Below are positions 1-64,000 of a DNA stretch of 64,000 bases, piece after piece. Every line of letters begins with the position of its first letter. Positions within the stretch are counted from its first letter, which is position 1. Origin of the DNA: Bacilli bacterium (GTDB taxonomy: Bacteria > Bacillota_I > Bacilli_A > RFN20 > CAG-826); the NCBI GenBank assembly GCA_049419605.1, contig JBMSKF010000005.1:58-64057 (forward strand), read 5' to 3'. The notes under the pieces were generated by a model. That model worked only from the letters and a program-made list of their open reading frames with translations, made no database searches and was not told where the DNA came from. The translations under genes were made by a program, and so were the position numbers.

Positions 1-557
1 GATATAATCAACTCTTTTCCTTGATAATGCGTGACTTGGTAGGTCATAAATTTAAGTTGACTTAATTCAACTTTCTTCGTGATCTTGTCTTGAAGAACTG
101 CTTCAGATTGAGGGCCTTGTAAGGCAAGTTGAAGAAGTTTGTTTGTCACCACTTCAATTTGAACATCATAATTACCTTTGTGTTGATTCATCCATTCAAG
201 ATCCACTTGAGCATTTATAGCATTAATGACAAGTAATATTTTTTTAGGGTTAAAAACATAGGCAATTAGGTCATCAATTGGATAACCTTGTTCATTACAC
301 ATTAAGGCGTAAATAGCTTTGTTTTCTGGTTGACCTTGAATTTCATTTGTCACTAAGGATTCAACAAATGGAATCGCATCTTTACCGGTGACCAATACAC
401 GGCCCATATGGGAAACATCAAAGACGCCTGCTGATTGACGAACAGCACGGTGTTCTGCAACCAAACCTTTATATTCCTGTGGCATGGTAAAGCCACCATA
501 AAAAACGATTTTAGCACCTAATTTTATGTGTTCTTCGTGGAGTGGTAGTTTCGCCAT
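1..557 (-). CDS. gcvT: Aminomethyltransferase (glycine cleavage T protein), N-terminal ~185 codons; the 3' end runs off the window
   Basis: Absent from the ORF track because there is no stop in the window. Reverse translation from ATG (557-555) gives MAKLPLHEEHIKLGAKIVFYGGFTMPQEYKGLVAEHRAVRQSAGVFDVSHMGRVLVTGKDA..., a typical GcvT N-terminus. A GAGGTG RBS lies just upstream. Confidence 0.85.
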   Translation of the reverse strand, partial: MAKLPLHEEHIKLGAKIVFYGGFTMPQEYKGLVAEHRAVRQSAGVFDVSHMGRVLVTGKDAIPFVESLVTNEIQGQPENKAIYALMCNEQGYPIDDLIAYVFNPKKILLVINAINAQVDLEWMNQHKGNYDVQIEVVTNKLLQLALQGPQSEAVLQDKITKKVELSQLKFMTYQVTHYQGKELII

Positions 558-633
558 ATTACACCTCTATTGGATTTCATTTTATCTTATGATTGCAATC
601 GAAGGTATAAGAAAATAATCGTGATAAAATAAG

Positions 634-1167
634 GTGATGAAATTTAATCAATATCTAATTGTGGTGGATGTGCAAAAGGATTTTGTTGATGGGGTTCTCG
701 GCACAAAAGAGGCCGTTGCCATGATTCCCTATTTAGTCAACAAACTTAAATCGTTTAAGGGCACCATTATTTTTACTCAAGATACGCACGATGAAGCGTA
801 TCTATCTAGTATCGAAGGGCAAAAACTTCCTGTGGTTCATTGCCTTAAAAATACACCAGGTTGGCAAATAGAAAACAACATACTACCTTATACGAAAGGT
901 AAAAAAATCTTTCAAAAACCAACGTTTGGATCAGAAAAATTAGTACGCTTTCTTAAAAAACAAAACCAAAAATCACCTATTCATTTGATTGAGGTAGTTG
1001 GAATTTGCACTGATATCTGTGTCATATCCAATGTAATGATGTTGAAAGCTGCTTTACCAAATGTCCCAATTCGCGTTGACGCTAGGGCTTGTGCTGGAGT
1101 TACACCACAAAGTCACACAAGAGCGTTGGATGCGATGGCATCAATTCATATAGACATTAAAAATTAA
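634..1167 (+). CDS. Isochorismatase-family cysteine hydrolase (nicotinamidase-like)
   Basis: VVDVQKDF (catalytic Asp), a K in QKPTFG, and the GICTDICV catalytic Cys motif. At 177 aa the size fits this family. The true start may be the ATG at 637. Confidence 0.75.
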   Translation: MMKFNQYLIVVDVQKDFVDGVLGTKEAVAMIPYLVNKLKSFKGTIIFTQDTHDEAYLSSIEGQKLPVVHCLKNTPGWQIENNILPYTKGKKIFQKPTFGSEKLVRFLKKQNQKSPIHLIEVVGICTDICVISNVMMLKAALPNVPIRVDARACAGVTPQSHTRALDAMASIHIDIKN

Positions 1168-1197
1168 AAACCTCCTATAGTTCGGAGGTTTTTTTCT
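1166..1197. terminator. Bidirectional rho-independent terminator shared by the hydrolase gene (+) and tRNA-Ala (-)
   Basis: AAAAACCTCC-tatagttc-GGAGGTTTTTTT. The GC-cored stem is flanked by an A-run on one side and a T-run on the other. Confidence 0.8.
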
Positions 1198-1207
1198 TTT
1201 ACAAAGT

Positions 1208-1283
1208 TGGTGGAGCTGACGAGGATCGAACTCGCTACCTCGTCGTTGCGAACGACGCGCTCTCCCAAATGAGCTACAGCCCC
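1208..1283 (-). tRNA. tRNA-Ala, anticodon CGC, CCA encoded
   Basis: Reverse complement is GGGGCTGTAGCTCATTTGGGAGAGCGCGTCGTTCGCAACGACGAGGTAGCGAGTTCGATCCTCGTCAGCTCCACCA. It shows the G3:U70 Ala identity pair, anticodon stem CGTCG/CGACG with loop TTCGCAA, and a GTTCGATC T-loop. Confidence 0.9.
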
Positions 1284-1297
1284 AAGATTGCTTAACA

Positions 1298-1326
1298 AGA
1301 TTAACAAAAAAAGCATAAAAGAGCAA
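1298..1326 (-). promoter_or_regulatory. Sigma-70-type promoter for tRNA-Ala
   Basis: On the minus strand: TTGCTC, a 17-nt spacer ending in TGT (extended -10), then TAATCT. It lies 14 nt upstream of the mature tRNA 5' end. Confidence 0.45.
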
Positions 1327-1375
1327 CCTTTTGAGGCAATAATATCGTTTTATCAAAAACTTATAAGGTTTCTAT

Positions 1376-1389
1376 TGTAAGCGCATACA
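1376..1389 (+). promoter_or_regulatory. cre/LacI-family operator-like pseudopalindrome upstream of the beta-glucan operon
   Basis: TGTAAGCGCATACA has one mismatch to cre consensus TGWAANCGNTNWCA. The half-sites are TGTAAGC and its near complement. It overlaps a TACAAT -10-like hexamer (1386-1391), 60 nt upstream of the ATG at 1450. Confidence 0.4.
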
Positions 1390-1449
1390 ATATATCTTAT
1401 GATGAAAGAAACCGATTTCCTTAATAAGGAAATTTAAAGGATATTCGAT

Positions 1450-4400
1450 ATGAAAACTTTTATTAGTGATCGTTATCAAAAACAAAAACCTTTTGCAGGC
1501 TTTTTACCTGGGATTGCTGGCAAAGAAGGACTTCCAATGTGGGTCTTTTATGTCAATCGTGGCCAGGCTATTAGTACCTTTGGTGTTCGAGATAAAAATG
1601 GAGCGATTGCAGAATTTTATCCAGCAAATCTAGCGTACGCTTATATTCATCAAAATGGATTTCGTACTTTCCTGAAATATAAAGGCGAAGTATATGAATG
1701 TTTTCAAGAAAAGAATGAACAACAAACTTTTACAGTAGATGCCCATGAAATCATCATTGAAGAAACCATCCAAAAATGGAATCTAAAGGTTAAAGTTACG
1801 TACGCAACTTTACCGAATATGCCACTTTCAGCCTTAATGCGAAAGGTTGATATTACTTCACTCGATGGAAAAGAAAAAAATTTAATTGTTATTGATGGAC
1901 TAGCGCAAATCCTACCCGCGGGCATTGATTATGGTGGTTATAAAGCGGTCAGTTATTTACTACAAAGTTGGATGGAAGTTCAAGAAAATGACAACCATGT
2001 CTTTTTAAAATTACGAGCGTCTACCGCAGACTCTAGTGAAGTCAAGGCTGTTGATGATGGAAATTTTTATACGTATATTGGTCTCAACCAAAAGCAATAT
2101 TTATACGATTACAAAGCGGTTTTTGCTCAAGATTCATCTTTTGTAACGCCTTATCAGTTGCAAACGCTTGATTATCAACAACTCATTAAACAAAAACAAG
2201 CCCCAGTTAATCAAGTGCCATCTGCCTTTGTAGTCAGTGAATTATCGGTCAAACAAACCACCACTTTTTATGGGGTCTTTGGTTACAGTCAAAGTCGATC
2301 CCAATTATCACCATTAGTTCAAAAAATGAACGCGACTTTTTTAGAAAATAAGTTTAAAGAAAATCAATTCGCTGTAGAAAACTTAACTTCAGAAATTAAG
2401 ACGCAAACATCAAAGCCAATGTTTGATTCCTACTTACAACAATGCTACTTGGATAATATTTTAAGAGGCGGTTATCCGATTCAATTTGAAACGCTAGATG
2501 GATCCATTGGTTATCATATTTATTCAAGAAAACATGGCGATTTAGAAAGAGATTATAATTTCTTTTCTCTAGAACCAAGTTATTTATCCCAAGGGAATGG
2601 TGCATTTAGAGATGTTCTACAAAATCGTAGAAACGATCTTTATTTTCATCCTGAAGTTGGCACGACGACAATTGCTCAATTTGCTTCTTTAATCCAAGCG
2701 GACGGATATAACCCCTTAAGTATAGAAGGGATTATGTTCACCTTTAAAGGTGATGCATCGAGTTACCCTGTGGCCATCCAAGATTTATTAAAGCAAGAAT
2801 TCACGCCTGGACAAGTTGCCAACTTAGCAGGGCAATTTCAATTGCCGGTCATGGAAACCGTAATCAAGATTATCAAACAATCTCATTATCACTTTAAAGC
2901 CACATTTGGTGAAGGTTATTGGGGTGATCATTTCACCTATTTTTTAGACTTAATTGAAACGTATTTAGATATTTATCCTGATCAAGTCGATTCATTATTT
3001 CAACAAAAACATCGCTATTTCTTGTCACCAGCCTTTGTTCAAAAGCGAGATGATAAATATATTTTAAAGAATGGAAAAGTTCGCCAATATCACGCAGTTC
3101 ATCATGACCATGGTGCGCCACAACGTGGATGGTTAAAACTCGCAAGTGGAGAAGAAGCCACCACTTCATTGTTTGGAAAGTTATTAACTTTAGTTTCAAA
3201 TAAGTTTGCGCAATTAGATCCTGAAGGTCTTGGTTTGATGTATGAAGCCGAAAGACCAGGTTGGAATGATGCGATGAATGGCGTACCTGGTTTATTTGGA
3301 TCAGGTGTTTCAGAAATGCTTGAGCTAAAACGTCTTGTTCAATTTTTACAACAACAAAAAATGACTGCCATAGAAGTGTTGGCTCCTTTAAATACCTTAA
3401 TCACTAGTTTATTAGCGGTCAAAGATGGTTCTTTATTTGATCAATGGTCAAAGAGGATGGATGCTTTAGAACGATATCGCGATCAACTAAAAGCCCCATT
3501 AACGACCACGACGATCAGTGCAGATTTAATTCAAAGCCTACTTACGCACATGGCGAAAACACTTCAAAGTTCAATGGAAAGATTATTAGCCATTCATCCT
3601 ATTCCTTACACCTATTTTATTTACGAAGTTGATCAGTATGATTTATTACCCAAAGCCAATGGCAACGCCATGCAAACTGTTCGTGCAAAATCTTTTAAAC
3701 GAGTCCCCTTGCCTCACTTCTTAGAAGCACCTGCTCGTATGCTTTCCAATGGATTTTTATCTCCAGAACAAGCGGCTAAGCTTTACCAAGCCATTCAACA
3801 ATCTCCTCTTTATGATGCCCCGTTAAAGATATATAAAACCAGTACGCCATTAGACCAACAATCCATGGAAATTGGACGTATTAGAGCATTTACACCAGGA
3901 TGGTTAGAACGTGAATCAGCATTTTTACACATGACGTATAAGTACATGCTTGGTTTATTGAAAGCAGAAGCATACCCATCTTTTTTTGAAGCGATGCAAC
4001 ATGGGTTAACTTGTTTTATGGATCCACAAATCTATGGCCGCTCACCTTTAGAAAACTCATCATTCATTGCCACGACCAATAATCCAGATAGTTCAAAACA
4101 TGGCCAAGGATTCTATGCTAGATTATCTGGTTCTACCGCAGAAGTTATCTCGATGTGGAAACGCCTATTATTAGGAAAAAAATTATTTTCACTAAAAAAT
4201 CATCAACTTCAATTTCACATTCAACCTATCATTCCTTTGGAATATTTCAAAGATGGGAAAATTGAAACCACATTGTTTGCCGATATTAAAATTCGTTTAA
4301 CCTTAACAGAACCTATAAAACCGACGGATAAAATTGTGTCAGTTTCTGGCTATCGATTATCTTACTTAAATCAAACTCAACCGATTGTCATCCAAGGTAC

Positions 4401-4482
4401 CACCATTGAAGGTGAACATGCCTTGGCGATTCGACAAAAACGTATACGAGAGATTGAAGTTTTATTAAAAGGAGGACAATAA
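1450..4482 (+). CDS. Large cytosolic glycoside phosphorylase-like protein (GH94/GH149/GH161-clan-like; candidate beta-1,3-glucan/laminarioligosaccharide phosphorylase)
   Basis: 1010 aa with no signal peptide. The ERPGWNDAMNG motif resembles the (D/G)WND general-acid motif of (alpha/alpha)6 phosphorylases. It is the first gene of an operon that also carries GH16 and GH30 genes. Confidence 0.5.
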   Translation: MKTFISDRYQKQKPFAGFLPGIAGKEGLPMWVFYVNRGQAISTFGVRDKNGAIAEFYPANLAYAYIHQNGFRTFLKYKGEVYECFQEKNEQQTFTVDAHEIIIEETIQKWNLKVKVTYATLPNMPLSALMRKVDITSLDGKEKNLIVIDGLAQILPAGIDYGGYKAVSYLLQSWMEVQENDNHVFLKLRASTADSSEVKAVDDGNFYTYIGLNQKQYLYDYKAVFAQDSSFVTPYQLQTLDYQQLIKQKQAPVNQVPSAFVVSELSVKQTTTFYGVFGYSQSRSQLSPLVQKMNATFLENKFKENQFAVENLTSEIKTQTSKPMFDSYLQQCYLDNILRGGYPIQFETLDGSIGYHIYSRKHGDLERDYNFFSLEPSYLSQGNGAFRDVLQNRRNDLYFHPEVGTTTIAQFASLIQADGYNPLSIEGIMFTFKGDASSYPVAIQDLLKQEFTPGQVANLAGQFQLPVMETVIKIIKQSHYHFKATFGEGYWGDHFTYFLDLIETYLDIYPDQVDSLFQQKHRYFLSPAFVQKRDDKYILKNGKVRQYHAVHHDHGAPQRGWLKLASGEEATTSLFGKLLTLVSNKFAQLDPEGLGLMYEAERPGWNDAMNGVPGLFGSGVSEMLELKRLVQFLQQQKMTAIEVLAPLNTLITSLLAVKDGSLFDQWSKRMDALERYRDQLKAPLTTTTISADLIQSLLTHMAKTLQSSMERLLAIHPIPYTYFIYEVDQYDLLPKANGNAMQTVRAKSFKRVPLPHFLEAPARMLSNGFLSPEQAAKLYQAIQQSPLYDAPLKIYKTSTPLDQQSMEIGRIRAFTPGWLERESAFLHMTYKYMLGLLKAEAYPSFFEAMQHGLTCFMDPQIYGRSPLENSSFIATTNNPDSSKHGQGFYARLSGSTAEVISMWKRLLLGKKLFSLKNHQLQFHIQPIIPLEYFKDGKIETTLFADIKIRLTLTEPIKPTDKIVSVSGYRLSYLNQTQPIVIQGTTIEGEHALAIRQKRIREIEVLLKGGQ

Positions 4483-4547
4483 CTAGCATCAACAATATAA
4501 GTAGGGAAAATTGTTCGCTATCTATCATCATGAAAGGAAATTTATTG

Positions 4548-7136
4548 ATGAAACATTATTGGAAAGGCCTATCCATTACGTTAGCAGCCCTCGTGTTAGC
4601 AGCGTGTGGAACCCCAAGTTCAAGTAGCCAAACGAGTTCCACAAGTACGAGTACTTTATCCTCGATTACGATTGCTGGAGCAAATGATGTTACCTTAGAA
4701 TTTGATGTCGATTTTAACTTTTTAACTGGCGTTACTGCTACTGGTAATAACGGCCAAGATTTTACATCGAGTATTACACTCTCTTCGATTTCTACCGCGG
4801 TTAATACTACAACGGGTGTTTTAGACACCACAAGAACTGGTGTTCATACCGTTCAATATCGTGTCCAATCTGGCACGATTGTTGCAACTAAATTTAGAAA
4901 TGTTACCGTTCAACAACCTCAATCCACAGGCGGTATGTTATTAAATCCAGACTTTGCTTTGGGTACTGCTGGTTGGACGGATCCAAGTGTTGTCTATAAC
5001 GAAAGTGGATCAAGTATTGACTTCGATATTGAAGATGGTGCATTAAAAGTAGTGGTTGTGGCAAGTCCTGTTGCCTATGCTCCACGCTTTGGACAAATGA
5101 ATGTACCCTTTGAAATCGACACCACATATGAAGTAAGCTTTAGAGCAAAATCCAGCGTAGTTAAACCCATTAACTTAAATGCTGGTGAATTATTATCCTC
5201 TGCTCCTTGGTTTGTTGACTTCAAACCTGGTCAACCAGAAATTAGAACGATTGGAACCGAATGGGCAACTTATTCCTATATCTTTACTCACCGTCTTGAT
5301 AACAAGCGTGGTGGTATTTTATTTGAATTAGGAACAGTCAGTGGTCAAAAAGTGGATGCCACGATGTACTTTGATGACATCACGATTGAAGAAGCAACTG
5401 CAGGTCCAGATGTGACCGCACCAAACTTCTCTGGTGTTTCTGCCACTGTCAGTGTTTTGGTGGGATCAACCTACGATCCATTAAATGGTGTCACCGCATT
5501 AGACATCGTTGATGGTGACTTAACGGATGAAATTTTAGTGGAAATTCTTGACAGCAATAACGCAGTCGTCAATGCCGTTGATACTTCTGTTCCTGCGGTG
5601 TACACAGTGAATTATTCTGTTGAAGACGCTGCAGGAAATGAAGCAACTGCCCAAACTATTGTCAATGTTGTAAGTTTAGTTTTCAAGAATGAAAACTTAT
5701 TGGCGAATGGTTCATTTGCAGAAGCGGTAGGAAATGAATGGAGTTTCTGGAGCCAAGATTGGGGTACAGCTCCTGTTGTGAATCGTTCGCAAAATGTTGA
5801 AGCTGGCACTTATACTTTAGACATCACCAATGGTGGTGATGCTGCTTGGGCGATTCAAATGAATCACGTCGGTGCTGAATTGGTTCAAGGTCAAACTTAC
5901 CGTTTATCATTCACAGGTTCCTCGACCGTTGCAAGAAAATTCTCAGCAGCGTTTGATACAGGGGCCCCAAACTATGATAACTATGCGCGTAAAAATGGAT
6001 TTGAATTAGGGACAACGAGTTCTACTGTTGATCACATTTTTACCGTAACCAAAGCTACTGGCATCATTCGTTTAACCATTGAATTTGGTTCACAAGATGG
6101 ATTTGCAAACGGTATCGTGACGTTATCTGAAGTTCGTTTACAACGATTAGATGCTTCTCCATTAATTAGTGATTCCAAATTTGCGATGTCTGGCTGGCGT
6201 CATTTCGTTAATGACTGGGATGGCACGGTTGCCACTTCCGGAATCGTCGCTGGCGAATATAAAATGACCATTACAAAGACTGTTGCCTTAAGTCCAACTG
6301 CAGATAATTGGAAATTACAAATTATCCAAGATAATGTTGCCTTCGGCGAAACTGTTGATGATGGTCGTATGAATTTAACAGCGGAAAAATCTTATACCTT
6401 AAGTTTTGACATGTATGCCTCACAAAACATTAATGTCACCACATTTATTGGTGCCCCTGGTGTTTGGGTTAACTATGTTCCAGAAGCAAACCGTGTCAAC
6501 GCAGTCACCACAAGTAAACAAACCATTACGATTCCTGTGAGTACGGTTGGGGCAACCTTAAATGGTAAGGAAAAAATTTCCTTTGAATTTGGTTCTTCCT
6601 TCTCGAACTTTGAATCCGGAAATGAATTTGTTGCGATTGATAATGTGGTCTTAAAAGAAGGTAACACCGTTTTACCAAACATCATTAACGGTGATATGAA
6701 CGCTATTTTAGGCGGACACACCTTCTTTACAGAAAATGGTGGTGCGATGACAAGAGGCGCCAATGGTGGTGCTTCTATTGAAGTTCCTGCTTTAGGCGGC
6801 GCTGCTTATCAACCTCATTATTACTATATTTTCCCAACGCTTGCCAAAGGTAAATATGAAGTGAAGATCGCATTAACCAGTTCGGTGACTCGTGATTTAC
6901 GCTTTAATATTATTCTTCCTGATGCGGGTTATGCTTCGATCCTTCCTGAAAACTTTGTTGATTTCCGCGTCACTGCAGATACCCCTTATGTCTTTACCGT
7001 TTCGTTCGAAGTGGTCAATCCATTAACGAATGTGAAACTTGAATTAGATCTAGGGACACTTGGTGGTGATAAGGTTTCCTTACCAGGAACTTTCTTAATT
7101 TCAGAAGTACTCGTCTACGCAAATTACAATAGCTAA
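4548..7136 (+). CDS. Surface lipoprotein with two Ig-like (DUF5011-type) modules and four CBM4/9/22-like beta-sandwich modules; glycan-binding protein
   Basis: Lipobox LAAC-GTPSSSS followed by a Ser/Thr linker. There are four roughly 155-aa repeats, each starting with a N(P/G)xF..GW-type motif and ending FDDITIEE / LSEVRLQ / IDNVVLKE / ISEVLVY. The DVTAP...DIVDGDLTD module is Ig-like. The ATG at 4548 has an AAAGGAAA RBS; the track start at 4530 does not. Confidence 0.65.
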   Translation: MKHYWKGLSITLAALVLAACGTPSSSSQTSSTSTSTLSSITIAGANDVTLEFDVDFNFLTGVTATGNNGQDFTSSITLSSISTAVNTTTGVLDTTRTGVHTVQYRVQSGTIVATKFRNVTVQQPQSTGGMLLNPDFALGTAGWTDPSVVYNESGSSIDFDIEDGALKVVVVASPVAYAPRFGQMNVPFEIDTTYEVSFRAKSSVVKPINLNAGELLSSAPWFVDFKPGQPEIRTIGTEWATYSYIFTHRLDNKRGGILFELGTVSGQKVDATMYFDDITIEEATAGPDVTAPNFSGVSATVSVLVGSTYDPLNGVTALDIVDGDLTDEILVEILDSNNAVVNAVDTSVPAVYTVNYSVEDAAGNEATAQTIVNVVSLVFKNENLLANGSFAEAVGNEWSFWSQDWGTAPVVNRSQNVEAGTYTLDITNGGDAAWAIQMNHVGAELVQGQTYRLSFTGSSTVARKFSAAFDTGAPNYDNYARKNGFELGTTSSTVDHIFTVTKATGIIRLTIEFGSQDGFANGIVTLSEVRLQRLDASPLISDSKFAMSGWRHFVNDWDGTVATSGIVAGEYKMTITKTVALSPTADNWKLQIIQDNVAFGETVDDGRMNLTAEKSYTLSFDMYASQNINVTTFIGAPGVWVNYVPEANRVNAVTTSKQTITIPVSTVGATLNGKEKISFEFGSSFSNFESGNEFVAIDNVVLKEGNTVLPNIINGDMNAILGGHTFFTENGGAMTRGANGGASIEVPALGGAAYQPHYYYIFPTLAKGKYEVKIALTSSVTRDLRFNIILPDAGYASILPENFVDFRVTADTPYVFTVSFEVVNPLTNVKLELDLGTLGGDKVSLPGTFLISEVLVYANYNS

Positions 7137-7151
7137 AGGAGGCTTAGGATA

Positions 7152-8612
7152 GTGAAACATAAAGCTAAACTATCCGTTGTAGCCTTGTTTGTCCTTGCTG
7201 GATGTGGGGGAACCCCATCCAGTAGTGGCAACACTACAACGAGTGAAACGTTACAACCTGTAACGTTGTCTTATGCAGATTGGGGTAATCAAGAACTCAA
7301 TCAACGCATGATTGATTTATTTGAAGCAAAGTATCCGCATATTACGGTCGAACTTCGACAAGATATTGTGGGTGCAGGTTCACAATTTACAGGCAACCTC
7401 GTCACTGCCGCTCAAGCTGGATTACTCCCTGACGTTTTTGCAACCGATAACGTCCCTACCGTTATCAATGCTGGTTTAACGTTGGATGTGGCTCAGTACT
7501 GGGATGCTGATGAAGATGCTCAGTTAGTCTATGACAATATTGCGCTTGCCGGAGTTTATAACGGCAAACGTTATGCCGTTCCGTCATTCCAATTCTTAAA
7601 AGGGATTTTAATTAATCTCAATATTTTTGAACGCGCCAACTTGCAAACCGTTCCAGGAAAGTATCGTATTGATAATGATGGGTATCCTGTAAAGGATTGG
7701 ACATTTGAAGAATTTGTGAATATTGCAAAAGACATTAAAAACTTTGATTTAGTGAATACCGAAAATTTAGTTGTTGGGATGGACACGTGGTATGGATCAC
7801 CTGATTTCCAACAAGTGTGGCCAATGATGCAAAATGCTGAAACCCAATACGATACATGGGATGGTGAACAATTTCATTACACCTCCGCAGATTGGATCAG
7901 TGCGATGCAAGCTAAAGTTGCCCTTCATCAATTAACCGATGGCACGACCACACGTTTTACACCAGAAGATTATGATGCCGAAGATAATGACGAATTAAGA
8001 ACGTATATGATTCAAACCGGTTATGCGGCGATGGACATTGAAGGTTCTTGGCAATTCTGGGTCATTAAAGATGCAATCGATAATCGTGATTTTGAATTAG
8101 GTTTCTGGCCTTATCCACAAGGTGATGCTGGATTATTCCCTCCTACCATTTTAGATTTCCAAGCCGTTTCATCTCAAACTGAGCATCCAGAAGAAGCTTA
8201 CTTACTAGCCAAATGGATGACATTTGGTCAAGATGGCTGGAATGCTCGTTTATCATTATTAGAAGAAGATCGTGAAGAAGCAATCGCGGAAGGGTTAACG
8301 CCTGATTTCTTAGACCGTTTCCCAATTGCGGATTATCCTGATGTTTGGACACGAGTCGAAGGCCTTGTAGAAGGAATTGAAGGGATCGATGCAATTTTTG
8401 ATCGTATTCAATATTCAAAACCAGACTTAGACAAATGGTTACCAGGTTATAAAGATTTCTGGGCATGGGTATACACGCCTGAAAATCCATTTAACTTTGA
8501 TAACTTAGTCGCCGAAGGACCCAATGCAGTGCCAACTTATGCAGCCGCATGGGAAGCACAAATTAATATGCTCGTAGCAGAACAACTTGCTGCCTTAGGT
8601 GCAAGTCAATAA
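7152..8612 (+). CDS. CUT1-type ABC sugar substrate-binding lipoprotein
   Basis: GTG start 9 nt after an AAGGAGG RBS. Lipobox LAGC-GGTPSSSG. At 486 aa it matches the size and composition of family-1 extracellular solute-binding proteins. Confidence 0.8.
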   Translation: MKHKAKLSVVALFVLAGCGGTPSSSGNTTTSETLQPVTLSYADWGNQELNQRMIDLFEAKYPHITVELRQDIVGAGSQFTGNLVTAAQAGLLPDVFATDNVPTVINAGLTLDVAQYWDADEDAQLVYDNIALAGVYNGKRYAVPSFQFLKGILINLNIFERANLQTVPGKYRIDNDGYPVKDWTFEEFVNIAKDIKNFDLVNTENLVVGMDTWYGSPDFQQVWPMMQNAETQYDTWDGEQFHYTSADWISAMQAKVALHQLTDGTTTRFTPEDYDAEDNDELRTYMIQTGYAAMDIEGSWQFWVIKDAIDNRDFELGFWPYPQGDAGLFPPTILDFQAVSSQTEHPEEAYLLAKWMTFGQDGWNARLSLLEEDREEAIAEGLTPDFLDRFPIADYPDVWTRVEGLVEGIEGIDAIFDRIQYSKPDLDKWLPGYKDFWAWVYTPENPFNFDNLVAEGPNAVPTYAAAWEAQINMLVAEQLAALGASQ

Positions 8613-8620
8613 TCACCACA

Positions 8621-8646
8621 GGGAGATTTCCTCACGGAAATCTCCC
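8621..8646 (+). promoter_or_regulatory. Perfect 11-bp intra-operon hairpin immediately after the SBP gene (attenuator or mRNA 3'-end stabiliser)
   Basis: GGGAGATTTCC-tcac-GGAAATCTCCC. The downstream sequence ttgattcg is only weakly T-rich. This is the only strong secondary structure within the 22-kb operon. Confidence 0.6.
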
Positions 8647-8658
8647 TTGATTCGATGC

Positions 8659-11600
8659 ATGAAAAAAACAAAATTAAACCTCCCTACATTGTTTACAAAA
8701 CAAACTGGCATTTGGCTAGTTATTTTGTTTATGGGTCTTACCGGTTTTGTTTTTTTGATGGATCAGTCACCCGCACCGTTGAATGAAAATTTTAACACCT
8801 ACCCTTTTATCCAACCCTCATTTGATTATGCTTATCAAACACAAGTTTATGGCATTCCAACTTATACTGCGAAACAAAATTTCTATCGAGAAGCAGGGGT
8901 TCCTCAAACGGGTTATGAGTCAAGTTACTTTGGAGATTCTCTCCAAGGAACTCCCATTGGAATTCTTGATGCAAACCATGGCAACATCGTAGAAAATTAT
9001 ACGGATGGAGATGAAGTATTTTTATTGGATCAAAGCGAAACCCTCTCTTTTGTTTATGACGGACAAGAGAGTGGAATTATCTCCTTAGCCTTAGATTATT
9101 ACTTACTTGATCAAGGCACTGAAGACACTAAAATTGCTTTAACCATTAATAATGAGTTTCAATTTTATGAATCGCAAACGTTGGTGCTTCCCGCTTCATG
9201 GATGTTTGCAGAAGATACCTTTCCTTTAGATCGTTATGAAAATGAATTACAACCTCAATCTATCAAAGTTAATGCATGGTCAAATCATGTATTAAGAGAT
9301 ATGAAAGCGATGCATGCTTATCCCTATCAATTTTATGTTGAATATGGTGATGAAATTACCCTCCAATTTGTTAATGCAAAGGTTTTAGTAGGCAAGATTC
9401 AAGTTGTGACAAGCGAACCTCTCATTGACTATGCAACTTACCGTGAAGGAAGTCCTCATGCACCCGTGATCGATACTCTATCCATGATTTCTAGTCGGTC
9501 GATGGTGTCGCGAACCGATGCCTCGATTCGTTTAAGAACCGAGCAAGATGCGAGTAGTATGTATTACGATACTCAATTCTTAAAACTCAATACGATTTTT
9601 GGTGATAGCTGGGAACGTGGTGGGCAAACCATTTCCTATGAAGTTGATATCGAAACCAGTGGATATTATGCTTTGTCTTTCCGTTACCGCCAATACTTAC
9701 AAAATGACATGGTGACGATGAGAAGTGTCTATATCAATGGAGAAGTCCCATTCCAAGAATTTTTAGCGATGGCGTTTCCTTATACGATGCAATTTAGAAA
9801 CCGGACCTTAGCCCAAGACAATGGGGATCCTTACTATGTTTATTTAGAAGAAGGCATCAATACAATCAGCCTTGAAGCGGTTAATTATGCCTATCGCTTT
9901 GCCTTAGAAACCCTGCAAACCATCATGTCTCAAATTCAACAACTCGCACTCTCTATCAAACGATATACAGCAGGGAGTAATGATTTATACCGTGATTGGG
10001 AAATCGAAACGTATTTTCCTCAAGCAAAAAATCAAATGCTTGGTTGGGCTGATCAACTCGATGCCATGTATACACATTTATTAAATTTATCCATTAATCG
10101 TAATCCTTCTCAACTTGCCAATGTCAAAGTGAGTAGTGCAAGATTAAGAACTTTTGCGAATCAAATTAATCGCTTACCAGGATTAATGGTGCAATTTGCC
10201 GATGGTGATTCTAGTGTCAATCAAATGCTGGGCGCATTGCTACAAGAAATGATGCGATCTTCTTTAGAAATCGAACGTATCATGATTCATGGTGATGTTA
10301 GTTTGCCACGATCCACTGCCACCTTCTTCCGTAGTGCTTACGAAGGCAGCGCTCGATTGGTTCTTTCTTTTATTAATAATCCATATTCAGCAACACAAAT
10401 GGATGAAGAACAAATTAACGTTTGGGTTAACTTCCCAAGACCCTATATCGAAATCATGCAGGCGATGATTGATCAATTTTATCCCGGTGACCGCGAAGTC
10501 AAACTTTCGCAAATGCCTGATGAAAATAAATTAATTCTTTCTAATATCTCTGGTCAATCTCCAGATGTTGCGGTCGGTGTAAATCACTGGATTCCTTATG
10601 ATTTTGCTGCACGTGATGCCGCGATGGATTTAAGACAGTTTGATGGGTATACCGAAACGGTTTCTCAATTTTCTAAAGGGGCAATGATCCCTTACGTCTT
10701 TGAAGAAGGGGTGTATGGTTTACCTTTAACGCAAAATTTCTGGGTCACATTTTATCGTCGCGACATTATGGAATCGATTGGTGTCAATACCATTCCTCAA
10801 ACATGGGATGAAATTATTGGTATTTTACCTTTATTACAAAGTTATGGGCTAAATTACTTCTTACCCCTTTCGCAATTTTCAGGTTTAAAACCATTTGTTG
10901 CAACATTACCCTTTATCCATCAATTTGGTGGACAACTTTATGCAGAAGACGGCATGAGTACGACAATCAATGAAGAAAATACTTTAAAAGGGATCACCTT
11001 AATGGCGGAACTTTTTACCCTCTATAATATCCCCAAATTCGTCGCAAGTTTTTATAATCAATTCCGATATGGAACGTTGCCGATTGGCATTGGAGATTTA
11101 GGAACGTATTTACTATTATCAAGTGCTGCAAGTGAATTAGACGGATTATGGGCAATGGATTTACATCCCGGATATCAAGACCCCGTGACTCAAGAGATCA
11201 ATCGTTCGAGCGCGACTGGTGCTCAAGGGTCGATGATTTTGGCAAATACCAATATTCCTGAAGATAGTTGGGATTTCTTGTCTTGGTGGATGTCGACACC
11301 TATTCAAACTTTATTTGGTTCCACGCTTCAAAGTACCTATGGCAAAACCTATTTCTGGAACTCTGCTAACTTAGAGGCTTTTGCTGAATCAAGTATGCCT
11401 GAAGAATATAAGTCAGTTGTTTTAGCGCAATGGGAATATGCTTTAGAAGCTAGTCGGATTCCTGGCACTTATATGGTGGAACGAGAATTATCCAATGCTT
11501 GGACCAATATTGTCTTTCAAGGAATCAATCCACGCCAAGCGATTGATGAAGCAGTGAGAATTTCTAATCGGGAAATTATTTATAAGATGGCCGAATTCGG

Positions 11601-11685
11601 TTACACCTTCCAAGGTGAAATTTTACGACCGTATCCTGTGCCGACGATTGATAATATAGATTGGTGGTTGACTCAACATGCTTAA
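8659..11685 (+). CDS. TM-anchored giant extracellular protein: N-terminal TM, CBM-like beta-sandwich regions, a helical region and a C-terminal family-1 solute-binding-protein domain
   Basis: The ATG at 8659 ([12 protein letters not shown]...) lies after the hairpin. TM segment [22 protein letters not shown]6/35-like pattern is present ([12 protein letters not shown]...VYINGE...INTISLEA). From about nt 10411 the protein becomes SBP-like ([22 protein letters not shown]...PDVAVGV...). The stop overlaps the next permease start by 8 nt. Confidence 0.6.
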
Positions 11686-12574
11686 TCGATTATTAGATCG
11701 GATGAATCGCCCTGCTTGGTTTATTTTCCCTTATTGGTTTTTGTTTGCAGTCTTCATTGTGGTACCTGTTGTCGCTGCAATTGGATTATCCTTCACGTTC
11801 TTTAATTCCATACAAACTCCAACCTTTATTGGCATTACAAACTATATTGAATTAATTACTTTAGACACTGTCTTTATGCGATACGTATTACCCAACACCT
11901 TGCGTTTTGCATTTATTGTGGGACCAGTTGGGTATGCATTGTCCTTTATGGTTGCATGGATGTTATCCCACTTACCGAAAAGACCAAGAACGATTTTAGC
12001 AATCATCTTTTATTCACCTTCTTTAACTGCAGGGGTTGCTATGGCAGCGATGTGGCGCATTATCTTTTCTGGAGATGCTCAAGGTTACTTGAATGCGATT
12101 ATGTTGGATTTAGGTTTGATTGTAGAACCGATTCAATTTTTACAAAATCCTGATATGCTCATGACCATTATGATTGTGGTGTCATTATGGAGTTCCATCG
12201 GGGTTGGTTTCTTAGCCATGCTTGCCGGGATTTTAAACGTTGATCGTACACTATATGAAGCGGCTTATATTGATGGCATCAAAAATTGGTTCCAAGAAAT
12301 TATTTATGTCACCATCCCAGCGATGAAGCCACAAATGATTTTTGGTGCAGTCATGGCTGTCGTGGGTACTTTCCAAGCAGGTGCAATTGGTGTTGCTTTG
12401 TCGGGAACCAATCCTACGCCAAATTATGCCGGTCAATTGATTGTAAATCACATTGAAGACTTTGGTTTCATTCGTTACATGATGGGTTACGCGGCGAGTA
12501 TTTCCGTCATTCTATTGTTGATGGTGTATGCGATTTCTAAGGTAACGTGGAAGTTTTTAGGAGAAAAAGATTAA
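11678..12574 (+). CDS. ABC sugar transporter permease (MalF/LplB-type)
   Basis: 298 aa with six predicted TM segments. An EAA-like loop is present ([27 protein letters not shown]). Confidence 0.85.
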
Positions 12575-13452
12575 TGGCCTCAAAATTTTTAGGAACACAA
12601 ATTAATCCGGACCGTTTCCATAAAGGACAACTTCCTTTTTTCATTATTCTCATTTCATTTTCTGTCTTGATGATCTTACCGATTTTATTTATCATCAATC
12701 ACGCCTTTAAACCACAGTCAGAACTCTTTGCCTATCCTCCTGCATTTTTTGTAAAAAATCCAACCCTTGATAACTTTATTGAACTCGCTAGACTTGTTTC
12801 AACATCAGGCGTTCCTTTTTCTCGTTATGTTTTAAATAGTTTGTTCATCACGGGTATCGGCGTTGGCTTGGCAATTTTATTTACCGCTTTATCCGCTTAT
12901 GGTTTAGCCAAATTGCATTTTAAAGGAAAGAAATTATTATTTGAAATCAATACGATTTCTTTAATGTTTGTGCCAATCGCGGTGCAAATTCCTCGTTATA
13001 TTGTGGTGGCCCAATCAGGAATGATTGATACCTATTTCGCTCATATTTTCCCGCTAATTACCATGCCTGTCGCTATGTTTTTAATCAAACAATTCATCGA
13101 TCAAATTCCTAATGATTTTATTGAAGCCGCGCGTATTGATGGGGCTAGTGAGATGCAAATATTCTTTAAAGTCATCATGCCGATGATTGCTCCAGCAGTT
13201 GCCACTGTTGGTATTCTTGCTTTCCAATTAATTTGGAATGATACCTCCACTTCAACCTTATTTATTAATGACGAAAGTTTAAGAACGTTAGCATTTTTCT
13301 TACAAACTTTAACTTCAGGAGTTGGTAATACCATTGCTGGACAAGGAATGGCGGCTGCGGCATCGTTATTAATGTTTATTCCTAATTTAGTCTTGTTTGT
13401 CATCTTACAAAGTCAAGTGATGTCCACGATGGCGCACTCGGGGTTGAAGTAA
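12574..13452 (+). CDS. ABC sugar transporter permease (MalG/LplC-type)
   Basis: EAA loop FIEAARIDGASEMQIFFKVIMPMIAP. The ATG at 12574 is preceded by GGAGAAAAAG; the track's GVG-type extension from 12547 overlaps the upstream gene. Confidence 0.85.
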   Translation: MASKFLGTQINPDRFHKGQLPFFIILISFSVLMILPILFIINHAFKPQSELFAYPPAFFVKNPTLDNFIELARLVSTSGVPFSRYVLNSLFITGIGVGLAILFTALSAYGLAKLHFKGKKLLFEINTISLMFVPIAVQIPRYIVVAQSGMIDTYFAHIFPLITMPVAMFLIKQFIDQIPNDFIEAARIDGASEMQIFFKVIMPMIAPAVATVGILAFQLIWNDTSTSTLFINDESLRTLAFFLQTLTSGVGNTIAGQGMAAAASLLMFIPNLVLFVILQSQVMSTMAHSGLK

Positions 13453-13453
13453 T

Positions 13454-15496
13454 ATGAAACGCTGGTTATATCTAGTTCTTTTTGCAAACTTAGGTTTGTT
13501 ATTACCGCAAAGAACGGTAGTACCCACGCTTGCAGATAATGGATTGCCCTATCAAACTTACACTTATGCAAGTTCACGGCAACAACTTATCCAAACCCAA
13601 GATGCATATTTACCGTTATCTCTTGCAACGCAACTTGGTGATTTCACCCTATCATCACCCCAAGATGTTTACGTGGATTCACAAGATATTATCTATGTTG
13701 CTGATAAAGGTAGAAAATCCATCATCAAATATAATTTGCAAAATGATGAAGCGATTGAAATTGGTTTAGGTATACTCAACGAACCAACAGGTGTCCATGT
13801 TGATGAATTAGGTTCGATTTATGTGGCAGACTTTGCCAATAAAAAAGCTTATCAGTTCATCAATGATGACGGGGAATATAGGGTACAAACCGAGTATCAA
13901 AAACCTCTTAATTCACCTTTCTTTGGTGAAGAAGATCCCTTTGATCCTACCAAAGTTGTCACCGATCGAGGCGGCAACGTCTATGTTTTACTTGCCGGTA
14001 ACGTGAACGGTCTTGCTCAGTTTAAAAATAATGGTGAATTCTTTGGTTATTTCGGTGGCAATCGAATTCCAGCCACAATTGCAAACACCATTCGTTCGCT
14101 ATTGTTTGATGAAGAAACAAGACGTAACTTTTTCCAAATCATTCCTAAGCCTGTTTATAACCTTAGTATTGATCAAAGTGGTTTAATTTTAACCTCTACC
14201 AAAGACCAAGATGGATACTTAAAACTCAACATTGCTAACGTCATCTATAATCAATCGGTTTGGGGTTTTAATACAGTTGAAGATATTGCGGTTGGTCCGT
14301 ATAACACGATTTATACGTTAACCTCTGAAGGTTATATCGTTGAGTATGATCCTAATGGTTCCGTGCTATTTTTATTTTCAGGTCCGGACGCCATTGGGCA
14401 AAAAGGATTATTTAAACGAGCCAAAGGGATCGCGATTGATTCCCGAAATAATTTATATGCAGTTGATGAAGCAACTGGCGCACTCCAAATTTTTATTCCA
14501 ACCGAATTTGCAAATTTAGTTCATGATGCTATCGATTTATACTTTGATGGAAAATATGCCGAATCTTTGGTCCCTTGGCAAAACGTCTTAAAAATGAATC
14601 GGCTTTTTGACCTTGCAAATCAAGGATTGGGTGACGCTTATTTTGCTTTACAAGATTATGAATCTGCCTTAACTTACTATCGATTAGCGAGAGATACTAG
14701 AGGTTATTCCAATGCTTACTGGGAAGTTCGAAACCAATTCCTGTTAGTCAATGGCAATGCTTTCGTCGTTTTCTTAATGATACTTATCGCTTTCTATGTG
14801 GTTCGCAAATTCATTCCTGGCTATGTTTGGGTGCAAACGCAAATCCATAATTTAAAACAAAAAACCACGCTTCCTAATTGGATTAAAGAACTCCAATTTC
14901 CTTTCCAAGTGTTTGCCAAACCGGTTGATGGATATGATGATATCAAACGTCATCAAACCTTTAGCAACCGCAGTGCGCTTATTTATTTAATCGCATTCTT
15001 TGTCGCGTATTTAATTTGGATATACGAAACCAACTTTTTATTTAACGGTTTAATCTCTTCTGAAATTAATATAGTTGAACAAGTGATTGGTGTCTTTGTT
15101 CCATTTGGTTTGTGGGTTGTTAGTAACTACTTAGTTTGTTCCATACGAGATGGCGATGGTAAATTATCGGAAGTATTTCAAGCATCAGCCTTAACATTAT
15201 TGCCAATGATTATCACCTTCCCAATTCTGACGATCATTTCGCATGGGTTAACGGCAAATGAAAGCTTTATTTATGATTTGATATATGGCATTGGTGTGAG
15301 CTTTACCGTGATATATATGTTTATCATGGTGAAAGAAATTCATTTCTATGACATCAAACCGACGTTTAAAAACATTCTCATCACGATCTTTACTGCCATT
15401 ATGTTACTTGCTTTAACCTTAATTATTGTCTTCTTGCTTGGAGAAGTTTATCAATTGATCGCCGATATCATTCAGGAGGTGAATAGCCGTGTTTAA
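13454..15496 (+). CDS. Fusion membrane protein: signal peptide, NHL-like beta-propeller, TPR-like helices, then a polytopic Yip1-like domain
   Basis: Repeated blades occur at aa ~60-350: IYVADKGRKSIIKY, IYVADFANKKAYQF, VYVLLAGNVNGLAQF, LYAVDEATGALQIF. A TPR-like stretch GDAYFALQDYESALTYYRLA follows. A TM sits at aa ~428-450, then five more TM segments in a Yip1-like region (FQVFAKPVDGYDDIKRH...). Confidence 0.6.
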   Translation: MKRWLYLVLFANLGLLLPQRTVVPTLADNGLPYQTYTYASSRQQLIQTQDAYLPLSLATQLGDFTLSSPQDVYVDSQDIIYVADKGRKSIIKYNLQNDEAIEIGLGILNEPTGVHVDELGSIYVADFANKKAYQFINDDGEYRVQTEYQKPLNSPFFGEEDPFDPTKVVTDRGGNVYVLLAGNVNGLAQFKNNGEFFGYFGGNRIPATIANTIRSLLFDEETRRNFFQIIPKPVYNLSIDQSGLILTSTKDQDGYLKLNIANVIYNQSVWGFNTVEDIAVGPYNTIYTLTSEGYIVEYDPNGSVLFLFSGPDAIGQKGLFKRAKGIAIDSRNNLYAVDEATGALQIFIPTEFANLVHDAIDLYFDGKYAESLVPWQNVLKMNRLFDLANQGLGDAYFALQDYESALTYYRLARDTRGYSNAYWEVRNQFLLVNGNAFVVFLMILIAFYVVRKFIPGYVWVQTQIHNLKQKTTLPNWIKELQFPFQVFAKPVDGYDDIKRHQTFSNRSALIYLIAFFVAYLIWIYETNFLFNGLISSEINIVEQVIGVFVPFGLWVVSNYLVCSIRDGDGKLSEVFQASALTLLPMIITFPILTIISHGLTANESFIYDLIYGIGVSFTVIYMFIMVKEIHFYDIKPTFKNILITIFTAIMLLALTLIIVFLLGEVYQLIADIIQEVNSRV

Positions 15497-17855
15497 ACTT
15501 TCACGATTCATCATTCCGATGATTGTATTACCCGTATTAATTGTGACAACCCAAGAGGATCCAACATTAATGGTTGCTCCTCGTGTTGATAATTTTGCTT
15601 TTATTGAAAACCAATTATTGAGTAGTTCAAGATACACGCAAGTAGATGAACAAAATGCGGCTGTTTTAAACCGTTTCGAAGATGACTTTCACTTACAATA
15701 TAGCGAAGAACAACTTGATATTCTTGGTTATGAGTTAATGTTAGAAAATAACAACCTTAATCTTTATTTTGAAAAAGATTCTTTTTCATTGTTGCTTGAG
15801 GATAAGGCAACTGGTTATATGTTATCTTCGCGTCCAGAATTCCAAGGGTATTCTGAAACCAGAGAAGATAACACAGCGAATCGTAATCAAATGAATTCAG
15901 GTTTATGGATTGAATCAATCCGAACCAATAATATTAGTAGCAGTGCAATTAAAGTAGAATCGTTGTACACCATTGCAGATGTAAGTTATCAAACGAATGG
16001 TTCGCAGGATTTAACCAACATTGATTGGACAAGACCTTATTTAATTGAGGCGAATAGTTATCAACGTAGTCGAGTACAAGTCACCACTTCATCTATTAAT
16101 GAAACAAGTTTTAAATCCACGATTCAGATTACAAACTATGGTTTTAGTTTTGACATCACCATTGGCTTAGAATCGAATGGATTTTCTGTTCGTTTTAATC
16201 CAACAACTATCCAAGAAAATAATGATCAATATCGCTTACTTGGATTACAATTTTTCCCATATTTTGGTTCTGCTCGTGAGGATATTTATCCCGGTTATGT
16301 TGTCATTCCAGATGGCGTTGGTGCATTAGTCAGAACCAATCAACGTTTTGATAAAACCTATCAATCTGATTATTATGGTTCAGATTTAGGTTATCTAAGA
16401 AACTCGGTTGCCTCGTTATCCCTTCCTATTTATGGCATGATTCATCAAGTCAATCGTATTGGTTTTTATCATGACATAGTTGAGGGTGCAGAACATGCAA
16501 CCTTATTAGCGAATTTCTGGGGTAGAAACACTCGTTATCATCGCATCACAAATCGATATAACGTTCGACGTATTTATCGAAATATCATTAATCGTGCTGG
16601 TGATGGTCAAGATGTTATTCCTACAGAAATGATTACGCAACCTTATGAAGGGGTTTACCGTATTTTAAAAGAAGACCAAGCTAATTACGTTGGCGTGGCA
16701 AAATCTTATCAAAATGAATTAGCAACTCGGCAAGCTATTCAAGCATTAGAAAACACAGAAACACCGATTCAACTTGCCATGCTAATTCACGAACAAGAAC
16801 CTACTTTTTTTGGCACATCACGATTAACCATGACTTCAATGGATGATGTTCAACGCATGCGAGATGAACTCAATGAACAAGGTATTGATGAGCAGCTTAT
16901 CGTCTTAAAAGGATGGTCTGGCGATGGGTATGCTTACCGCCAACCATACTATTTTAATTTACCCGATCGTCAAGGATTATTAGATGTGATTGCAGACGTC
17001 AACGAAGATGGCCAGCATCTATTCCTTGAACAGGACTATCTTGTGAGTAGTGAACTTTCTCGCCGAGTTGAATTTAATCGCGATGTCGCACGAAATTACT
17101 CTAAATTAAAAATGAGTTATCGTCTCAATCGCTTGGATAATCAACCGATTAATGAGTATTATCTTTACCCAACCATCGCTCAAGAAAAACTAGCAAATGA
17201 TATCGCAGTGATAGATGACTTAGGGGCAAGCGGATTTGCATTCCCTCATCTTGGTCAAACCTTATTTAGCTATTATGATGATCAACGAATCAACCGTTCT
17301 GAAACTTTACAAATTGTGACCGATATGGCTGCATCATTAAACCGCTCAGCGATGAATCGGCCATCTGCCTACATGTTCCCGTATGTCAGTCATTATTTAG
17401 AAATGCCAATCACAAATAGTCAGCTGGATTTATTTACTGACTTAGTGCCACTTGTTCCTTATGTGTTAAAAGGGTATGTGCCCACCTTCACACCTTATTT
17501 AAACTTTAATGCTTTAGGAAAAGAACGACTACTCCAAATGATTGATTTTGCAGTGAATCCAAGTTATTTATTAACCGATCAACCAAGTAGCGCGCTTCGT
17601 TATACTTATAGCAATAAATACTTCACCACCGCTTATAGTGATTTCAAAGATGACATCCAAGATGTGTATCAATATATTGCAACTGCATTAAATCCGGTGT
17701 TGGGAACTACGGTCGCTGAACGAACGATGGTACAAACCGGGGTTAGTCGCATTGTCTATGATAATGGCGTCACCTTATATATTAATTACCGTTCTACACC
17801 TGTTACCGTTGATCAACTGACGATTGCGGCATTAGACTATGAGGTTGTGTTATGA
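15489..17855 (+). CDS. N-terminally TM-anchored 788-aa extracytoplasmic protein, DUF5696-like (function unknown; possible glycoside-hydrolase-like fold)
   Basis: GTG start 7 nt after an AGGAGGTG RBS, overlapping the upstream stop by 8 nt. It has a single N-terminal TM (FIIPMIVLPVLIVTT). Motifs GYVVIPDGVGALV and LKGWSGDGY are present. I recognise no named catalytic signature. Confidence 0.4.
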   Translation: MFKLSRFIIPMIVLPVLIVTTQEDPTLMVAPRVDNFAFIENQLLSSSRYTQVDEQNAAVLNRFEDDFHLQYSEEQLDILGYELMLENNNLNLYFEKDSFSLLLEDKATGYMLSSRPEFQGYSETREDNTANRNQMNSGLWIESIRTNNISSSAIKVESLYTIADVSYQTNGSQDLTNIDWTRPYLIEANSYQRSRVQVTTSSINETSFKSTIQITNYGFSFDITIGLESNGFSVRFNPTTIQENNDQYRLLGLQFFPYFGSAREDIYPGYVVIPDGVGALVRTNQRFDKTYQSDYYGSDLGYLRNSVASLSLPIYGMIHQVNRIGFYHDIVEGAEHATLLANFWGRNTRYHRITNRYNVRRIYRNIINRAGDGQDVIPTEMITQPYEGVYRILKEDQANYVGVAKSYQNELATRQAIQALENTETPIQLAMLIHEQEPTFFGTSRLTMTSMDDVQRMRDELNEQGIDEQLIVLKGWSGDGYAYRQPYYFNLPDRQGLLDVIADVNEDGQHLFLEQDYLVSSELSRRVEFNRDVARNYSKLKMSYRLNRLDNQPINEYYLYPTIAQEKLANDIAVIDDLGASGFAFPHLGQTLFSYYDDQRINRSETLQIVTDMAASLNRSAMNRPSAYMFPYVSHYLEMPITNSQLDLFTDLVPLVPYVLKGYVPTFTPYLNFNALGKERLLQMIDFAVNPSYLLTDQPSSALRYTYSNKYFTTAYSDFKDDIQDVYQYIATALNPVLGTTVAERTMVQTGVSRIVYDNGVTLYINYRSTPVTVDQLTIAALDYEVVL

Positions 17856-18919
17856 AGACAAAAAGACCTTCTATTTTTAAACAATTCTTAACGCGTCTTT
17901 TGAATTTGATGGAATCAATGAGTCAATTTTACCAAGCTAAGATTCAACCTCCCTTAGACCGTTTTGTTTATCGCTTAAAACATAATTTTATTTATCGAGA
18001 AATCGGTAATACAGTGAAAATATTTTCCTTAATCACCATTCGTATTACAAGAAAACGTCGGCATGCATTTTATGGCTATCTATTTATTTTGATATGGTTA
18101 ATTGGGATTGCGATTTTTACCTTATATCCCTTAGGATATTCATTTTATTTAAGTTTTCATGAAGCCTATTACAACTTACAAGAAGGCGTTATTACCACAT
18201 TCATCGGCTTCACGAATTATGTCAACATATTCAGAAGTCAAACCCTTGTGCCTGCTTATAGCAATTATTTAGGAAGAATGGTGGTTGCGGTTCCCATCAT
18301 CATTGTCTTTTCAATCATCATTGCCGTCCTCGTCAATATGCCAATCAAGACCAAAAGTTTGTGGCGAACTGTTTTCTTTTTACCGGTGATTATTTCAACG
18401 GGTCCTGTCATCAATGAATTGAATGCTCAAAGTGCGATTACTTTACCCAATTTACAGGCGAGCGGAATCTATAGTTATATCGTCAATAATTTACCAAGCT
18501 TTTTAGCAGATCCTTTAACCACTGTCATTAATTCCATGCTTTTAATCCTATGGTATGCAGGGATTCCTATCCTCATTTATTTAGCAGGATTACAAAAAAT
18601 TGATCCGAGTTTATATGAAGCCGCCAGTATGGATGGCGCCTCACCTTGGATGCGTTTTTGGAAAATTACCTTACCATCATTAATGCCGTTTACCGGTATT
18701 TCCATTGTCTATGTTGTGGTATCGATGTCCTTATTTGTTGAACCAGGTGGCATATTAGATTTAACAAGGACCCACATGTTAGTGGGGGCTCCTGATTCTG
18801 CATTCTGGTTTGGATATGGATATGCAGCAGCGATGGCGTGGGTATATTTCATTTGTATGGTCTTATTGATTCTAGTTTTTACAAGTCTTACCCGAGAAAA
18901 AAGAGGTAAAGTAAAATGA
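17852..18919 (+). CDS. ABC sugar transporter permease with a long N-terminal extension (LplB-like)
   Basis: ATGA start/stop overlap with the upstream gene. EAA loop LYEAASMDGASPWMRFWKITLPSLMP. 355 aa. Confidence 0.85.
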   Translation: MKTKRPSIFKQFLTRLLNLMESMSQFYQAKIQPPLDRFVYRLKHNFIYREIGNTVKIFSLITIRITRKRRHAFYGYLFILIWLIGIAIFTLYPLGYSFYLSFHEAYYNLQEGVITTFIGFTNYVNIFRSQTLVPAYSNYLGRMVVAVPIIIVFSIIIAVLVNMPIKTKSLWRTVFFLPVIISTGPVINELNAQSAITLPNLQASGIYSYIVNNLPSFLADPLTTVINSMLLILWYAGIPILIYLAGLQKIDPSLYEAASMDGASPWMRFWKITLPSLMPFTGISIVYVVVSMSLFVEPGGILDLTRTHMLVGAPDSAFWFGYGYAAAMAWVYFICMVLLILVFTSLTREKRGKVK

Positions 18920-19854
18920 AACTTTCCTCACTCATTTCAGTCTCCCAACAACAAAAAATGAAAAAAGTTTGGTTAGGAAAAACCTTAACTGATGGTTTGC
19001 TATACAAGGTTGTGATTTATTTATTGTTGATTAGTTTTAGTTATATTTATTTATATCCTCTGTTATTTATGTTGATCAACAGTTTAAAATCTGTTGATGA
19101 TTTGATTAATCCTGGTGTGCAATGGATTCCCACCGTCTTAAAGTGGGAAAACTATGAACGCGCCTTTCAAGTTTTAAGTTTGCCAAACTCGTTGATTGAT
19201 TCAACCGTCTATGTTTTAAAGGTCAGTGTCAGTGCGACTTTATCGAGTGCTTTAATTGGTTATGGTTTTGCTCGATTTGATTTCCCTTTTAAACGCTTAT
19301 TCTTTGCAATTATGTTAGCGACCTTTATTCTCCCTCAACAAGTGACCATGGTTGCGAATATGCTTATCTTTAGAGAATTAGAAATCATTTCAACTGAATG
19401 GGCGATGCTGTTACCAGCGATGACAGGGCAAGGTATCAATGCTGCAATTTACATTTTGATTTTTTACACATTCTATCGAACGATTCCAGGCATCCTCATT
19501 GAATCTGCAGAAGTGGATGGGGCTGGTCAATTAAGAATTTTCCGAACCATCATCCTGCCTTTAGCGATACCTTCTTTTGTCATCGTTTTCTTATTTAGTT
19601 TTGTTTGGTATTGGAATGAATCCTTTATTACCGGCTTATATGTAGGTGATAAGGTGACCTTGCCTTTATGGTTACAAGCTTTTAGAGCTTCGTATGAAAC
19701 AATTTTCCCACCTGGTACACCCGGAGCAGAACTAAATGAAGCCATTTTACTTTCAGGAAATATGTTGACGATATTACCTTTACTTTTACTGTATTTCTTT
19801 GGTCAAAAATTATTTACGCAAAGTATCGATAAAACGGGAATCACTGGAGAATAG
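18916..19854 (+). CDS. ABC sugar transporter permease (LplC-like)
   Basis: ATGA overlap with the upstream gene. EAA loop ESAEVDGAGQLRIFRTIILPLAIP. 312 aa. Confidence 0.85.
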   Translation: MKLSSLISVSQQQKMKKVWLGKTLTDGLLYKVVIYLLLISFSYIYLYPLLFMLINSLKSVDDLINPGVQWIPTVLKWENYERAFQVLSLPNSLIDSTVYVLKVSVSATLSSALIGYGFARFDFPFKRLFFAIMLATFILPQQVTMVANMLIFRELEIISTEWAMLLPAMTGQGINAAIYILIFYTFYRTIPGILIESAEVDGAGQLRIFRTIILPLAIPSFVIVFLFSFVWYWNESFITGLYVGDKVTLPLWLQAFRASYETIFPPGTPGAELNEAILLSGNMLTILPLLLLYFFGQKLFTQSIDKTGITGE

Positions 19855-19855
19855 T

Positions 19856-21007
19856 ATGAAAAAAATATGGCCTTTAACATTCTTAATCGTGACCGTCACG
19901 TCTTGTGTCAATCCAAGTGTAAGCTCATCCTCATCAAGTGGTGTTCCTAATGGAAGGTTACCATTAACCCCTGTGGAAGGTTGTGGAGTACAAACGATTG
20001 ATAACCAATGGGTATGTACATGGACTGATGAATTTAATGGAGATGATCTAAATTCTGATCATTGGAATATTGAAGTGAATGGCGATGGTGGTGGTAACCA
20101 AGAAGCTCAATACTACCGCAGTGAAAATATCTCAGTCAGTGATGGCACTTTAAAAATTACAGCTAAAAAAGAAAATTATTTAGGGAAGCAATATACCAGT
20201 GGTCGAATTAATTCCCGTTATAAAGTGAATCCTCAATTTGGTCGAGTAACGTTTCGCGCCAAAATGCCTGCAGGAAGAGGAACTTGGGCAGCAGTATGGA
20301 TGTTACCGTTGTTCAATCGCTTTGGACAATGGCCTAATAGTGGTGAAATCGATATCTTAGAATATGTCGGTTATGACCCAGGCACCGTTTTTTCGGCAAC
20401 GCATACGACTAAATTCAATCATACAAAAAATAACAATCCCAGTGCCTCTAGAGTATTAGTCGATCCTGAAAATCAATTCTATGAATATGAAATGATTTGG
20501 TTACCAGGAGAAATTAGGATGTTTGTGGAAGGCAATCCTTATGGTACCTATCGATATGTTCCACAATTTAATCAAGACGTCCCTTATGATGATGTATTTC
20601 CATTTCAAGAAGAATTTTATTTCATCATTAATCTTGCGGTTGGTGGTAGTTGGGGTGGAGTTCAAGGCATTGATCCGCTTGCCTTTCCTACTGTATTTGA
20701 AATCGATTATTTACGCATATATGAATGGGATTATGCCAATCATGATCTCACACCACCTGAAAAACCAACAGCCCTCGCAACTTCGCAACTCGAGAATACC
20801 ATTCATTGGAATCGCCCAAATGATGACACATGGGTTAGCCATTACGCGATTTATTTAGATGGTGTGAAATATCGCGAAGCAAAAATTAATCAATTTACAT
20901 TCGTTGGACTTGAAGAACGGAGTTACCAAGTTCAAGTTGAAGCGATTGATTTTGTTGGTAGAACTTCACCCTTATCCGATGCTATTACCTTTAACTTTGG
21001 AGGGTAA
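19856..21007 (+). CDS. Surface lipoprotein GH16 endo-beta-1,3-glucanase (laminarinase) with a C-terminal FN3-like domain
   Basis: The ATG at 19856 follows a GGAGAA RBS. Lipobox VTSC plus a poly-Ser linker. GH16 catalytic motif WPNSGEIDILE. The C-terminal roughly 90 aa (PPEKPTALATSQLENTIHWNRP...YQVQVEAID) is FN3-like. Confidence 0.85.
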   Translation: MKKIWPLTFLIVTVTSCVNPSVSSSSSSGVPNGRLPLTPVEGCGVQTIDNQWVCTWTDEFNGDDLNSDHWNIEVNGDGGGNQEAQYYRSENISVSDGTLKITAKKENYLGKQYTSGRINSRYKVNPQFGRVTFRAKMPAGRGTWAAVWMLPLFNRFGQWPNSGEIDILEYVGYDPGTVFSATHTTKFNHTKNNNPSASRVLVDPENQFYEYEMIWLPGEIRMFVEGNPYGTYRYVPQFNQDVPYDDVFPFQEEFYFIINLAVGGSWGGVQGIDPLAFPTVFEIDYLRIYEWDYANHDLTPPEKPTALATSQLENTIHWNRPNDDTWVSHYAIYLDGVKYREAKINQFTFVGLEERSYQVQVEAIDFVGRTSPLSDAITFNFGG

Positions 21008-21011
21008 ACTC

Positions 21012-21728
21012 ATGCTCAAACCACATCAAAAACTTGTCTTTAAAGAAACGTTTCAATCTTTGAATCGTGATGTTTGGAATTTAGAAGTAGGTGAAAAATG
21101 GTTTAACGATGAACGACAATGTTATGTGGATTCACCCAAAAACCTCCAGATCACTCCACAGGGCTTACGAATTATTGCCGATATCAATCCTGCTGAAAAA
21201 AAGTGTCGATATCAATCCATTCGTTTAAATACAAAAGATAAAAAAGAATGGCAGTATGGAACGTTTATTGCTCGCGCCAAACTTCCTCATGGAAAAGGTT
21301 CCTGGCCCGCAATTTGGTTATTAGGTCACGATATTGGAACTGTAAAGTGGCCATTGTGTGGTGAGATTGACTTATTAGAAATGGTGGGACATGATCCAGA
21401 AGTTTTACATTTTAGTTTGCATTCACAGTTACATAATCACATTATTAAAACGCAACGGACGAAGTTTCAAAAAATTCCTGGCATCATGGAAGGTTTTCAT
21501 GATTATAAAATGATTTGGCGTCCCGAAGGCATTAGTTTTTTTATTGATGATATTCATTATGTAACCTTTGAGAAGAAACCAAATGATCCAATTGAAAGTT
21601 GGCCTTTTGACAAACCCTATTATCTGCTCATTAATATTGCGGTTGGAGGTACTTGGGGTGGAAAAATTGAAGAACAAGACATGCCATATGTGATGGATGT
21701 TGAAAAAATTGAGGTGTATCAAGAATGA
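21012..21728 (+). CDS. Cytosolic GH16 beta-glucanase paralog
   Basis: The ATG at 21012 lies 8 nt after a GGAGGG RBS. There is no signal peptide. GH16 motif WPLCGEIDLLE is present, and the domain ends INIAVGGTWGG. Confidence 0.8.
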   Translation: MLKPHQKLVFKETFQSLNRDVWNLEVGEKWFNDERQCYVDSPKNLQITPQGLRIIADINPAEKKCRYQSIRLNTKDKKEWQYGTFIARAKLPHGKGSWPAIWLLGHDIGTVKWPLCGEIDLLEMVGHDPEVLHFSLHSQLHNHIIKTQRTKFQKIPGIMEGFHDYKMIWRPEGISFFIDDIHYVTFEKKPNDPIESWPFDKPYYLLINIAVGGTWGGKIEEQDMPYVMDVEKIEVYQE

Positions 21729-23047
21729 AAGTCATTGTCAGTACTGCTTCAGGAGCTCGCTGGGCAAATCAACCTGTGACACTCTCAAAGGTGCCGATGG
21801 GGACAAGTTTAACTTTAAATCCTAACCAAACCTATCAAACCCATCTTGGATTTGGTGGTTCCCTTACTGAATCAGCGGCCTACACGATCAAAGAAAACCA
21901 TGATGAAGCCACCGTGCAAAACTTATTGGATTTATATTTTTCCAAAGATGGATTAGATTATCACTTTACTCGTATCCATATGAATTCCAGTGATTTCGCC
22001 TTAGGAAATTATACTTACGTTGAATATGGTGATAAGACATTATCAACTTTTTCTATCGCCAGAGAATCTTGGTATGTCTTACCGATGTTAAAAAAGATTT
22101 TAGCCAAACAAAAAGATTTAAAAATTTTGATTTCACCTTGGTCGCCTCCAGGATGGATGAAAGATAATTTACAAATGAATCATGGCGGGGTCTTAAAACC
22201 AGAATTCCATTCATTATGGGCACAATACTACATCAAGTTTATTCAAGCATTGCAACAAGAAGGCATTCAACCCTGGGGTGTCACCGTACAAAATGAACCT
22301 GCTGCTAAACAAGTTTGGGACTCATGCTTATACACACCTGAACAAGAACGAGACTTTATTAAATTACATTTAGGTCCACTATTGCAAAAATATTTTCATG
22401 ATCAAATTAAACTTCTTGTATGGGACCATAATCGGGATATCATGGTTGAAAGAGTTACACCCATCTATGCTGATCCCAAAGCCAGTCAATTTGTTTGGGG
22501 GACAGCCTTCCATTGGTATGGAGAAGAAAAGTTTGAGAATGTCGGTAAAACAAAAGCATTGTTTCCGGATAAACATTTATTGTTCACAGAAGGTTGCATC
22601 GAAGGAGGTCCTCGACCAGGATCTTGGGATACCGGAGAACGATATGCCCGTAATATTATCGGAGATTTTTTACAAGGGAATGAAGGATTCATCGACTGGA
22701 ATTTAGTGTTAAACGAACAAGGGGGTCCTAATCATGTTGGAAATTATTGTGATGCCCCTATTTTATTTGATCGCCGATCTCAAACTGTGATTAAAAATAG
22801 TTCCTATTATGTGATTGGTCATTTTTCAAAATTTATTCCACCTCAATCCAAGCGCATCCAATTCATTGGAAAACTTCCTGATGGCATGCTTGGTGTTGCT
22901 TATCAAACCCCTGAACAAAACAATGTGATGGTCTTATTAAACACCACCACGCTTCCTCAAGTTTTTTCGATGGAAATTCAAGGAACTTGGCAAACCTTTA
23001 CTTTAGAGGCGAAAGCGATTGCCACGATCATCAAAGATGAAAAGTAA
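21725..23047 (+). CDS. GH30 family glycosidase (glucosylceramidase/beta-1,6-glucosidase-like), cytosolic
   Basis: FGGSLTESAAY, VTVQNEP (acid/base Glu) and LLFTEGC (nucleophile Glu). 440 aa with no signal peptide. Confidence 0.8.
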   Translation: MKVIVSTASGARWANQPVTLSKVPMGTSLTLNPNQTYQTHLGFGGSLTESAAYTIKENHDEATVQNLLDLYFSKDGLDYHFTRIHMNSSDFALGNYTYVEYGDKTLSTFSIARESWYVLPMLKKILAKQKDLKILISPWSPPGWMKDNLQMNHGGVLKPEFHSLWAQYYIKFIQALQQEGIQPWGVTVQNEPAAKQVWDSCLYTPEQERDFIKLHLGPLLQKYFHDQIKLLVWDHNRDIMVERVTPIYADPKASQFVWGTAFHWYGEEKFENVGKTKALFPDKHLLFTEGCIEGGPRPGSWDTGERYARNIIGDFLQGNEGFIDWNLVLNEQGGPNHVGNYCDAPILFDRRSQTVIKNSSYYVIGHFSKFIPPQSKRIQFIGKLPDGMLGVAYQTPEQNNVMVLLNTTTLPQVFSMEIQGTWQTFTLEAKAIATIIKDEK

Positions 23048-24068
23048 ATTACGTAAACTTACCATTCATCAATTAGCTGCAGATCTTTCGTTATCTCCAG
23101 GAACCGTCAGTAAAATTCTCAATGATAAAGGTAGTGTCACTGAAGAAACTAGAAATCGGGTGCTAGCGCGGGCAAAAGCATTAGGATATGTTGCAAGCCA
23201 TTCTGCAAGAATCTTAAAGGCAGAGCACACATGGACTATTGGCGTTGTCTTTTCAGACATTGCTTCATTCGGTTTGGAACATCCTTTCTTTGGATCGATT
23301 ATTCAAGCTTTTAAAAACCTCATTGAAGATAAGGGTTACGAAATTGTGTTTATTCCTAAAAAAATAGGTGCGCAAGAACAAACCTATTTACAATGGGCTT
23401 TAAATAAAAGTGTGGATGGTGTTTTGTTATTAACCGGCGACATCAACGCTTCTGATATTCAAGAATTAATCCGCGCTGATATTCCATGTGTATCCGTTGA
23501 CATGGTGGATCCTTTACTTGCCACGGTGATTAGTGATGATTTTCAAGGCATTGAACTTATTTTTAAACACTTTTTACAGCTTGGATTTCAACGGATTTTT
23601 GCTTTTTCTGGATCGACGTTATCGAGAGCCTATCAACAACGAACCGAAGCCTTTGAAAAATTAACCTTACAATTTAAAACAGATCGCGCTAAGGAATTTT
23701 ATTTTTCTACTGATAAATATGGCGTCAAGCATTATTACGAACAAGCACTTCTATGGATTCAAAGTTGGCAAGTCAAACCACAAGCGATTATTGCGTTTTC
23801 TGATGATATTGCGATGGGACTGATTATGGCGTTACAAGAATTAGGTTATCGCGTTCCTGAAGATATTTCCGTATCTGGATATGATGATATTCAATTTGCA
23901 GGTTTGTTTTCCCCACCATTAACGACCATTCGCCAAGATAAAAAAAGGATTGCAGAAACCGCAGCCTTAAAATTATTGTCGATGATTGAGTCTGACGATC
24001 AAACCAAGGGACTTACGAAAGTTCCTGTACAACTCATCGTTCGTCATTCCACTAAACGGATCAAATAA
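23037..24068 (+). CDS. LacI-family transcriptional regulator
   Basis: N-terminal HTH LTIHQLAADLSLSPGTVSKILN followed by a periplasmic-binding-protein-like sugar-binding core. It is the last gene of the operon. The ATG at 23037 is preferred over the TTG at 23019. Confidence 0.85.
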   Translation: MKSKLRKLTIHQLAADLSLSPGTVSKILNDKGSVTEETRNRVLARAKALGYVASHSARILKAEHTWTIGVVFSDIASFGLEHPFFGSIIQAFKNLIEDKGYEIVFIPKKIGAQEQTYLQWALNKSVDGVLLLTGDINASDIQELIRADIPCVSVDMVDPLLATVISDDFQGIELIFKHFLQLGFQRIFAFSGSTLSRAYQQRTEAFEKLTLQFKTDRAKEFYFSTDKYGVKHYYEQALLWIQSWQVKPQAIIAFSDDIAMGLIMALQELGYRVPEDISVSGYDDIQFAGLFSPPLTTIRQDKKRIAETAALKLLSMIESDDQTKGLTKVPVQLIVRHSTKRIK

Positions 24069-24651
24069 CTTTAATTTTGGTTTTGATGAGATAGATGCCA
24101 ATCGATAAAATGGCTAATATGACTCCAATGATCCACATTGGTAAGTTGAAAAAAATCAGTTGCATTATTCCAAAATAAATCAGAAGATTTCCAATCGTTA
24201 ACACCCCATACTGTAACCAAGTTTGCCAGAAATAATCATAGAATTTTTTGTGCTGGAGAGTAAAAGCAATACGCAATGGATAGGTATATACCAAAGGCAT
24301 ACCGATGACGATAATATGTTTCCAAGTCGGTTGTTGTTTCACCCACATCATTGCTTTTTTAGTTGGTTTATATTTTTCTACAACTTGATTGGTTTTTTGG
24401 TGGAGCCAATGGATGAAAAAATAAAAAAGAGAGAACCCAATGGTAAAACCTATCCATAACACCAAACTCGCTAACCAAACATGATTTAAAAGTATGGTAA
24501 GCACGGTCAATAATAAGATGGCAGCAGGTCCTTCTAAAGTCGGATGAAGGATAGCAAGGATGAATACAAAGATGATCCCCATTAATCCTAGAGAAAGGAT
24601 CCATATTTCAATCGTTGACCAAAGGCTTTCAAGCATGATTCTATTGTACAT
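24061..24651 (-). CDS. Polytopic membrane protein, unknown function
   Basis: 196 aa with about five hydrophobic segments. I recognise no motif. Its 3' end overlaps the lacI-family gene by 8 nt (convergent). Confidence 0.5.
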   Translation of the reverse strand: MYNRIMLESLWSTIEIWILSLGLMGIIFVFILAILHPTLEGPAAILLLTVLTILLNHVWLASLVLWIGFTIGFSLFYFFIHWLHQKTNQVVEKYKPTKKAMMWVKQQPTWKHIIVIGMPLVYTYPLRIAFTLQHKKFYDYFWQTWLQYGVLTIGNLLIYFGIMQLIFFNLPMWIIGVILAILSIGIYLIKTKIKVI

Positions 24652-24730
24652 TCTTTAAGATTAGGTTAAAAATAAATCCTTTCGCAAGGAATTGAAGAAA
24701 CAATGGTAAAATGACATTTAGAGGTTACTT

Positions 24731-26068
24731 ATGGAAAAATCATTGAAAAAGACGCCGGCTAAATTCACAAAAAAAGAATGGGCCTATATTTTTTATGACT
24801 GGGCAGAATCTGCATTTACAGTTGTGTTCGCTACCTTTATCTTTCCCGGACTCTATGCATATTTATCTACTGAGGGTGGTGGCGGTTTAACCAATGATCA
24901 ATCCTCCATTCTTTATCAAGTTATCATTTCTACAATTTCTATTATCATCGCGATTAGTTCACCTATATTAGGAACTTTATCGGATTATCGTGGTACAAAA
25001 AATCGTTTCTTTAAGTTATTTTTCTATGTTGGTATTTTTAGTAGCGTGTTGATTCCACTTTATCCCTATTTCCCTTGGTGGCTTGTTTTAATTCCATTTG
25101 CAGTTGCCTATCTTGCGTATAACGCGACCAATGTTTTTTATGATTCATTTATCGTTGATGTCACCACAGACGAAAGAATGGATAATGTCTCTACCACTGC
25201 CTATGCCTTTGGATATTTAGGTGGGTCTACTATTCCCTTAGTGTTAGGGATTGCCTTTATCATGTTGTTACCAGATCCTATTGATTTACAATTAACCTTT
25301 TTAGTCACGACCTTATGGTGGTTTGTATTTTCAATTCCATTTTTAAGACATGTTAAACAAGTTCACGGTATTGAGCCCGAAAAGAATCCTGTTAAACAAT
25401 CCTTCGGAAGATTATTTTCCACATTTAAAGAAGCAAAAAAATACCGAAAAGTCTTCTTATTTTTAATCGCATTCTTTTTTTATATTGATGGCGTACATAC
25501 CATTATTTCTCAAGCTGTTCCCTTTGCAGTCAATGCGATTCCTGAAGTTACTGGCGAAAATGTTAATGATGTTTTATTACCTATCTTCTTAATGATTCAA
25601 GTTGCCGCTTTCTTATTTGCATTATTGTTTGCGCAACTTGCCAAACGTTATAAAACAGAACATTTATTACTGGTGACCATTGGAGTTTATGCATTCATCA
25701 GCTTATTTGGATTCTTTATTAATGATGTCACGATGTTTACTATTTTAGGATTGCTGGTTGCCACTTCTCAAGGCGCGATTCAATCTTTATCAAGATCCTA
25801 CTTTGGTAAGATCATTCCAAAAGAAAAAGCGAATGAATTTTTTGGTCTATACACAGTCTTTTCACGCGTTGCTGCCTTTATGGGGCCCGCAATTATAGCC
25901 GTGGTGAGTTCAATCGTCTTAATCATTAACGATACAACTGAAATTGTGGATCCTAATTTTCCTGGTGCAATGCGGTATGGTATCCTAGCCCTTATTGTCC
26001 TGTTCTTTGGCGGAGCTTACTTATTTAATCGGGCAAGAAAAATTCCCACCACTTATTTAGACCAATAA
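24731..26068 (+). CDS. MFS transporter, UMF1/Atg22-like family
   Basis: N-terminal KKEWAYIFYDWAESAFTVVFATFIFP is a signature typical of UMF1-type MFS proteins. There are about 12 TM segments. Confidence 0.7.
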   Translation: MEKSLKKTPAKFTKKEWAYIFYDWAESAFTVVFATFIFPGLYAYLSTEGGGGLTNDQSSILYQVIISTISIIIAISSPILGTLSDYRGTKNRFFKLFFYVGIFSSVLIPLYPYFPWWLVLIPFAVAYLAYNATNVFYDSFIVDVTTDERMDNVSTTAYAFGYLGGSTIPLVLGIAFIMLLPDPIDLQLTFLVTTLWWFVFSIPFLRHVKQVHGIEPEKNPVKQSFGRLFSTFKEAKKYRKVFLFLIAFFFYIDGVHTIISQAVPFAVNAIPEVTGENVNDVLLPIFLMIQVAAFLFALLFAQLAKRYKTEHLLLVTIGVYAFISLFGFFINDVTMFTILGLLVATSQGAIQSLSRSYFGKIIPKEKANEFFGLYTVFSRVAAFMGPAIIAVVSSIVLIINDTTEIVDPNFPGAMRYGILALIVLFFGGAYLFNRARKIPTTYLDQ

Positions 26069-26072
26069 GGAT

Positions 26073-27080
26073 ATGCCTTCGATTTTAACCCATCAATATT
26101 TTGCCAATTTAATTATTGACGATCTTAAAAAATCATCACCTTTTTTGCATACTCAAATTGCATCGGTGTGGTTAGGTTCGCAAGGACCGGATCCATTTTT
26201 TTTCTATGGTCATGCTATTTTAAAGAAACGATTATCGACGACTTCAATTAATCAATTCGGATCGACGTTACACAATCAAGACCCCGTCGATTCCCTTTGG
26301 CCATTGATTGAGCAAGGTTGGATGAGTAATCAAGCCGATGAAGTAACGAAAGCTTATGTGATGGGTGCTTTAACCCATTACGCGCTGGATCGCACTTGCC
26401 ATCCCTATGTTTTTTATCGCTCAGGTTTTGACGAACATGGGACTTTATCGGGTCACTATAATGCCGATCATGCAAGGTTAGAAGTAGAAATGGATGTTGC
26501 ACTAATCGACCGTTTTAAACTTCAATCCAAAACCTATCAACCTCGAGTTACCTTAGATATTTCAAAAGTAAGTTTACAAACCATTAGTCAATTATATTTC
26601 CAAGCATTCCCTAAACAAACCCAACATGAGACATTTCAATTAGCAGTCGAGGATATGCAGTCGGTATATCGATTTTTGTATCATGGATCGATTTTCAATC
26701 GCTTGTTGGTCATCCTAGTTTCAGGTCGACGGTCTTTACCGATGGGTTTGATTCATCCACATCGATTACCAGCTTCAGTGAAAGATAGATCACTCAATGT
26801 TTCTCGTAAACAATGGAAAGACCCAGTCACAGGTAAAACTTCACAAGCCACGGTGATGCAAATGATTCAAGAGGCTAAGACTTATATCCTGCCATTGTTA
26901 AAAACACTCATCGATGGAAAGTTAACAAAAAGCTTATTAAAGGATTGGACTGATCGGATTGATTATGATGGTAAACCCGTTGGGAAGACCATGCAATATT
27001 TCCATTCTTATTACCCTTCTTACCAAGGTAAACCATCTCAAGATAATATTCGCAATCATCCTTCGAAGAAAAGCGTATAA
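26073..27080 (+). CDS. Zinc-dependent phospholipase C-like family protein (function unknown)
   Basis: The His/Asp pattern ILTHQYF...GSQGPDPFFF...GALTHYALDRTCHPYV is typical of this family. There is no signal peptide. Confidence 0.5.
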   Translation: MPSILTHQYFANLIIDDLKKSSPFLHTQIASVWLGSQGPDPFFFYGHAILKKRLSTTSINQFGSTLHNQDPVDSLWPLIEQGWMSNQADEVTKAYVMGALTHYALDRTCHPYVFYRSGFDEHGTLSGHYNADHARLEVEMDVALIDRFKLQSKTYQPRVTLDISKVSLQTISQLYFQAFPKQTQHETFQLAVEDMQSVYRFLYHGSIFNRLLVILVSGRRSLPMGLIHPHRLPASVKDRSLNVSRKQWKDPVTGKTSQATVMQMIQEAKTYILPLLKTLIDGKLTKSLLKDWTDRIDYDGKPVGKTMQYFHSYYPSYQGKPSQDNIRNHPSKKSV

Positions 27081-27089
27081 TATTTTTTT

Positions 27090-27764
27090 GTGAAACCAAC
27101 TTGGCACCGATTCTCATTTCGTTATCTTAGTCTTTATTTCATAGGCATTATTGCCTTAGGTTTAGGTGTTTCATTATTTTCCCGTGCCAATCTAGGGGTT
27201 GCCCCGTGGGATACTGCGGTGATCAACTTAAGAAGCTTATTGCTGTCTTTAAATGTAACCATTACCCTTGGTCAAAGTTCATTGATTCATACCACTTTTT
27301 TATTGCTTGTCGTGTTGTTGATTGGTAAGCGTCTACAAGCTTTGTTAGCCATTTTCCCGATGCTTTTGATTTCTTTATCCATTGATTTGTGGGATGTGGT
27401 TATTTTACCTTCTTTATTTCCTTCAGCAATTCCCTTATCGTTGAGAATCGTTTTTTTCCTCTTTGCTTTATTCGTCATGACATGGGGACTTGCGACGATC
27501 ATCATCAGTGGATTCCCACCTAATGTATACGACGACCTTCAACTCACCATTATCCGTGTTTTCAAAATTAAATCATTTACGCTCGCTCGATGGATTATTG
27601 AATTTTCTGGAATTACACTTGGATTAATTTATGCATTGCTTGAAGGGGATGGTTTAGGAAGTATCACTATTTTATCCTTCTTGCTCGCAGTGGCTTTTGG
27701 AAGTTTTATTACATTTTTCGTCAAACTATATCAACGATTTAAAATCATCAATCGTACCATATGA
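27090..27764 (+). CDS. YczE/YitT-like integral membrane protein (paralog 1)
   Basis: GTG start. GLGVSLFSRANLGVAPWDT motif. About six TM segments. Confidence 0.6.
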   Translation: MKPTWHRFSFRYLSLYFIGIIALGLGVSLFSRANLGVAPWDTAVINLRSLLLSLNVTITLGQSSLIHTTFLLLVVLLIGKRLQALLAIFPMLLISLSIDLWDVVILPSLFPSAIPLSLRIVFFLFALFVMTWGLATIIISGFPPNVYDDLQLTIIRVFKIKSFTLARWIIEFSGITLGLIYALLEGDGLGSITILSFLLAVAFGSFITFFVKLYQRFKIINRTI

Positions 27765-28438
27765 AGCAAACATTACTCGCCTCTAAACATCTTCTTTTCC
27801 TCTATGTGACAGGTGTTTTGACTGCCTCATTAGGCGTGTTTTTGATGAAATCTAGTACTTTAGGTTTAGGACCTTGGGGTGTTGCAGCTTATGAACTTAA
27901 TGCTTTATTGAATCCAATTCTTGGCTTCTTTACTTTTGGTGCCGCCTCCACCGTTCATACATACACAATGATTTTATTTATCTTACTCATTAATAAAAAT
28001 TTAAAATCAGCATTTGTGTTTGTTTCTGTATTATTAACGAACGGTATGGTGGATTTTTATGACTATATTTTATTTCCACAATGGGTGATTAACAATTTAG
28101 AATCTGCAATCTTGAGTCATGGGGTTGGTTTTCTTGTGTATTGTTTGGGATCCGCATTATTAATTCTTTCAACATTCCCCGGCATGGTGATTGAAGAATT
28201 TACTTTTGCCATCATGAAATTATTTAAGATCAAAAACTATCCATTGATGCGCACGATTGTTGCATATTTTGGTTTTGTTTTAGCGTTGATTTACGGTCTA
28301 TTGTCTGGCACGAATGCAAGTTCGATCACTTGGTTATCGTTTGTCCTTGGTGTTGCCTTTGGACCAGTGATTCAAAAAATCGTCAAAACGATTCGCCAAT
28401 CAAAATTAGGAATTCACCTTAAGACTAAACAAGCTTAA
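27761..28438 (+). CDS. YczE/YitT-like integral membrane protein (paralog 2)
   Basis: ATGA overlap with paralog 1. SLGVFLMKSSTLGLGPWGV motif. Its architecture matches the upstream gene. Confidence 0.6.
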   Translation: MKQTLLASKHLLFLYVTGVLTASLGVFLMKSSTLGLGPWGVAAYELNALLNPILGFFTFGAASTVHTYTMILFILLINKNLKSAFVFVSVLLTNGMVDFYDYILFPQWVINNLESAILSHGVGFLVYCLGSALLILSTFPGMVIEEFTFAIMKLFKIKNYPLMRTIVAYFGFVLALIYGLLSGTNASSITWLSFVLGVAFGPVIQKIVKTIRQSKLGIHLKTKQA

Positions 28439-30573
28439 GCTTGTTGATATTCGGGAAAAACAAGCGTTTGTAGAATTGAATCCGAGGTGAAGTCATAACT
28501 GATCATTTGTTGGTTTGATAAAGTGTGAATGACTTGATTGATCATGACCCCTCGATCCACTTGCACATAACCTAATTCACTTGAAGGATGTTCGACTTTT
28601 TCAATGAGCGAAATAGGTTCTTCTTGGTTGAAATCAATTTTAAAGACAAAGTAGTAACTATGATAAGTGAACGTATAGTCATAATAAACATCCGTTTTAA
28701 TATCACCATCTTCATTTTCTTCGGTCACAATGTCTTCCACAATATGGTAACTATAAGCATTGACAGCAAAGGCGAAGATGCCATGTTCAACGGATACCGT
28801 GATCGCTTTGTGATCCCATAATGCTTCTGCCCAACTCCAACCCCACACTTGACCTTCTTGGTCTGACATGTCGCTTAATAATTCTTGAGAGAAATTTAAT
28901 GTTTGAATCACATCACTTTCTCCTTCTGCAGTGGAGTAAGCGGATAATTTCATTCCCGTAATTTGCCCTTCTTCATTCGCGTCATAGCCTAATCCAATGA
29001 GTTGACCATCACCCCATGGATGTTGATAAGTATCAAATCCAGGCAATACAATTTCTTCACGAATTTCCGGATTAAGTGGATCGCTTAAATCGATAATGTA
29101 TAAAGGATCAGTTCTTAAAAACGTCACCACATAAGCTAAATGTTCTTGGAAACGGACAGACATAATGGATTCGCCTGGTTTTCCTAAACCTTCTTCAATA
29201 AGAGCAACTATACCGAAATTACCATTTTCTAAATCACTTAAGATATATAGACGATTGGTAACAGTGCGATTTTCCCACGACCACCACCATTCTCCAGCAC
29301 GCCAATCCCAAACCGTATCCGTCGTAGCGATACGGAAATTTCCTTCAAATTCATCAAGCGCGAATTGATTGACTGCCACACCACGAATGGTACCAACTGC
29401 CACTAAGGTAAGGTCACCCGTTTCAATTTCAAGATCAAATTTCATAATCGTTGTTGTTTGATAACTTTGTGGTTCTTCCCAAACATAATTGGATTGCGCT
29501 AAATAAAGGTGTTCAAAATTGACATATAATTTTTTGTAATCAGGCGTTGTTCCTAAATAGCCAGAGGTACGGTAAGTTAAGTCTTCTGGTGTTGAACGTA
29601 AGGGAATGCCTGTTAAAGTCGTCATCGCATATAAATTATCTTCGTTAATATAAGTCATTGAAGCGTAAGGCATGTATGCTTTTTCGCCATCATTTTCAAT
29701 ATAAGATGGGCGTAATTCTTGACCAACTTGATAAGAATAAAAATAGTAATGACCAACTAAAAATAGTGTTTCTTGAACGATGTTATCGCCTTCCATGATA
29801 GGAACAATTCGGTGATCAATGAACGCTGCATCCGTTTGAAGACTATACACAATATTTAAAGTTGCACGATCAATGATCATCACCGATCCAGTGGGTTGCC
29901 ACCAAACAAAATCTGCACAGAAATAAACATCTCCATTTTCATCTTCTTTGGCACATGAAGATTGAGTTAAATTATAACGATAACCAATAATAATTAAATA
30001 TTGATCCGTTAAATACATACTGTCGGTGTATACCGTTTCTTCTGCAGTATTTAAATTAATGGTTGTAACATATTCCACCACATTATTTGTATCCACGGTC
30101 ATCACTCGCACACGACTATCCCAGCGACTTGCATAATAAATAAATTCACCATCGGTCTTAACAACATCGCCTTCCTTGACGCCAGCAACTTGACTATTGG
30201 TATCAACAAATGAATTTTCTTTACTAGTTTGTTCTGAATTAGCTGTTGAATCTTCTGCAACACCTGGACTTAAGACACCAGTAAATTCTCCCCTGGTTTC
30301 ATTTGCTGCTTGAAGAAGAGAGCGTAAGTGATTTTCATCCTGGACTTGATTGATACCCACTCGTTGAAGCGGAACGGGATCGACGGACTTTGGTGTTAAA
30401 GTCCCCACCAACAATAAAGAGGTGGTTAACAAGAAACCCAATAATGGTCCAACTTGTATCTTTATTTTAGGTTGGAATGTTCTTTGCATCATGAAGTAAG
30501 CAAAACTGACCAAAAACCCTAAAAAACCTACAAAAATCATTAAATTAAGAATATTATTCATTTCAAATTCCAT
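28435..30573 (-). CDS. Beta-propeller domain (Beta_propel family) protein with an N-terminal membrane anchor
   Basis: Family hallmark MSVRFQEHLAYVVTFLRTDPLYIIDLSDPLNPEIREEIVLPGFDTYQHPW. N-terminal TM LMIFVGFLGFLVSFAYFMM. The start may be the second ATG at 30561. Confidence 0.75.
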   Translation of the reverse strand: MEFEMNNILNLMIFVGFLGFLVSFAYFMMQRTFQPKIKIQVGPLLGFLLTTSLLLVGTLTPKSVDPVPLQRVGINQVQDENHLRSLLQAANETRGEFTGVLSPGVAEDSTANSEQTSKENSFVDTNSQVAGVKEGDVVKTDGEFIYYASRWDSRVRVMTVDTNNVVEYVTTINLNTAEETVYTDSMYLTDQYLIIIGYRYNLTQSSCAKEDENGDVYFCADFVWWQPTGSVMIIDRATLNIVYSLQTDAAFIDHRIVPIMEGDNIVQETLFLVGHYYFYSYQVGQELRPSYIENDGEKAYMPYASMTYINEDNLYAMTTLTGIPLRSTPEDLTYRTSGYLGTTPDYKKLYVNFEHLYLAQSNYVWEEPQSYQTTTIMKFDLEIETGDLTLVAVGTIRGVAVNQFALDEFEGNFRIATTDTVWDWRAGEWWWSWENRTVTNRLYILSDLENGNFGIVALIEEGLGKPGESIMSVRFQEHLAYVVTFLRTDPLYIIDLSDPLNPEIREEIVLPGFDTYQHPWGDGQLIGLGYDANEEGQITGMKLSAYSTAEGESDVIQTLNFSQELLSDMSDQEGQVWGWSWAEALWDHKAITVSVEHGIFAFAVNAYSYHIVEDIVTEENEDGDIKTDVYYDYTFTYHSYYFVFKIDFNQEEPISLIEKVEHPSSELGYVQVDRGVMINQVIHTLSNQQMISYDFTSDSILQTLVFPEYQQA

Positions 30574-30702
30574 CCTATCTACATTATAGACAAGTCAAAA
30601 GGCGTTTTCTTTCTCGAATTCATCACTTGCTTAAGTTAAAATAGTATTAATGGTAATTTATCACATAATGTTCACTCATTTTAATAGAAAGAAATAACCC
30701 CA

Positions 30703-31617
30703 ATGATTTACACAATTACGTTAAATCCAAGTCTTGATTACTATTTAGATTTACCAAAATTAAAACTAGGTTCTTTAAACCGTTCGTCGAATGCAAAAGT
30801 CGTTGCAGCAGGTAAAGGCATCAATGTTTCTGTCATGTTAAATACTTTAGGGGTAAAATCCACCATCCTTGGTTTCTTTGGTGGTTTCACTGGTGACTAC
30901 ATGTTAGGACAATTAGGTCGTTACTTAAATATCCACCTTAGACCAACGATGATTGAAGGAACATCTAGAATTAATGTGAAATTGATTCATGATCAAGAAA
31001 CTGAACTCAATGCTTCAGGTCCAGAAATTAATGGTTCAGAATTGAATAATTTACTCAATCAATTGAATACAATTACTTCAAAAGATGTTGTGGTTATTTC
31101 AGGATCTACCACTGCGAATGATAAAACCGGATTGATTGAACAAATTGTCAAATACATCATTCAAAGAAAAATCGATTTTGTCTTAGATGTTTCTGGACAA
31201 GAATTAAAGAAATTAATCAAATATAAACCTTTAATCATTAAACCCAATTTATCTGAATTTCAATTTTTAGCAGACACAGAAGCCACTGATATAAAGAAGT
31301 TACTTCCTCAAGCTAAGAAAGTGGCAGAAATTACTCAAAATAGAGTGTTGTTATCCTTGGGTGAAAATGGTGCTATTTTCGTCGATAAAAATAAAGCTTA
31401 TCATGTGGAAGCTCCTCAAGTTAAAGTCCAACATACGGTTGGTGCTGGCGATGCTTTACTTGCGGGTTATATGTCTAAATTTGAAAAAACTTCTGATCAT
31501 AAAGTATCCTTAGCCTTTGCCATGGCCTTAGCTGTCAAAAAGGTAGAAGGTGGCGATGTGACCAATTTAGCTGAACTCGAAAAATTAGCGGCAACAATTA
31601 AAATTAAGACGCTTTAA
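30703..31617 (+). CDS. fruK: PfkB-family sugar-phosphate kinase (1-phosphofructokinase / tagatose-6-phosphate kinase-like)
   Basis: MIYTITLNPSLDY N-terminus, GKGINVS, and the C-terminal GAGDALLAG ATP-binding motif. 304 aa. Confidence 0.75.
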   Translation: MIYTITLNPSLDYYLDLPKLKLGSLNRSSNAKVVAAGKGINVSVMLNTLGVKSTILGFFGGFTGDYMLGQLGRYLNIHLRPTMIEGTSRINVKLIHDQETELNASGPEINGSELNNLLNQLNTITSKDVVVISGSTTANDKTGLIEQIVKYIIQRKIDFVLDVSGQELKKLIKYKPLIIKPNLSEFQFLADTEATDIKKLLPQAKKVAEITQNRVLLSLGENGAIFVDKNKAYHVEAPQVKVQHTVGAGDALLAGYMSKFEKTSDHKVSLAFAMALAVKKVEGGDVTNLAELEKLAATIKIKTL

Positions 31618-31619
31618 TC

Positions 31620-33101
31620 ATGAAATTAAATTATCAACGTACGATTCTAATTGGTTTAGCATTCTTATCGATCCAACTCTTTTGGGGTTTTTATGAAGCG
31701 GTCATTTCTAAAATGCTCGTCGATTCATTTGGACTGAATCCATTTTGGTCTAATTTTGTCATGACGTTTGATAATCTTATGGGTTTGTTTTTATTACCCT
31801 TTTTTGGAACTTTATCTGATCGCTCTACTTCTAAACTAGGTAAAAGAACTCCCTTTATTACCATCGGGATTATCATTGCCGCCTTTTTTATCGTGGGGGT
31901 TGCATTAGTTGATTTTTATCAACAATCTGCGGTAGTCGATGCGGGAATTCTAGGCATTACCCAAACCAATCAAAATTATAGTTTTGCTACCCAAACTGAT
32001 TTAAAAGATCTCATCATTGATATTGCAGTAACGCATAATCGTGATTACACCCTTGTTGGAGATGTGGTTTATTTTGCAAGTAAATTAGACGCATCCTTTG
32101 TTCGATATACACTTATCTTCAATCAAATCACATTGATTTCACCAATTTATTTAATTTTATATATCCTGACATTATTTATCGTCTTAATTGCTATGTCTTA
32201 TTATCGAACCCCTGCCGTTTCGCTGATGCCTGACATTACCCCAAAACCATTTCGCAGTGTTGCCAATGCCATTATTAATTTAATGGGAGTTTTAGGATAC
32301 ATAGTGGCCACGCTCATTATTAACGCAGCCACCGAAGAATTTACTTCCTATATTCGTGCCTTCATCATGCTCTCATTAACCATGGTTGCAATTTTATTAT
32401 TATTCCGTTTTATTGTGAAGGAAGTAGCTTGGGTAAAAGACATGCACCGCGTTTCGATTCAACAAGGTTATGAAACGGAAGCAGAAGATCAAGCAAGAAA
32501 AGACAATGTTGCCACCCCACTGAAAAAAGAATATCAATTAAGTTTTTGGCTAATCATGGTGTCTGTATTTTTATGGTTCTTTAGCTTTAATGCAGTGACC
32601 ACAAAGTTCACGGATTATGCTAGTAATGTCCTAGAAATCACAAACTATGTTTTACCTGTTACGGTCGCTAACATTGCAGCGTTAATTGGATTTTTACCCC
32701 TGGCAGCACTTGCGAATAAAATTGGTAGAAAAAAGACTGTCTTACTTGGGATTCTCATGCTTGCATTAGGAACGCTTGTTGGTTCATTTTTAACAGTAGA
32801 AACTTCATGGATTATCTATCTCATCATGCCAATCGCTGGCTTAGGATTTGCCGCAATTAATGTCAATTCCTATCCGATGATTGTGGAAATGTCTTCAGGA
32901 AGTAATATTGGTAAATATACCGGTTACTACTATACTGCCTCGATGGCAGCGCAAATTTTCACACCTTTATTGTCTGGGGCATTAATGACAGCCTTTGGAT
33001 TAAGATTGCTATTTCCCTATGCTACTTTCTTTGCATTATTAAGTTTTGGAACCATGTTTTTTGTGCGACATGGTGAAGCAAGTAAACTTAAATCTGAGTG
33101 A
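31620..33101 (+). CDS. MFS transporter of the GPH / sucrose-transporter-like type
   Basis: The FGTLSDRSTSKLGKRTPFI motif matches the GxxSDRxxxxxGRRxPF motif of glycoside cation symporters. There are 12 TM segments with a long central loop. It starts 2 nt after the kinase stop. Confidence 0.7.
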   Translation: MKLNYQRTILIGLAFLSIQLFWGFYEAVISKMLVDSFGLNPFWSNFVMTFDNLMGLFLLPFFGTLSDRSTSKLGKRTPFITIGIIIAAFFIVGVALVDFYQQSAVVDAGILGITQTNQNYSFATQTDLKDLIIDIAVTHNRDYTLVGDVVYFASKLDASFVRYTLIFNQITLISPIYLILYILTLFIVLIAMSYYRTPAVSLMPDITPKPFRSVANAIINLMGVLGYIVATLIINAATEEFTSYIRAFIMLSLTMVAILLLFRFIVKEVAWVKDMHRVSIQQGYETEAEDQARKDNVATPLKKEYQLSFWLIMVSVFLWFFSFNAVTTKFTDYASNVLEITNYVLPVTVANIAALIGFLPLAALANKIGRKKTVLLGILMLALGTLVGSFLTVETSWIIYLIMPIAGLGFAAINVNSYPMIVEMSSGSNIGKYTGYYYTASMAAQIFTPLLSGALMTAFGLRLLFPYATFFALLSFGTMFFVRHGEASKLKSE

Positions 33102-33130
33102 TATAATAAATTCGAATCGAGGAGACCCCT

Positions 33131-34255
33131 ATGATCATTGGTGTCCCAAAAGAAATTAAAAAATTAGAATATCGCGTCGGCTTAACCCCAGCATCTGCAA
33201 AGGCATACCTACAAGCTGGTCATCAAGTTTTGATTCAACAAGATGCAGGTTTAGGGTCGGGTTTTTCAAATGATGAATACCTTCATGTGGGTTGTAAAAT
33301 TTTATCCACCATTCAAGAAGTTTATGCAAAAGCTGAAATGATTATTAAGGTAAAAGAACCACTTGAAGAAGAATTTAATTTACTAAGACCTCATCAAATT
33401 CTTTATACCTTTTTACATTTAGCCGCGGCAAAACCGCTTACCGATGCCTTATTAAAAAATAAAGTCACTGCAATTGCTTATGAAACTATTAAAGATACAA
33501 ATGGTAGACTTCCAGTGCTAAGACCAATGTCAGAAGTTGCGGGTCGACTCGCTGTACAAGAAGGCGCTAAATTTTTAGAAAAAGCTTTTGGTGGTCGCGG
33601 TGTTTTATTGGGTGGTATTCCAGGTGTTGAACCTGGTCATGTCGTTGTCTTAGGTGCGAATGGTTATGCTGGATTTAATGCCACACAAATTGCACTTGGT
33701 ATGCAAGCGAAAGTCACCGCGATTGACGTCAAGTTTAATCAAGTCGAAACCTTACTACCATTTGCCAATGGTCGATTAACGATGTTGACCTCTAACGAAA
33801 CCAATATTCTCAATAGTATTCAACATGCCGATCTTGTTGTCTCTACCGTCCTTATTCCTGGAGATGCTGCGCCTAAACTGATTAAAAAGTCTTATTTGAA
33901 AATGATGCCAAAAGGTTCAGTCATCGTTGATGTGGCGATTGATCAAGGCGGCAGTACGGAAACTAGTAAAGTAACGTACCATGATCAACCCATTTATGAA
34001 ATCGATGGCGTCATTCATTACTGTGTTGCGAATATGCCAGGGGCAGTGCCGCGAACTTCCACGATTGGTTTAAATCAAGCAACCCTTCCTTTTGGTTTAG
34101 CGATCGCAAATTTAGGATTCAAAGAAGCAATGAAAAAAGATCCGGGTCTAGCAAGCGGACTTAACACATACCAAGGCAAGATTACTTTCCCGGCCTTAGC
34201 CCAATTATTTAAATTACCTTTATTAACCGTTAACGAAGTGATTTCAACACGTTGA
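33131..34255 (+). CDS. ald: Alanine dehydrogenase
   Basis: MIIGVPKEIKKLEYRVGLTP N-terminus and the GxGxxG NAD site VVVLGANGYAG. 374 aa. Confidence 0.9.
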   Translation: MIIGVPKEIKKLEYRVGLTPASAKAYLQAGHQVLIQQDAGLGSGFSNDEYLHVGCKILSTIQEVYAKAEMIIKVKEPLEEEFNLLRPHQILYTFLHLAAAKPLTDALLKNKVTAIAYETIKDTNGRLPVLRPMSEVAGRLAVQEGAKFLEKAFGGRGVLLGGIPGVEPGHVVVLGANGYAGFNATQIALGMQAKVTAIDVKFNQVETLLPFANGRLTMLTSNETNILNSIQHADLVVSTVLIPGDAAPKLIKKSYLKMMPKGSVIVDVAIDQGGSTETSKVTYHDQPIYEIDGVIHYCVANMPGAVPRTSTIGLNQATLPFGLAIANLGFKEAMKKDPGLASGLNTYQGKITFPALAQLFKLPLLTVNEVISTR

Positions 34256-34661
34256 TCATCGACAAGGCTGCTATTGCACATTCATAACCTTTGTTGGTTT
34301 TATCTCCTTTCGCACGGGCTTCTGCCTGTGCTTCATTGTCTGTAGTTAACACACCAAAAATCACAGGTTTCATTAATTTCAAACCTACATCCATAATGCC
34401 TCGTGCTGTTTCTGAACACACATAATCATAGTGACTGGTTTCTCCACGAATCACTGCCCCTAAACAAATCACCGCAGCGGTCATCATTTGTTGGCCAGCA
34501 GCAAGGGCGGCAATCGGTAATTCAAATGCACCAGGAACTTTAGTTACAACAATGTTTTGTTTGGAAAACTTTTGGTCAGTCAAGGCGCGTAATGCACCTT
34601 GTAAAAGTTGTTCAGGAATAGGGTTATTGAATTCGGAAACGATAATGTGAATTTTTTTCAT
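34230..34661 (-). CDS. ribH: 6,7-dimethyl-8-ribityllumazine synthase
   Basis: VPGAFELP and GETSHYDYV motifs. An AAGGAGG RBS sits in the 12-nt gap after ribB. The 3' end overlaps ald by 26 nt. Confidence 0.9.
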   Translation of the reverse strand: MKKIHIIVSEFNNPIPEQLLQGALRALTDQKFSKQNIVVTKVPGAFELPIAALAAGQQMMTAAVICLGAVIRGETSHYDYVCSETARGIMDVGLKLMKPVIFGVLTTDNEAQAEARAKGDKTNKGYECAIAALSMINVLKSLR

Positions 34662-34673
34662 GAGTGAACCTCC

Positions 34674-35273
34674 TTATGGTTTCATGAGTTGACTAATCTC
34701 TAAAATTGGCATCCTTAATTTGGTCGCAAGTTTAAATAAATCTTGACGACGGGCCATCTTACCATTGGGTAATATAATTTCACAAATGACGGCTACCGGT
34801 TTGAGTTTAGCTAACTGCATTAAGGCTAAAGATGCTTCCGTGTGGCCAGGTCGAGATTGAACACCACCCGCTTTACCGATAAGAGGAAAGATATGACCAG
34901 GTCTAACAAAATCATCTATTTTTGCATTTGGATTTGCCAATTGATTTAATGTATCTGCCCGTTCTTGAGCACTTATCCCAGTTGTATTGGTTTTTGCATC
35001 AATGGACACTGTAAATGCAGTACGGAAACTTTCAGTATTGGTTTTGACCATCAATGGTAAGTCTAGTTTTTTAGCAATGGTATCACTAATGGGAGCGCAC
35101 ACTAAACCTTTACCTAGTGTAATCATGGTGTTGATTGTTTTTTCAGTCGCGAATTCCGCCGCCATTACAAAATCACCTTCATTTTCACGATGAATATCGT
35201 CGACCAAGATAATCAATCGACCTTTTTGTAAGGCATGAATAGCTTCTAAAAGTGATGAAAATTTTGTTTTCAT
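34674..35273 (-). CDS. ribB: 3,4-dihydroxy-2-butanone-4-phosphate synthase, stand-alone (no GTP cyclohydrolase II domain)
   Basis: VDDIHRENEGDFVMAAE and RPGHTEAS motifs. The protein is 199 aa and ends 12 nt before ribH. Confidence 0.9.
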   Translation of the reverse strand: MKTKFSSLLEAIHALQKGRLIILVDDIHRENEGDFVMAAEFATEKTINTMITLGKGLVCAPISDTIAKKLDLPLMVKTNTESFRTAFTVSIDAKTNTTGISAQERADTLNQLANPNAKIDDFVRPGHIFPLIGKAGGVQSRPGHTEASLALMQLAKLKPVAVICEIILPNGKMARRQDLFKLATKLRMPILEISQLMKP

Positions 35274-35857
35274 TTTTGCATTAATTTCTCAACATACTTC
35301 GCCAGCATATCGACTTCAATATTAACTGGATCACCAATCTTCTTGGATAATAAAGTGGTATGTAGTTTCGTGTGAGGAATAATCCAAAGTGCAAAAGACG
35401 TTTTCGTTACATCGGTTAAAGTTAAAGAAATACCATCCACTGCCACACTACCTTTTTGAATCATATATTTGGTGAGCGTTTCTGGCACTTCAATCGTGAC
35501 GATGGTGGCAATGCCTTCTTGCTTAAGATTAATAATTTTACCAACGCCATCAACATGGCCTGAAACTTGATGACCCCCATTTCGTTGACTCGCGGCAAGG
35601 GCTCTTTCTAAGTTAATACCCGTCCCTTCTTTCCATAATCGTAAAGCGGTGACCTGAATGGTTTCTTTCATCACTTCCACATCGTAAGTTCTCAATGATT
35701 TTTTCACAACCGTTAAACAAATCCCGTCATGCGCAATCGAGTCACCAAGTTTTGTACCCTTTAAAACCTGTTTAGCTTGAATGGTGTAACGGAAACCATC
35801 TGCAAGTTGCTGTATTTTTTGAATGGTACCAATTTCTTCAATAATGCCTGAGAACAT
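35270..35857 (-). CDS. ribE: Riboflavin synthase alpha chain
   Basis: MFSGIIEEIG N-terminus and an internal duplication (GDSIAHDGICLTV / GSVAVDGISLTL). The start at 35857 is preferred over the track extension to 35908. Confidence 0.9.
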   Translation of the reverse strand: MFSGIIEEIGTIQKIQQLADGFRYTIQAKQVLKGTKLGDSIAHDGICLTVVKKSLRTYDVEVMKETIQVTALRLWKEGTGINLERALAASQRNGGHQVSGHVDGVGKIINLKQEGIATIVTIEVPETLTKYMIQKGSVAVDGISLTLTDVTKTSFALWIIPHTKLHTTLLSKKIGDPVNIEVDMLAKYVEKLMQK

Positions 35858-35858
35858 A

Positions 35859-36281
35859 TTATTTAAACCTTTCAAAATAAGCTTGATTGAGTGAGCGATT
35901 TTCAGCATCCATCAAACCCGTGACGACTTCGATTCCAGCTTTTTTCAATACGTTGACGCCATCTCCATTTTCGATGGGGTTGGGATCCAAAGAAGCGATC
36001 ACAACCTTTTTAACTTTCTTGCGAATTAAAAATTGAGCACAAGAAGGAAAATAATCATCGTGTGCACATGGTTCTAACGTCACATAGACAGTGGAACCTT
36101 CTACATCAAAGTCTTGGTCTTTAAAGGCGGCAAATTCTGCATGTAGACCAAAAAGTTTTTCGTGGTAACCCTTGGTAATGACATGGCGATTTTTGGTAAA
36201 TACAGCGCCGACCAAAGGATCATGACCCACCATCCCTTTTGCCTGCGCAGCAAGGGTGAAGGCTTGTCTCATAAAATCCAT
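35859..36281 (-). CDS. ribD: RibD-like pyrimidine deaminase domain only (no reductase domain)
   Basis: HAEFAAF and TLEPCAH...PSC zinc-ligand motifs. About 140 aa. The stop lies 1 nt before the ribE ATG. The track extension to 36350 runs into the riboswitch. Confidence 0.8.
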   Translation of the reverse strand: MDFMRQAFTLAAQAKGMVGHDPLVGAVFTKNRHVITKGYHEKLFGLHAEFAAFKDQDFDVEGSTVYVTLEPCAHDDYFPSCAQFLIRKKVKKVVIASLDPNPIENGDGVNVLKKAGIEVVTGLMDAENRSLNQAYFERFK

Positions 36282-36295
36282 GTCTGTTTTAATTT

Positions 36296-36469
36296 TCAAA
36301 TAAAAACCCTGACCTTTAAGTAAGTTCAGGGTACATATGAAAAATGACATCTTCTTTCATCCAGACTTTACTGTCGCCACTTGAATTACACAAGTTCCTG
36401 CATTGCTGCTCGCGGGGTTGACCGCCGATTGGGAGTTACACCCTACCCTGAAGATACGCTTATATTATA
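36296..36469 (-). promoter_or_regulatory. FMN riboswitch (RFN element) with a terminator expression platform and a TATAAT -10
   Basis: Minus strand reads TCTTCAGGGTAGGGTGTAACTCCCAATCGGCGGTCAACCCCGCGAGC...GGCGACAGTAAAGTCTGGATGAAAGAAGATG, which matches conserved RFN cores. A terminator follows: ACCCTGAACttacttaaagGTCAGGGTTTTTATTT (36302-36332). TATAAT is at 36469-36464. Confidence 0.9.
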
Positions 36470-36567
36470 GGAGAACAAATTCAAAAAGTATAACGATATG
36501 ATTAAAGGAAAATTCATATCTTTTTAATGGATTTTCGGTTAAAATATGAAGGAAGAGTGGGGACTTT

Positions 36568-37221
36568 ATGAAAGTAATAATCACTGGAGATCATCTACCT
36601 GTCTTAACGTTAGAACTAAGTGCCAAAGACACCATTTACACTGAAAATGATGTCACCACGATTTCATTGATTACCCCTGAAATCACGAAGAAAACAATTT
36701 CAACTGCAAAAAAACTTAATCCATTTTTTTCAAAGTTAATTTTTGGTGATGCTAAAGTTTTGGATGAATATAAAGCGACGAAAGCAGAAAGCATCATGGC
36801 ATTCTCCGCGCCTTTACCAGGACAAATTGTTACTCTAAACATTACCAAATCAAAACCAATCGTCATTAAAAAAGGTTCGTTATTGGCCATGACTAAAGGC
36901 TTAGAAATTAAACCGAGAAAGAAGTTTAATTTATGGGACGCTTTGTTTGGCAATGATGATTTAGCATTACAAGTCTTAAGCGGCCAAGGAACTGCCTATA
37001 TTCTTATCGATAAGGATGCAAAAACATATAACTTAACGAAAGGTAAAGCTTTAAGTTTTGATCAAGCGGCAGTTGCATATATGGATGCTTCCATGACCTT
37101 AATGGTGAAACGTACGAATATTTTTAAAGCCTTCTTTTTTGGAGGTAACGACGTAATTAAATATAAAGTGACTGGTCCAGGTAAAATCGTCACCCAAAAC
37201 GCAAACTACCAAAGGATGTAA
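36568..37221 (+). CDS. AIM24/DUF124 (TIGR00266-like) family protein
   Basis: 217 aa. The N-terminal pattern MKVIITGDHLPVLTLELSAKDTIYTE and the overall beta-rich composition resemble the family. Judged by eye only. Confidence 0.45.
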   Translation: MKVIITGDHLPVLTLELSAKDTIYTENDVTTISLITPEITKKTISTAKKLNPFFSKLIFGDAKVLDEYKATKAESIMAFSAPLPGQIVTLNITKSKPIVIKKGSLLAMTKGLEIKPRKKFNLWDALFGNDDLALQVLSGQGTAYILIDKDAKTYNLTKGKALSFDQAAVAYMDASMTLMVKRTNIFKAFFFGGNDVIKYKVTGPGKIVTQNANYQRM

Positions 37222-37230
37222 AATAAAGTT

Positions 37231-38448
37231 ATGGATTACCAAGCACTCTTAAACCAATACATCGATTTAGAAAAGAAACGCCAAGATGAAGGATTAGAAC
37301 TGATCGCATCAGAAAACTATACCTCTTCTCAAGTAATGGGGATTCAAGGCTCCATTCTCACCAATAAATATGCTGAAGGCTTCCCAGGTAAACGTTACTA
37401 TGGTGGATGTGTTCATGTTGATAAAATTGAACAACTTGCGATTGATTTAGCTTGCCAACTTTATGCTTGTAAGTTCGCTAACGTCCAACCCCATTCTGGA
37501 TCAAGTGCCAACTTTATCGTGTATAGTGCCCTTTTAAAACCTGGCGATAAAATCATGTCTTTAGGCTTAAATGAAGGCGGCCATTTGACGCATGGTAGTA
37601 GTGTGAACTTCTCTGGTAAACTTTATCAATTTATTCATTATGGTTTAAAAGCAGACGGTAAGATTGATTATGCTGGGATGCAAGCACTTGCTCGAAAAGA
37701 AAAACCTAAACTCATCGTTGCAGGTTTCTCTTCCTATCCATACTTAACCGATTATGAAGTATTTTCTAATGTAGCGAAGGAAATTGGTGCAATTTTTATG
37801 GTTGATATGGCACACATTTCAGGCTTAGTCGCGGCTGGCGTTCATCCTTCTCCATTCCCATATGCTGATGTGGTGACCTCCACAACGCATAAAACCATTC
37901 GGGGTCCACGGGGTGGCATGATCCTTTCGAATAACGAAGAATATATGAAAAAGATAAATTCAGCGACCTTCCCTGGCGCACAAGGTGGACCTTTGGTTCA
38001 CGTCATTGGAGGCAAAGCGCAAGCGTTCGCAGAAGCTTTAGAACCTAGTTTTAAAGAATACGCAAAACAAATATTAAAAAATACAAAAGCTTGCGCAGAT
38101 GAATTTGCTAAATTAGGGGCAAAAGTATCTGGAACTGAAACCCATTTATTTTTAGTCGATACTAAATCTAGTTTTGGTTTAACAGGATACGATAGCCAAG
38201 TAAAGTTAGATGAAATCGGTGTGACCTTAAATAAAAATATGTTGCCGAATGATCAAGAAAAACCTCAAATTACTTCTGGTGTGCGAATTGGTTTTGCTGC
38301 TTTAACCACTCGAGGTGCTACCGAAGAAATTGCTAGAGACATCGCAAGATTAATTTATCGTTATCTAAAAGGTGAGATTCAAAAAGAACTTGCGGAATCG
38401 ATAGTGAAACGAACGGTTAGTTTACTAAAACCTATTCACAGCATTTAA
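37231..38448 (+). CDS. glyA: Serine hydroxymethyltransferase
   Basis: ELIASENYTS, and TSTTHKTIRGPRGG containing the PLP-binding Lys. Confidence 0.95.
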   Translation: MDYQALLNQYIDLEKKRQDEGLELIASENYTSSQVMGIQGSILTNKYAEGFPGKRYYGGCVHVDKIEQLAIDLACQLYACKFANVQPHSGSSANFIVYSALLKPGDKIMSLGLNEGGHLTHGSSVNFSGKLYQFIHYGLKADGKIDYAGMQALARKEKPKLIVAGFSSYPYLTDYEVFSNVAKEIGAIFMVDMAHISGLVAAGVHPSPFPYADVVTSTTHKTIRGPRGGMILSNNEEYMKKINSATFPGAQGGPLVHVIGGKAQAFAEALEPSFKEYAKQILKNTKACADEFAKLGAKVSGTETHLFLVDTKSSFGLTGYDSQVKLDEIGVTLNKNMLPNDQEKPQITSGVRIGFAALTTRGATEEIARDIARLIYRYLKGEIQKELAESIVKRTVSLLKPIHSI

Positions 38449-38451
38449 TCT

Positions 38452-40275
38452 ATGAATAAATTACCACGGTGGTTCAAAGTTGGTCTTTACCTCACCGCGG
38501 ATTTTTTTGCGATTTTATCGGTTGGATTTTTAATTCTGTTTTCTAGAGATTTATCTTTAGCCATAACATCATCATTTATTCTGACCTTAACAACATATGC
38601 TTTGTTATTAATCTTCATTCTAAACTTATTTAAAGTTTATGCGATGATTACAATATATTTTGGCCTTATTGATTCATTTAAAATTGGTCTAACTACCATC
38701 CTATTTAACTTGGTGTTTTTGGTTTATGTATTAATCCGTGAAATTCCTTTTTCAATTCTTGAAGCCGTATTTGTTTTAATCAGTGTTCCCGCTTTACTCA
38801 TTGGTTTAAGAGTGGCGAGAAGGACTTTAGCGATTTTATTAGGTTATCAACAATCGAATCGAAAGAATTTAACTCGTACATTGATTATTGGTGCTGGTGC
38901 CGCTGCCAAAATTGTCATCGATGAACTAAGAACCAATCGATCATTAAATGCCACTCCAGTCGTGGTTGTCGATGATGACCCACAAAAATGGAAACGTAAA
39001 TTTCTCAATCTTCAAGTCGAAGGTCCCATCACATCATTACCAACGCTAATTGAAAAATATAAAGTAAGCCAAGTTATTATTGGGATTGGTAACATCTCTC
39101 GTTCTCGACTATTTGAAATTTTAAGAATCATGGAAAAATCCAATGTTAAGATTCGCCGTTTACCTTTAATGGAAGAATTAGAAAAAGACGGCCAACAAAT
39201 GAAAGTGAAAGACGTTGATGTGAACGAATTACTTGGCCGTGATGTGGTACCACTTATTAATGATGAAATTAAAAATTTCATCAAAGACCAAGTAGTGTTG
39301 ATTACCGGTGCGGGTGGCTCTATCGGTAGTGAATTAACCAGACAAATCTTTACCTATCAACCCAAAGCAGTTGTCTTGTTTGATATTTATGAAAACGGTG
39401 TTTATGATGTTCAACAAGAATTAGTTCGGATGAATCAAAAACTTCAAAATCAGATTCCGATTCATGTTCAAATTGGTGCAACGTACAATTTTGAAAGGTT
39501 AGAACAAATATATAAAACTTACAAACCAAATTTAGTATTCCATGCGGCCGCATACAAACATGTTCCTTTAATGCAAGATTCTCCCCAAGAAGCAATTCGT
39601 ACCAATGTTCTAGGAACTTATAATGTTGCCAAACTATCGCAAATGTACCAAATCAAAAAAATGGTTTTGGTTTCTACGGACAAAGCAGTTCGTTCAACGA
39701 ACGTGATGGGGGCAACAAAATACTACGCAGAAACGATTATGCGTCATTTTGCCAAACAAAAAACTGGAACATCCTATGCTGCAGTTCGTTTTGGGAATGT
39801 GCTGGCTAGTAATGGAAGTGTGATTCCTTTGTTTAAAAAACAAATTGAAAAAGGCGGTCCTGTGACTGTAACCGATCGCAATATCACTCGTTTTTTTATG
39901 ACTATCCCCGAGGCAGTAGGTTTAATTCTGCAAAGTGGTGTTTACGCTCAAGACGGAGAAATTTTTGTCCTTGATATGGGTAAGCCAGTAAAAATTTTAG
40001 ATTTAGCTGAAAAGATGATTCGGCAATCCGGTTACATCCCTTATGATGAAATTAAAATTGAATTTACAGGATTAAGACCAGGTGAAAAGATGTATGAAGA
40101 ATTGTTGCTTGATCCTAAAACTACCATTAAAACGAAGAGCGAGAAAATATTTATTGACCGAACTGAACAGATTGGTTTTAATGAAGAGGGTTATCAACGC
40201 TTATTAAAGTTAGCGTTAAATAATAGTGAATTGGTTACTAATGAACTTTTTCAACAGTTAAACCTAAAGGGGTAA
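38452..40275 (+). CDS. capD: Membrane-bound polysaccharide biosynthesis protein, CapD/PglF-type UDP-GlcNAc 4,6-dehydratase
   Basis: Four N-terminal TM segments, two Rossmann regions (IIGAGAAA; ITGAGGSIGSEL), and a YxxxK (MGATKYYAE). Confidence 0.85.
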   Translation: MNKLPRWFKVGLYLTADFFAILSVGFLILFSRDLSLAITSSFILTLTTYALLLIFILNLFKVYAMITIYFGLIDSFKIGLTTILFNLVFLVYVLIREIPFSILEAVFVLISVPALLIGLRVARRTLAILLGYQQSNRKNLTRTLIIGAGAAAKIVIDELRTNRSLNATPVVVVDDDPQKWKRKFLNLQVEGPITSLPTLIEKYKVSQVIIGIGNISRSRLFEILRIMEKSNVKIRRLPLMEELEKDGQQMKVKDVDVNELLGRDVVPLINDEIKNFIKDQVVLITGAGGSIGSELTRQIFTYQPKAVVLFDIYENGVYDVQQELVRMNQKLQNQIPIHVQIGATYNFERLEQIYKTYKPNLVFHAAAYKHVPLMQDSPQEAIRTNVLGTYNVAKLSQMYQIKKMVLVSTDKAVRSTNVMGATKYYAETIMRHFAKQKTGTSYAAVRFGNVLASNGSVIPLFKKQIEKGGPVTVTDRNITRFFMTIPEAVGLILQSGVYAQDGEIFVLDMGKPVKILDLAEKMIRQSGYIPYDEIKIEFTGLRPGEKMYEELLLDPKTTIKTKSEKIFIDRTEQIGFNEEGYQRLLKLALNNSELVTNELFQQLNLKG

Positions 40276-40279
40276 ATAT

Positions 40280-41305
40280 ATGGATATATTTGCAGGAAAG
40301 ACTCTATTAATTACAGGTGGAACAGGTTCCTTCGGGAATGCAGTGATGAAAAGATTTTTAAGTACATCAATTAAAGAGATTAGAATTTTTTCAAGAGACG
40401 AAAAAAAACAAGAAGATATGAGGCGCTTTTATAAGAATCCTAAAATTAAATTTTATATTGGTGATGTAAGACAAGAAGGAAGTATTGCTGATGCTATGGT
40501 TGGTGTAGATTATGTTTTCCACGCCGCGGCATTAAAACAGGTTCCTTCATGTGAATTTTTTCCAATCGAGGCTGTGAAGACCAATGTATTAGGGACAGAA
40601 AATGTATTGAATGCAGCAATTCATGCCGGGGTTAAAAAAGTAATTTGTTTATCTACAGATAAGGCAGTCTATCCAATTAACGCGATGGGAATTTCTAAAG
40701 CGATGATGGAGAAAGTTTTCATCGCAAAAGCGAGAACAATCGACCCGTCTAAGACATTAATTTGTGGCACGCGTTACGGAAATGTCATGGCCTCAAGAGG
40801 TTCTGTTATTCCATTATTTATCGATCAAATTAAATCAGGTTTACCATTAAGTGTGACCGATCCAAATATGACACGTTTTTTGATGTCACTTGAAGAGGCA
40901 GTTGAACTCGTATTGCATTCTTTTGTTCATGGAAAACAAGGTGACATTATGGTGCAAAAATCACCTGCTAGTACCGTTGAGGACTTAGCGAAAGCTTTAA
41001 TTGAACTCTTTGGTGGCAAGAATAAAATTCAAGTCATCGGGACTCGTCACGGCGAGAAACTATATGAAACGCTTCTAACAAAAGAAGAATTTGCAGTAAG
41101 TGAAGATATGGGAAACTATTATCGTATTCCTGCTGACAACCGGGATTTAAATTATGATGTTTATGTTTCATCGGGTTCGCCAAAACTATCTTCATTAACA
41201 GAATATAATTCTCATAATACGAAGCGCTTAAATATTCAAGAAATTAAACAAAAGCTAATACAACTTGAAGAAGTAAAGGAAGCCTTATCGGGATGGAAAA
41301 AATAG
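40280..41305 (+). CDS. capE: UDP-N-acetylglucosamine 4,6-dehydratase/5-epimerase (CapE/FnlA type)
   Basis: KTLLITGGTGSFGNAVMKRFL...IRIFSRDEKKQEDMRR closely parallels S. aureus CapE / FnlA. Confidence 0.9.
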   Translation: MDIFAGKTLLITGGTGSFGNAVMKRFLSTSIKEIRIFSRDEKKQEDMRRFYKNPKIKFYIGDVRQEGSIADAMVGVDYVFHAAALKQVPSCEFFPIEAVKTNVLGTENVLNAAIHAGVKKVICLSTDKAVYPINAMGISKAMMEKVFIAKARTIDPSKTLICGTRYGNVMASRGSVIPLFIDQIKSGLPLSVTDPNMTRFLMSLEEAVELVLHSFVHGKQGDIMVQKSPASTVEDLAKALIELFGGKNKIQVIGTRHGEKLYETLLTKEEFAVSEDMGNYYRIPADNRDLNYDVYVSSGSPKLSSLTEYNSHNTKRLNIQEIKQKLIQLEEVKEALSGWKK

Positions 41306-42423
41306 ATCCTATTCTTATCACAGGTGCAAAAGGTTTTATCGGTAAAAATCTTTCTGCATCTTTAAAAGGATTAGGTTATCAACGATTACTTTTGGTTGAT
41401 AAAGAAACGCCTAATGATGTGTATGAACGTTATGTTAAAGAGGCAAAGTTCATATTTCATTTGGCTGGTATTAATCGGCCCAATGACCCTAATGAATTTA
41501 TTGAAGGCAATGTGTATAGTGTTTCAAAACTTATTAATTTTATTCAATCAAGTCACTCAAAAGCACCGATTGTAGTTTCTTCATCCATTCAAGCGATTGC
41601 AGATAATCCTTATGGGAAAAGCAAATTAGCTGGAGAAGATTTATTAATTTCATTTTCTAAGCTTCATCACCACCCAATCTACATTTACCGGTTTTCAAAT
41701 GTTTTTGGAAAATGGTCAAGACCAAATTACAATTCTGTTGTAGCAACCTTTTGTTATAACGTTTCTAGAAATTTGCCGATCAAAATCAATGATGAACATG
41801 CAAAAGTTTCTTTAATTTATATTGATGATGTAGTGAATGAATTGATTCGGTGTTTAGAGGGCAAGGTTGAAACGATTGACGGGATTCTTAGAGTTTTACC
41901 TGAATATGAAATAACCGTAGGGCAACTAGCAAAAACGATTCAAGGTTTTGCTCTATCAAGATCAACTTTAATCTTGCCAAACCAACAAAACCCACTTCAC
42001 AAAAAACTTTACGCAACCTACTTGAGTTACTTGGATGAAAAACAATTTTCATTTGAGATTAAATCCCACTTGGATCAAAGGGGTTCCTTTACTGAACTAT
42101 TCAAAACATTCGAGCAAGGTCAAATATCTGTCAATGTCAGTAAACCAGGCATCACCAAAGGTAATCACTATCACAACACTAAAAATGAAAAGTTTATTGT
42201 GGTAAGTGGTGAAGCATTGATACGTTTTCGCAAAGTTGGTGAAACAAATATTATCGAATATAAAGTAAGTGGCAAAACTATACAAGTTGTAGATATACCA
42301 CCTGGATATACCCATAGTATTGTGAATTTAGGCAAAGAGGATTTGGTCACGATTATGTGGGCTTCTGAAATCTTTGATCCTTTGAATCCAGATACATATC
42401 CCATGGAGGTTGATATAAAATGA
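41293..42423 (+). CDS. capF: CapF/FnlB-type bifunctional epimerase/reductase (SDR N-domain plus cupin C-domain)
   Basis: ILITGAKGFIGKNL Rossmann motif. The C-terminal cupin-like region has GNHYHNTKNEKF. 376 aa, which is typical of CapF. Confidence 0.8.
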   Translation: MEKIDPILITGAKGFIGKNLSASLKGLGYQRLLLVDKETPNDVYERYVKEAKFIFHLAGINRPNDPNEFIEGNVYSVSKLINFIQSSHSKAPIVVSSSIQAIADNPYGKSKLAGEDLLISFSKLHHHPIYIYRFSNVFGKWSRPNYNSVVATFCYNVSRNLPIKINDEHAKVSLIYIDDVVNELIRCLEGKVETIDGILRVLPEYEITVGQLAKTIQGFALSRSTLILPNQQNPLHKKLYATYLSYLDEKQFSFEIKSHLDQRGSFTELFKTFEQGQISVNVSKPGITKGNHYHNTKNEKFIVVSGEALIRFRKVGETNIIEYKVSGKTIQVVDIPPGYTHSIVNLGKEDLVTIMWASEIFDPLNPDTYPMEVDIK

Positions 42424-43538
42424 AAAAGCTAAAAGTGATGACGGTTGTAGGTACACGTCCGGAAATTATACGATTATCAGAAGTGATCAAGGCGATTGAT
42501 CGCGCTTCAAATGTGTTTGAACAAACGCTTGTCCACACTGGTCAAAACTATGATTATGAATTAAATGAAATCTTTTTTGAAGATTTAGGACTTCGTAAGC
42601 CAAATGTATTTCTTGCAGCAGCAGGGGAAACCGCTTTATCAACTATTGGTAACATCTTAATCAAAATTGAAAAGGTGCTTGACGAGGTAAAACCAGATAT
42701 ATTTTTAGTTTTAGGCGATACCAATTCGGCTTTGTGCGCAATAGCAGCAAAAAGAAAAAAAGTTCCCGTTTTTCATATGGAAGCAGGTAATCGTTCATTT
42801 GATGAAAGGGTACCTGAAGAATTAAATCGTAAAATTGTTGATCACATTGCCGATATCAATTTACCTTACTCCACCATCTCTAGACAATATCTCTTACATG
42901 AAGGCTTACCAGCTGATCGAATCATTAAAACAGGTTCTCCAATGAAGGAAGTTATTGATAATAATCTCAAGAAAATTAATGCCTCAGTTATTTTAAAGGA
43001 ATTAAATATTCAAAAGAATGCTTATTTTGTTGTCTCTGCACATCGTGAAGAAAACATCAATGATGAAGCACATTTTGCAAATTTAATTGCCACATTAAAT
43101 ATGCTTGCAAAAGATTATCAACTTCCAATTATTGTGTCCACCCATCCAAGAACCAAAAAGATGATTGATGCAAAAGCGGTCAAGGTTGATCCGCTTGTTA
43201 GATTACTAAAACCATTAAAATTCTCAGACTATGTCCATTTACAGATGAATGCAAAAATAGTTTTATCTGATTCAGGAACTATCAATGAAGAAACTTCGAT
43301 TCTAGGATTAAAAGCTCTAAACATTAGGGATGCTCATGAAAGACCAGAAGCGATGGAAGAAGCGAGTACGCCAATGGTAGGTTTAAATCCAATGAAAGTT
43401 AAACAAGGTATTGAATTAATTGAATCAACTTTAAATCAAACCATTCTTCCTGTTCAAGACTATTCAGTTATCAATGTTTCAAATAAAGTAATTCGCATTT
43501 TACTATCTTATTTTAATTATCAAATTCCAAAGAAGTAA
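42420..43538 (+). CDS. capG: UDP-N-acetylglucosamine 2-epimerase, non-hydrolysing (CapG/FnlC type)
   Basis: MTVVGTRPEIIRL, VLGDTNS, and HMEAGNRSFDERVPEE motifs. Confidence 0.9.
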   Translation: MKKLKVMTVVGTRPEIIRLSEVIKAIDRASNVFEQTLVHTGQNYDYELNEIFFEDLGLRKPNVFLAAAGETALSTIGNILIKIEKVLDEVKPDIFLVLGDTNSALCAIAAKRKKVPVFHMEAGNRSFDERVPEELNRKIVDHIADINLPYSTISRQYLLHEGLPADRIIKTGSPMKEVIDNNLKKINASVILKELNIQKNAYFVVSAHREENINDEAHFANLIATLNMLAKDYQLPIIVSTHPRTKKMIDAKAVKVDPLVRLLKPLKFSDYVHLQMNAKIVLSDSGTINEETSILGLKALNIRDAHERPEAMEEASTPMVGLNPMKVKQGIELIESTLNQTILPVQDYSVINVSNKVIRILLSYFNYQIPKK

Positions 43539-43540
43539 GA

Positions 43541-43569
43541 TTGCTTTTTTAACCATTTAAGCGTAAGAT
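43541..43569 (+). promoter_or_regulatory. Sigma-70-type promoter of copA-copZ
   Basis: TTGCTT (43541-46), a 17-nt spacer, then TAAGAT (43564-69). Confidence 0.45.
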
Positions 43570-43573
43570 AAAG

Positions 43574-43596
43574 ATACCCCCCTATAGGAGGGGTAT
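43574..43596 (+). promoter_or_regulatory. CsoR-type operator-like inverted repeat overlapping the copA RBS
   Basis: ATACCCC-cctatagga-GGGGTAT is a GC-cored pseudopalindrome immediately downstream of the -10. The AGGAGG RBS is embedded in it. Confidence 0.5.
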
Positions 43597-43603
43597 TAAA
43601 TCT

Positions 43604-45820
43604 ATGGAAAAGCAACAATTTCAAATTGAAGGAATGACGTGTGCAACTTGCCAAGTCACCGTGCAACGAGCCGTTGCTCAAATTCAAGGTGTTAAGCAAG
43701 TCAACGTTAATTTAATCACCCATGCCATGCAGGTTGAATTTGAACCTACCGTAAAAATTCAATCCATTATTAAAGAAGTAGAAGAAGCTGGATATGGTGC
43801 TAAAGTCATAAGCAAAGATCAACCAGAACAATTTAGAAAACAACAAAAGATTACTCGAAGTTTAATGAAGAAACGTCTTATTATTTCTTTTTCACTTTTA
43901 TTGCCATTATTTTATATTTCCATGGGGATGATGGTGGGCTTACCACTATTTTCTTTTTTAGATTTAACATATGTTAATCTTTCGATTCAATGGGTTTTAA
44001 CGATCCCAATTATTGTTGTGAATTACCGTTATTTTTCCGTTGGTATAAAACGATTATTCAAAGGCGATCCAAACATGGACACCTTGGTTGCCATTGGCAC
44101 TGGTGCAGCGATTTTATATGGATTTTACATTACCGTGATTTCATTTTATGGCGAATGGATTCAAAACATGGATTTAAGTATGATTTGGATGAATCAGTTG
44201 TATTTAGAATCTGCTGCTACCATTCTTTCTTTAGTCACTTTAGGAAAATACTTAGAAGAAATTTCTAAACAAAAAACCTTAGGGGCTTTAGAAAAGCTAA
44301 TGGATTTAAAACCAAAAAAAGCTTGGAAAAAAATCAATGGTGACACTGTTGAAGTCTTAGTCAGTGATCTTCATATCGGAGATGTAGTGGTGGTTAGACC
44401 TGGAGAACTCATTCCTGTGGATGGGGTGATTCAATCTGGTGATACGATGGTGAATCAAGCGTCGATTACAGGTGAGTCTTTACCCGTTCATAAACAAACC
44501 GGGGATCAAGTTATTGCCGCGACGCTTAACCAATTGGGTGCAATCGAAGTGGAAGTTAAATTTCTTGGTGATGATACCACGATAGCTAAGATCATTCGTT
44601 TGGTGGAAGAAGCAAGTCAAACCAAAGCGCCCCTTGCTAAACTCGCAGATGAAATTTCACGAATCTTCGTGCCGATTGTTTTAGCAATTGCTTTCTCAGC
44701 ATTTCTTATCTGGTTACTCCTTGGTGAATCCATTGAATTTGCCTTACAAATCATGATTGCGATTTTAGTCATTTCTTGCCCATGTGCATTGGGTTTAGCA
44801 ACCCCGGTGACAATGATGGTAGGCGCTGGCAAAGGTGCTGAATTAGGGATTCTTATTAAATCTGCAGAAGCGATGGAAAAGTTACACACGATTGATACCG
44901 TGGTCATGGATAAAACCGGAACGATTACTCAAGGTAAACCTGTCGTTGTCGATTTGATCATTCAAAAAGGTTACGCCCTTGAATCTATCAAACAGATTGC
45001 TGCTTCTATTGAATATCATTCTGAACATCCGCTTGGCAAAGCCATCGTAGATGCTTATGAAGATCAACTATTAACGGTCACCGATTTTGTTTATGTTCCG
45101 GGGATGGGTGTGCGCGGCAAAATCAATAATGAAACTTATCGCCTAACAAAAGTTAGCCATCTTACAGATGATTTAAATAAAATCCTTGCTACCGGAAAAA
45201 CGATCATTGAATTGAATGGTCCTCAGGGTCTTATGGCACACTTCGTCATCGCGGATGCGGTCAAACCTTCTAGTATCGAAGCGATTCACGCATTGAAAAA
45301 ACTTGGAAAAAAATTAGTGATGCTAACTGGGGATTTAAAACCTGTCGCTCAAAGTATTGCAAACGACGTCGGTATCACTGAAGTTGTGGCTGAAGTCTTG
45401 CCACAAGATAAAGATGCAGTGATTGCCGATTTGCAAAAACAAGGTCGCAAGGTAGTGATGGTGGGTGATGGTATTAATGATGCCCCTTCCTTGATGAGGG
45501 CAGATGTTGGGATGGCGATTGGAGCCGGTACTGATATTGCGATTGACGCTGCTGACATTGTTCTTTTACAATCCGATCTAAGACAAGTGGTTTATGCATT
45601 TGATCTTTCAAAAAGTGTTGTAAAAAATATGAAAACCAATCTATTTTGGGCTTTTTTCTATAATTTGATTGCCATTCCCTTAGCCGCGGGGGTTTTGTTC
45701 CCATTTTATGGTTGGCTATTATCCCCGATGATTGCCGCCCTTGCGATGGCGTTTTCCTCAGTTTCGGTTGTCCTTAATGCACTTCGATTACGAAGCTTTA
45801 GGGCAAATATAGTAAGATAA
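43604..45820 (+). CDS. copA: Copper-translocating P1B-type ATPase
   Basis: N-terminal GMTCATC metal-binding domain. CPC in TM6, plus DKTGTIT, GDGINDAP and SEHPL motifs. Confidence 0.95.
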   Translation: MEKQQFQIEGMTCATCQVTVQRAVAQIQGVKQVNVNLITHAMQVEFEPTVKIQSIIKEVEEAGYGAKVISKDQPEQFRKQQKITRSLMKKRLIISFSLLLPLFYISMGMMVGLPLFSFLDLTYVNLSIQWVLTIPIIVVNYRYFSVGIKRLFKGDPNMDTLVAIGTGAAILYGFYITVISFYGEWIQNMDLSMIWMNQLYLESAATILSLVTLGKYLEEISKQKTLGALEKLMDLKPKKAWKKINGDTVEVLVSDLHIGDVVVVRPGELIPVDGVIQSGDTMVNQASITGESLPVHKQTGDQVIAATLNQLGAIEVEVKFLGDDTTIAKIIRLVEEASQTKAPLAKLADEISRIFVPIVLAIAFSAFLIWLLLGESIEFALQIMIAILVISCPCALGLATPVTMMVGAGKGAELGILIKSAEAMEKLHTIDTVVMDKTGTITQGKPVVVDLIIQKGYALESIKQIAASIEYHSEHPLGKAIVDAYEDQLLTVTDFVYVPGMGVRGKINNETYRLTKVSHLTDDLNKILATGKTIIELNGPQGLMAHFVIADAVKPSSIEAIHALKKLGKKLVMLTGDLKPVAQSIANDVGITEVVAEVLPQDKDAVIADLQKQGRKVVMVGDGINDAPSLMRADVGMAIGAGTDIAIDAADIVLLQSDLRQVVYAFDLSKSVVKNMKTNLFWAFFYNLIAIPLAAGVLFPFYGWLLSPMIAALAMAFSSVSVVLNALRLRSFRANIVR

Positions 45821-45836
45821 GAAAGGAGTATCGAAT

Positions 45837-46052
45837 ATGGCACAAATCAAAACCTTAAAAGTTGGTGGGATGACTTGCATGCATTGCGCTGCAAAAGTGA
45901 CCACGGCACTGAAGCAAGTTCCAGGTGTGAGTAACGTCAAAGTGAATCTCATGTCGGAAGAAGCAGAAGTGATGTTACAAGGTGCTGTCACGGACGATGC
46001 TTTTAAAAAAGCGGTTGTCGGTGCTGGTTACCAGTTTCTCGGCAGCAAATAG
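45837..46052 (+). CDS. copZ: Copper chaperone (HMA domain)
   Basis: 71 aa with the GMTCMHC motif. Located directly downstream of copA. Confidence 0.9.
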   Translation: MAQIKTLKVGGMTCMHCAAKVTTALKQVPGVSNVKVNLMSEEAEVMLQGAVTDDAFKKAVVGAGYQFLGSK

Positions 46053-46067
46053 AAAGTAGGGTTCCGT

Positions 46068-47273
46068 ATGGAACAACCTCTCATCTCCTTGCGAGCAGAT
46101 GCTTATCCTGCTTCGCCTATTCGTAAATTATTACCTTATGCCAAAGCTGCAGAAGCAGCAGGTCATAAGGTTTTTTATTTAAATATTGGTGAGCCTGATT
46201 TACCTACGCCTTCGGTATTTATTGATACGATGAGACGATATCAAGCCCACCATATCGCCTATGCACCTTCTCAAGGTCATCCCACTTTATTAAAAGCTAT
46301 CCAAACCTACTTTGCGAAAGATGGCTATCATTTTGATTTACAAGATCTACAAGTGACCCAAGGGGCAACCGATGCCTTATTATTTTCTTTTTATGTGATC
46401 TGTAACCCTGGTGATGAAATCTTAACACCTGAACCTTTTTATCCTAATTACTTAGCGTTTACCAAGCAATTGGATATCAAACTTGTTGGTATTCCTACCT
46501 TTGCAGAAACCGGTTATGCGATTCCTTCGATGGATGTGATTGAAAAAAGAATTACAACCAAAACCAAAGCCATTCTCATCGCAAATCCAAGTAATCCTTC
46601 AGGTAGAGTCTATCGTGATGAGGAATTACAAAGATTGATGACATTAGCAAAGAAATATAACCTTTGGCTTATTGGTGATGAGTTATACCGTAAATTAACC
46701 TTTGCCAAACATCAAGCGATTTCTTTAGCCCATTACCAAGATATCCAAGAACGCTCCATCATTGTTGATAGTGTTTCGAAACGTTACTCTGCTTGTGGTG
46801 CAAGGATTGGTTGCCTACTGAGCAAAAATAAGTTGTTCATGCAAAAAATTCATCGTCTAGGTCAATCGCGTTTAGGGGTATCTTTATTAGATCAAATTGG
46901 TGCAAGTGAACTTTATCAGCTTCCAGAAAGTCATATCCAATGGACACGTGATCAATATTTTGCCCGGATTGCCATGGTGATTGAAAAGTTAAAAACGAAT
47001 CCTGCAATTCAATTTGTGGTGCCGGAAGGTGCTTTCTACATGATGTTACAAGTGCCCGTCAAAGATGCTGAAGCTTTTGCGTTATGGCTAATTCAAGATT
47101 TTAGTTATCAAGGTCAACGATTATTAGTCACACCTGGAAAAGATTTTTATGTCGATGCAACTCGAGGTAAACAAGAAATTCGGATTGCCTTTGTATTAGA
47201 ACCCAAGGCGATGGCAACCGCGATGGATATTCTTTTAGCTGGATTAAAAAGCTATCAATCCTTAGGCCGGTAA
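46068..47273 (+). CDS. Class I/II pyridoxal-phosphate aminotransferase (aspartate/aromatic type)
   Basis: NPSNPSG, and SVSKRYSACGARIG containing the PLP-binding Lys. Confidence 0.85.
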   Translation: MEQPLISLRADAYPASPIRKLLPYAKAAEAAGHKVFYLNIGEPDLPTPSVFIDTMRRYQAHHIAYAPSQGHPTLLKAIQTYFAKDGYHFDLQDLQVTQGATDALLFSFYVICNPGDEILTPEPFYPNYLAFTKQLDIKLVGIPTFAETGYAIPSMDVIEKRITTKTKAILIANPSNPSGRVYRDEELQRLMTLAKKYNLWLIGDELYRKLTFAKHQAISLAHYQDIQERSIIVDSVSKRYSACGARIGCLLSKNKLFMQKIHRLGQSRLGVSLLDQIGASELYQLPESHIQWTRDQYFARIAMVIEKLKTNPAIQFVVPEGAFYMMLQVPVKDAEAFALWLIQDFSYQGQRLLVTPGKDFYVDATRGKQEIRIAFVLEPKAMATAMDILLAGLKSYQSLGR

Positions 47274-47332
47274 TTGCTTTTCATATTAGCATGTGCGGTC
47301 GTATAGTATAATTTTTTCAACGGTTATCACAA

Positions 47333-47803
47333 ATGAAAAAAACCACAGGTGAAAAAATCATCGTACAAAATCGTCGTGCAAACTACGACTATTTTTTATC
47401 TGATTTTTTAGAAACTGGCATCACCTTGACTGGTACAGAAGTTAAAAGTTTACGCGCTGGTGGTGGATCTTTATCGGATAGTTATGTGGTCAGTCGTAAT
47501 CAAGAATTATTTTTATTAAATATGAATGTTGCCCCATATAAACAAGGAACCTTATTCAATCATGAACCTTTACGGACACGAAAACTATTAGCCCATAAAC
47601 AAGAAATATTGAAGATTACCAAGGCTATTCAAGAAAAAGGATTAACTATTATTCCTGTCAAAATTTATTTAAAGCACGGATTAATTAAAGTTTTAATCGC
47701 AGTCGCCAAAGGTAAGCAGCACTTTGATAAACGAGAAGCGATTAAAAAGAAAGATACCGAAAGAAAAATGAGGGCTGCTACTCACGGGGATTTTCATGAT
47801 TAA
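47333..47803 (+). CDS. smpB: SsrA-binding protein
   Basis: QNRRANYDYFL, GTEVKSLR, and the basic C-terminal tail. Confidence 0.95.
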   Translation: MKKTTGEKIIVQNRRANYDYFLSDFLETGITLTGTEVKSLRAGGGSLSDSYVVSRNQELFLLNMNVAPYKQGTLFNHEPLRTRKLLAHKQEILKITKAIQEKGLTIIPVKIYLKHGLIKVLIAVAKGKQHFDKREAIKKKDTERKMRAATHGDFHD

Positions 47804-49016
47804 TTCAATTATTGATTTATTGCAGTATTTTTCTAAAAAGGTCTCTCCCATTTATTCACGGGAAAAATATGATTTGTTTTTAAAGGATCATCCCTTCCAA
47901 TTTCGCATACCTGCGATTCATATTACTGGGACGAACGGCAAAGGGTCGACGGCCACTTTTTTAAGAAATATTTACCAAACTCACTTTCGTAAAGTTGGCT
48001 TATTTACCTCACCTTCTTTAGCCCGTTTTCAAGAAATGATTTACGTTAATTTAGAGGAAATTAGAGAAGATTATATTCTTGGTTTCTTTAAGAAATGGCA
48101 GCCTATTTTTGATCAATATGAACTCACAGCATTTGAAATGCAAACCTTACTCGCGTTTCATTATTTCCAAGATCAAGGTTGTGACTTTGCGATTATCGAA
48201 GTTGGGATGGGTGGCAAAATTGATGCGACCAATATTTTTACACCGGTCTTAAGTATCATCACCAATATTTCACTTGAACACAAAGCCTATTTAGGTGACA
48301 CCGTTGAAAAAATTGCTGACCATAAAGCCGGGATTATCAAACCTAAGGTTCCTGTCCTTGTCGGCCCATTACCGCCTGGCGCGATGAGAGTGGTTGAAGA
48401 TGTTGCCACAAAACTACAGTCACCTTTGTTTAAACGTGAACCATATCAAATTATTCAAGAACAATACCCACTCAAATTCAAATTTGGTAGTGATGAACCT
48501 TACACCTTAACAATGACCGCGACCTATCAATTTGAAAATGCGGCATTAGCGTTACAAGCTGTTCAGATTCTTTCAAGTCGTTATCGAATTTCTTCTAGTG
48601 CCTTACATCAAGCTATTCATGATACGTTTATGCCTGGCCGATTAGAAGTGATCAAACAATCTCCAATGATTATTTTAGATGGTGCACACAATCCTGGTGG
48701 CATTGAAGCCTTAGTAAAGACATTATTAAAACAACCCCACACCTCAATTTATATTTTATTTGCCGCGTTTAAAGATAAAGACGTCATCCCAATGATTCAG
48801 CAACTCACCTCAATCAGTAAACATATTTTCCTCACTACATTTCCCCATAGTCGCGCCAGGCAGAAACACGATTATCAAGGCTTAGACTATCCTTTTATCG
48901 AAAACTTTGAGGTTGCGTTAAAGGTTCTCAGCGAAGGAATGCCGCCACATAGTGTATTATTAGTGACGGGTTCACTTGCCTTTGTAGGCCAAGTGAGACT
49001 GAAATACATTAGTTAA
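47796..49016 (+). CDS. folC: Folylpolyglutamate synthase / dihydrofolate synthase
   Basis: HITGTNGKGST P-loop plus the Mur-ligase-type core (EVGMGG, DGAHNP). Confidence 0.9.
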   Translation: MINSIIDLLQYFSKKVSPIYSREKYDLFLKDHPFQFRIPAIHITGTNGKGSTATFLRNIYQTHFRKVGLFTSPSLARFQEMIYVNLEEIREDYILGFFKKWQPIFDQYELTAFEMQTLLAFHYFQDQGCDFAIIEVGMGGKIDATNIFTPVLSIITNISLEHKAYLGDTVEKIADHKAGIIKPKVPVLVGPLPPGAMRVVEDVATKLQSPLFKREPYQIIQEQYPLKFKFGSDEPYTLTMTATYQFENAALALQAVQILSSRYRISSSALHQAIHDTFMPGRLEVIKQSPMIILDGAHNPGGIEALVKTLLKQPHTSIYILFAAFKDKDVIPMIQQLTSISKHIFLTTFPHSRARQKHDYQGLDYPFIENFEVALKVLSEGMPPHSVLLVTGSLAFVGQVRLKYIS

Positions 49017-49032
49017 TTTAAGGAGAAACGTT

Positions 49033-49791
49033 ATGCAAAATCAAATCATTAGAAAAATGACAATATCCGCCATGTTGATTGCCATCGGATTAATCTTAGA
49101 ACGCGTCTTGATGATTCCCATTGGTGAAGTCAATCGTATCGCTTTTGGATCAAGTGCAATCATCCTTGCTTCCTTAATTGTAGGACCAGTGTTTGGTGCC
49201 ATTGTGGGTGCCTCCATTGATGTGATTGGTTTTCTCATCAATTCAGTAGGAACCTATACACCTTATGTAACGATTGGACTAGCTGTCTTAGGCATTCTAC
49301 CTTGGTTATTAAAAAAAGTGATGGTTTCTATAGAAAAGTTACCCGGCTATTTTAACTTAAGTTATGGATTATTAGCGTCACTTCTTGCCTATGGCATTTG
49401 GTTTATTTATTCGCGCGATGGTTACACCTTCAATTTAGGCGGTGGAAATTTTGCGGATGTCGATTTATCCACTCCATTTGTTCGTTACGTATTACCGCTT
49501 GTCGCGATGATCATTTTTTTTGGATTTATTTATTTGATTAGTCGTTTAGAAAAACGTTTTTCTGACACGAACAAATCTCAAACTCTCAATGCAAAATCAA
49601 TCGTATTTATTGTGTTAATTTCTGAAATTCTGATTAGTATTATTTGGGGCGTTCAATGGCGCGTTTGGTATTTAGGAATTCCGCCATTAGCCTTGTATTT
49701 TAATCAAGTTGCATTTTTTGTGATCGCGTTCCCAGTGAAAGCGTTTATCGTTTTAACTGGATTAAGAACGTATCAACAACGGATTCAGTAA
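49033..49791 (+). CDS. ECF-transporter S component, FolT-like, with an extra internal roughly 70-aa segment
   Basis: KMTISAMLIAIGLILERV N-terminus, typical of S components. It is adjacent to folC. At 252 aa it is longer than the typical size for this class. Confidence 0.6.
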   Translation: MQNQIIRKMTISAMLIAIGLILERVLMIPIGEVNRIAFGSSAIILASLIVGPVFGAIVGASIDVIGFLINSVGTYTPYVTIGLAVLGILPWLLKKVMVSIEKLPGYFNLSYGLLASLLAYGIWFIYSRDGYTFNLGGGNFADVDLSTPFVRYVLPLVAMIIFFGFIYLISRLEKRFSDTNKSQTLNAKSIVFIVLISEILISIIWGVQWRVWYLGIPPLALYFNQVAFFVIAFPVKAFIVLTGLRTYQQRIQ

Positions 49792-49795
49792 GCCT

Positions 49796-49882
49796 ATGGA
49801 ATTTTCAAAAGGGTTACTTATTTTTTCTGCGGTTATCCTTGGATTGATTATCATTCTTTCAATCATTGTCATGATGCTATAG
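49796..49882 (+). CDS. Possible 28-aa hydrophobic micro-protein
   Basis: ATG...TAG encodes MEFSKGLLIFSAVILGLIIILSIIVMML, a single TM. It fills the gap between the folT-like and GH13 genes. It falls below the ORF-track length cutoff and has no clear RBS. Confidence 0.25.
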   Translation: MEFSKGLLIFSAVILGLIIILSIIVMML

Positions 49883-49891
49883 GAGGTTAGG

Positions 49892-51181
49892 ATGAAAGCA
49901 CTCACCAAAGCATTACGCCAACAAACGATTTATCAAGTATTTGTCCGTAATCACACCGAAGCAGGTACGTTGAAGGCTTTGATTAAAGATTTACCTCGTA
50001 TTCAAAGTCTAGGTGTTAGCATTCTTTACCTACTACCCATACATCCTATTGGGGTCGTTGCAAGAAAAGGAAAGGTCGGAAGTCCCTATTCCATTCGAGA
50101 TTACTATGCAATTGATGAAGTTTTAGGTAATGAACAGGATTTAAAAGCACTCCTGAATGAAGCGCATCGACTTGGTTTAAAAGTGATGATGGATATTGTC
50201 TTCAATCACACTGCACGGGATGCAAAGTGGGTCAAAGAGCACCCTGAATATTACTATTACAAAGATGGAAAACTTGCCAATCGGATTGGCGATTGGTCTG
50301 ACATCGCTGACTTAGATTTAACCAGACAAGATGTAAGAAAAGCTTTATTGGATGTCTTGATGTATTGGACCCAATTTGGTTTTGATGCATATCGATGTGA
50401 TGTTGCGCCATTATTACCTTTAGATTTTTGGCGAGATGCAAAAGCAACCATCAATGGAATCAATCCTAACACCATTTGGTTATCCGAATCCGTGCATCCC
50501 CATTTCATCCAATATTTAAGAGGAGAAGGTTACAGTGCCCATAGCGATGCAGAAATGTTTCAAGTTTTTGACATCCTTTATGATTATGATGTCCATGAAT
50601 TTCTCCAACAATATTTGACTGGAAAAGGTGAACTTTCAACTTATTTAAGAATGGTTCAAGCACAAAGTTATATTTATCCTGAAGATTATGTGAAAGCTCA
50701 TTTTTTAGAAAACCATGACGTAAGTCGAATTCATCAATTGGTGACCAATTTAACAACCTTAAAAAATTTAACTGCATGGTCTTTTTTTCAACCAGGGATT
50801 GGTTTTATCTATGCTGGCCAAGAATACCTAGCAACCAAACTCCCTGATCTCTTCGAAAAAGATCCTATTTCACAAGCACAAAAAGATCAAAATTTTTATG
50901 ATTTTGTGACTCGTTTGATTGCCATCAAAAAAATGCCTTATTTTGGCGAAGCACGCAAAATGATAATTAACGAACATGCCTTACAATCCAATTTGATTGA
51001 GGCTACGTTAAGTTATCCTCAAGGTCAGTTGGTTGGTTACTTTAATATAACCAAGGACATGAGAAACATTTACACCTCTTTAAAGGACGGTCTATATTTA
51101 GATTTAATTTCTCAACAAAAGATTGCGGTGAACAAAGGCATTCTCACGATTAAAGAGCCATTAATTCTTGTTGTTTCCTAG
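49892..51181 (+). CDS. Cytosolic GH13 alpha-amylase-family enzyme (specificity unknown)
   Basis: GH13 regions I-IV are present: DIVFNHTA, GFDAYRCDVA, IWLSES, FLENHD. There is no signal peptide. AGGAGG RBS. Confidence 0.8.
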   Translation: MKALTKALRQQTIYQVFVRNHTEAGTLKALIKDLPRIQSLGVSILYLLPIHPIGVVARKGKVGSPYSIRDYYAIDEVLGNEQDLKALLNEAHRLGLKVMMDIVFNHTARDAKWVKEHPEYYYYKDGKLANRIGDWSDIADLDLTRQDVRKALLDVLMYWTQFGFDAYRCDVAPLLPLDFWRDAKATINGINPNTIWLSESVHPHFIQYLRGEGYSAHSDAEMFQVFDILYDYDVHEFLQQYLTGKGELSTYLRMVQAQSYIYPEDYVKAHFLENHDVSRIHQLVTNLTTLKNLTAWSFFQPGIGFIYAGQEYLATKLPDLFEKDPISQAQKDQNFYDFVTRLIAIKKMPYFGEARKMIINEHALQSNLIEATLSYPQGQLVGYFNITKDMRNIYTSLKDGLYLDLISQQKIAVNKGILTIKEPLILVVS

Positions 51182-51208
51182 TAATTTTGATAGATTAATC
51201 TTAAGAAT

Positions 51209-52399
51209 ATGAAAAATTTTGTACTCATTGCCCCTATTTTTCCTTACACTTTTTATCAATTTGCGATTGGATTAAAGAAACAAGGCTTTCGCGTCCTAGT
51301 CGTAGGTGATGTTCAGGAAGCGTATCTACCTCAACCTTTAATCGCAAACATGGATGGCTATTATTTTGTTCACGATATGAACCACTATCCCAATTTGAAA
51401 CCAGCGATACAATATTTTATCGATCGGTTTGGTCCTATCGATTATGTTGAATCGAATATCGAACATTGGTTACGATACGATGCACAACTCCGGCAAGATT
51501 TTGAGATACCCAATGGCTTAAGACCTTCCCAATTACAAGTCTATCAATCGAAATCAGGGATGAAGCAGTTTTATCAAAAGGCTGGAGTTCCCGTTGCTCG
51601 ATATCAATTATTGACCACGCTTAATGCTGCATTAGTCTTTGCGAAGGAAGTAGGGTATCCATTGTTTGTCAAACCAGACATTGGCGTTGGTTCACAAGTA
51701 TCCTATAAGCTAACCACGGAACAACAACTTACAGATTTTTTTGCAAGAAAACCAGATCAAGTCTTTATTCTAGAAGAGTTTATTGAAGGAGAAATCTTTT
51801 CCTTTGATGGCATGAGTAATTCAAATTCAGACGTTGTCTTTTATACGGGTCACCAATTTCCTATCAATATTGCTTCGATTGTGAATGAGGATGCTGAAAC
51901 TTATTACTTAACCTTAAAGACGTTACCTCAAGAACTGATTGATAAAGGGATGGCCTCTGTTAAAGCATTTGGATTAAAACAACGATTCTTCCATTTTGAA
52001 TTCTTTCGCTTAACCAAAGATTATCCCCATCTTGGTAAAGCGGGAACGTTTGTCGCGCTTGAAGCAAACTTAAGACCACCCGGTGGTTTTACGATGGAAA
52101 TGATTAACTATGCTAATAGTGTCAACGCCTATCAAATTTACACTGAAGTGATGGCAACTGATGCTTGGAAGAAAATAGAAGACCATCCGACGTATTTCTG
52201 TGCCAATGCTTCAAGAAAAAATCACCACCAATATCGCTATGATTTCCAGGCGATTAGGGATAAATTTTCACAACACATCGTATTTGAAAACTCATATCCC
52301 TATCCGATTTCCATCGCCATGGGTGATTATTTTTTCTTAGCTAAATTTGCAACAAGAGAAGAAGTGGAAACCTTTTATCAATTTGTTTATGCAAAATAA
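51209..52399 (+). CDS. ATP-grasp domain protein, substrate unknown
   Basis: The central region KSGMKQFYQKAGVPVARY...GYPLFVKPDIGVGS...ILEEFIEGEIFSFDG...LEANLRPPGG follows the ATP-grasp pattern. Confidence 0.6.
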   Translation: MKNFVLIAPIFPYTFYQFAIGLKKQGFRVLVVGDVQEAYLPQPLIANMDGYYFVHDMNHYPNLKPAIQYFIDRFGPIDYVESNIEHWLRYDAQLRQDFEIPNGLRPSQLQVYQSKSGMKQFYQKAGVPVARYQLLTTLNAALVFAKEVGYPLFVKPDIGVGSQVSYKLTTEQQLTDFFARKPDQVFILEEFIEGEIFSFDGMSNSNSDVVFYTGHQFPINIASIVNEDAETYYLTLKTLPQELIDKGMASVKAFGLKQRFFHFEFFRLTKDYPHLGKAGTFVALEANLRPPGGFTMEMINYANSVNAYQIYTEVMATDAWKKIEDHPTYFCANASRKNHHQYRYDFQAIRDKFSQHIVFENSYPYPISIAMGDYFFLAKFATREEVETFYQFVYAK

Positions 52400-52413
52400 C
52401 TTATAATTAATGT

Positions 52414-53430
52414 ATGGCAATATTGGTCACCGGCGGAGCCGGATACATCGGCAGTCATACGGTCGTTGAACTACTTCAACAAAACGAAGAAGTCATCATC
52501 GTTGACAATTTTTATAATGCTAAACCTGAAGTTTTAAAACGGATAAAGCTTATTACAGGCCGCACTCCTGTGTTTTATGAAATGGATGTTTTAAATGAAA
52601 CCAAGTTATCGCAAATATTTTCCCAACATACCATTCATGCAGTCATTCATTTTGCTGGTTACAAGGCGGTCGGGGAATCGGTTGCAAAACCACTAGACTA
52701 TTATCACAACAATTTAAATTCTACGATTGTTCTTTTAAAAGTTATGTTAGCCCATCAAGTTTATCAATTGGTCTTTTCTTCTTCGGCTACTGTTTATGGA
52801 AATCCGCAAAAAATGCCAATCAAGGAAACCGATCCAATTGGTGGCACAACCAATCCTTATGGGTCTACCAAGTTAATCAATGAAATGATCATCGAAGATG
52901 TCGTCAAAGCGAATCCAAAACTTCAAGCAATTATGTTGCGCTATTTCAATCCCATTGGCGCTCATGCATCAGGTTTAATTGGAGAAGATCCCCAAGGTAT
53001 TCCAAATAATTTAATGCCATTTATCACCCAAGTTGCAATTGGAAAACGCCCTTTCCTAAGCATCTATGGAAATGACTATCCTACAGTGGATGGAACTGGT
53101 GTGAGAGACTACATTCATGTGGTTGATCTTGCTTTAGGCCATTTAGCCGCATTAAAAAAATTAAAAACCAATCCAGGATTCCAAGTCTATAACTTAGGAA
53201 CAGGACAAGGTACTTCCGTTTTAGAAATGATAAATGCTTTTGAAAAAGCAAACCAAGTTAAAATCCCTTATCAGATTGTGGCTAGACGCCCTGGTGATAT
53301 TGCCATTTGCTATGCAGATGCTTCAAAAGCCTACAAAGAATTAGGCTGGAAGACACAAAAAACGGTTTTTGTTGCATGTAAAGATTCGTGGCACTGGCAG
53401 CAAAAAAACCCCTTAGGTTTTTCGTCATAA
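52414..53430 (+). CDS. galE: UDP-glucose 4-epimerase
   Basis: ILVTGGAGYIGSH, SSSATVYG, and YGSTK (YxxxK). Confidence 0.95.
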   Translation: MAILVTGGAGYIGSHTVVELLQQNEEVIIVDNFYNAKPEVLKRIKLITGRTPVFYEMDVLNETKLSQIFSQHTIHAVIHFAGYKAVGESVAKPLDYYHNNLNSTIVLLKVMLAHQVYQLVFSSSATVYGNPQKMPIKETDPIGGTTNPYGSTKLINEMIIEDVVKANPKLQAIMLRYFNPIGAHASGLIGEDPQGIPNNLMPFITQVAIGKRPFLSIYGNDYPTVDGTGVRDYIHVVDLALGHLAALKKLKTNPGFQVYNLGTGQGTSVLEMINAFEKANQVKIPYQIVARRPGDIAICYADASKAYKELGWKTQKTVFVACKDSWHWQQKNPLGFSS

Positions 53431-53466
53431 TAAATTAACAATCGCTTAATTATAAAGTGGTATCAT

Positions 53467-53501
53467 AATTCCAATATTATTGAAGGAATATTGTTGGAAT
53501 T
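53467..53501 (+). terminator. AT-rich long hairpin after galE (terminator or regulatory)
   Basis: AATTCCAATATTATT-gaagg-AATATTGTTGGAATT forms 15 bp with one mismatch and one G-U pair. It is followed by ATTTATAATATTTTT. Confidence 0.5.
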
Positions 53502-53516
53502 ATTTATAATATTTTT

Positions 53517-55106
53517 ATGAACGGACTTTTAAAGAAATTACATCCCTTTCGGATTTGGTTCTTAGCTGGATTTATACTCAGCAATACTTTTATTGCAGGT
53601 AACTCTTTATTGTCTGCTGAAGAGTCAGGTGACCTTTCTACGGGAATTTCTGAAGTGATCATTTCAGTTGCCAGGGCCATTCTACCTCCGGCGACAGTCG
53701 TGGAAGTGCCTGCAGAAAACATCACACTCAATCTTCGAGATAACGCCACTACGATATATATTGGTACATCGAATCGAATTACTCCAACTTTTTCACCGGT
53801 CAATACTACTGATAAAACAATAGGTTGGACATCCAATAATCCATCTATTATTGAAGTGACGAATGGTGGGATTGCAGTTGCAAGGGATTTTGGTTCTGCT
53901 ACCATTACCGCCAACACGATTTACAATAATGTTTTTGCAGAAATTTTAATCGAAGTGATTGATTTTCCAACGCTTGTGGATTTTACTTTGGAAGCTTTTA
54001 TTAATGATAATCCCACGTCAACCATTGAAAAAGACACAACAGCAAAATTAAAGTTAAATAACCTTGCACCGACGAACGCCAAGACAACCGGTCTGTTATA
54101 TACAAGTTCAAACGTCAATATTGCAACGGTAAACGAAGATGGCGTTATCTATGGTGTCATGCCAGGTGAAGTTACTATTACGGCAAGCTTAGGCGTAATT
54201 TCTCGATCTATCAATGTAACGATTGTGGATGAAATCGAAGTAATTCAACCAACTATGCTAAGCTTGATTGGCGATAGGATTGGTTATATTGGCAGAAACT
54301 TTACGCTGATCACTTCTTTTGGTGAAATCACCCCCACTGACACTCAAGTTACCTTTCAATCGAGTAATACTCGTGTTGCAAAAATTAATGATCAAGGTTT
54401 GGTGACACCGGTTAATTTCTCTGGTTATGCTCCCCAAGATGTGACCATCACTGTTTATGCAAATGCGAATCCTTTGCTACAGGATTCATTTGACATCACC
54501 ATTGAAAAAGTATTTCCATTAAGTTTACAAATTGCTTCCACGAATCAAGTTGAAAACGGAAGAACCACCAATATCAATCCAACCTTTTATCCATTGGATG
54601 TCACTGACCGTCAATTAACGTATGTATCGAGCGATCCATCAATTGCTACAGTGAGCAGTGCAGGTGATTTTGGTGTGGTATTAGGAAAAGATGTCGGCAC
54701 GGTGACCATCACCGCGATTAGTGTGATGGATCCATCGGTTCAAGCCACCTTACAAATTGAAGTTATTCCTGCTACTTTATTAACCCCTGATGTGATCACG
54801 AATATATATTTATTTGTCAGAAAAGGGATTGGTCATATGGGCTTAAATTTCTTAAATGGGATCCTAGGATTTTTAACATTCTTCACTTATTTATATGATA
54901 AGAAAAATCGTTATCTCTGGATATCCATTGGCACAGGATTTGTCCTTGGATTAGTATTTGAGGGTTTACAATTTTTTGCCCCTGGTAGAAGCCCAGTTTG
55001 GATTGACGTCGCATATAACACTATCGGATACACTTTTGCCCAATTATTGATGGTCAGTCTATTGATCGGTATCAAAAAAAGGTCAAATAAGAAAATCAAA
55101 ACATAG
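53517..55106 (+). CDS. VanZ-like membrane protein with four Big_2 (bacterial Ig-like group 2) domains inserted in its first external loop
   Basis: aa 1-50 look like VanZ TM1 (FLAGFILSNTFIAGNSLLSAEESGDLS). aa ~65-417 form four roughly 85-aa repeats (..SSN/SSDPSIATV..G.VT.V..G.VTITA..). aa 428-520 look like the VanZ core (RKGIGHMGLNFLNG...EGLQFFAPGRSPVWIDVAYNTIGY). Confidence 0.7.
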   Translation: MNGLLKKLHPFRIWFLAGFILSNTFIAGNSLLSAEESGDLSTGISEVIISVARAILPPATVVEVPAENITLNLRDNATTIYIGTSNRITPTFSPVNTTDKTIGWTSNNPSIIEVTNGGIAVARDFGSATITANTIYNNVFAEILIEVIDFPTLVDFTLEAFINDNPTSTIEKDTTAKLKLNNLAPTNAKTTGLLYTSSNVNIATVNEDGVIYGVMPGEVTITASLGVISRSINVTIVDEIEVIQPTMLSLIGDRIGYIGRNFTLITSFGEITPTDTQVTFQSSNTRVAKINDQGLVTPVNFSGYAPQDVTITVYANANPLLQDSFDITIEKVFPLSLQIASTNQVENGRTTNINPTFYPLDVTDRQLTYVSSDPSIATVSSAGDFGVVLGKDVGTVTITAISVMDPSVQATLQIEVIPATLLTPDVITNIYLFVRKGIGHMGLNFLNGILGFLTFFTYLYDKKNRYLWISIGTGFVLGLVFEGLQFFAPGRSPVWIDVAYNTIGYTFAQLLMVSLLIGIKKRSNKKIKT

Positions 55107-55138
55107 GAAAAAACCAATCTACATGGATTGGTTTTTTA
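55107..55138. terminator. Bidirectional rho-independent terminator between convergent genes
   Basis: AAAAAACCAATC-tacatg-GATTGGTTTTTT, with A/T runs on both sides. It overlaps the pullulanase stop codon. Confidence 0.8.
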
Positions 55139-57877
55139 TATTCGTTTAACGAGTAGAACTTGATAAGGTCGCATCAATACTTGACCATTTAGTAAAGTGC
55201 CAACAGGATAGTGACCGGTGCTATCAAACATGACTTCAACACGATCTTGACTCGTTCCCCAGGCGATGATAGAGGTTAATGCACCACTACTTTTTGCTTC
55301 TCTAGCATTGGCAAAAACATAATAAGGTTGACTGTCTTTGGTTAAGGCCATCGCAATCGTAGAGTAGGTTAAAGGACTATTCCAAAATCCTAAATTGGTT
55401 TGGACTTCAGTCGCAGATTCTAATTGGAAGGAAAGACCATTCTTTCTTAATTCAATCATGCTTGCGTATCGTTCAAACTGGGCAAGGTACGTCACTTTTC
55501 GATCCCATTTAAAACTGTTGGTAAAGTCAGAAGATTTGTAGGAGTTATGAGAAATGCGTTGTCCGTTAATCTCAAAGACATATTGGTCTTCATCTTCGGC
55601 TTCGGCAATTTTGGTACGCATGATTTCTTCACCAGCATGGATAAATGGAATTCCTGCTGCAAAGCTAACAAGGGCATTAATGCCTACACTGGCGTTTGGC
55701 GCATTTTCAATCCCCACGGTACCTTGTAATTGATCATAGAGGGTTAAGTTATCATGGGCAGAAGCATAGTTCACCGTTTTATTTGGATCCGTATAGGTGG
55801 TGTTATAGTAGTCGCCGTTTTTGCCAGCGAGCATCCCTTTGACGCGATTGATGAAGGTCACATTACTCGCATTATCATTTTCGCCTTTTTGGAACCAACC
55901 ATATTCGCTTCCATTGCCCCAATTGTTTTCACCTTTTAAACCATTTCGACCAGCATCATTAAAACCACCCACTCCATTGAGTCGGTTGTAAACAGAATAA
56001 GTATTGGATTGCTCTGCTAACGGTAAAGTAGTATCGGAAAAGCCTTTCCAGGGTTCACCATAAATGACGATATCCGGATCAATTTCATTTAATGCGTCAC
56101 GAACTTGATTCATTGTGTCGACATCGATCAGTGCCATTAAATCAAAACGGAACCCTTTGATTTTATAAGTCTCTGCCCAAAACTTCACTGAGTCGATCAT
56201 GAATTTTCTAAACATGGGACGTTCAGATTTCGTTTCATTGCCAACGCCAGCACCATCAGAAAAGGTACCATCTTGATTGAGTCGGAAATAATATCCTGGT
56301 ACTAGCATGTTAAAGTTGGAACCCATGGCACTCGCGGTGTGATTGTACACGACATCCATGATAATGCGAACATCTTGTTCCGCAAAAGCTTGTACCATTT
56401 CTTTAAACTCTAAAACACGAACAGAACCATCACGAGGGTTGGTGGAATATTGACCTTCTAAAACATTAAAGTTTAGTGGATTATATCCCCAGTTAAACTT
56501 ATTGGAAAGTTCGTTGTTGGCTTGATCATAGAACGGTAGAATTTGTAATGCATTAAATCCAAGTTCTTTAAGATGATCAAAACCAGTTGCAACAGTAATC
56601 CCATCTTGAGAGGTGTAGGTGGTTCCAGATTCTACAAGACCTTTAAACTTACCTCGGTTGGTTTCTGTACCAGTCCAAGAAGCATCCATCGTGAGATCAC
56701 GCACATGAAGTTCGTATATAAGTAAATCTGTGGGTGAGCTAATATCTTCAAAGGTAACTTGGTCCCAACCTTCAGGTTGAATCGTATTCACATCGATAAT
56801 TTTCGCTCTGACACCATTGACCCCAGCGGTTCGAGCATAGGGATCCATGACTTCATTCGTTCCTACAGCATTCGTAACCGTGTACGTATAGTAACGACCA
56901 ATCAAGCCTCGGTGAGCAGTCAATGGTAAAACTTGATAGTAAATTCCTTTGACTCCCTGACTCATCGTGTAGGTGCCAATCGGTAAATCACTAATCGTTT
57001 GTCCTGTAATAGATGAGGTATCCCCAGATGTATAAATGTTTAAACGAATCTTTTGTGAAGTTGGTGCCCAAACTTTAAAGATGGCTTCAGAAGCATTGAA
57101 GGTTAAACCCAAATCATTGCCTGTATACGTGTATTCCTGATTGAATTTTGTGGTTTCAAATAATCTGTTTGCGAGTACGGTCCTGATTTTGGTTTTGGTA
57201 TCGGTGGGTTTGAACTTGACCCTTACGCGATAAAGTAAACTAATATCCGCATCACTTGTTAAAGGTGCTTGAAGACCATTATTACCAGATCCACCAGTCG
57301 CAATGACGTCATCGCCTGCAAGAATTTCATAACTTGTAAATGGAGCGTTTGTTTGTATTTCAATTCGATTCCAACTAGAAAAGAATGCTCCTGTGATTCG
57401 ATCACCGGTCGCATCTGCTTCTGTAAAGTAGTACTCCGATTCACCTAAGATTAGATAAACATTCATCTCCCCTTCTGCAGTAACAAAGGAAGAAAAATCT
57501 GCAAAGAAAATTGAAGTATCAGGAGATTGACCTGCCCATGTATTCGCTGGACGAACAATATAATTTAATTTACTTCTAGTTTCCCAAGTATCAATGGGTA
57601 ACGTGATGTAACCACCATATGCATCGGATTGAGTAAAGATAAATAATTCACCATCAAAACCATCTTCCCAAATCCATAAAGCATGATTTGCATAATTGAC
57701 AACATTATCGCCTCTTAAACGAAAAGTGATTTCTGATATTGATACATCAGTTATTGAAGAATTGGTGGTTGAATTTGAATTACTTGGACTAATTGAAGAA
57801 TTGGAGGATGAATGATTACATGCCGAAAGTGTAATAAGTCCTAAAAGTAAATAAATCGAAAATCGATGTTTATTCAT
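55136..57877 (-). CDS. pulA: Type I pullulanase, surface lipoprotein (GH13 with N-terminal CBM-like modules)
   Basis: Lipobox LSAC plus a Ser/Asn-rich linker. Motifs FNWGYNP (YNWGYDP-type), MDVVYNHT, GFRFDLM, YGEPW and YASAHDN. Confidence 0.9.
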   Translation of the reverse strand: MNKHRFSIYLLLGLITLSACNHSSSNSSISPSNSNSTTNSSITDVSISEITFRLRGDNVVNYANHALWIWEDGFDGELFIFTQSDAYGGYITLPIDTWETRSKLNYIVRPANTWAGQSPDTSIFFADFSSFVTAEGEMNVYLILGESEYYFTEADATGDRITGAFFSSWNRIEIQTNAPFTSYEILAGDDVIATGGSGNNGLQAPLTSDADISLLYRVRVKFKPTDTKTKIRTVLANRLFETTKFNQEYTYTGNDLGLTFNASEAIFKVWAPTSQKIRLNIYTSGDTSSITGQTISDLPIGTYTMSQGVKGIYYQVLPLTAHRGLIGRYYTYTVTNAVGTNEVMDPYARTAGVNGVRAKIIDVNTIQPEGWDQVTFEDISSPTDLLIYELHVRDLTMDASWTGTETNRGKFKGLVESGTTYTSQDGITVATGFDHLKELGFNALQILPFYDQANNELSNKFNWGYNPLNFNVLEGQYSTNPRDGSVRVLEFKEMVQAFAEQDVRIIMDVVYNHTASAMGSNFNMLVPGYYFRLNQDGTFSDGAGVGNETKSERPMFRKFMIDSVKFWAETYKIKGFRFDLMALIDVDTMNQVRDALNEIDPDIVIYGEPWKGFSDTTLPLAEQSNTYSVYNRLNGVGGFNDAGRNGLKGENNWGNGSEYGWFQKGENDNASNVTFINRVKGMLAGKNGDYYNTTYTDPNKTVNYASAHDNLTLYDQLQGTVGIENAPNASVGINALVSFAAGIPFIHAGEEIMRTKIAEAEDEDQYVFEINGQRISHNSYKSSDFTNSFKWDRKVTYLAQFERYASMIELRKNGLSFQLESATEVQTNLGFWNSPLTYSTIAMALTKDSQPYYVFANAREAKSSGALTSIIAWGTSQDRVEVMFDSTGHYPVGTLLNGQVLMRPYQVLLVKRI

Positions 57878-57910
57878 TTAAGAAATAATAACATGAAAAT
57901 TTAATTAAAT

Positions 57911-58597
57911 TTAAACAGCAGATCCTCTAGTGTAATTTTCTGAAAGTCTATTTTTTTTGTCAGTAATCGTGGTTGAATCTCCAAAGTCATCTTCCACAGT
58001 TGTGGAACCATCAAAAGTGTTGGTAGTGAAAAATAAATCATCAATTTGTGGATAAGCATTAAAACCATTTGCTGTGCTAGTTGAACACGTGTCAATTTTA
58101 TTTAATAAGGCTACAACATCAGAATTACTTAAACCAAGATTATCTACTGCCGTGGCGTTACGTTTAGTCCCATCACTACCTAACCAAGCTGAAATTGCAA
58201 CCGCCTTGTAGTTTGTTGGACCCGTTAAAAAAATAGAACTCATTGATATATCAACAGATTGATTGCTATTTTTATCGCCATTACCATTTGCCCTATCCTT
58301 TACTAAAAAATTCGTTGTGTCAGAGGGCACGTCATAATAAAACATTCCTTGCCAGTAATTATTTATTACTTGCGTCATTGCGCTTGCGGTATTAAAGGTG
58401 TTAGATGTAGATCCACCCCAATAATAAATGAACATTTGATCACCAGCATCCCATGCACCTTCTAGATAGACGTATATGCGTTTATCATCAGCGGCAGCCT
58501 GAGGTTCAAACTGACTAGTATTGTAGTTAACCGATAAGACCACACCACCAACCATAAAAGTTGTAAGGGTGGCTAAAAGTGTTTTTTTAAAGTTCAT
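57911..58597 (-). CDS. Secreted or anchored protein with a CBM25/26-like starch-binding module
   Basis: N-terminal hydrophobic anchor. RIYVYLEGAWDAGDQMFIYYWGG...WQGMFYYDVPSDTTNFLVKD follows the CBM25/26 pattern. It is the first gene of an operon with the pullulanase. Confidence 0.5.
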   Translation of the reverse strand: MNFKKTLLATLTTFMVGGVVLSVNYNTSQFEPQAAADDKRIYVYLEGAWDAGDQMFIYYWGGSTSNTFNTASAMTQVINNYWQGMFYYDVPSDTTNFLVKDRANGNGDKNSNQSVDISMSSIFLTGPTNYKAVAISAWLGSDGTKRNATAVDNLGLSNSDVVALLNKIDTCSTSTANGFNAYPQIDDLFFTTNTFDGSTTVEDDFGDSTTITDKKNRLSENYTRGSAV

Positions 58598-58648
58598 GAT
58601 AAGATGTCCCCACTTTGTAAATGACTAAAAAGATAACAATTTAATGAT

Positions 58649-58677
58649 ATGTTAGCGGTTACATTTTAATTTGTCAA
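58649..58677 (-). promoter_or_regulatory. Promoter of the CBM-protein/pullulanase operon with an embedded perfect cre
   Basis: Minus strand: TTGACA, 17 nt, then TAACAT. The spacer and -10 contain TGTAACCGCTAACA (58663-58650). That sequence matches cre consensus TGWAANCGNTNWCA at all defined positions. Confidence 0.6.
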
Positions 58678-58781
58678 TAATCTTGATGTAAATTTTGATG
58701 ATAATTCTTTATTTTTGTTCGTTTTATTTGAAATAGAATCCTTAAATTGATTTGTGATAAGATATTTTTAGGTAAAAACAT

Positions 58782-59261
58782 ATGCCAAAACGAACCAATT
58801 ACATCTCTTGGGATGAATATTTTATGGGTATTGCGGTTAATTCTGCGATGCGTAGTAAAGATCCTTCTACCCAAGTTGGAGCTTGTATCGTCAATCCGAT
58901 GAATAAAGTTGTGTCTATTGGATATAACGGTATGCCTTCAGGTGTCGATGATGACCAAGTTTCTTGGGAACCTAAAGATGGATTGGATAGTAAGTATCTT
59001 TATGTCGCCCATGCGGAGTTGAATGCCATTCTTAATGCTAAAGATGGATCCGCTTTACAAAACACGAAAATCTTTGTGACGTTATTCCCATGTAATGAAT
59101 GTGCCAAGGCGATCATTCAATCCGGGATCAAAGAAGTCGTCTATCAAGAAGATAAATATAAAGATTCTATTGCCTCTCAGGCTGCTAAGAAATTATTTGC
59201 CCTCGCAAAAGTGAAGACGACGCAATATCAAGGTCGATTACCTCATATTGATTATAAATAA
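58782..59261 (+). CDS. comEB: dCMP deaminase (ComEB-type)
   Basis: HAELNAI and PCNECAK zinc motifs. N-terminal SWDEYFMGIA. Confidence 0.9.
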   Translation: MPKRTNYISWDEYFMGIAVNSAMRSKDPSTQVGACIVNPMNKVVSIGYNGMPSGVDDDQVSWEPKDGLDSKYLYVAHAELNAILNAKDGSALQNTKIFVTLFPCNECAKAIIQSGIKEVVYQEDKYKDSIASQAAKKLFALAKVKTTQYQGRLPHIDYK

Positions 59262-59501
59262 ATGAAAAAAGAAAAAAATAAGTTTGGTTTGATAAAAGGA
59301 TTTGGACGACGTTTTTTTTTATTGACGCTTGTATACATCACTTTTATGGTATCGATCTGGACAACGCTTGCCCAATTCTTTAATGAAGGCGTTGGTTTTA
59401 ATTGGATTTTTTGGTTAGTCATCAGTCTATCTTTATTATTATGGATTGGCTTAATCGTATGGGTGGAGTTATCCCAACTCAAACGGTATGGCCATGATTA
59501 A
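59262..59501 (+). CDS. Small two-TM membrane protein, unknown function
   Basis: 79 aa. It starts on the nucleotide after the comEB stop and overlaps ecfA1 by 14 nt. It has a basic N-terminus followed by two hydrophobic helices. Confidence 0.5.
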   Translation: MKKEKNKFGLIKGFGRRFFLLTLVYITFMVSIWTTLAQFFNEGVGFNWIFWLVISLSLLLWIGLIVWVELSQLKRYGHD

Positions 59502-60297
59502 TGTAGAACATTTAAGTTTTGCCTACGAAGAAAACAAAAAAGTTTTAACAGATCTTTCCTTTACCATCAAACAAGGACAATTTGTTGCCTTGATGGGACA
59601 TAATGGTTCGGGTAAATCCACCTTAGCGAAATTACTCGCAGGATTATTAGAAAATCAATCCGGAATCATTAACATCGATGGTGAGTTACTAAACCAAAGT
59701 AGTATTCGAGATATTCGTAAGAAACTTGGTATTGTTTTCCAAAATCCTGATAACCAATTCATCGGTTCAACGGTCGCGGATGATTTAGCCTTTGGTTTAG
59801 AAAATCGTTTAGTCCCTCATCAACTCATGCAAAAACGAATTGAAACTTTTGCAGCGCAAGTAGGTATGAAAGCTTTTTTAAATCAAGAACCTACCTCGTT
59901 GTCGGGGGGACAAAAACAACGCGTGGCGATTGCAGGTGTTCTCGCCATGGAACCGAAGGTTTTATTATTGGATGAAGCAACGGCGATGTTAGATCCTCAA
60001 GGTAAAAAGGAAATTAGAGAATTAATTTTAAGTATTCGTAAACAGTTTCCCAATCTCACTATCTTAGCAATCACGCATGATGTTGAAGAAGCGGTACTCG
60101 CCGATCAATTGATGGTGTTAAAAGAAGGTCGGTTAGCCTTCCACGGATTACCGGATACCTTGTTTAGAGATGATTCACTCGTCAAAAGTCTAAAGTTATC
60201 TTTACCTTTTGTGTATCAACTATTAGCGGCTTTTCCAAAGCAAGCGCCTACTGATATGTTTGATTTGGATGCATGGGCGGATGCTTTATGCCGATAA
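59488..60297 (+). CDS. ecfA1: ECF transporter ATPase component A1
   Basis: Walker A GHNGSGKST, signature LSGGQKQR, Walker B LLLDEAT. Confidence 0.9.
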   Translation: MAMINVEHLSFAYEENKKVLTDLSFTIKQGQFVALMGHNGSGKSTLAKLLAGLLENQSGIINIDGELLNQSSIRDIRKKLGIVFQNPDNQFIGSTVADDLAFGLENRLVPHQLMQKRIETFAAQVGMKAFLNQEPTSLSGGQKQRVAIAGVLAMEPKVLLLDEATAMLDPQGKKEIRELILSIRKQFPNLTILAITHDVEEAVLADQLMVLKEGRLAFHGLPDTLFRDDSLVKSLKLSLPFVYQLLAAFPKQAPTDMFDLDAWADALCR

Positions 60298-61124
60298 AAT
60301 TGAATCATGTTTTTCATATCTACTCACAAAAAACACCTTTTCAATTTGAAGCTTTACAAGATGTATCGTTAGTGATTGAAGAAAAAAGTTTTACTGCGAT
60401 TATTGGTCATACTGGGAGTGGTAAGTCTACCTTAATTCAACATCTCAATGCATTACTTTTACCCACCTCTGGCGAAGTAGAAGTGAATGGGATTGTCATT
60501 CGGGCTAACCAATTACCTAAGGAAGTTAAAAAGATACGCCAATACGCGGGTGTTGTATTTCAATTTCCGGAAGCGCAACTCTTTGAAGAACGCGTTATCG
60601 ATGATGTCATGTTTGGTCCTTTAAATTTTGGAAAGACTAAATTAGAAGCAAAAGAAGCTGCTATGGTTGCATTACACCAAGTTGGTTTAGATGCTTCATT
60701 TGATGAACGATCTCCTTTTGAACTATCCGGTGGTGAAAGAAGAAGAGTGGCGATTGCCGGCATTTTGGCAATGCAACCTAATGTTTTAATTCTCGATGAA
60801 CCAACTGCTGGGCTTGATCCAGAAGGTGCCACTAAGATGATGGAATTATTTACACAACTTCACCAACAAGGCATGACGATTATTTTAGTGACCCATGATA
60901 TGGAATTAGTGTTGAAATTTGCCAATCAAGTTATCGTCATGGAACAAGGAAAAGTGATTACACAAAGTTCTCCTCAAGAATTTTTTTATCAACAAAATCA
61001 TCAAGAAAGTTTTATGCATCCCCCGCTTGTTCAACTCATTAAGAAACTAAGAAAAAGAGGAAAAAAGATTTCTTCAAATCAGGAAAAATCATTAGAAGCG
61101 TTTATTGCAGGTTGGAAAGGTTAA
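60288..61124 (+). CDS. ecfA2: ECF transporter ATPase component A2
   Basis: MPIKLNHVFHIYSQKTPF...GHTGSGKST, LSGGERRR, ILDEPT. The ATG at 60288 aligns with typical EcfA2 N-termini. Confidence 0.9.
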   Translation: MPIKLNHVFHIYSQKTPFQFEALQDVSLVIEEKSFTAIIGHTGSGKSTLIQHLNALLLPTSGEVEVNGIVIRANQLPKEVKKIRQYAGVVFQFPEAQLFEERVIDDVMFGPLNFGKTKLEAKEAAMVALHQVGLDASFDERSPFELSGGERRRVAIAGILAMQPNVLILDEPTAGLDPEGATKMMELFTQLHQQGMTIILVTHDMELVLKFANQVIVMEQGKVITQSSPQEFFYQQNHQESFMHPPLVQLIKKLRKRGKKISSNQEKSLEAFIAGWKG

Positions 61125-61128
61125 CAGC

Positions 61129-61965
61129 ATGGCGGCGATCACACTTGGCCGTTACATGCCATATAACTCGTTGATGCATCGATTAGATCCTCGCATCAAA
61201 TTATTTGCCATGATTGTTACCATGGTTTCTATATTCTTGCGCTTTGGATCTGTCTGGACTGATCTCGCTTTTTATACCTTTATCTTTTTGATGATTGCCA
61301 CCGTCATGCGGATGACCAAAATTAAATTCAGGCAACTTTATCGTCAATTAAAACCTTTATGGCTCATGCTAGTGTTCTTATTGATGATCAACATTCTTCT
61401 TCCCAACACCCAAGAAATCAGCGGTTACATTTCACTTTGGGGTTTTAAAATTTACTATGCTGCGTTGCTACAAACCTTTTATATTGTATTTCGATTAGTG
61501 TTGATGATTGCCTTAACATTAGTGATTACAGCCTCTACTCGACCTTTGGATTTAACGTATGCGATTGAATGGTATTTATCGCCTTTGAAGGTTATCCGCT
61601 TTCCTAGTCACGAAGTGGCGATGACCATGAGCATCGCGTTGCGATTTATCCCAACGCTTCTAGAAGAAACCTATCGCATCATGAAAGCGCAAGCCTCTCG
61701 AGGTGTTGATTTTATCAACGGAAAATTAAAAGAAAAATTACGAGCGATGGTAGCCTTAATTGTTCCTTTATTTATTTCTGCGTTTCAACGGAGTGAAGAA
61801 TTAGCAAATGCGATGGAAGCCAGAGGTTATGATCCAAGTGCAAAGCGTACCCGATATCGTGAATTGATTTGGCATCGTCGTGATACCTTCGCTCTTATAT
61901 TCATGCTGCTATATCTTGGTTTATTTGTAACGTTAAAGGTTACAGGTTTTACATTACCTATCTAA
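61129..61965 (+). CDS. ecfT: ECF transporter transmembrane component T
   Basis: LDPRIKL motif near the N-terminus and the conserved ARG coupling motifs (AQASRG, AMEARG). The ATG at 61129 follows a GGAAAGG RBS. Confidence 0.9.
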   Translation: MAAITLGRYMPYNSLMHRLDPRIKLFAMIVTMVSIFLRFGSVWTDLAFYTFIFLMIATVMRMTKIKFRQLYRQLKPLWLMLVFLLMINILLPNTQEISGYISLWGFKIYYAALLQTFYIVFRLVLMIALTLVITASTRPLDLTYAIEWYLSPLKVIRFPSHEVAMTMSIALRFIPTLLEETYRIMKAQASRGVDFINGKLKEKLRAMVALIVPLFISAFQRSEELANAMEARGYDPSAKRTRYRELIWHRRDTFALIFMLLYLGLFVTLKVTGFTLPI

Positions 61966-62709
61966 ATGATGAAACAAAGATTCGTTGGTATTTTAATGTT
62001 TAAAGGAACGAAGTTCCAAGGTTGGCAAACCCAAAAACAAGGTCGCTCTATCCAAGAACATGTGGAAAAGACATTGACCACCATTTTCAATCAACCGATT
62101 CAAGTGTATGGTGCGTCAAGAACAGATGCAGGTGTGCACGCTAGAGGTTTTGTTTTTCATTTGGATGCAGAAACTGAATTGGCTCCTACAAAAGTAAGAT
62201 ATGGTTTTAATCGAATGATTGATGACGATATTTATTTGGTGAGTTTAAAACGAGTCCCATCTACCTTTGAAGCGCGTTACCAACATTCTAAAAAAACTTA
62301 TACTTATCAAATCCTTTTAGGAGAAAGAAATCCTTTTTTAAAAGATACGGTGATGCACATACCACATCCTTTGTCATTAACTAAGATAAAAAAAGGGATG
62401 CGATTTTTTATTGGCCAATATGACTTTCGTAATTTCACGACAAAGAAAGAAGATGGAGCAGATTTTGTCCGTACAATCTTTCAATTCAAAGTAAAAGAAC
62501 AAGGACCTTTATTAACTTTCACGATTGTGGGCGACGGGTTTATGACGTACATGGTGAGGATGATAATGGGATCTTTAATCGCAGTCGGTGAAGGTAAATT
62601 AACCCTTGAAACTTTACAACAATATATAGACAATAAGCTAAAAGGTCCTGTCTCCTATAAAGCAGAACCCCAAGGGTTATGTTTAGAAAAGGTGCGTTAT
62701 GAAAAATAA
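61966..62709 (+). CDS. truA: tRNA pseudouridine(38-40) synthase
   Basis: GASRTDAGVHA catalytic Asp motif. The position after ecfT is typical for Bacillota. Confidence 0.9.
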   Translation: MMKQRFVGILMFKGTKFQGWQTQKQGRSIQEHVEKTLTTIFNQPIQVYGASRTDAGVHARGFVFHLDAETELAPTKVRYGFNRMIDDDIYLVSLKRVPSTFEARYQHSKKTYTYQILLGERNPFLKDTVMHIPHPLSLTKIKKGMRFFIGQYDFRNFTTKKEDGADFVRTIFQFKVKEQGPLLTFTIVGDGFMTYMVRMIMGSLIAVGEGKLTLETLQQYIDNKLKGPVSYKAEPQGLCLEKVRYEK

Positions 62710-63502
62710 ACTAGATTACTGTTACCATTCCCACACGATGAGGTGTGGTCATGCCTATGGGACGGATGAAGCCTATGTAAAGGCTGCAATTGAAAATGGT
62801 TTTAAGGTGATAGGTTTTTCCGATCATATTTTTTTCCCAGGTATTTCCCAACCTGGCATGAGAGGCGACTATAGCCAACTTGAAGATTATAAAAAAAGCG
62901 TACTTAATTTAAAGAATCAATACGCGAAAGAGATACAAGTTCATTTAGGTTTTGAGGCTGAATATTATCCAGTTTTTGATCAATATTATCATCGCCTTAA
63001 GAAAGATCACGGTTTTGAATATTTAATTCTCGGTCAACACTTTCGTTTAGTCAACAAAAGTTTTCCAATTTATTATGCCTCCGTTAAAGATCCTGCCTTA
63101 ATTCATGAATATGCAGATAGTATTATTGAAGCGATGAAAACAGGATTATTCTCTTATGTAGCTCATCCTGATCTCTATATGTTAGGGTATGGCGGTGGTT
63201 GGGATGAACATGCGAAAGCGGTCGCTCATAAATTGGCCAAAGCCTCTGTTCAATTTGGTGTACCTTTGGAACTAAACCTTGGTGGAATTAATGGTAGAGG
63301 GTTGATGATGATTCAAGGTGAATATCGTTACCCTTATCCTTATGAAGGTTTTTGGGCTATCGCCAAAGAATATGGGGTTACCACTATCGTTGGGTTAGAT
63401 GCTCATGCCCCCGACGCATATCGTGGCACAAAATATCAAATTCTCTTTGATATCATCGAAAAGTATCAATTAAAAACGATTAACCGATTAAGTTTCAAGT
63501 GA
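62699..63502 (+). CDS. PHP-domain phosphoesterase (HisJ-family histidinol-phosphatase-like)
   Basis: The YHSHTMRCGHA...GFSDH...AHPD...GLDAH metal-ligand pattern of PHP domains. Confidence 0.75.
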   Translation: MKNKLDYCYHSHTMRCGHAYGTDEAYVKAAIENGFKVIGFSDHIFFPGISQPGMRGDYSQLEDYKKSVLNLKNQYAKEIQVHLGFEAEYYPVFDQYYHRLKKDHGFEYLILGQHFRLVNKSFPIYYASVKDPALIHEYADSIIEAMKTGLFSYVAHPDLYMLGYGGGWDEHAKAVAHKLAKASVQFGVPLELNLGGINGRGLMMIQGEYRYPYPYEGFWAIAKEYGVTTIVGLDAHAPDAYRGTKYQILFDIIEKYQLKTINRLSFK

Positions 63503-63533
63503 TATAATTTGAAAGATTTAAGGGAGACTCAAC

Positions 63534-64000
63534 ATGGGACGAGCATATCAAGTTAGAGCATCATCAATGGCGGCAACGGCTGCAAAACGTTCCGCATTAT
63601 TTATGCGTGCTTCTAAAGAAATTTATATGGCCGCTAAATCAGGTACTCCAGATCCCGATAGTAATTTAGCTTTAAGAGCAGCAGTCGATAAATACCGAGC
63701 CTTGAATGTAACCCGTGAAGTCATCGAACGTGCGATTAAAAAAGCTGCAGGTGGAGAAGTCGAAGCTTATAACGCTGGACGTTATGAGGCCTTCGGTCCA
63801 GGTGGCTGTCTCATTATCGTCGATACCTTAACGGATAACACCAATCGTGCCATTTCTGAAGTCCGATCGGCCATCACCAAGCGTAATGGCAAAATGGGAT
63901 CAGTATTATTTAACTTTACAGAATATGGTCAACTTGTCTTCACAGGTCAAACGCAGACCGCGGTTGAGGAGCAACTCATCCTTGGGGATGTAGATGTCCA
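63534..64000 (+). CDS. yebC: YebC/PmpR-family transcriptional regulator, N-terminal ~155 codons (runs off the window)
   Basis: The ATG at 63534 follows an AGGGAG RBS. Translation MGRAYQVRASSMAATAAKRSALFMRASKEIYMAAKSGTPDPDSNLALRAAVDKYRALNV... fits the family pattern. Confidence 0.85.
   Translation, partial: MGRAYQVRASSMAATAAKRSALFMRASKEIYMAAKSGTPDPDSNLALRAAVDKYRALNVTREVIERAIKKAAGGEVEAYNAGRYEAFGPGGCLIIVDTLTDNTNRAISEVRSAITKRNGKMGSVLFNFTEYGQLVFTGQTQTAVEEQLILGDVDV

Follow-up and report, generated by a model that had tools for sequence, protein, structure and literature searches.

An NHL-TPR-Yip1 membrane protein encoded between the permease pairs of a conserved cassette: a possible accessory subunit for beta-glucan uptake

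What is a Yip1-type membrane protein with an NHL beta-propeller doing among the permease genes of a bacterial sugar-uptake locus? In eukaryotes, Yip1/YIPF proteins take part in ER-Golgi trafficking together with Rab/Ypt GTPases and have no extracytoplasmic propeller, and nothing suggests a trafficking role for the protein considered here. It is encoded in the window (the whole 64-kb stretch of DNA that was analysed) by an ORF that starts with ATG and yields a product of 680 aa plus a stop codon, and its best full-length homologs reach up to 92% identity. The explanation that we favour, with a probability of roughly one half, is that this NHL-TPR-Yip1 protein is a fixed, dedicated, non-catalytic accessory or scaffold subunit of a conserved ABC cassette for the uptake of beta-glucans. 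The features on which the argument draws are collected in Table 1.

Much of the protein is an ectodomain. The original prediction of an NHL-type propeller at nt 13631-14503 came close to the boundaries in Table 1: the Pfam NHL score is 54.6 bits against a cut-off of 20, NHL is matched in 28 of 35 diverse relatives, and both the AF2 model and Foldseek agree. The model (pLDDT 85.2, pTM 0.72) has strands from aa 35 to 349, with pLDDT mostly 80-96, forming a closed six-bladed propeller, followed by four helices (351-412) and then by the helices of aa 415-679. Searched against the PDB, the family profile retrieves the NHL domains of PknD, Pizza and TRIM proteins with E-values from 1e-80 to 1e-23, of which the scores against designed repeat proteins (Pizza, derived from PknD) are inflated by the repeats; the match to the PknD NHL structure 1rwi has an E-value of 2.9e-34. 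Foldseek lists the NHL propellers of TRIM71, Lin41, Thin, Pizza6 and PknD (E 1e-15 to 1e-11, TM(target) 0.74-0.82, with 0.74-0.76 for the PknD entries 1rwl/1rwi). The propeller is preceded by an N-terminus without a lipobox Cys, which AF2 models as a helix at aa 2-16 and a low-confidence linker at 17-30. Distant homologs also keep hydrophobic N-termini. We describe this segment as signal-like, with a putative cleavage site.

It is very unlikely that the propeller is a surface enzyme acting on glucan or on oxidised oligosaccharides, for instance as a lactonase of sugars or as a lyase, in the manner of SMP30/gluconolactonase, PAL or Vgb. Names given by JGI, such as 'sugar lactone lactonase YvrE', point in that direction, as do Pfam SGL matches in 10 of the 35 relatives and the appearance of PAL and Vgb lyase at lower ranks of the Foldseek results; however, NHL scores are far above SGL scores, and PAL and Vgb show just 10-12% identity with a TM(target) of 0.61-0.65. 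In an alignment of 61 sequences, aa 31-350 contain no His, Glu or Cys that is invariant or nearly so, and the conserved Asp residues fall on structural NHL positions. Because no such residues are found, and because the best fold matches are binding-type NHL domains, the propeller is best read as non-catalytic, with the active-site residues judged from the alignment. A catalytic propeller was therefore rejected as the leading idea, there being no conserved catalytic residues in the alignment. The propeller may instead bind a ligand, and one part of it is a candidate surface for binding a partner: the helical insert, where AF2 places two helices (209-217 and 220-226) with low confidence (pLDDT 53-66). 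Just before it, G194, F196 and N203 are invariant, and identity to the window protein over aa 190-235 is 69% in close relatives and 27% in distant ones.

Behind the propeller, aa 351-414 are best described as TPR-like, with two repeats. The TPR-like linker that had been proposed holds at the level of the family, where the profile aligns with consensus TPR proteins at aa 352-407 and TPR_16 is matched in 12 of the 35 relatives at E<=1e-3; the window protein, in contrast, misses the gathering scores (19.3 bits versus 32.7 for TPR_16, and about 17 versus cut-offs of 27-28 for TPR_1/TPR_2). With an identity of 0.40 in distant members, this segment is the best conserved of all. In the juxtamembrane motif that follows, S419, W423 and R426 are invariant, and the first transmembrane helix (TM1; hydropathy peak at 429-447) is modelled as part of a single unbroken helix spanning aa 415-453.

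The match to Yip1 (PF04893) covers aa 484-656 and positions 1-172 of the 173 in the profile, with 31.0 bits against a cut-off of 28.6. For the window protein this is a margin of just 2.4 bits; relatives score better (best E-value 1.4e-15), and all 35 of the diverse relatives match at E<=1e-3. The five hydropathy peaks (508-526, 544-562, 577-595, 608-626 and 641-659) agree with AF2 helices, so that the five-TM Yip1-like region originally placed at nt 14891-15448 is close to what we observe, with TM1 as an extra anchor helix and hence six transmembrane helices behind the ectodomain. The first part of the Yip1 profile falls in the linker, about 55 residues long, in which P490 is invariant and identity drops to 0.17 in distant members. 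Within the bundle, the conserved motifs are NYLVxSIxDGEG (558-569) in a cytoplasmic loop, SxxLTxNExF (596-605) in an outward loop and KEIHxY (627-632). In the C-terminal helix E675 is invariant and R679 nearly so. Membership in the Yip1 family is a matter of sequence and fold only, because no Rab/Ypt GTPase or Yif1 partners are to be expected in bacteria. A PDB profile search returned no solved Yip1 relative, and in Foldseek comparisons with the whole model the propeller dominates, leaving no structural comparator for the Yip1 part.

Lysines and arginines number nine in the linker (452-505), two in 563-576 and three in 627-640, versus none in the outward loops 527-543 and 596-607. Because of this positive-inside pattern and the signal-like N-terminus, the propeller and the TPR-like hairpins are predicted to face outward, as had been proposed, and the Yip1 bundle to end outside. 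Conserved elements would then lie on both faces of the membrane, with the DGEG loop, KEIHxY and P490 inside and GYSxAxWExRN, the LTxNE loop and E675 outside. The predicted layout is also that of eukaryotic Yip1/YIPF proteins (PF04893), i.e. a cytoplasmic N-terminal segment, five transmembrane helices and a C-terminus on the far side.

One may also consider a channel or transporter function for the Yip1 bundle itself, given that it is polytopic and that several conserved polar residues (N558, D566, E603, E628 and H630) lie within the membrane or close to it. These residues sit in loops, though, and not in mid-helix, the cassette already has both permease pairs complete along with two binding proteins, and we know of no Yip1-family member with a known transport activity. 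We regard this possibility as extremely improbable, and nothing in the data points to the "channel-like unit" that was originally suggested.

Table 1. Features of the NHL-TPR-Yip1 gene, its product and the surrounding locus, with positions in the window (aa numbers refer to the 680-aa protein unless a length is given)
Feature	Position	Strand	Evidence
GH161 beta-1,3-glucan phosphorylase, 1010 aa, no signal	1450..4482	+	PDB 9qqk 'GH161A' and 9h8v
Lipoprotein with CBM4_9 and Ig-like domain, 868 aa, lipobox LAAC	4530..7136	+	Pfam, N-terminus
Lipoprotein solute-binding protein (SBP), 486 aa, lipobox LAGC	7152..8612	+	N-terminus; weak TIGR03850 match
Large membrane-anchored SBP-like protein, 1028 aa	8599..11685	+	TM, PDB profile matches, orthologs
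Permease pair A, 298 + 301 aa, MalF/UgpA-like and MalG/UgpE-like	11678..13452	+	Pfam BPD_transp_1; NCBIfam UgpA/UgpE/GlcT/GlcU-like
NHL-TPR-Yip1 membrane protein gene	13454..15496	+	ORF list, translation; Pfam NHL and Yip1 above cut-offs
Signal-like N-terminus, aa 1-27 (MKR, hydrophobic core, PTLA|D)	13454..13534	+	Sequence, AF2
Six-bladed NHL beta-propeller ectodomain, aa 31-350	13544..14503	+	Pfam, PDB profile matches, AF2, Foldseek
Helical insert in propeller, aa ~203-232, after FFGYFGGN, contains LFDEE.RR	14060..14149	+	AF2
Two TPR-like helical hairpins, aa 351-414	14504..14695	+	Family profile, AF2 helices 351-412
Juxtamembrane motif GYSxA(F/Y)WExRN and TM1, aa 415-451	14696..14806	+	Alignment, hydropathy, AF2
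Cytoplasmic K/R-rich linker (predicted), aa 452-505	14807..14968	+	K/R count, Yip1 profile alignment
Yip1 five-TM bundle, aa 506-661	14969..15436	+	Pfam, hydropathy, AF2, conservation
C-terminal helix, aa 662-680, predicted outside	15437..15493	+	Alignment, AF2, topology argument
Translational-coupling junction: AGGAGG 15474-15479, then DUF5696 GTG at 15489	15474..15496	+	Sequence
DUF5696 protein, 788 aa, N-terminal membrane anchor, GH129/GH101/GH36-like fold (modelled)	15489..17855	+	Pfam, AF2, Foldseek
Permease pair B, 355 + 312 aa	17852..19854	+	Pfam, NCBIfam, synteny
GH16 lipoprotein, second GH16, GH30, LacI-type regulator	19799..24068	+	Pfam, N-termini

The NHL-TPR-Yip1 architecture is widespread and not peculiar to the source genome. 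With the TM1 and Yip1 part as query and sequences clustered at 50% identity, we found 1266 clusters of relatives at E<=1e-3 and at least 639 at E<=1e-10; among the 150 matches listed, 103 are proteins of 600 aa or more matched at their C-terminal end, and most of the 150 are about 670 aa long. In species-representative genomes we counted at least 536 stretches with a gene for a relative. Gene neighbourhoods were compared in 89 contexts, made up of 82 loci (L001-L082) and seven targeted look-ups, through which distant phyla were sampled; 80 loci were returned with an alignment of closer relatives, so that this sample leans towards Acholeplasmatales, Izemoplasmatales and related MAGs of Bacilli.

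Within this set, the order of genes is lipoprotein SBP, anchored SBP of about 1000 aa, first permease pair (permA1, permA2), NHL-TPR-Yip1, DUF5696 and second permease pair (permB1, permB2). All 82 loci keep it as far as the contig extends, down to an NHL-Yip1 identity of 39%, and the same order is present in Paenibacillaceae, Marinitoga (Thermotogota), Roseilinea (Chloroflexota), Fictibacillus, Mahella and two metagenome contigs; this eight-gene cassette is kept in at least four bacterial phyla. In every one of the 89 contexts the NHL-Yip1/DUF5696 pair lies between both permease pairs, so that the association of homologs with sugar transporters, foreseen in the original prediction, is anything but random. 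In the window, the upstream permease gene stops 1 base before the ATG, and the corresponding junction measures -4 to +1 nt in 72 of 73 loci. The 1-nt and 8-nt junctions that had been noted are both present, although the gene does not directly adjoin both permease pairs, because DUF5696 is its immediate 3' neighbour and the second pair comes only after that. Scans for promoters and terminators gave counts at or below shuffle expectation, with no internal signal of note.

The cassette has what one expects of a CUT1-type importer, i.e. an SBP with MalF-like and MalG-like permeases, in two sets. Pair A is syntenic in all loci; its identity to pair B is about 25% over aligned stretches, and a recent tandem duplication of the pairs was rejected on that account. 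At the position of the lipoprotein SBP, orthologs in other phyla are SBP_bac_1 proteins. The 1028-aa protein has a transmembrane segment at aa 36-54, an N-terminal portion of about 550 aa without a recognised fold and an SBP domain at aa 600-1000 that is most similar to the Listeria innocua SBP Lin1841 (5ysb, E 4e-11 over aa 600-906), and its orthologs carry SBP_bac_1. No MalK/MsmK-type ATPase was found at the locus; within the 64-kb window the signature LSGG[QE] occurs just at ~59.9 and 60.7 kb, in what we take to be EcfA-type ATPases. At one related locus (L089) an ABC_tran/OB_MalK/TOBE_2 gene lies two genes beyond the cassette. GH161 loci without ATPase genes have been discussed before, with a shared ATPase encoded elsewhere as the usual explanation (PMC6484121).

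The enzymes around the cassette tell us which substrates are probable. By its sequence matches the locus in the window is a beta-1,3-glucan enzyme context (GH161, two GH16 and GH30): its first gene matches GH161 across the full length with an E-value of ~5e-196, the second GH16 has no signal if its start is the ATG near 21012, and GH30 likewise has none. Because endo-type enzymes (GH16 and GH30 without signal peptides) and the phosphorylase (GH161) would thus be cytoplasmic, the locus suggests that fairly long chains are imported. Elsewhere the flanking enzymes belong to PF10091 'Glycoamylase', GH94, GH3 and GH35/42-type families, which we take to serve beta-1,2-glucan catabolism.

The closest companion of the NHL-TPR-Yip1 gene is DUF5696 (Pfam, 413 bits; TM-like segment at aa 1-19), whose GTG start lies within the final 8 nt of the Yip1 gene. 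The GTG is found at the same overlap offset in 72 of 78 related loci, and the gene calls of Paenibacillaceae, Marinitoga, Roseilinea, Fictibacillus and Mahella likewise show an overlap of 8 nt. A sequence search of the PDB with DUF5696 gave no match, and it is the fold comparison alone that is informative: the AF2 model (pLDDT 78.8, pTM 0.82) best resembles the GH129 structure 5opq (E 1e-29, TMq 0.59, TMt 0.69), followed by NagBb 5wzq, GH101, GH36 and GH31. DUF5696 thus models as a GH129-like glycosidase fold and is a putative enzyme, alike to GH129 and GH101 in its overall multi-domain fold at 9-12% sequence identity. The known substrates of GH129/GH101 enzymes are alpha-linked GalNAc or anhydrogalactose, whereas the loci that contain DUF5696 are beta-glucan loci. 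We found no publication on DUF5696.

Such close linkage raises the possibility, somewhat improbable in our view, that the NHL-TPR-Yip1 protein serves only as membrane partner to the DUF5696 ecto-enzyme. Together they would make up a heterodimer that processes glucan at the surface, in which the propeller and TPR parts hold or regulate the enzyme and the Yip1 bundle anchors it, with the ABC permeases as pathway neighbours outside the complex. The conserved overlap and the upstream ribosome-binding site imply coupled, near-equimolar synthesis of both proteins, both are predicted to be membrane-anchored with outward domains, DUF5696 models as glycosidase-like, and TPR and NHL domains typically mediate contacts between proteins. 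On the other hand, the pair never occurs elsewhere than between the permease pairs, the upstream permease gene lies just as close, and six transmembrane helices with conserved cytoplasmic loops exceed what anchoring an enzyme needs, because DUF5696 has an anchor of its own. Gene order alone would fit the permeases, DUF5696 or the binding proteins as partner.

A precedent for the preferred reading, an accessory subunit of the ABC cassette, comes from Bacillus. YknW of B. subtilis is described as an accessory protein of the Yip1 family, modulating how the ABC transporter YknXYZ assembles (PMC4887032, PMC4338810), so that bacterial Yip1 proteins are less unstudied than the original prediction had assumed; in bacteriocin clusters, too, Yip1-domain genes recur next to ABC transporter genes (PMC11580447). 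YknW, the fourth component of YknWXYZ (B. subtilis/B. amyloliquefaciens), is likewise Yip1-type and shares an operon with ABC membrane components, as the window protein does, but it is small, has no ectodomain and works in toxin resistance with a MacB-type exporter and a membrane-fusion protein. The window protein, compared here by description only, has instead an NHL propeller, TPR hairpins, an extra transmembrane helix and a MalFG-type importer cassette, and no MacB-type exporter as its partner. It may work like YknW, yet it lies outside the YknW system. That the precedent concerns a MacB-type exporter and a protein lacking an ectodomain speaks against the explanation that we favour.

The Mycobacterium tuberculosis protein PknD, whose NHL sensor domain is thought to detect a ligand, offers a second comparison. 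It resembles the window protein in its external six-bladed NHL propeller tethered by a transmembrane helix, and it differs in that its propeller is connected to a cytoplasmic Ser/Thr kinase, whereas the propeller studied here leads to TPR hairpins and Yip1 without a signalling output domain. We think it unlikely that the window protein is a sensor or regulator whose propeller detects extracellular beta-glucan and whose cytoplasmic loops signal to the LacI-type regulator or a shared ABC ATPase. Among bacterial structures, the nearest relative of the propeller is indeed the sensor domain that PknD displays outside the cell, the cytoplasmic loops are conserved (DGEG, KEIHxY), and the lack of an ATPase at the locus means that its recruitment could be regulated. 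However, there is no recognisable output domain among the cytoplasmic parts, which amount to the poorly conserved 55-aa linker and two short loops; the mid-operon position and translational coupling suggest a structural subunit, and induction is already explained by LacI-type regulators, which are present in most loci.

The Listeria innocua CUT1 system for beta-1,2-glucooligosaccharides shares with the cassette its MalF/MalG-like pairs, its lipoprotein SBPs and the lack of an ATPase gene in the locus. The cassette goes beyond CUT1 in having two permease pairs, two SBPs (one of them of ~1000 aa and anchored) and the NHL-TPR-Yip1 and DUF5696 proteins, and no described CUT1 system containing the last two was found. 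Literature searches likewise returned nothing on the NHL-Yip1 family or its cassette, and neither NHL nor Yip1 proteins are mentioned in the GH161 paper (PMC6484121), a Paenibacillus JDR-2 transcriptome or a beta-1,2-glucanase preprint.

If the accessory-subunit explanation is right, the propeller and two TPR-like hairpins would stand on the outer face of the membrane behind the signal-like N-terminus, TM1 would cross inward to the basic cytoplasmic linker, and the five-helix Yip1 bundle would follow, ending outside. The bundle could pack in the membrane against one or both of the MalF/MalG-type permease pairs, comparable to YknW with YknXYZ, while the propeller and TPR platform would hold the anchored DUF5696 enzyme, the large anchored binding protein or both, or a glucan chain, thereby placing glucan capture and processing beside the translocators. 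Domain architecture, predicted topology, family size, the invariant synteny with its gene overlap and the beta-glucan enzyme setting come from the data; the physical contacts, glycan binding and stoichiometry in this scheme are what we infer, and to our knowledge NHL propellers are not established glycan binders.

A bolder version, which we consider rather doubtful, is that the cassette is an undescribed multi-component importer comprising two MalFG-type translocators, a lipoprotein and a giant anchored SBP, and a Yip1 organiser whose ectodomain docks the DUF5696 ecto-enzyme and the glucan chain, so that long soluble beta-glucans (laminarin, beta-1,2-glucan) would be captured, trimmed and imported in physically coupled steps. 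If true, it would be a functional counterpart of the Bacteroidota 'utilisome' in bacteria without TonB/SusCD systems, and would give the bacterial Yip1 domain its first defined molecular role in nutrient uptake. In water and soil, bacteria meet laminarin and other soluble beta-glucans as a major source of carbon, and the uptake of long oligosaccharides without SusCD-type outer-membrane systems is poorly understood. The cassette is highly conserved in Bacillota (including the wall-less Acholeplasmatales), Thermotogota and Chloroflexota, with two members, NHL-TPR-Yip1 and DUF5696, that have no assigned function. Knowing what the Yip1 subunit does would provide a functional handle on the bacterial members of this family; DUF5696 could turn out to be a new family of glycoside hydrolases, and the cassette a new type of layout for ABC importers. 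The question is directly testable, since carriers of the cassette can be cultivated (Haploplasma modicum ATCC 29102, Peloplasma aerotolerans, Paenibacillus thermotolerans, Fictibacillus enclensis and Marinitoga aeolica). For the relatives of ~670 aa, the name 'YIP1 family protein' is already in use at NCBI.

Across 82 syntenic loci (80 from the genome scan and two from contig look-up, with ORFs assigned by BLASTP to the window proteins), gene order and strand were identical in every locus of sufficient length, at identities of the NHL-TPR-Yip1 protein down to 39%. The order is CBM4_9 lipoprotein, 486-aa SBP, ~1000-aa SBP, permeases A1 and A2, NHL-TPR-Yip1, DUF5696, permeases B1 and B2, and GH16. 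In all seven distant members that we looked up (Paenibacillaceae WGS1546, Marinitoga aeolica, Roseilinea, Fictibacillus enclensis, Mahella and two metagenome contigs) the eight-gene core, i.e. SBP, big SBP, two permeases, NHL-TPR-Yip1, DUF5696 and two permeases, was unchanged. Homologs are clearly not distributed at random with respect to sugar transporters, in agreement with the original prediction. A single base separates the stop of the upstream permease from the ATG of NHL-TPR-Yip1, and the GTG start of DUF5696 lies eight bases short of the end of that ORF. Both junctions had been anticipated, together with a position between two permease pairs; the 3' neighbour is DUF5696, and only then comes the second pair. 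The 8-nt GTG overlap was present in 72 of 78 loci, and gene calls show it in five of the seven distant ones (4 and 17 nt in the remaining two). Within this beta-glucan uptake cassette with its two translocators, the gene holds a fixed central position and is translationally coupled. That its product is a partner of DUF5696 only, the gene with which it shares this overlap, is possible and in our opinion doubtful; both permease pairs keep their places around the two genes.

The ORF is genuine, and its product passes the Pfam cut-offs for NHL (54.6 bits, cut-off 20) and for Yip1 (PF04893, 31.0 bits, cut-off 28.6, over nearly the entire profile), while all Pfam matches to TPR were sub-threshold. 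In the PDB, a family profile built from 61 members matched the NHL domains of PknD, Pizza and TRIM proteins as well as consensus TPR proteins (the latter at aa 352-407), and found no solved Yip1 relative. The AlphaFold2 model obtained with the 61-member alignment is confident (pLDDT 85.2, pTM 0.72), and by Foldseek its ectodomain resembles six-bladed NHL propellers (E 1e-15 to 1e-11, TM(target) 0.74-0.82). Hydropathy recovers the five TM segments that had been proposed for the Yip1 region and places an extra anchor helix ahead of them. The predicted cytoplasmic loops 452-505, 563-576 and 627-640 hold 9, 2 and 3 K/R residues, and the predicted outward loops 527-543 and 596-607 hold none, a distribution that fits the predicted topology with the propeller outside. 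The window protein is membrane-bound and combines a Yip1 bundle with a large NHL+TPR ectodomain predicted to face outward. That the Yip1 bundle acts as a channel strikes us as extremely improbable.

Features of the locus (nucleotide positions in the window) and of the NHL-TPR-Yip1 protein (aa)
Feature	Position	Strand	Remark
Terminator-like hairpin	1166-1193		bidirectional
tRNA gene	1211-1283	-	adjoins the hairpin; immediately ahead of the locus
GH161	1450-4482	+	1010 aa; locus gene 1
CBM4_9 lipoprotein	4530-7136	+	868 aa
Big SBP	8599-11685	+	1028 aa
Permease pair A	11678-13452	+	
NHL-TPR-Yip1	13454-15496	+	680 aa
AGGAGG	15474-15479		ahead of DUF5696 start
DUF5696	15489-17855	+	788 aa; GTG start at 15489
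Permease pair B	17852-19854	+	
Second GH16 and GH30	20904-23047	+	second GH16 start probably ATG near 21012, directly past first GH16 stop at 21007
FMN riboswitch	36345-36459	-	
LSGG[QE] signatures	~59.9 and ~60.7 kb		
N-terminal helix	aa 2-16		AlphaFold2 model; then disordered linker
Beta-strands	aa 35 to 349		AlphaFold2 model
Four helices	aa 351-412		AlphaFold2 model
TPR	aa 359-414		Pfam, sub-threshold
Single long helix	aa 415-453		AlphaFold2 model; helices thereafter up to C-terminus
Yip1 (PF04893)	aa 484-656		Pfam
TM segments	aa 429-447; five within aa 508-659		hydropathy
GYSxA(F/Y)WExRN			conserved motif; outside, immediately ahead of TM1
NYLVxSIxDGEG			conserved motif; cytoplasmic, following TM3
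SxxLTxNExF			conserved motif; outside, following TM4
KEIHxY			conserved motif; cytoplasmic, following TM5
E675 and R679			conserved residues; C-terminal helix

The reading that we favour is that NHL-TPR-Yip1 would be a non-catalytic accessory or scaffold subunit, in which the Yip1 bundle may touch the permeases and the ectodomain may position DUF5696, the anchored SBP and/or the glucan. As a whole we give this explanation a probability of about one half; the functional dedication of the protein to the cassette seems much more certain than that, and we are far less sure of its specific contacts. Functionally, YknW of Bacillus comes closest as a precedent: this Yip1-family protein modulates how the YknXYZ ABC transporter is assembled (PMC4887032, PMC4338810), and in bacteriocin clusters ABC transporter genes are likewise accompanied by Yip1-domain genes (PMC11580447). 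The window protein does not belong to the YknW system, since its partner transporter is of a different type. We found no paper on the fused protein, DUF5696 or the cassette; what is already known are the component domains and the catalogued family. The cassette can be seen as a carbohydrate importer locus of the ABC type that carries two accessory membrane proteins, both unstudied and invariant, and NHL-TPR-Yip1, while no categorical surprise, as an unknown of glycan uptake that is well defined, conserved widely and accessible to experiment.

Full-length homologs of ~677-680 aa, up to 92% identical, come from freshwater "Bacilli/Bacillota" MAGs, Acholeplasmataceae and "Tenericutes". A query with TM1 and the Yip1 domain only (aa 420-680) against 1.84 billion representative proteins returned 1266 clusters at E<=1e-3 and 639 at E<=1e-10; among the best 150 matches, 103 were at least 600 aa long and matched at the C-terminus, and several short ones start within the juxtamembrane or TPR part and appear to be truncated gene calls. 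Yip1 was detected in 35/35 diverse members, whose identity to the window protein is 24-58%, NHL in 28 and TPR_16 in 12. A further search started from a member that shares 25% identity with the window protein in the Yip1 region. It returned named proteins of many lineages (Cohnella, Paenibacillus, Fictibacillus, Alteribacter, Caldibacillus, Caloramator, Mahella, [Clostridium] ultunense, Marinitoga aeolica, Roseilinea and other Anaerolineae), most of them called "YIP1 family protein" at NCBI. In a scan of one genome per GTDB species, relatives were encoded by at least 536 stretches. Given these large counts of homologs, clusters and genomic stretches, the fused architecture is the normal state in a large, catalogued, uncharacterised family.

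Every domain shows conservation; among distant members, identity is highest in the TPR segment (0.40) and lowest in the cytoplasmic linker (0.17). In the family alignment no His, Glu or Cys of the propeller is invariant or nearly so, and its conserved Asp residues occupy structural NHL positions; a catalytic propeller we therefore regard as very unlikely. The propeller strand 196-200 carries the motif FFG(Y/F)FGGN and is followed by a helical insert of low model confidence (aa ~203-232), which might be a partner-binding surface; identity over aa 190-235 is 69% in close relatives and 27% in distant ones.

DUF5696 has an N-terminal membrane anchor and no match in the PDB at the sequence level. 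Its AF2 model (pLDDT 78.8, pTM 0.82) resembles GH129 first (5opq, E 1e-29), then GH101, GH36 and GH31, and D479 (in GWSxDG) and D532 are among its invariant acidic residues. It is a candidate for a new glycosidase family. These fold relatives are alpha-glycosidases, which is odd within beta-glucan loci.

Both permease pairs of this operon are MalF/MalG (UgpA/UgpE)-like. Because they share only ~25% identity, and this over aligned stretches only, they are by sequence two old, distinct translocators. The big SBP starts with an N-terminal TM anchor, continues with ~550 residues whose fold is unknown and carries at its C-terminus an SBP domain whose nearest match is Lin1841, the beta-1,2-glucooligosaccharide-binding protein of Listeria; a giant anchored SBP (931-1019 aa) occupies the same position in all phyla examined. 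The 486-aa SBP and the CBM4_9 protein each have a lipobox. The latter, with two CBM4_9 stretches, an Ig-like domain and large parts without a family match, is syntenic yet fast-evolving (29-75% identity across loci); it could bind glucan at the surface or be an enzyme that escaped detection. The 64-kb window has no sugar-type ABC ATPase gene, its only LSGG[QE] signatures belonging to two ATPases that are presumably EcfA-type. A missing ATPase gene is usual for such loci (PMC6484121), and in one related locus a MalK-like gene lies shortly 3' of the cassette.

The GH161 beta-1,3-glucan phosphorylase (PDB 9qqk/9h8v, E ~5e-196), which has no signal peptide and no Pfam match, identifies the locus as an operon for the utilisation of beta-1,3-glucan of the laminarin type. 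On the 3' side of the cassette the window encodes a lipoprotein GH16, a second GH16, a GH30 and a LacI-type regulator; that NHL-TPR-Yip1 would itself be a sensor or regulator seems unlikely. The second GH16 and the GH30 lack signal peptides, and since these endo-type beta-glucanases are thus cytoplasmic, the import of fairly long or branched oligosaccharides is suggested. In six distant loci (L083-L086, L088 and L089, from Paenibacillaceae, Marinitoga, Roseilinea, Fictibacillus, Mahella and one metagenome contig), GH16, GH30 and GH161 are replaced in the flanks by PF10091 ("Glycoamylase"), GH94, GH3 and GH35/42-type genes, which we take to be families of beta-1,2-glucan catabolism. Because the flanking families differ, the core seems to have been reused for a different glucan, probably beta-1,2. 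The cassette looks like a module of general use for soluble beta-glucans, whose linkage specificity the flanking enzymes seem to set. Elsewhere in the window, the minus-strand genes at ~34.7-36.3 kb are preceded by an FMN riboswitch (98.5 bits).

Follow-up and report, generated by a model that had tools for sequence, protein, structure and literature searches.

A membrane-anchored DUF5696 protein with a predicted GH129-type fold in a conserved sugar-uptake cassette of a Bacilli bacterium

Two kinds of described systems are closest to the DUF5696 protein analyzed here: glycosidases of the GH129 type and CUT1-type sugar importers. NagBb, the GH129 alpha-N-acetylgalactosaminidase of Bifidobacterium bifidum (5wzn), has the same three-domain architecture as the DUF5696 protein, with profile homology across all three domains, and the roles of Ca2+ and Trp398 in this enzyme have been described (PMC8106489). 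NagBb is a soluble protein of ~630 amino acids (aa) encoded outside any cassette, whereas the DUF5696 protein is membrane-anchored, ~150 aa longer and bound to a cassette. The best structural match and the best PDB profile match is DagB/ZgGH129 of Zobellia galactanivorans (5opq, 8rzk). This alpha-1,3-(3,6-anhydro)-D-galactosidase is, unlike the DUF5696 protein, a soluble periplasmic enzyme that is encoded in a polysaccharide-utilization locus (PUL) of Bacteroidota and cuts alpha-linked carrageenan oligosaccharides. The Zobellia GH129-like enzyme and NagBb have only the nucleophile in common; the former uses other acids, one of which comes from the N-domain of a partner subunit (PMC5698469). 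The GH101 endo-alpha-N-acetylgalactosaminidases and the GH36 and GH31 enzymes also share a beta-sandwich and a (beta/alpha)8 barrel with the DUF5696 protein, but their match is weaker (TM 0.28-0.50 on target), and the protein has nothing equivalent to the Asp nucleophile of their strand 4. On the transport side, the CUT1-type importers of Gram-positive polysaccharide-utilization loci, which share an orphan ATPase, have permeases and binding proteins of the same type as those flanking the DUF5696 gene. The described CUT1 systems, however, possess a single permease pair and a single binding protein, and no fixed Yip1 protein, GH129-fold protein or second permease pair.

The window is a 64,000-nucleotide stretch of contig JBMSKF010000005.1 of a Bacilli bacterium, and all features given below are on its forward (+) strand. 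Its transporter cassette begins with a small CUT1-type binding lipoprotein with the lipobox LAGC (7152..8612), followed by a giant (~1000 aa) membrane-anchored binding protein (8599..11685), whose orthologue in the locus L028 matches SBP_bac_1. Next come permease pair A (11678..13452), an NHL-propeller/TPR/Yip1 membrane protein directly upstream of the DUF5696 gene (13454..15496), the DUF5696 gene itself (15489..17855) and permease pair B (17852..19854); each pair consists of two genes with BPD_transp_1 domain matches. Thus, the gene order is giant binding protein - two permeases - NHL-Yip1 - DUF5696 - two permeases, and there is no ATPase gene within the operon. With its GH16 laminarinase, GH161 phosphorylase and GH30, this is a locus for utilization of laminarin (i.e., beta-1,3/1,6-glucan). 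The GH16 lipoprotein (19799-21007) bears a lipobox (..VTSC), whereas no signal sequence was seen at the N-termini of GH30, GH161 and the other GH16; this agrees with the earlier proposal that, besides the DUF5696 protein, the operon encodes no extracellular enzyme but the GH16 lipoprotein.

The DUF5696 gene encodes 788 aa and has a GTG start that is preceded at a distance of 9 nt by the Shine-Dalgarno sequence AGGAGG (15474..15479). Its first 8 nt are also the last 8 of the NHL-TPR-Yip1 gene upstream, to which it is translationally coupled, and an overlap of ~8 nt between these two genes recurs in the distant loci L059, L060 and L028; at its 3′ end it overlaps the first gene of permease pair B by 4 nt. 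Homologues number in the hundreds, and purifying selection is strong (dN/dS of 0.065-0.13 against orthologues that are 70-83% identical). On these grounds the open reading frame is a genuine gene. The preliminary description had given the protein a single N-terminal anchor, and the sole hydrophobic segment is indeed at residues 4-21 (15498..15551), of which residues 5-20 are helical in the AlphaFold2 model. Neither a second hydrophobic segment nor a Cys is found along the 788 aa, and lack of Cys means that there is no lipobox. The N-terminus would fit an uncleaved signal anchor.

The protein matches Pfam DUF5696 (PF18952) over model positions 7-612 of 612 (E 2e-123), and its 413.5 bits far exceed the curated gathering threshold of 25.6 bits, so the label "DUF5696-like" was appropriate. 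No other Pfam or NCBIfam family matched even at E<=10, PF11308 included, in agreement with the earlier remark that no motif could be assigned. This protein belongs to a full-length, high-scoring class of PF18952 matches (330-600 bits); NagBb-type proteins are a class apart at 45-75 bits, above the threshold (a true NagBb homologue scored 75.6 bits). A PDB search with the single DUF5696 sequence returned no match, and similarity to GH129 emerged at the profile level only. With the family profile, hmmsearch against PDB sequences retrieved ZgGH129 (E 3.9e-8) and NagBb (E 1.4e-4), and hhalign of 143 cassette-type DUF5696 sequences against 34 NagBb-type GH129 sequences gave 98.7% probability (E 4.2e-16, 572 columns). 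The AlphaFold2 model (pLDDT 94.9, pTM 0.92) contained a beta-sandwich, a (beta/alpha)8 barrel and a C-terminal beta-sandwich, which is the GH129 three-domain fold. The beta-sandwich and barrel had been anticipated in the preliminary description; the C-terminal beta-sandwich had not. In Foldseek, the top match was 5opq (GH129-like; E 2e-32, TM 0.69), and 5wzn (NagBb) matched with E 1e-25 and TM 0.71; GH101 (1e-18), GH36 (1e-15) and GH31 (2e-14) were weaker. Judging from profiles and model, the DUF5696 protein is a divergent branch of the known GH129/GH101 superfamily. The suggested resemblance to GH31 and similar enzymes therefore held in that glycosidases are the closest folds, but GH129 and GH101 are nearer than GH31. 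Similarly, the idea of a new glycosidase-like family was right about the fold, but the fold is that of a known superfamily and not an unrelated new one. Membership in GH31/GH36 (clan GH-D) was rejected, given the absence of a Pfam match at E<=10, the weaker fold similarity and the lack of an acid after strand 4.

Along the protein, the motif SSRYTQ (residues 46-51; 15624..15641) lies between the anchor and the N-domain, in a region where block 41-50 of the deep model has a pLDDT of 96. The corresponding family motif, S-[NS]-R-[YF]-T-Q, is common: S46 is found in 109/143 sequences and T50 in 106/143, and 86/143 match the loose pattern. The N-terminal beta-sandwich (residues ~82-394; 15732..16670) bears E243, D275, D299 and R360. 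It also contains GYVVIPDGVGALVR (residues 269-282; 16293..16334), the best-conserved motif of the DUF5696 family, in which P274 and G278 are invariant and D275 is 96% acidic. The two segments quoted in the preliminary description, GYVVIPDGVGALV (residues 269-281) and LKGWSGDGY (residues 473-481), are both present; among the motifs common to the protein and GH129 they are the best matched, their GH129 counterparts being GYSLIPYRQGILLP and LDGWGQPGY, respectively. The (beta/alpha)8 barrel, assigned from the AlphaFold2 model and the fold matches, comprises residues 427-737 (16767..17699), with strands modeled at residues 427-432 (b1), 469-474 (b2), 510-514 (b3), 582-585 (b4), 620-623 (b5), 635-637 (b6), 651-652 (b7) and 692-696 (b8). 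Strand 4 and its loop form GFAFPHLGQTLFSYY (residues 582-596; 17232..17276), the counterpart of the GH129 acid/base strand aligns to residues 613-637 (17325..17399), and DLVP (residues 651-654; 17439..17450) places D651 on strand 7, with P654 invariant. The C-terminal beta-sandwich comprises residues 742-787 (17712..17849) in the model. With NagBb, to which it is about 12% identical, the protein shares the N-domain strand IP..(Q)G, (D)GW...GY after strand 2, the Arg that opens helix 4 (R603; R454 of NagBb), the strand-7 sequence VP(L/F)..(L/I)V and the C-terminal sandwich.

The catalytic residues of GH129 are not among these shared features. The nucleophile Asp is D435 in NagBb and D486 in ZgGH129; no Asp/Glu occurs in residues 582-596 of the DUF5696 protein, where T591 is opposite D435 (hhalign, NagBb family) and Q590 is opposite D486 (HMMER and hhalign), and no more than about 6% of the 143 family members have an acid in columns 590/591. 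Nor is there an Asp/Glu in residues 613-637, to which the acid/base Glu (E478 of NagBb; E517 and E531 of ZgGH129) would correspond: E478 and E517 fall in a gap and E531 is opposite P631, and the family column nearest this position is Asn in 64%. For the essential D486, E517 and E531 of ZgGH129, the protein thus has Q590, an insertion and P631. The four residues mutated in the quadruple mutant of NagBb, which are probably metal or sugar ligands, and the stacking platform Trp398 are likewise not kept in the protein or in the cassette-type family. Three of the four are opposite V472, K474 and E514, the strand-1 His is in a gap beside E435, and Trp398 is opposite N547; H310, D312, H356 and W388, which are invariant in the NagBb family (numbering of the homologue P0270), are opposite V472, K474, E514 and N547. 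A GH129-type catalytic machinery was therefore rejected for this protein and family-wide, and glycosidase activity cannot be deduced by homology. When an acid that might compensate was sought, only column 514 emerged; this column is clade-confounded and is not kept in orthologues.

Instead, the family conserves a different polar set, consisting of E243 (97%), D275 (96%), D299 (87%) and R360 (96%) in the N-domain and E/D435 (94%), D516 (68%, plus 23% N), R603 (92%), Y628 (92%), D651 (93%) and N672 (100%) in the barrel. In the AlphaFold2 model, most of these residues are placed at barrel-strand C-termini, and such positions suggest that they may form one pocket. The preliminary description had named a glycosidase-like fold and conserved acids as points to check; both were found, so that its general idea withstands this comparison. 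Among the candidates for a functional acid particular to this family, D651 ranks first; in GH129 the corresponding column is Ile/His and offers no equivalent acid. It should be noted that D686, which is 100% acidic, is opposite an invariant Asn of GH129 at the end of helix 678-687 before strand 8; at least some of the conserved acids are therefore probably structural.

The cassette is not specific to this operon. The same 1-Mb genome contains a second, paralogous cassette, in which giant binding protein - two permeases - NHL/Yip1 - DUF5696 is followed by a gene resembling the first of permease pair B that starts at the contig end. Between the two cassettes, DUF5696 is the most diverged member (26% identity versus 56-62% for permease pair A), a divergence that looks specificity-like. 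Of the remaining 17 genomes of this genus, which are at most about 1 Mb in size and in many cases incomplete, 17/17 had a DUF5696 match and 12 had at least two. An orthologue was also found in L028. In the cultured Peloplasma aerotolerans the orthologue is syntenic. The order was kept in 5/5 informative distant loci (L059, L060, L061/L062, L065 and L066; 25-29% identity), all of which have two permeases - Yip1 - DUF5696 and the remainder wherever the contig reaches. The NHL-Yip1 gene was immediately upstream of DUF5696 in every informative locus. The flanking enzymes differ (i.e., PF10091/GH35/GH3, or GH51), which contradicts the earlier view of an extra enzyme particular to the laminarin operon. 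Walled as well as wall-less lineages carry the cassette, which is invariably placed in a nutrient-glycan locus that has CUT1 permeases and LacI-type regulators.

The reading that we favor, if only by a modest margin over even chances, is that the DUF5696 protein is an anchored extracytoplasmic subunit of the GH129/GH101 superfamily that handles glycan for the importer cassette. The ectodomain would be tethered at the membrane by its own anchor and probably also by the NHL-Yip1 partner; its remodeled barrel pocket would take oligosaccharides freed by the GH16 lipoprotein and hand them on for import, with permease pair B as the most plausible recipient. Synteny and gene overlap are the indirect basis for the proposed partnership with Yip1 and the permeases. 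Within this importer-ectodomain reading, there is a nearly even chance that the pocket also cleaves or trims the glycan with acids other than those of GH129, the candidates being D651, E435, D516 and E638 together with D275/D299 of the N-domain. Binding without catalysis, as in a pseudo-glycosidase of the chi-lectin type, is somewhat less probable. The GH18 chi-lectins (e.g., YKL-40) have a glycosidase barrel that has lost catalytic residues and is still conserved. The parallel is an analogy only: in chi-lectins a single residue is lost and the ancestral cleft for binding is retained, while in DUF5696 the whole ancestral site is exchanged for a new conserved set, so new catalysis is possible. 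Conservation of the same residues beside unlike glycan loci would fit a protein-protein interface or a non-nutrient ligand just as well.

A surface glycoside hydrolase that founds a new CAZy family, whose catalytic pair has moved and which would debranch laminarin oligosaccharides or exo-trim them prior to import, seems rather unlikely. Here, D651 on strand 7 might be paired with E435, D516 or E638, or the mechanism might be inverting, as occurs in part of GH97. Fold and homology both lead to glycosidases, several near-invariant carboxylates are at the C-terminal barrel face, DUF5696 diverges fastest of the cassette members, and columns 586, 590, 595, 626, 634 and 665 near the pocket vary between cassettes as specificity subsites would. 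Catalytic plasticity also has a precedent in the Zobellia GH129-like enzyme (PMC5698469). The Asp nucleophile of strand 4, the sole residue that GH129, GH129-like and GH101 enzymes have in common, is however replaced by Q590/T591, the acid/base region has no Asp/Glu, and the only compensating acid to emerge was the clade-confounded column 514. Moreover, the characterized relatives are all alpha-specific, whereas the substrate of the locus is all-beta, and the route from the surface GH16 to the cytoplasmic GH161, GH16 and GH30 is already complete.

Less probable still is a scaffold that binds no glycan, i.e., a dead glycosidase shell whose polar residues are protein interfaces and which organizes the permease pairs, the giant binding protein and Yip1. 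The gene order that remains strictly constant whatever the flanking enzymes, the translational coupling with both neighbor genes, the conservation of identical residues beside different substrates and the replacement of GH129 ligand residues by V472, K474, E514 and N547 would all suit such a role. The conserved residues are, however, at the classical ligand face (i.e., the strand C-termini) and not on the outer helices, and 26% identity between paralogues is unusually low for a scaffold while the channels keep 56-62%. Action on an endogenous alpha-linked surface glycoconjugate (e.g., a membrane glycolipid or lipoglycan) is very improbable: to our knowledge the characterized relatives are alpha-glycosidases without exception, and the conserved core stays the same whatever the nutrient glycan, but the catalytic residues for alpha-glycosidase chemistry are missing and the cassette is always within nutrient-glycan loci, in walled and wall-less lineages alike.

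No paper found mentions DUF5696 or PF18952, and the twin-permease/NHL-Yip1/DUF5696 cassette is undescribed and unstudied. The DUF5696 protein is a fixed member of this sugar-uptake cassette, which is widespread among Gram-positive and wall-less bacteria.

The DUF5696 protein belongs to the GH129/GH101 superfamily and is anchored in the membrane; it is without the catalytic machinery of these families and retains another set of polar residues, strongly conserved, on its ligand face. Its gene (15489-17855, + strand) encodes 788 aa from a GTG start, with an AGGAGG box 9 nt before it. The gene runs into both of its neighbors, sharing 8 nt with the end of the preceding gene and 4 nt with the beginning of the next. 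The protein contains a single hydrophobic segment (residues 4-21) and no cysteine, and therefore is not a lipoprotein; as far as the sequence can tell, residues 4-21 are most simply read as an uncleaved signal anchor. Both sequence strings quoted in the preliminary description were found in the protein. Residues 203-784 matched Pfam DUF5696 (E 2e-123, 413.5 bits), while no other Pfam family matched the protein even at E<=10 and no NCBIfam model did so. The dN/dS of the gene was 0.065-0.13 (against orthologues of 70-83% identity). All 17 of the other same-genus genomes, which are ~1 Mb or smaller and in many cases incomplete, had a match, and 12 of them had at least two.

The operon around this gene targets beta-1,3/1,6-glucan. 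It comprises a cytoplasmic GH161 beta-1,3-glucan phosphorylase of 1010 aa (1450-4482, + strand; E 5.5e-196 to PDB 9qqk "GH161A" and E 4.8e-196 to 9h8v), which no Pfam model catches, a CBM4_9 lipoprotein (4530-7136), a GH16 laminarinase lipoprotein (19799-21007; E 2e-58 to 3iln), a second GH16 protein with no signal sequence (20904-21728, + strand), a GH30 beta-glucosidase-like enzyme (21725-23047) and a LacI-type regulator (23019-24068). As listed, the second GH16 ORF overlaps the first by 104 nt; translation probably begins at an internal Met, and the product would then be a cytoplasmic laminarinase of ~240 aa. The stretch between those genes encodes a small binding lipoprotein, a giant anchored binding protein of ~1000 aa, permease pair A, an NHL/TPR/Yip1 membrane protein, the DUF5696 protein and permease pair B. 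The operon has no gene for an ATPase. The giant binding protein (8599-11685, + strand) had no Pfam match even at E<=0.1. Its orthologue in Peloplasma aerotolerans had an SBP_bac_1 match at residues 635-895, and its own true start is likely an internal MKKTKL that is followed by a transmembrane segment. Permease B1 (17852-18919, + strand, 355 aa) carries an N-terminal extension of ~60-70 aa relative to permease A1 (298 aa), which could be a docking element for accessory proteins.

A first AlphaFold2 run with 27 orthologues (pLDDT 75, putative pocket loops <50) was replaced by one with 143 diverse family members, which reached a pLDDT of 94.9 and a pTM of 0.92. An anchor helix comes first in the predicted fold, then an N-terminal beta-sandwich (residues ~82-394), which is followed by a (beta/alpha)8 barrel (427-737) that has a subdomain inserted after strand 3 and by a C-terminal beta-sandwich (742-787). 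The closest PDB structures in Foldseek searches were the Zobellia GH129-like 3,6-anhydro-D-galactosidase (5opq; E 2e-32, TM on target 0.69) and the Bifidobacterium bifidum GH129 enzyme NagBb (5wzn; E 1e-25, TM on target 0.71), followed by GH101 (E 1e-18), GH36 (E 1e-15) and GH31 (E 2e-14), and this ranking was the same for both models. The beta-sandwich and barrel anticipated in the preliminary description were thus of the right kind, but the nearest relatives are GH129 and GH101 rather than the GH31 enzymes that it had named.

Searching PDB sequences with the single DUF5696 sequence gave noise only, and profiles were therefore needed. The profile of the 143-member family matched the Zobellia enzyme (ZgGH129) at E 3.9e-8 and NagBb at E 1.4e-4. 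A same-class genome encodes a close NagBb homologue (E 1.3e-176 to 5wzn), and 34 aligned relatives of it represented GH129 in a profile comparison. With hhalign, the family and this NagBb-type alignment matched with 98.7% probability (E 4.2e-16) over 572 columns and all three domains. Pfam DUF5696 fits genuine NagBb-type enzymes better (75.6 bits) than Pfam Glyco_hydro_129 does (40.9 bits), and many of those found here are labeled "DUF5696 domain-containing protein" at NCBI. Thus, the name lumps probable enzymes with cassette-type proteins without catalytic residues. The Pfam DUF5696 scores were bimodal across a 299-genome sample: the cassette type, which includes the protein under study, has ~725-1322 aa and scores of 330-600 bits, and the NagBb type has ~600-630 aa and scores of 45-75 bits.

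In the Zobellia enzyme, D486, E517, E531 and D202 are essential, and the nucleophile alone is common to NagBb (PMC5698469). We pinned the Zobellia nucleophile in the alignments by the D486N difference between PDB 8rzk and 8rzg, and NagBb D435 and E478 were located via alignment of the NagBb homologue to 5wzn. In three alignments (HMMER profile vs. Zobellia enzyme, hhalign family vs. NagBb family, and hhalign family vs. Zobellia fragment), the nucleophile fell on Q590 or T591 of the DUF5696 protein, and residues 582-596 (GFAFPHLGQTLFSYY) are free of Asp and Glu. Among the 143 family members, columns 590/591 are acidic in at most ~6%. Column 586, immediately following strand 4, carries Asp or Glu in 47% of the family and Pro in the protein under study; it aligns with NagBb D430 and adjoins Zobellia E481/D483. 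It was rejected as the nucleophile equivalent, as all three alignments put the nucleophile 4-5 residues later, and in either register the DUF5696 protein has no acid. Of the GH129 acid/base residues, NagBb E478 and Zobellia E517 fell in an alignment gap and Zobellia E531 on P631; Asp and Glu are absent from residues 613-637. Of the four positions mutated in the NagBb quadruple mutant, three correspond to V472, K474 and E514, the fourth, the strand-1 His, falls in a gap adjoining E435, and the Trp398 platform of NagBb corresponds to N547. Given that none of the nucleophile, acid/base, quadruple-mutant and Trp398 positions is matched, the GH129 active site is conserved neither in the DUF5696 protein nor in its family. 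A GH97-style relocated acid, anticorrelated with column 586, was also sought; only column 514 emerged, and it was rejected because it was clade-confounded and not conserved among orthologues.

Further analyses revealed a set of residues that is conserved family-wide among members at 23-41% identity to the query. In the N-domain it includes E243 (97% acidic), D275 (96%; inside an invariant P274-D-G-x-G278 motif), D299 (87%) and R360 (96%). In the barrel it includes E/D435 (94%), G475-W476...G480, D516 (68%, with a further 23% Asn), D532 (76%), R603 (92%, common to GH129), Y628 (92%), D/E638 (60%), D651 (93%), and P654, N672 and D/E686 (each 100%). In the AlphaFold2 model, nearly all of the barrel residues sit where strands 1, 2, 3, 5, 6 and 7 end on their C-terminal side or just beyond. 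These strand ends are where TIM barrels usually bind their ligands, and the conserved residues may form one pocket in the modeled structure. D686 is the exception, found at the end of the helix (678-687) preceding strand 8 and aligned to an invariant Asn of GH129; thus, it is probably structural. Between the anchor and the N-domain, a motif S-[NS]-R-[YF]-T-Q (residues 46-51; 15624-15641 of the window) is found in ~60% of family members, the paralogue included, and is modeled with high confidence in the deep run. Members without this motif were considered as free-standing enzymes and rejected as such: they share the conserved residues of the family and lie in the cassette wherever the flanks are long enough.

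The source genome (~1.0 Mb, 92.6% complete) contains a second DUF5696 gene on another contig (C23; locus L003, 1-7663) with 24-26% identity to the first. There, the end of the giant binding protein gene is followed by two permeases, NHL/Yip1 and DUF5696, and the contig breaks off at the start of a permease-B1-like gene, before any associated enzymes. The two ~11-kb cassettes take up ~2% of this streamlined genome. Identity between them is 62 and 56% for permease pair A, 43% for the giant binding protein, 37% for permease B1, 32% for NHL-Yip1 and 26% for DUF5696, the most diverged member. Distant members of 25-29% identity were also examined, two further ones being on contigs too short to judge. 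All five with enough flanking DNA have two permeases, then the Yip1 protein and then DUF5696; 4 of the 5 loci have a giant binding protein with a binding-protein Pfam match, and 4 of the 5 have permease genes after DUF5696, as far as the contigs reach. The neighbors are PF10091 "Glycoamylase" and GH35 in two of the distant loci (with GH3 on the longer contig) and GH51/CBM4_9 in another. Orthologues at 40-83% identity were found only in Acholeplasmataceae-like and related wall-less lineages, and the cultured P. aerotolerans M4Ah has a syntenic locus, CBM4_9 lipoprotein and GH16 included; the paper describing it makes no mention of glucans or transporters. In the Peloplasma orthologue and five distant loci, the Yip1 and DUF5696 genes share 8-17 nt, with no overlap in the distant locus L066. 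Among distant loci L059, L060, L061 and L065 and the Peloplasma locus L028 the overlap is 8 nt, but 11 and 17 nt in two loci. The relatives sharing it are only 25-45% identical, which suggests conserved translational coupling of the Yip1 and DUF5696 products. Cassette-type DUF5696 matched 3371 cluster representatives at E<=1e-3, and 58 of the 299 genomes sampled from the phylum have Pfam DUF5696 (a few NagBb-type matches included), some with at least four copies.

The DUF5696 protein is hence best described as a translationally coupled subunit that is a fixed part of a twin-importer cassette, and as a divergent, cassette-bound branch of the GH129 superfamily; because it lacks the catalytic features that define GH129, it was not filed as a GH129 member. 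It would handle oligosaccharides released at the surface, in this locus by the GH16 laminarinase, and would then deliver them to the importer. How it might do so divides the explanations. Catalysis by a putative new residue set, to which we give a little under an even chance, is in keeping with the carboxylates conserved at the barrel face, the variability of the columns adjoining them, the fast divergence of DUF5696 from one paralogous cassette to the other and the plasticity already documented for the acid/base in the GH129/GH101 superfamily. Against it, the nucleophile is gone across the entire family, the characterized relatives are all alpha-specific whereas the locus is all-beta, the same conserved core occurs beside unrelated substrates, and the degradation route of the locus is complete without the DUF5696 protein. 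Putative glycan binding without catalysis is somewhat less probable, yet a serious contender. A role as a pure scaffold is improbable, and action on an endogenous glycoconjugate is very improbable indeed.

A more specific reading, which we regard as doubtful, is that the cassette is a so far unrecognized multi-subunit glycan importer found in monoderm and wall-less bacteria, in which the GH129-derived ectodomain, docked by NHL-Yip1 over permease pair B, would trim oligosaccharides or thread them directly into the channel with a newly evolved active site centered on D651 in place of the strand-4 Asp of GH129. If true, the protein would stand for a new CAZy family whose catalytic arrangement is also new, and the system would be the functional counterpart of transport-coupled surface processing of the Sus type. 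None of the described GH129, GH101, GH36 and GH31 enzymes is in a setting like the cassette of the DUF5696 protein. A literature search returned nothing mentioning DUF5696 or PF18952, and one combining Yip1 with ABC or PUL found no description of the cassette.

Databases label both the cassette-type proteins and genuine GH129 enzymes "DUF5696 domain-containing", and the family can thus not be annotated as a glycosidase by homology. The cassette-type proteins are common and are always part of one and the same transporter cassette, which lies next to varying glycan-degrading genes, and a ~1-Mb genome retains two copies of this cassette. A decision between binding and cleavage would define a new class of pseudo-enzyme transporter subunits in the one case and a new glycoside hydrolase mechanism in the other, and the answer would give access to how surface glycan capture is coupled to ABC import in Gram-positive and wall-less bacteria.

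Follow-up and report, generated by a model that had tools for sequence, protein, structure and literature searches.

Riboflavin genes divided between an FMN riboswitch operon and an unlinked reductase-cyclohydrolase locus in a freshwater Bacilli bacterium

The stretch of DNA analyzed here (the window; 64,000 nucleotides) comes from the roughly 1-Mb genome of an uncultured Bacilli bacterium from fresh water and carries a riboflavin operon in which ribD has no reductase half and ribB has no GTP cyclohydrolase II (GCHII) half. Where, then, are the two missing steps encoded? The initial annotation, which drew attention to the operon, allowed either that they are encoded elsewhere as stand-alone genes or that an imported pyrimidine intermediate, or an alternative one, feeds the pathway. 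That question proved to be of little consequence in itself, with the steps simply encoded elsewhere, and the genes that answer it raise a further question about the order in which the reactions occur.

A compact operon under an FMN riboswitch

The operon lies on the minus strand, where a riboswitch, a terminator, ribD, ribE, ribB, and ribH follow one another in this order and are tightly packed. The features are as follows:

36345..36459, minus strand: FMN riboswitch aptamer (RFN element); RF00050, 98.5 bits, E 1.4e-21, model positions 1-138 (full length)
36298..36332, minus strand: expression platform, an intrinsic-terminator hairpin (ACCCUGA...UCAGGGU) followed by the U-run UUUUUAUUU; read from the sequence
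35859..36281, minus strand: ribD, deaminase domain only, 140 aa; PF00383 53.9 bits, TIGR00326 120.6 bits over profile positions 1-135 of 343
35270..35857, minus strand: ribE, riboflavin synthase, 195 aa; two Lum_binding domains (PF00677, 162 bits), NF006767 230.9 bits (cut-off 155)
34674..35273, minus strand: ribB, monofunctional DHBP synthase, 199 aa; PF00926 254.8 bits over profile positions 2-190 of 191, TIGR00506 211.5 bits (cut-off 177)
34230..34661, minus strand: ribH, lumazine synthase, 143 aa; PF00885 168.5 bits, TIGR00114 137.6 bits (cut-off 84.6)

Profile searches bore out every structural statement that had been made about this operon, from the riboswitch through a deaminase-only ribD, ribE, and a ribB limited to DHBP synthase (DHBPS) to ribH. 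The ribD TAA stop (35861-35859) sits 1 nt from the ribE ATG (35857), and the ribB TAA is separated from the ribH ATG by 12 nt, GGAGGTTCACTC, both as originally described, while the start of ribB overlaps the end of ribE by ATGA. RibE and RibH are equivalog-level matches, as is RibB, which has an intact RENEGD motif and keeps 43 of 50 invariant DHBPS columns. At its 3' end, ribH overlaps a convergent alanine dehydrogenase gene by 26 nt.

The aptamer scores well above the RF00050 gathering score of 66.2 bits and is accompanied by an expression platform. Both the minimum free energy and centroid folds place the hairpin immediately after the aptamer, and a hairpin with a U-run in this position implies transcription attenuation. 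A simple terminator scan missed this hairpin because its interrupted stem exceeds the 3-8-base loop limit of the scan, and a promoter scan near the riboswitch returned nothing above shuffles. The riboswitch, which was the single match in a whole-genome search, would act by transcription termination on the genes for the deaminase, riboflavin synthase, DHBP synthase, and lumazine synthase.

A second locus with the two remaining activities

The initial annotation had proposed searching the whole genome for the missing activities and had noted that finding both would indicate a split pathway, which is what the search revealed. We found one GCHII domain and one RibD_C reductase, encoded adjacently on contig C9 (17566-19532), with the reductase gene followed by a RibBA-type gene. 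The claim that GCHII and the RibD reductase are lacking therefore holds for the operon but not for the genome. No FMN riboswitch was found in the 18 kb surrounding this second locus. A weak terminator-like site lies between the gene pair and rnfC.

The reductase is a stand-alone protein of 246 aa that matches the pyrimidine reductase family (PF01872, 170 bits; TIGR00227, 199.9 bits, cut-off 150) and keeps 36 of 42 conserved columns. Neither it nor the window deaminase is a bifunctional RibD: on TIGR00326 the window protein covers positions 1-135 only and the C9 protein 128-342 only, both below the equivalog cut-off. The neighboring RibBA-like protein of 403 aa has a GCHII domain (PF00925, about 257-260 bits) with the features of an active enzyme, including the zinc site Cys-x2-Gly-x7-Cys-x-Cys, present as ECLTGDAFGSQRCDC, and all 54 of the columns in which 61 canonical RibBA proteins show at least 95% invariance. 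The DHBPS domain of this protein, with only 32 bits on PF00926 and 12 of 50 invariant columns kept, has RENEGD replaced by LDSPAH (within KLDSPAH), PGH by DVG, and GHTE by SPFE; it is degenerate and predicted to be catalytically dead. The suggestion that the missing steps are encoded elsewhere as stand-alone genes is thus correct as to their location and for the reductase but not for GCHII, which remains joined to this degenerate domain.

With these two genes included, the genome very probably has a complete pathway to riboflavin, shared between two loci that complement each other, the riboswitch operon on contig C5 (locus 1) and the reductase and GCHII pair on C9 (locus 2). Each activity would be encoded exactly once, and the two that are absent from the operon would be exactly those that locus 2 supplies. 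RibF on contig C8 (222 bits on TIGR00083, above the cut-off) would convert riboflavin to FMN and FAD, and no dedicated ARPP phosphatase was identified for the pathway, as in most bacteria. A genome truly without GCHII and reductase, in which the operon depends on a pyrimidine intermediate that is imported or of an alternative kind, would also fit the content of the operon, which is all that speaks for it; since both enzymes have intact genes, one of each, that are retained together with the operon across the genus, no import need be invoked and we regard it as highly improbable.

The source is a metagenome-assembled genome (MAG) of 38 contigs with 92.6% completeness, and it is binning that places C5 and C9 in one organism. 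The two contigs have similar G+C (0.376 and 0.383) and both loci co-occur in most species of the genus, which supports the binning. Of the 18 genomes of the genus (completeness 63-93%), 17 have ribB, 14 the deaminase-only gene, 16 the reductase, and 16 GCHII with the dead DHBPS domain, so that the comparison of related genomes called for at the outset recovers each component of the split in 14 to 17 of the 18. Where the open frame of the deaminase is complete, in 12 genomes, it measures 152-173 aa; in 2 more it is cut at contig ends and shorter. The ribB frame is 204-276 aa in all 17. More distant members of the genus have the operon in the same glyA...ald-MFS-pfkB neighborhood, and deaminase identity falls as low as 60% among the species genomes and 51% among database proteins.

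A MAG could in principle contain assembly or sequencing artefacts that truncate genes, or an operon in decay. However, identical stops and gene boundaries in independently assembled genomes, a full-length riboswitch, and four open frames that either pass the curated cut-offs of their families or retain catalytic motifs leave such explanations a negligible probability. The recurrence of the same short frames across the genus rules out sequencing errors as the source of the stops, and the original view that this is not simple decay stands, with conserved boundaries and an intact riboswitch and open frames.

Outside the genus, the pathway is missing from the rest of the order: RibH and GCHII were each found in 0 of 200 genomes, while the same searches of 14 control genomes detected RibH in 14 and GCHII in 10. 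This pattern suggests that the genus gained the riboflavin pathway rather than that all its relatives lost it. One freshwater genus with a full vitamin B2 pathway, against none in 200 sampled genomes of its order, would represent a clear example of a streamlined planktonic lineage that has regained prototrophy. The genome studied here also encodes several flavin-dependent proteins (a DASH cryptochrome, a photolyase-related protein, and Rnf), and one may speculate that these or the pathway are tied to how sensitive riboflavin is to light in surface water.

Reaction order and the origin of locus 2

At the position of B. subtilis RibG Lys151 (Lys152 in E. coli RibD), the reductase has Ser33 and so lacks the mark of the AROPP-specific bacterial enzymes. 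Ser occupies this position in all 111 members of the reductase clade, while the 31 canonical RibD open frames that we compared have Lys wherever the motif match resolved it. In yeast RIB7, changing Thr to Lys at this position moves the preference from DAROPP to AROPP (PMC3631187). Among solved structures, the reductase matches two archaeal-type reductases best, M. jannaschii 2azn and 6p8c, and B. subtilis RibG ranks below them. An archaeal origin was nonetheless rejected by phylogeny, in which the Ser-type clade stands apart from 2azn, 6p8c, and 5xv0 and groups with bacterial RibD, although this tree includes only three archaeal-type sequences and places B. subtilis RibG on a long branch, leaving the exact sister relation unsure.

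The stand-alone deaminase has the zinc-binding and catalytic motifs HAE and EPC...C and the ribose-contacting DPNP, as do all 60 aligned members of its clade, and keeps 37 of 44 canonical invariant columns. Its ribose-phosphate loop is remodelled, with EPCAHDDYFPSC in place of EPCxHxG[KR]TPPC. Compared with B. subtilis RibG (2b3z), H-Y-G-K-T-P-P becomes H-D-D-Y-F-P-S and N23 becomes D, so that the phosphate-binding Lys/Arg-Thr pair (K79 and T80) and Asn23 are both missing. Clade members P0001-P0063 commonly have HDD[YL][FY], a few of them differing at the fourth position, and other short deaminases from the same search (e.g., P0064-P0068 and P0072-P0073) retain the canonical G[KR]T loop. Since the window deaminase lacks the canonical phosphate-binding residues, its activity on the usual substrate should not be assumed.

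The reductase and GCHII pair is likewise found in at least 11 other bacteria with small genomes and no lumazine synthase, OW818673.1 being one example, and rhodanese, MatE, and MarR genes are recurrent neighbors of the pair in such genomes. In the one module-only genome that was tested for it, G222, no RibD-type deaminase was found; a deaminase-like match there was considered as a divergent RibD and rejected as TadA-like, with a PCAMC motif. With neither lumazine synthase nor a RibD-type deaminase in such a genome, the only substrate open to the reductase is the GCHII product in its un-deaminated form. The RibBA-type proteins are 53-57% identical overall to the module proteins of these unrelated genomes and at most 46% identical to canonical RibBA. 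A simple duplication within the genus followed by reciprocal loss is only partly tenable, since the unrelated genomes share the degenerate signatures, which implies that the module predates the genus. The deepest species of the genus has a 356-aa RibD-like protein in which the reductase is joined to the remnant of a dead deaminase, and this form points to descent of locus 2 from full-length ribD and ribBA genes. Locus 2 would thus be an older, self-contained cyclohydrolase-plus-reductase module that the operon complements. In the literature that we searched, we found nothing on the two-gene module or on a reduction-first route in bacteria. The module in genomes without lumazine synthase represents an unexplained metabolic unit.

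Together, the Ser-type reductase, the module without lumazine synthase, and the remodelled deaminase loop suggest the fungal and archaeal order, in which reduction precedes deamination. GCHII would yield DAROPP, the Ser-type reductase would convert this to ribityl DARIPP, and the remodelled deaminase would act last. The module, a dead-deaminase::Ser-reductase gene followed by a dead-DHBPS::GCHII gene, would predate its coupling to the four-gene riboswitch operon, and its presence in bacteria without lumazine synthase would point to a second role, supplying a diaminopyrimidine product for a non-riboflavin use. We put forward this combination of reduction-first synthesis, coupling to a pre-existing module, and a second role tentatively, at just under an even chance. 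If true, the fungal and archaeal order would operate in bacteria, for which current reviews do not describe it.

The pathway may instead be split but run in the ordinary bacterial order (GCHII, deaminase, reductase), with the Ser change and the remodelled loop neutral or compensated, which we judge somewhat less probable than an even chance. The deaminase clearly descends from bacterial RibD: among solved structures it matches bacterial RibD proteins best (97-107 bits), and fungal Rib2 is absent from its structure matches at E <= 1e-5. It also keeps the equivalents of Asp101 and Asn103, which contact the ribose hydroxyls in B. subtilis RibG (PMC8256712), and the Ser-type clade is nested inside bacterial RibD rather than with the archaeal reductases. 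These observations are set against the loss of the AROPP-selecting Lys throughout the reductase clade, at a position where the RIB7 exchange shifts substrate preference, and against the other genomes in which the same reductase stands beside GCHII with no lumazine synthase and, in the one so tested, no RibD-type deaminase.

Relation to known riboflavin systems

The operon shares its leader type (FMN aptamer plus terminator), its D-E-B-H gene order, and its four enzyme families with B. subtilis ribDG-ribE-ribAB-ribH. The canonical Clostridia operons that we compared have the same layout as B. subtilis, and the premise that fused RibD and RibBA are usual in Bacillota agrees with the canonical Bacillota operons examined. 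Unlike in B. subtilis, ribD here has no reductase half and ribB no GCHII half, and these activities are encoded at an unlinked locus without a riboswitch. Control by the FMN riboswitch thus does not extend to GCHII, with which the GTP branch begins.

As in E. coli, with its scattered rib genes, GCHII and DHBPS are separate proteins encoded at separate loci. In E. coli, however, RibD is fused and RibA has no vestigial DHBPS domain, whereas here RibD is split and the GCHII protein carries such a domain.

Complementary domain loss of this kind in bacteria parallels plant RIBA3 and PyrD/PyrR, and here it leaves the FMN riboswitch on half the pathway. PyrR has a non-catalytic deaminase-like domain and in this resembles the 356-aa protein found in the genus's deepest species. 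In plants, two distinct RibD homologues, PyrD and PyrR, replace one bifunctional RibD (PMC6793443), and Arabidopsis RIBA3 retains both domains but has lost DHBPS activity (PMC3509567); judging by its sequence, the 403-aa protein appears to be GCHII-only in the same way. The plant enzymes differ in being eukaryotic, plastid-targeted, of independent origin, in the bacterial reaction order, and assayed, while those described here are known from their sequences.

The fungal and archaeal route, Rib7/ArfC followed by Rib2, differs in that the reductase here is a derivative of bacterial RibD, the deaminase is RibD-like rather than Rib2-like, and the reaction order is one that we infer. Like that route, the present system has its reductase and deaminase as separate polypeptides, and in both cases the reductase has another residue in place of the Lys by which the deaminated substrate is selected: Thr in fungi, Asn in archaea (PMC3631187), and Ser here.

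The riboswitch-led operon

When the minus strand is read, the FMN riboswitch and the ribD, ribE, ribB, and ribH genes all lie where the initial annotation had placed them.

Features of the operon (window coordinates)
36459..36345, minus strand: FMN riboswitch aptamer (RF00050, 98.5 bits against a gathering score of 66.2, full model)
36332..36298, minus strand: terminator hairpin ACCCUGA/UCAGGGU with U-run, present in the minimum-energy and centroid folds
36281..35859, minus strand: ribD, 140 aa, deaminase half only (TIGR00326 positions 1-135 of 343)
35857..35270, minus strand: ribE, starting 1 nt past the ribD stop
35273..34674, minus strand: ribB, 199 aa, DHBP synthase only (PF00926, 255 bits; TIGR00506, above cut-off), overlapping ribE at ATGA
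34661..34230, minus strand: ribH, starting 12 nt past the ribB stop, with GGAGG ahead

The hairpin and U-run behind the aptamer form a predicted transcription-termination platform. As annotated, the profile matches of ribD and ribB cover a single domain each, whereas canonical operons taken from Clostridia and from other phyla share the gene order but encode RibD and RibBA as fusions; the contrast first noted is real. The stand-alone RibB keeps 43 of the 50 DHBP-synthase (DHBPS) columns that are invariant in canonical RibBA proteins.

In the stretch 36282-36350 (minus strand), an in-frame ATG at 36350, within the riboswitch 3' end, creates a spurious 163-aa ORF, and several 163-aa database proteins of the clade (P0001-P0003) appear to start there and so span the terminator. 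At the other end, the 3' end of ribH shares 26 nt (34230-34255) with that of a convergent gene for alanine dehydrogenase (plus strand, 33131-34255), leaving no intergenic space for terminators; a distant relative (L097) has a similar overlap of 12 nt. An AIM24-family gene (36568-37221, plus strand) lies between glyA and the riboswitch and is not at that place in L097 or a second distant relative, L099.

The second locus and the split pathway

The operon does lack GTP cyclohydrolase II and the RibD reductase, as first proposed, but the genome does not. Profile searches of the whole assembly (998 kb, 38 contigs, 92.6% complete, the window being C5:58-64057) gave a single match each for GTP cyclohydrolase II (260 bits) and for the RibD_C reductase domain (170 bits), encoded side by side on contig C9.

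Pathway genes outside the window
C9:17566-18306: reductase, 246 aa (TIGR00227, 200 bits, above cut-off)
C9:18321-19532: RibBA-like protein, 403 aa, 14 nt downstream of the reductase gene
C8:8684-9592: RibF (TIGR00083, 222 bits, above cut-off)

Since both missing activities are found in the genome, the question is resolved in favor of the suggestion that they are encoded elsewhere, over that of an imported or alternative intermediate. The analysis shows a complete, conserved set of predicted genes over two loci, and since each activity is present once, the pathway is split and the finding as first posed is ordinary. Judged by columns with 95% or higher invariance across a set of 61 canonical RibBA proteins, the C-terminal half of the 403-aa protein is a complete cyclohydrolase II (PF00925, 257 bits) with the zinc site ECLTGDAFGSQRCDC and 54 of 54 columns kept, and its N-terminal half is a degenerate DHBPS domain (PF00926, 32 bits; 12 of 50 invariant columns; LDSPAH for RENEGD).

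A whole-genome search found one FMN riboswitch, that of the window, and an Rfam search found none in the 18 kb around the second locus, where the gap of ~30 nt between the reductase gene and its divergent upstream neighbor is too short to hold an aptamer. Since the sole riboswitch lies in the window, FMN feedback would leave cyclohydrolase II untouched while acting on the deaminase, on the branch that makes DHBP, and on the final two steps. In this genus, the two genes are flanked on one side by two divergent flavoprotein genes (one for DASH cryptochrome, one for a DPRP photolyase-related protein) and on the other by rnfCDGEA (4660-14470 of L003, the 18-kb locus C9:10000-28000), which encodes a flavin-containing complex; a weak terminator-like site separates the two genes from the rnf genes, with which they may be co-transcribed. 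The deepest species of the genus (L117) has the same surroundings, plus a GDPD gene inserted ahead of rnfC.

Distribution of the pathway and of the two-gene module

Comparison with relatives bore out the single-domain gene content.

Occurrence among 18 genus genomes (63-93% complete)
Stand-alone ribB: 17 of 18
Deaminase-only gene: 14 of 18 (open frames of 152-173 aa where complete)
Dead-DHBPS cyclohydrolase: 16 of 18
Reductase: 16 of 18

In more distant members (deaminase identity 53-56%), too, the four genes form an operon flanked by glyA and ald-MFS-pfkB, and related loci come from uncultured freshwater Bacilli/Bacillota MAGs of lakes and rivers. Outside the genus, lumazine synthase and cyclohydrolase II were each found in 0 of 200 genomes of the order (52 genera), in a survey that detected RibH in 14/14 control genomes and cyclohydrolase II in 10/14; riboflavin synthesis is thus a trait of this one genus, the rest of the order being auxotrophic. 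Gain by the genus is a more parsimonious reading than dozens of losses; our searches found no donor, and even the nearest canonical RibBA proteins, which come from Clostridia, reach no more than 43-46% identity. Some public MAG records of this freshwater lineage and of a module-carrying lineage (L020, L021, L022, and protein P0156) bear the name of Staphylococcus epidermidis, of Staphylococcus sp., or of Bacillus subtilis, almost certainly in error.

In the deepest species, the reductase has 356 aa, its N-terminal 130 residues being a deaminase remnant without HAE or Cys motifs, and Pfam detects RibD_C only. A search of 5.8 billion proteins placed the reductase in a large group of 240-250 or 340-373 aa, all without deaminase zinc motifs. 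In five contexts from other lineages (L123, L124, L126, L127, L128), a Ser-type reductase (below) is directly followed by a RENEGD-less RibBA-type gene, with no ribE, ribH, or deaminase within 10 kb. One of these is the 2.0-Mb chromosome OW818673.1 (L123, 8001-10296), on which lumazine synthase was not found and the sole deaminase match was rejected as TadA-like. Among OW818673.1 and 40 relatives, 12 genomes had a RibBA-type match and only 1 of these also RibH, leaving 11 with the module and without lumazine synthase, as counted with a chimeric RibH + RibBA query whose matches were assigned by query range.

The module RibBA-type proteins are 53-57% identical overall to that of the window genome (canonical RibBA, at most 46%) and share its degenerate N-domain signature, and we infer that the second locus is an older two-gene module. 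Among them, sequence change has been quicker in the N-domain (31-86% identity) than in the cyclohydrolase domain (73-98%), yet the N-domain is still full length and open, which suggests a residual structural role.

Genomes carrying the module without lumazine synthase are ~1.2-2.2 Mb (including G223-G229, G232, G240, and G243), often with a dead deaminase domain on the reductase. Three relatives of OW818673.1 (G227, G228, G243) have one in-frame TAA in the RibBA-type gene, which could be decay, sequencing error, or alignment past the stop. On the unrelated contigs L123, L124, L126, L127, and L128, the few kb on either side of the module repeatedly hold genes for rhodanese-domain proteins, MatE efflux, and MarR or redox proteins (GSH peroxidase, a CoA-disulfide-reductase-like fusion), possibly a sign of a role in redox or stress.

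Reaction order and known systems

In an alignment to 2b3z, Lys151 of B. subtilis RibG is matched by Ser in the window-genome reductase. This Lys is regarded as the residue that selects AROPP, the deaminated substrate; its counterpart is Thr in fungi and Asn in archaea, and Thr35Lys in yeast RIB7 moves preference towards AROPP (PMC3631187). All 111 retrieved members of the reductase clade have Ser, and the canonical RibD comparison set has Lys wherever the motif is readable. In a maximum-likelihood tree, the Ser-type reductases form one clade (100/98) among bacterial RibD and apart from archaeal-type reductases; archaeal import was rejected, and this placement makes the change to Ser a single bacterial innovation.

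[quoted passage not shown] HDD[YL][FY] is the common loop form in related deaminases (P0001-P0063) down to 51% identity, with a few fourth-position variants, and other short deaminases from the same search retain G[KR]T.

We have moderate confidence that the reductase would take the cyclohydrolase product as its direct substrate, given that the Lys that selects AROPP has been lost and that at least one module genome has no RibD-type deaminase for a prior step. The remodelled deaminase would in that case act on the ribityl compound. The ordinary bacterial order, deamination before reduction, is a serious rival, because this deaminase resembles RibD and retains the Asp and Asn that contact the ribose. 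On balance, reduction before deamination, the fungal/archaeal order, comes out at slightly under an even chance; it is not among the bacterial routes in a 2026 review (PMC13151069).

What remains of interest is the module of Ser-type reductase and cyclohydrolase, its occurrence in genomes incapable of riboflavin synthesis, and the possibility that reduction comes first. Nothing here is categorically new; the split pathway is a new bacterial variant. The window operon is of the B. subtilis type minus two domains. The predicted dead-DHBPS cyclohydrolase parallels Arabidopsis RIBA3, for which cyclohydrolase was demonstrated to be the sole activity (PMC3509567). Having deaminase and reductase as separate proteins likewise has counterparts in plants (PyrD and PyrR; PMC6793443) and fungi (Rib2 and Rib7).
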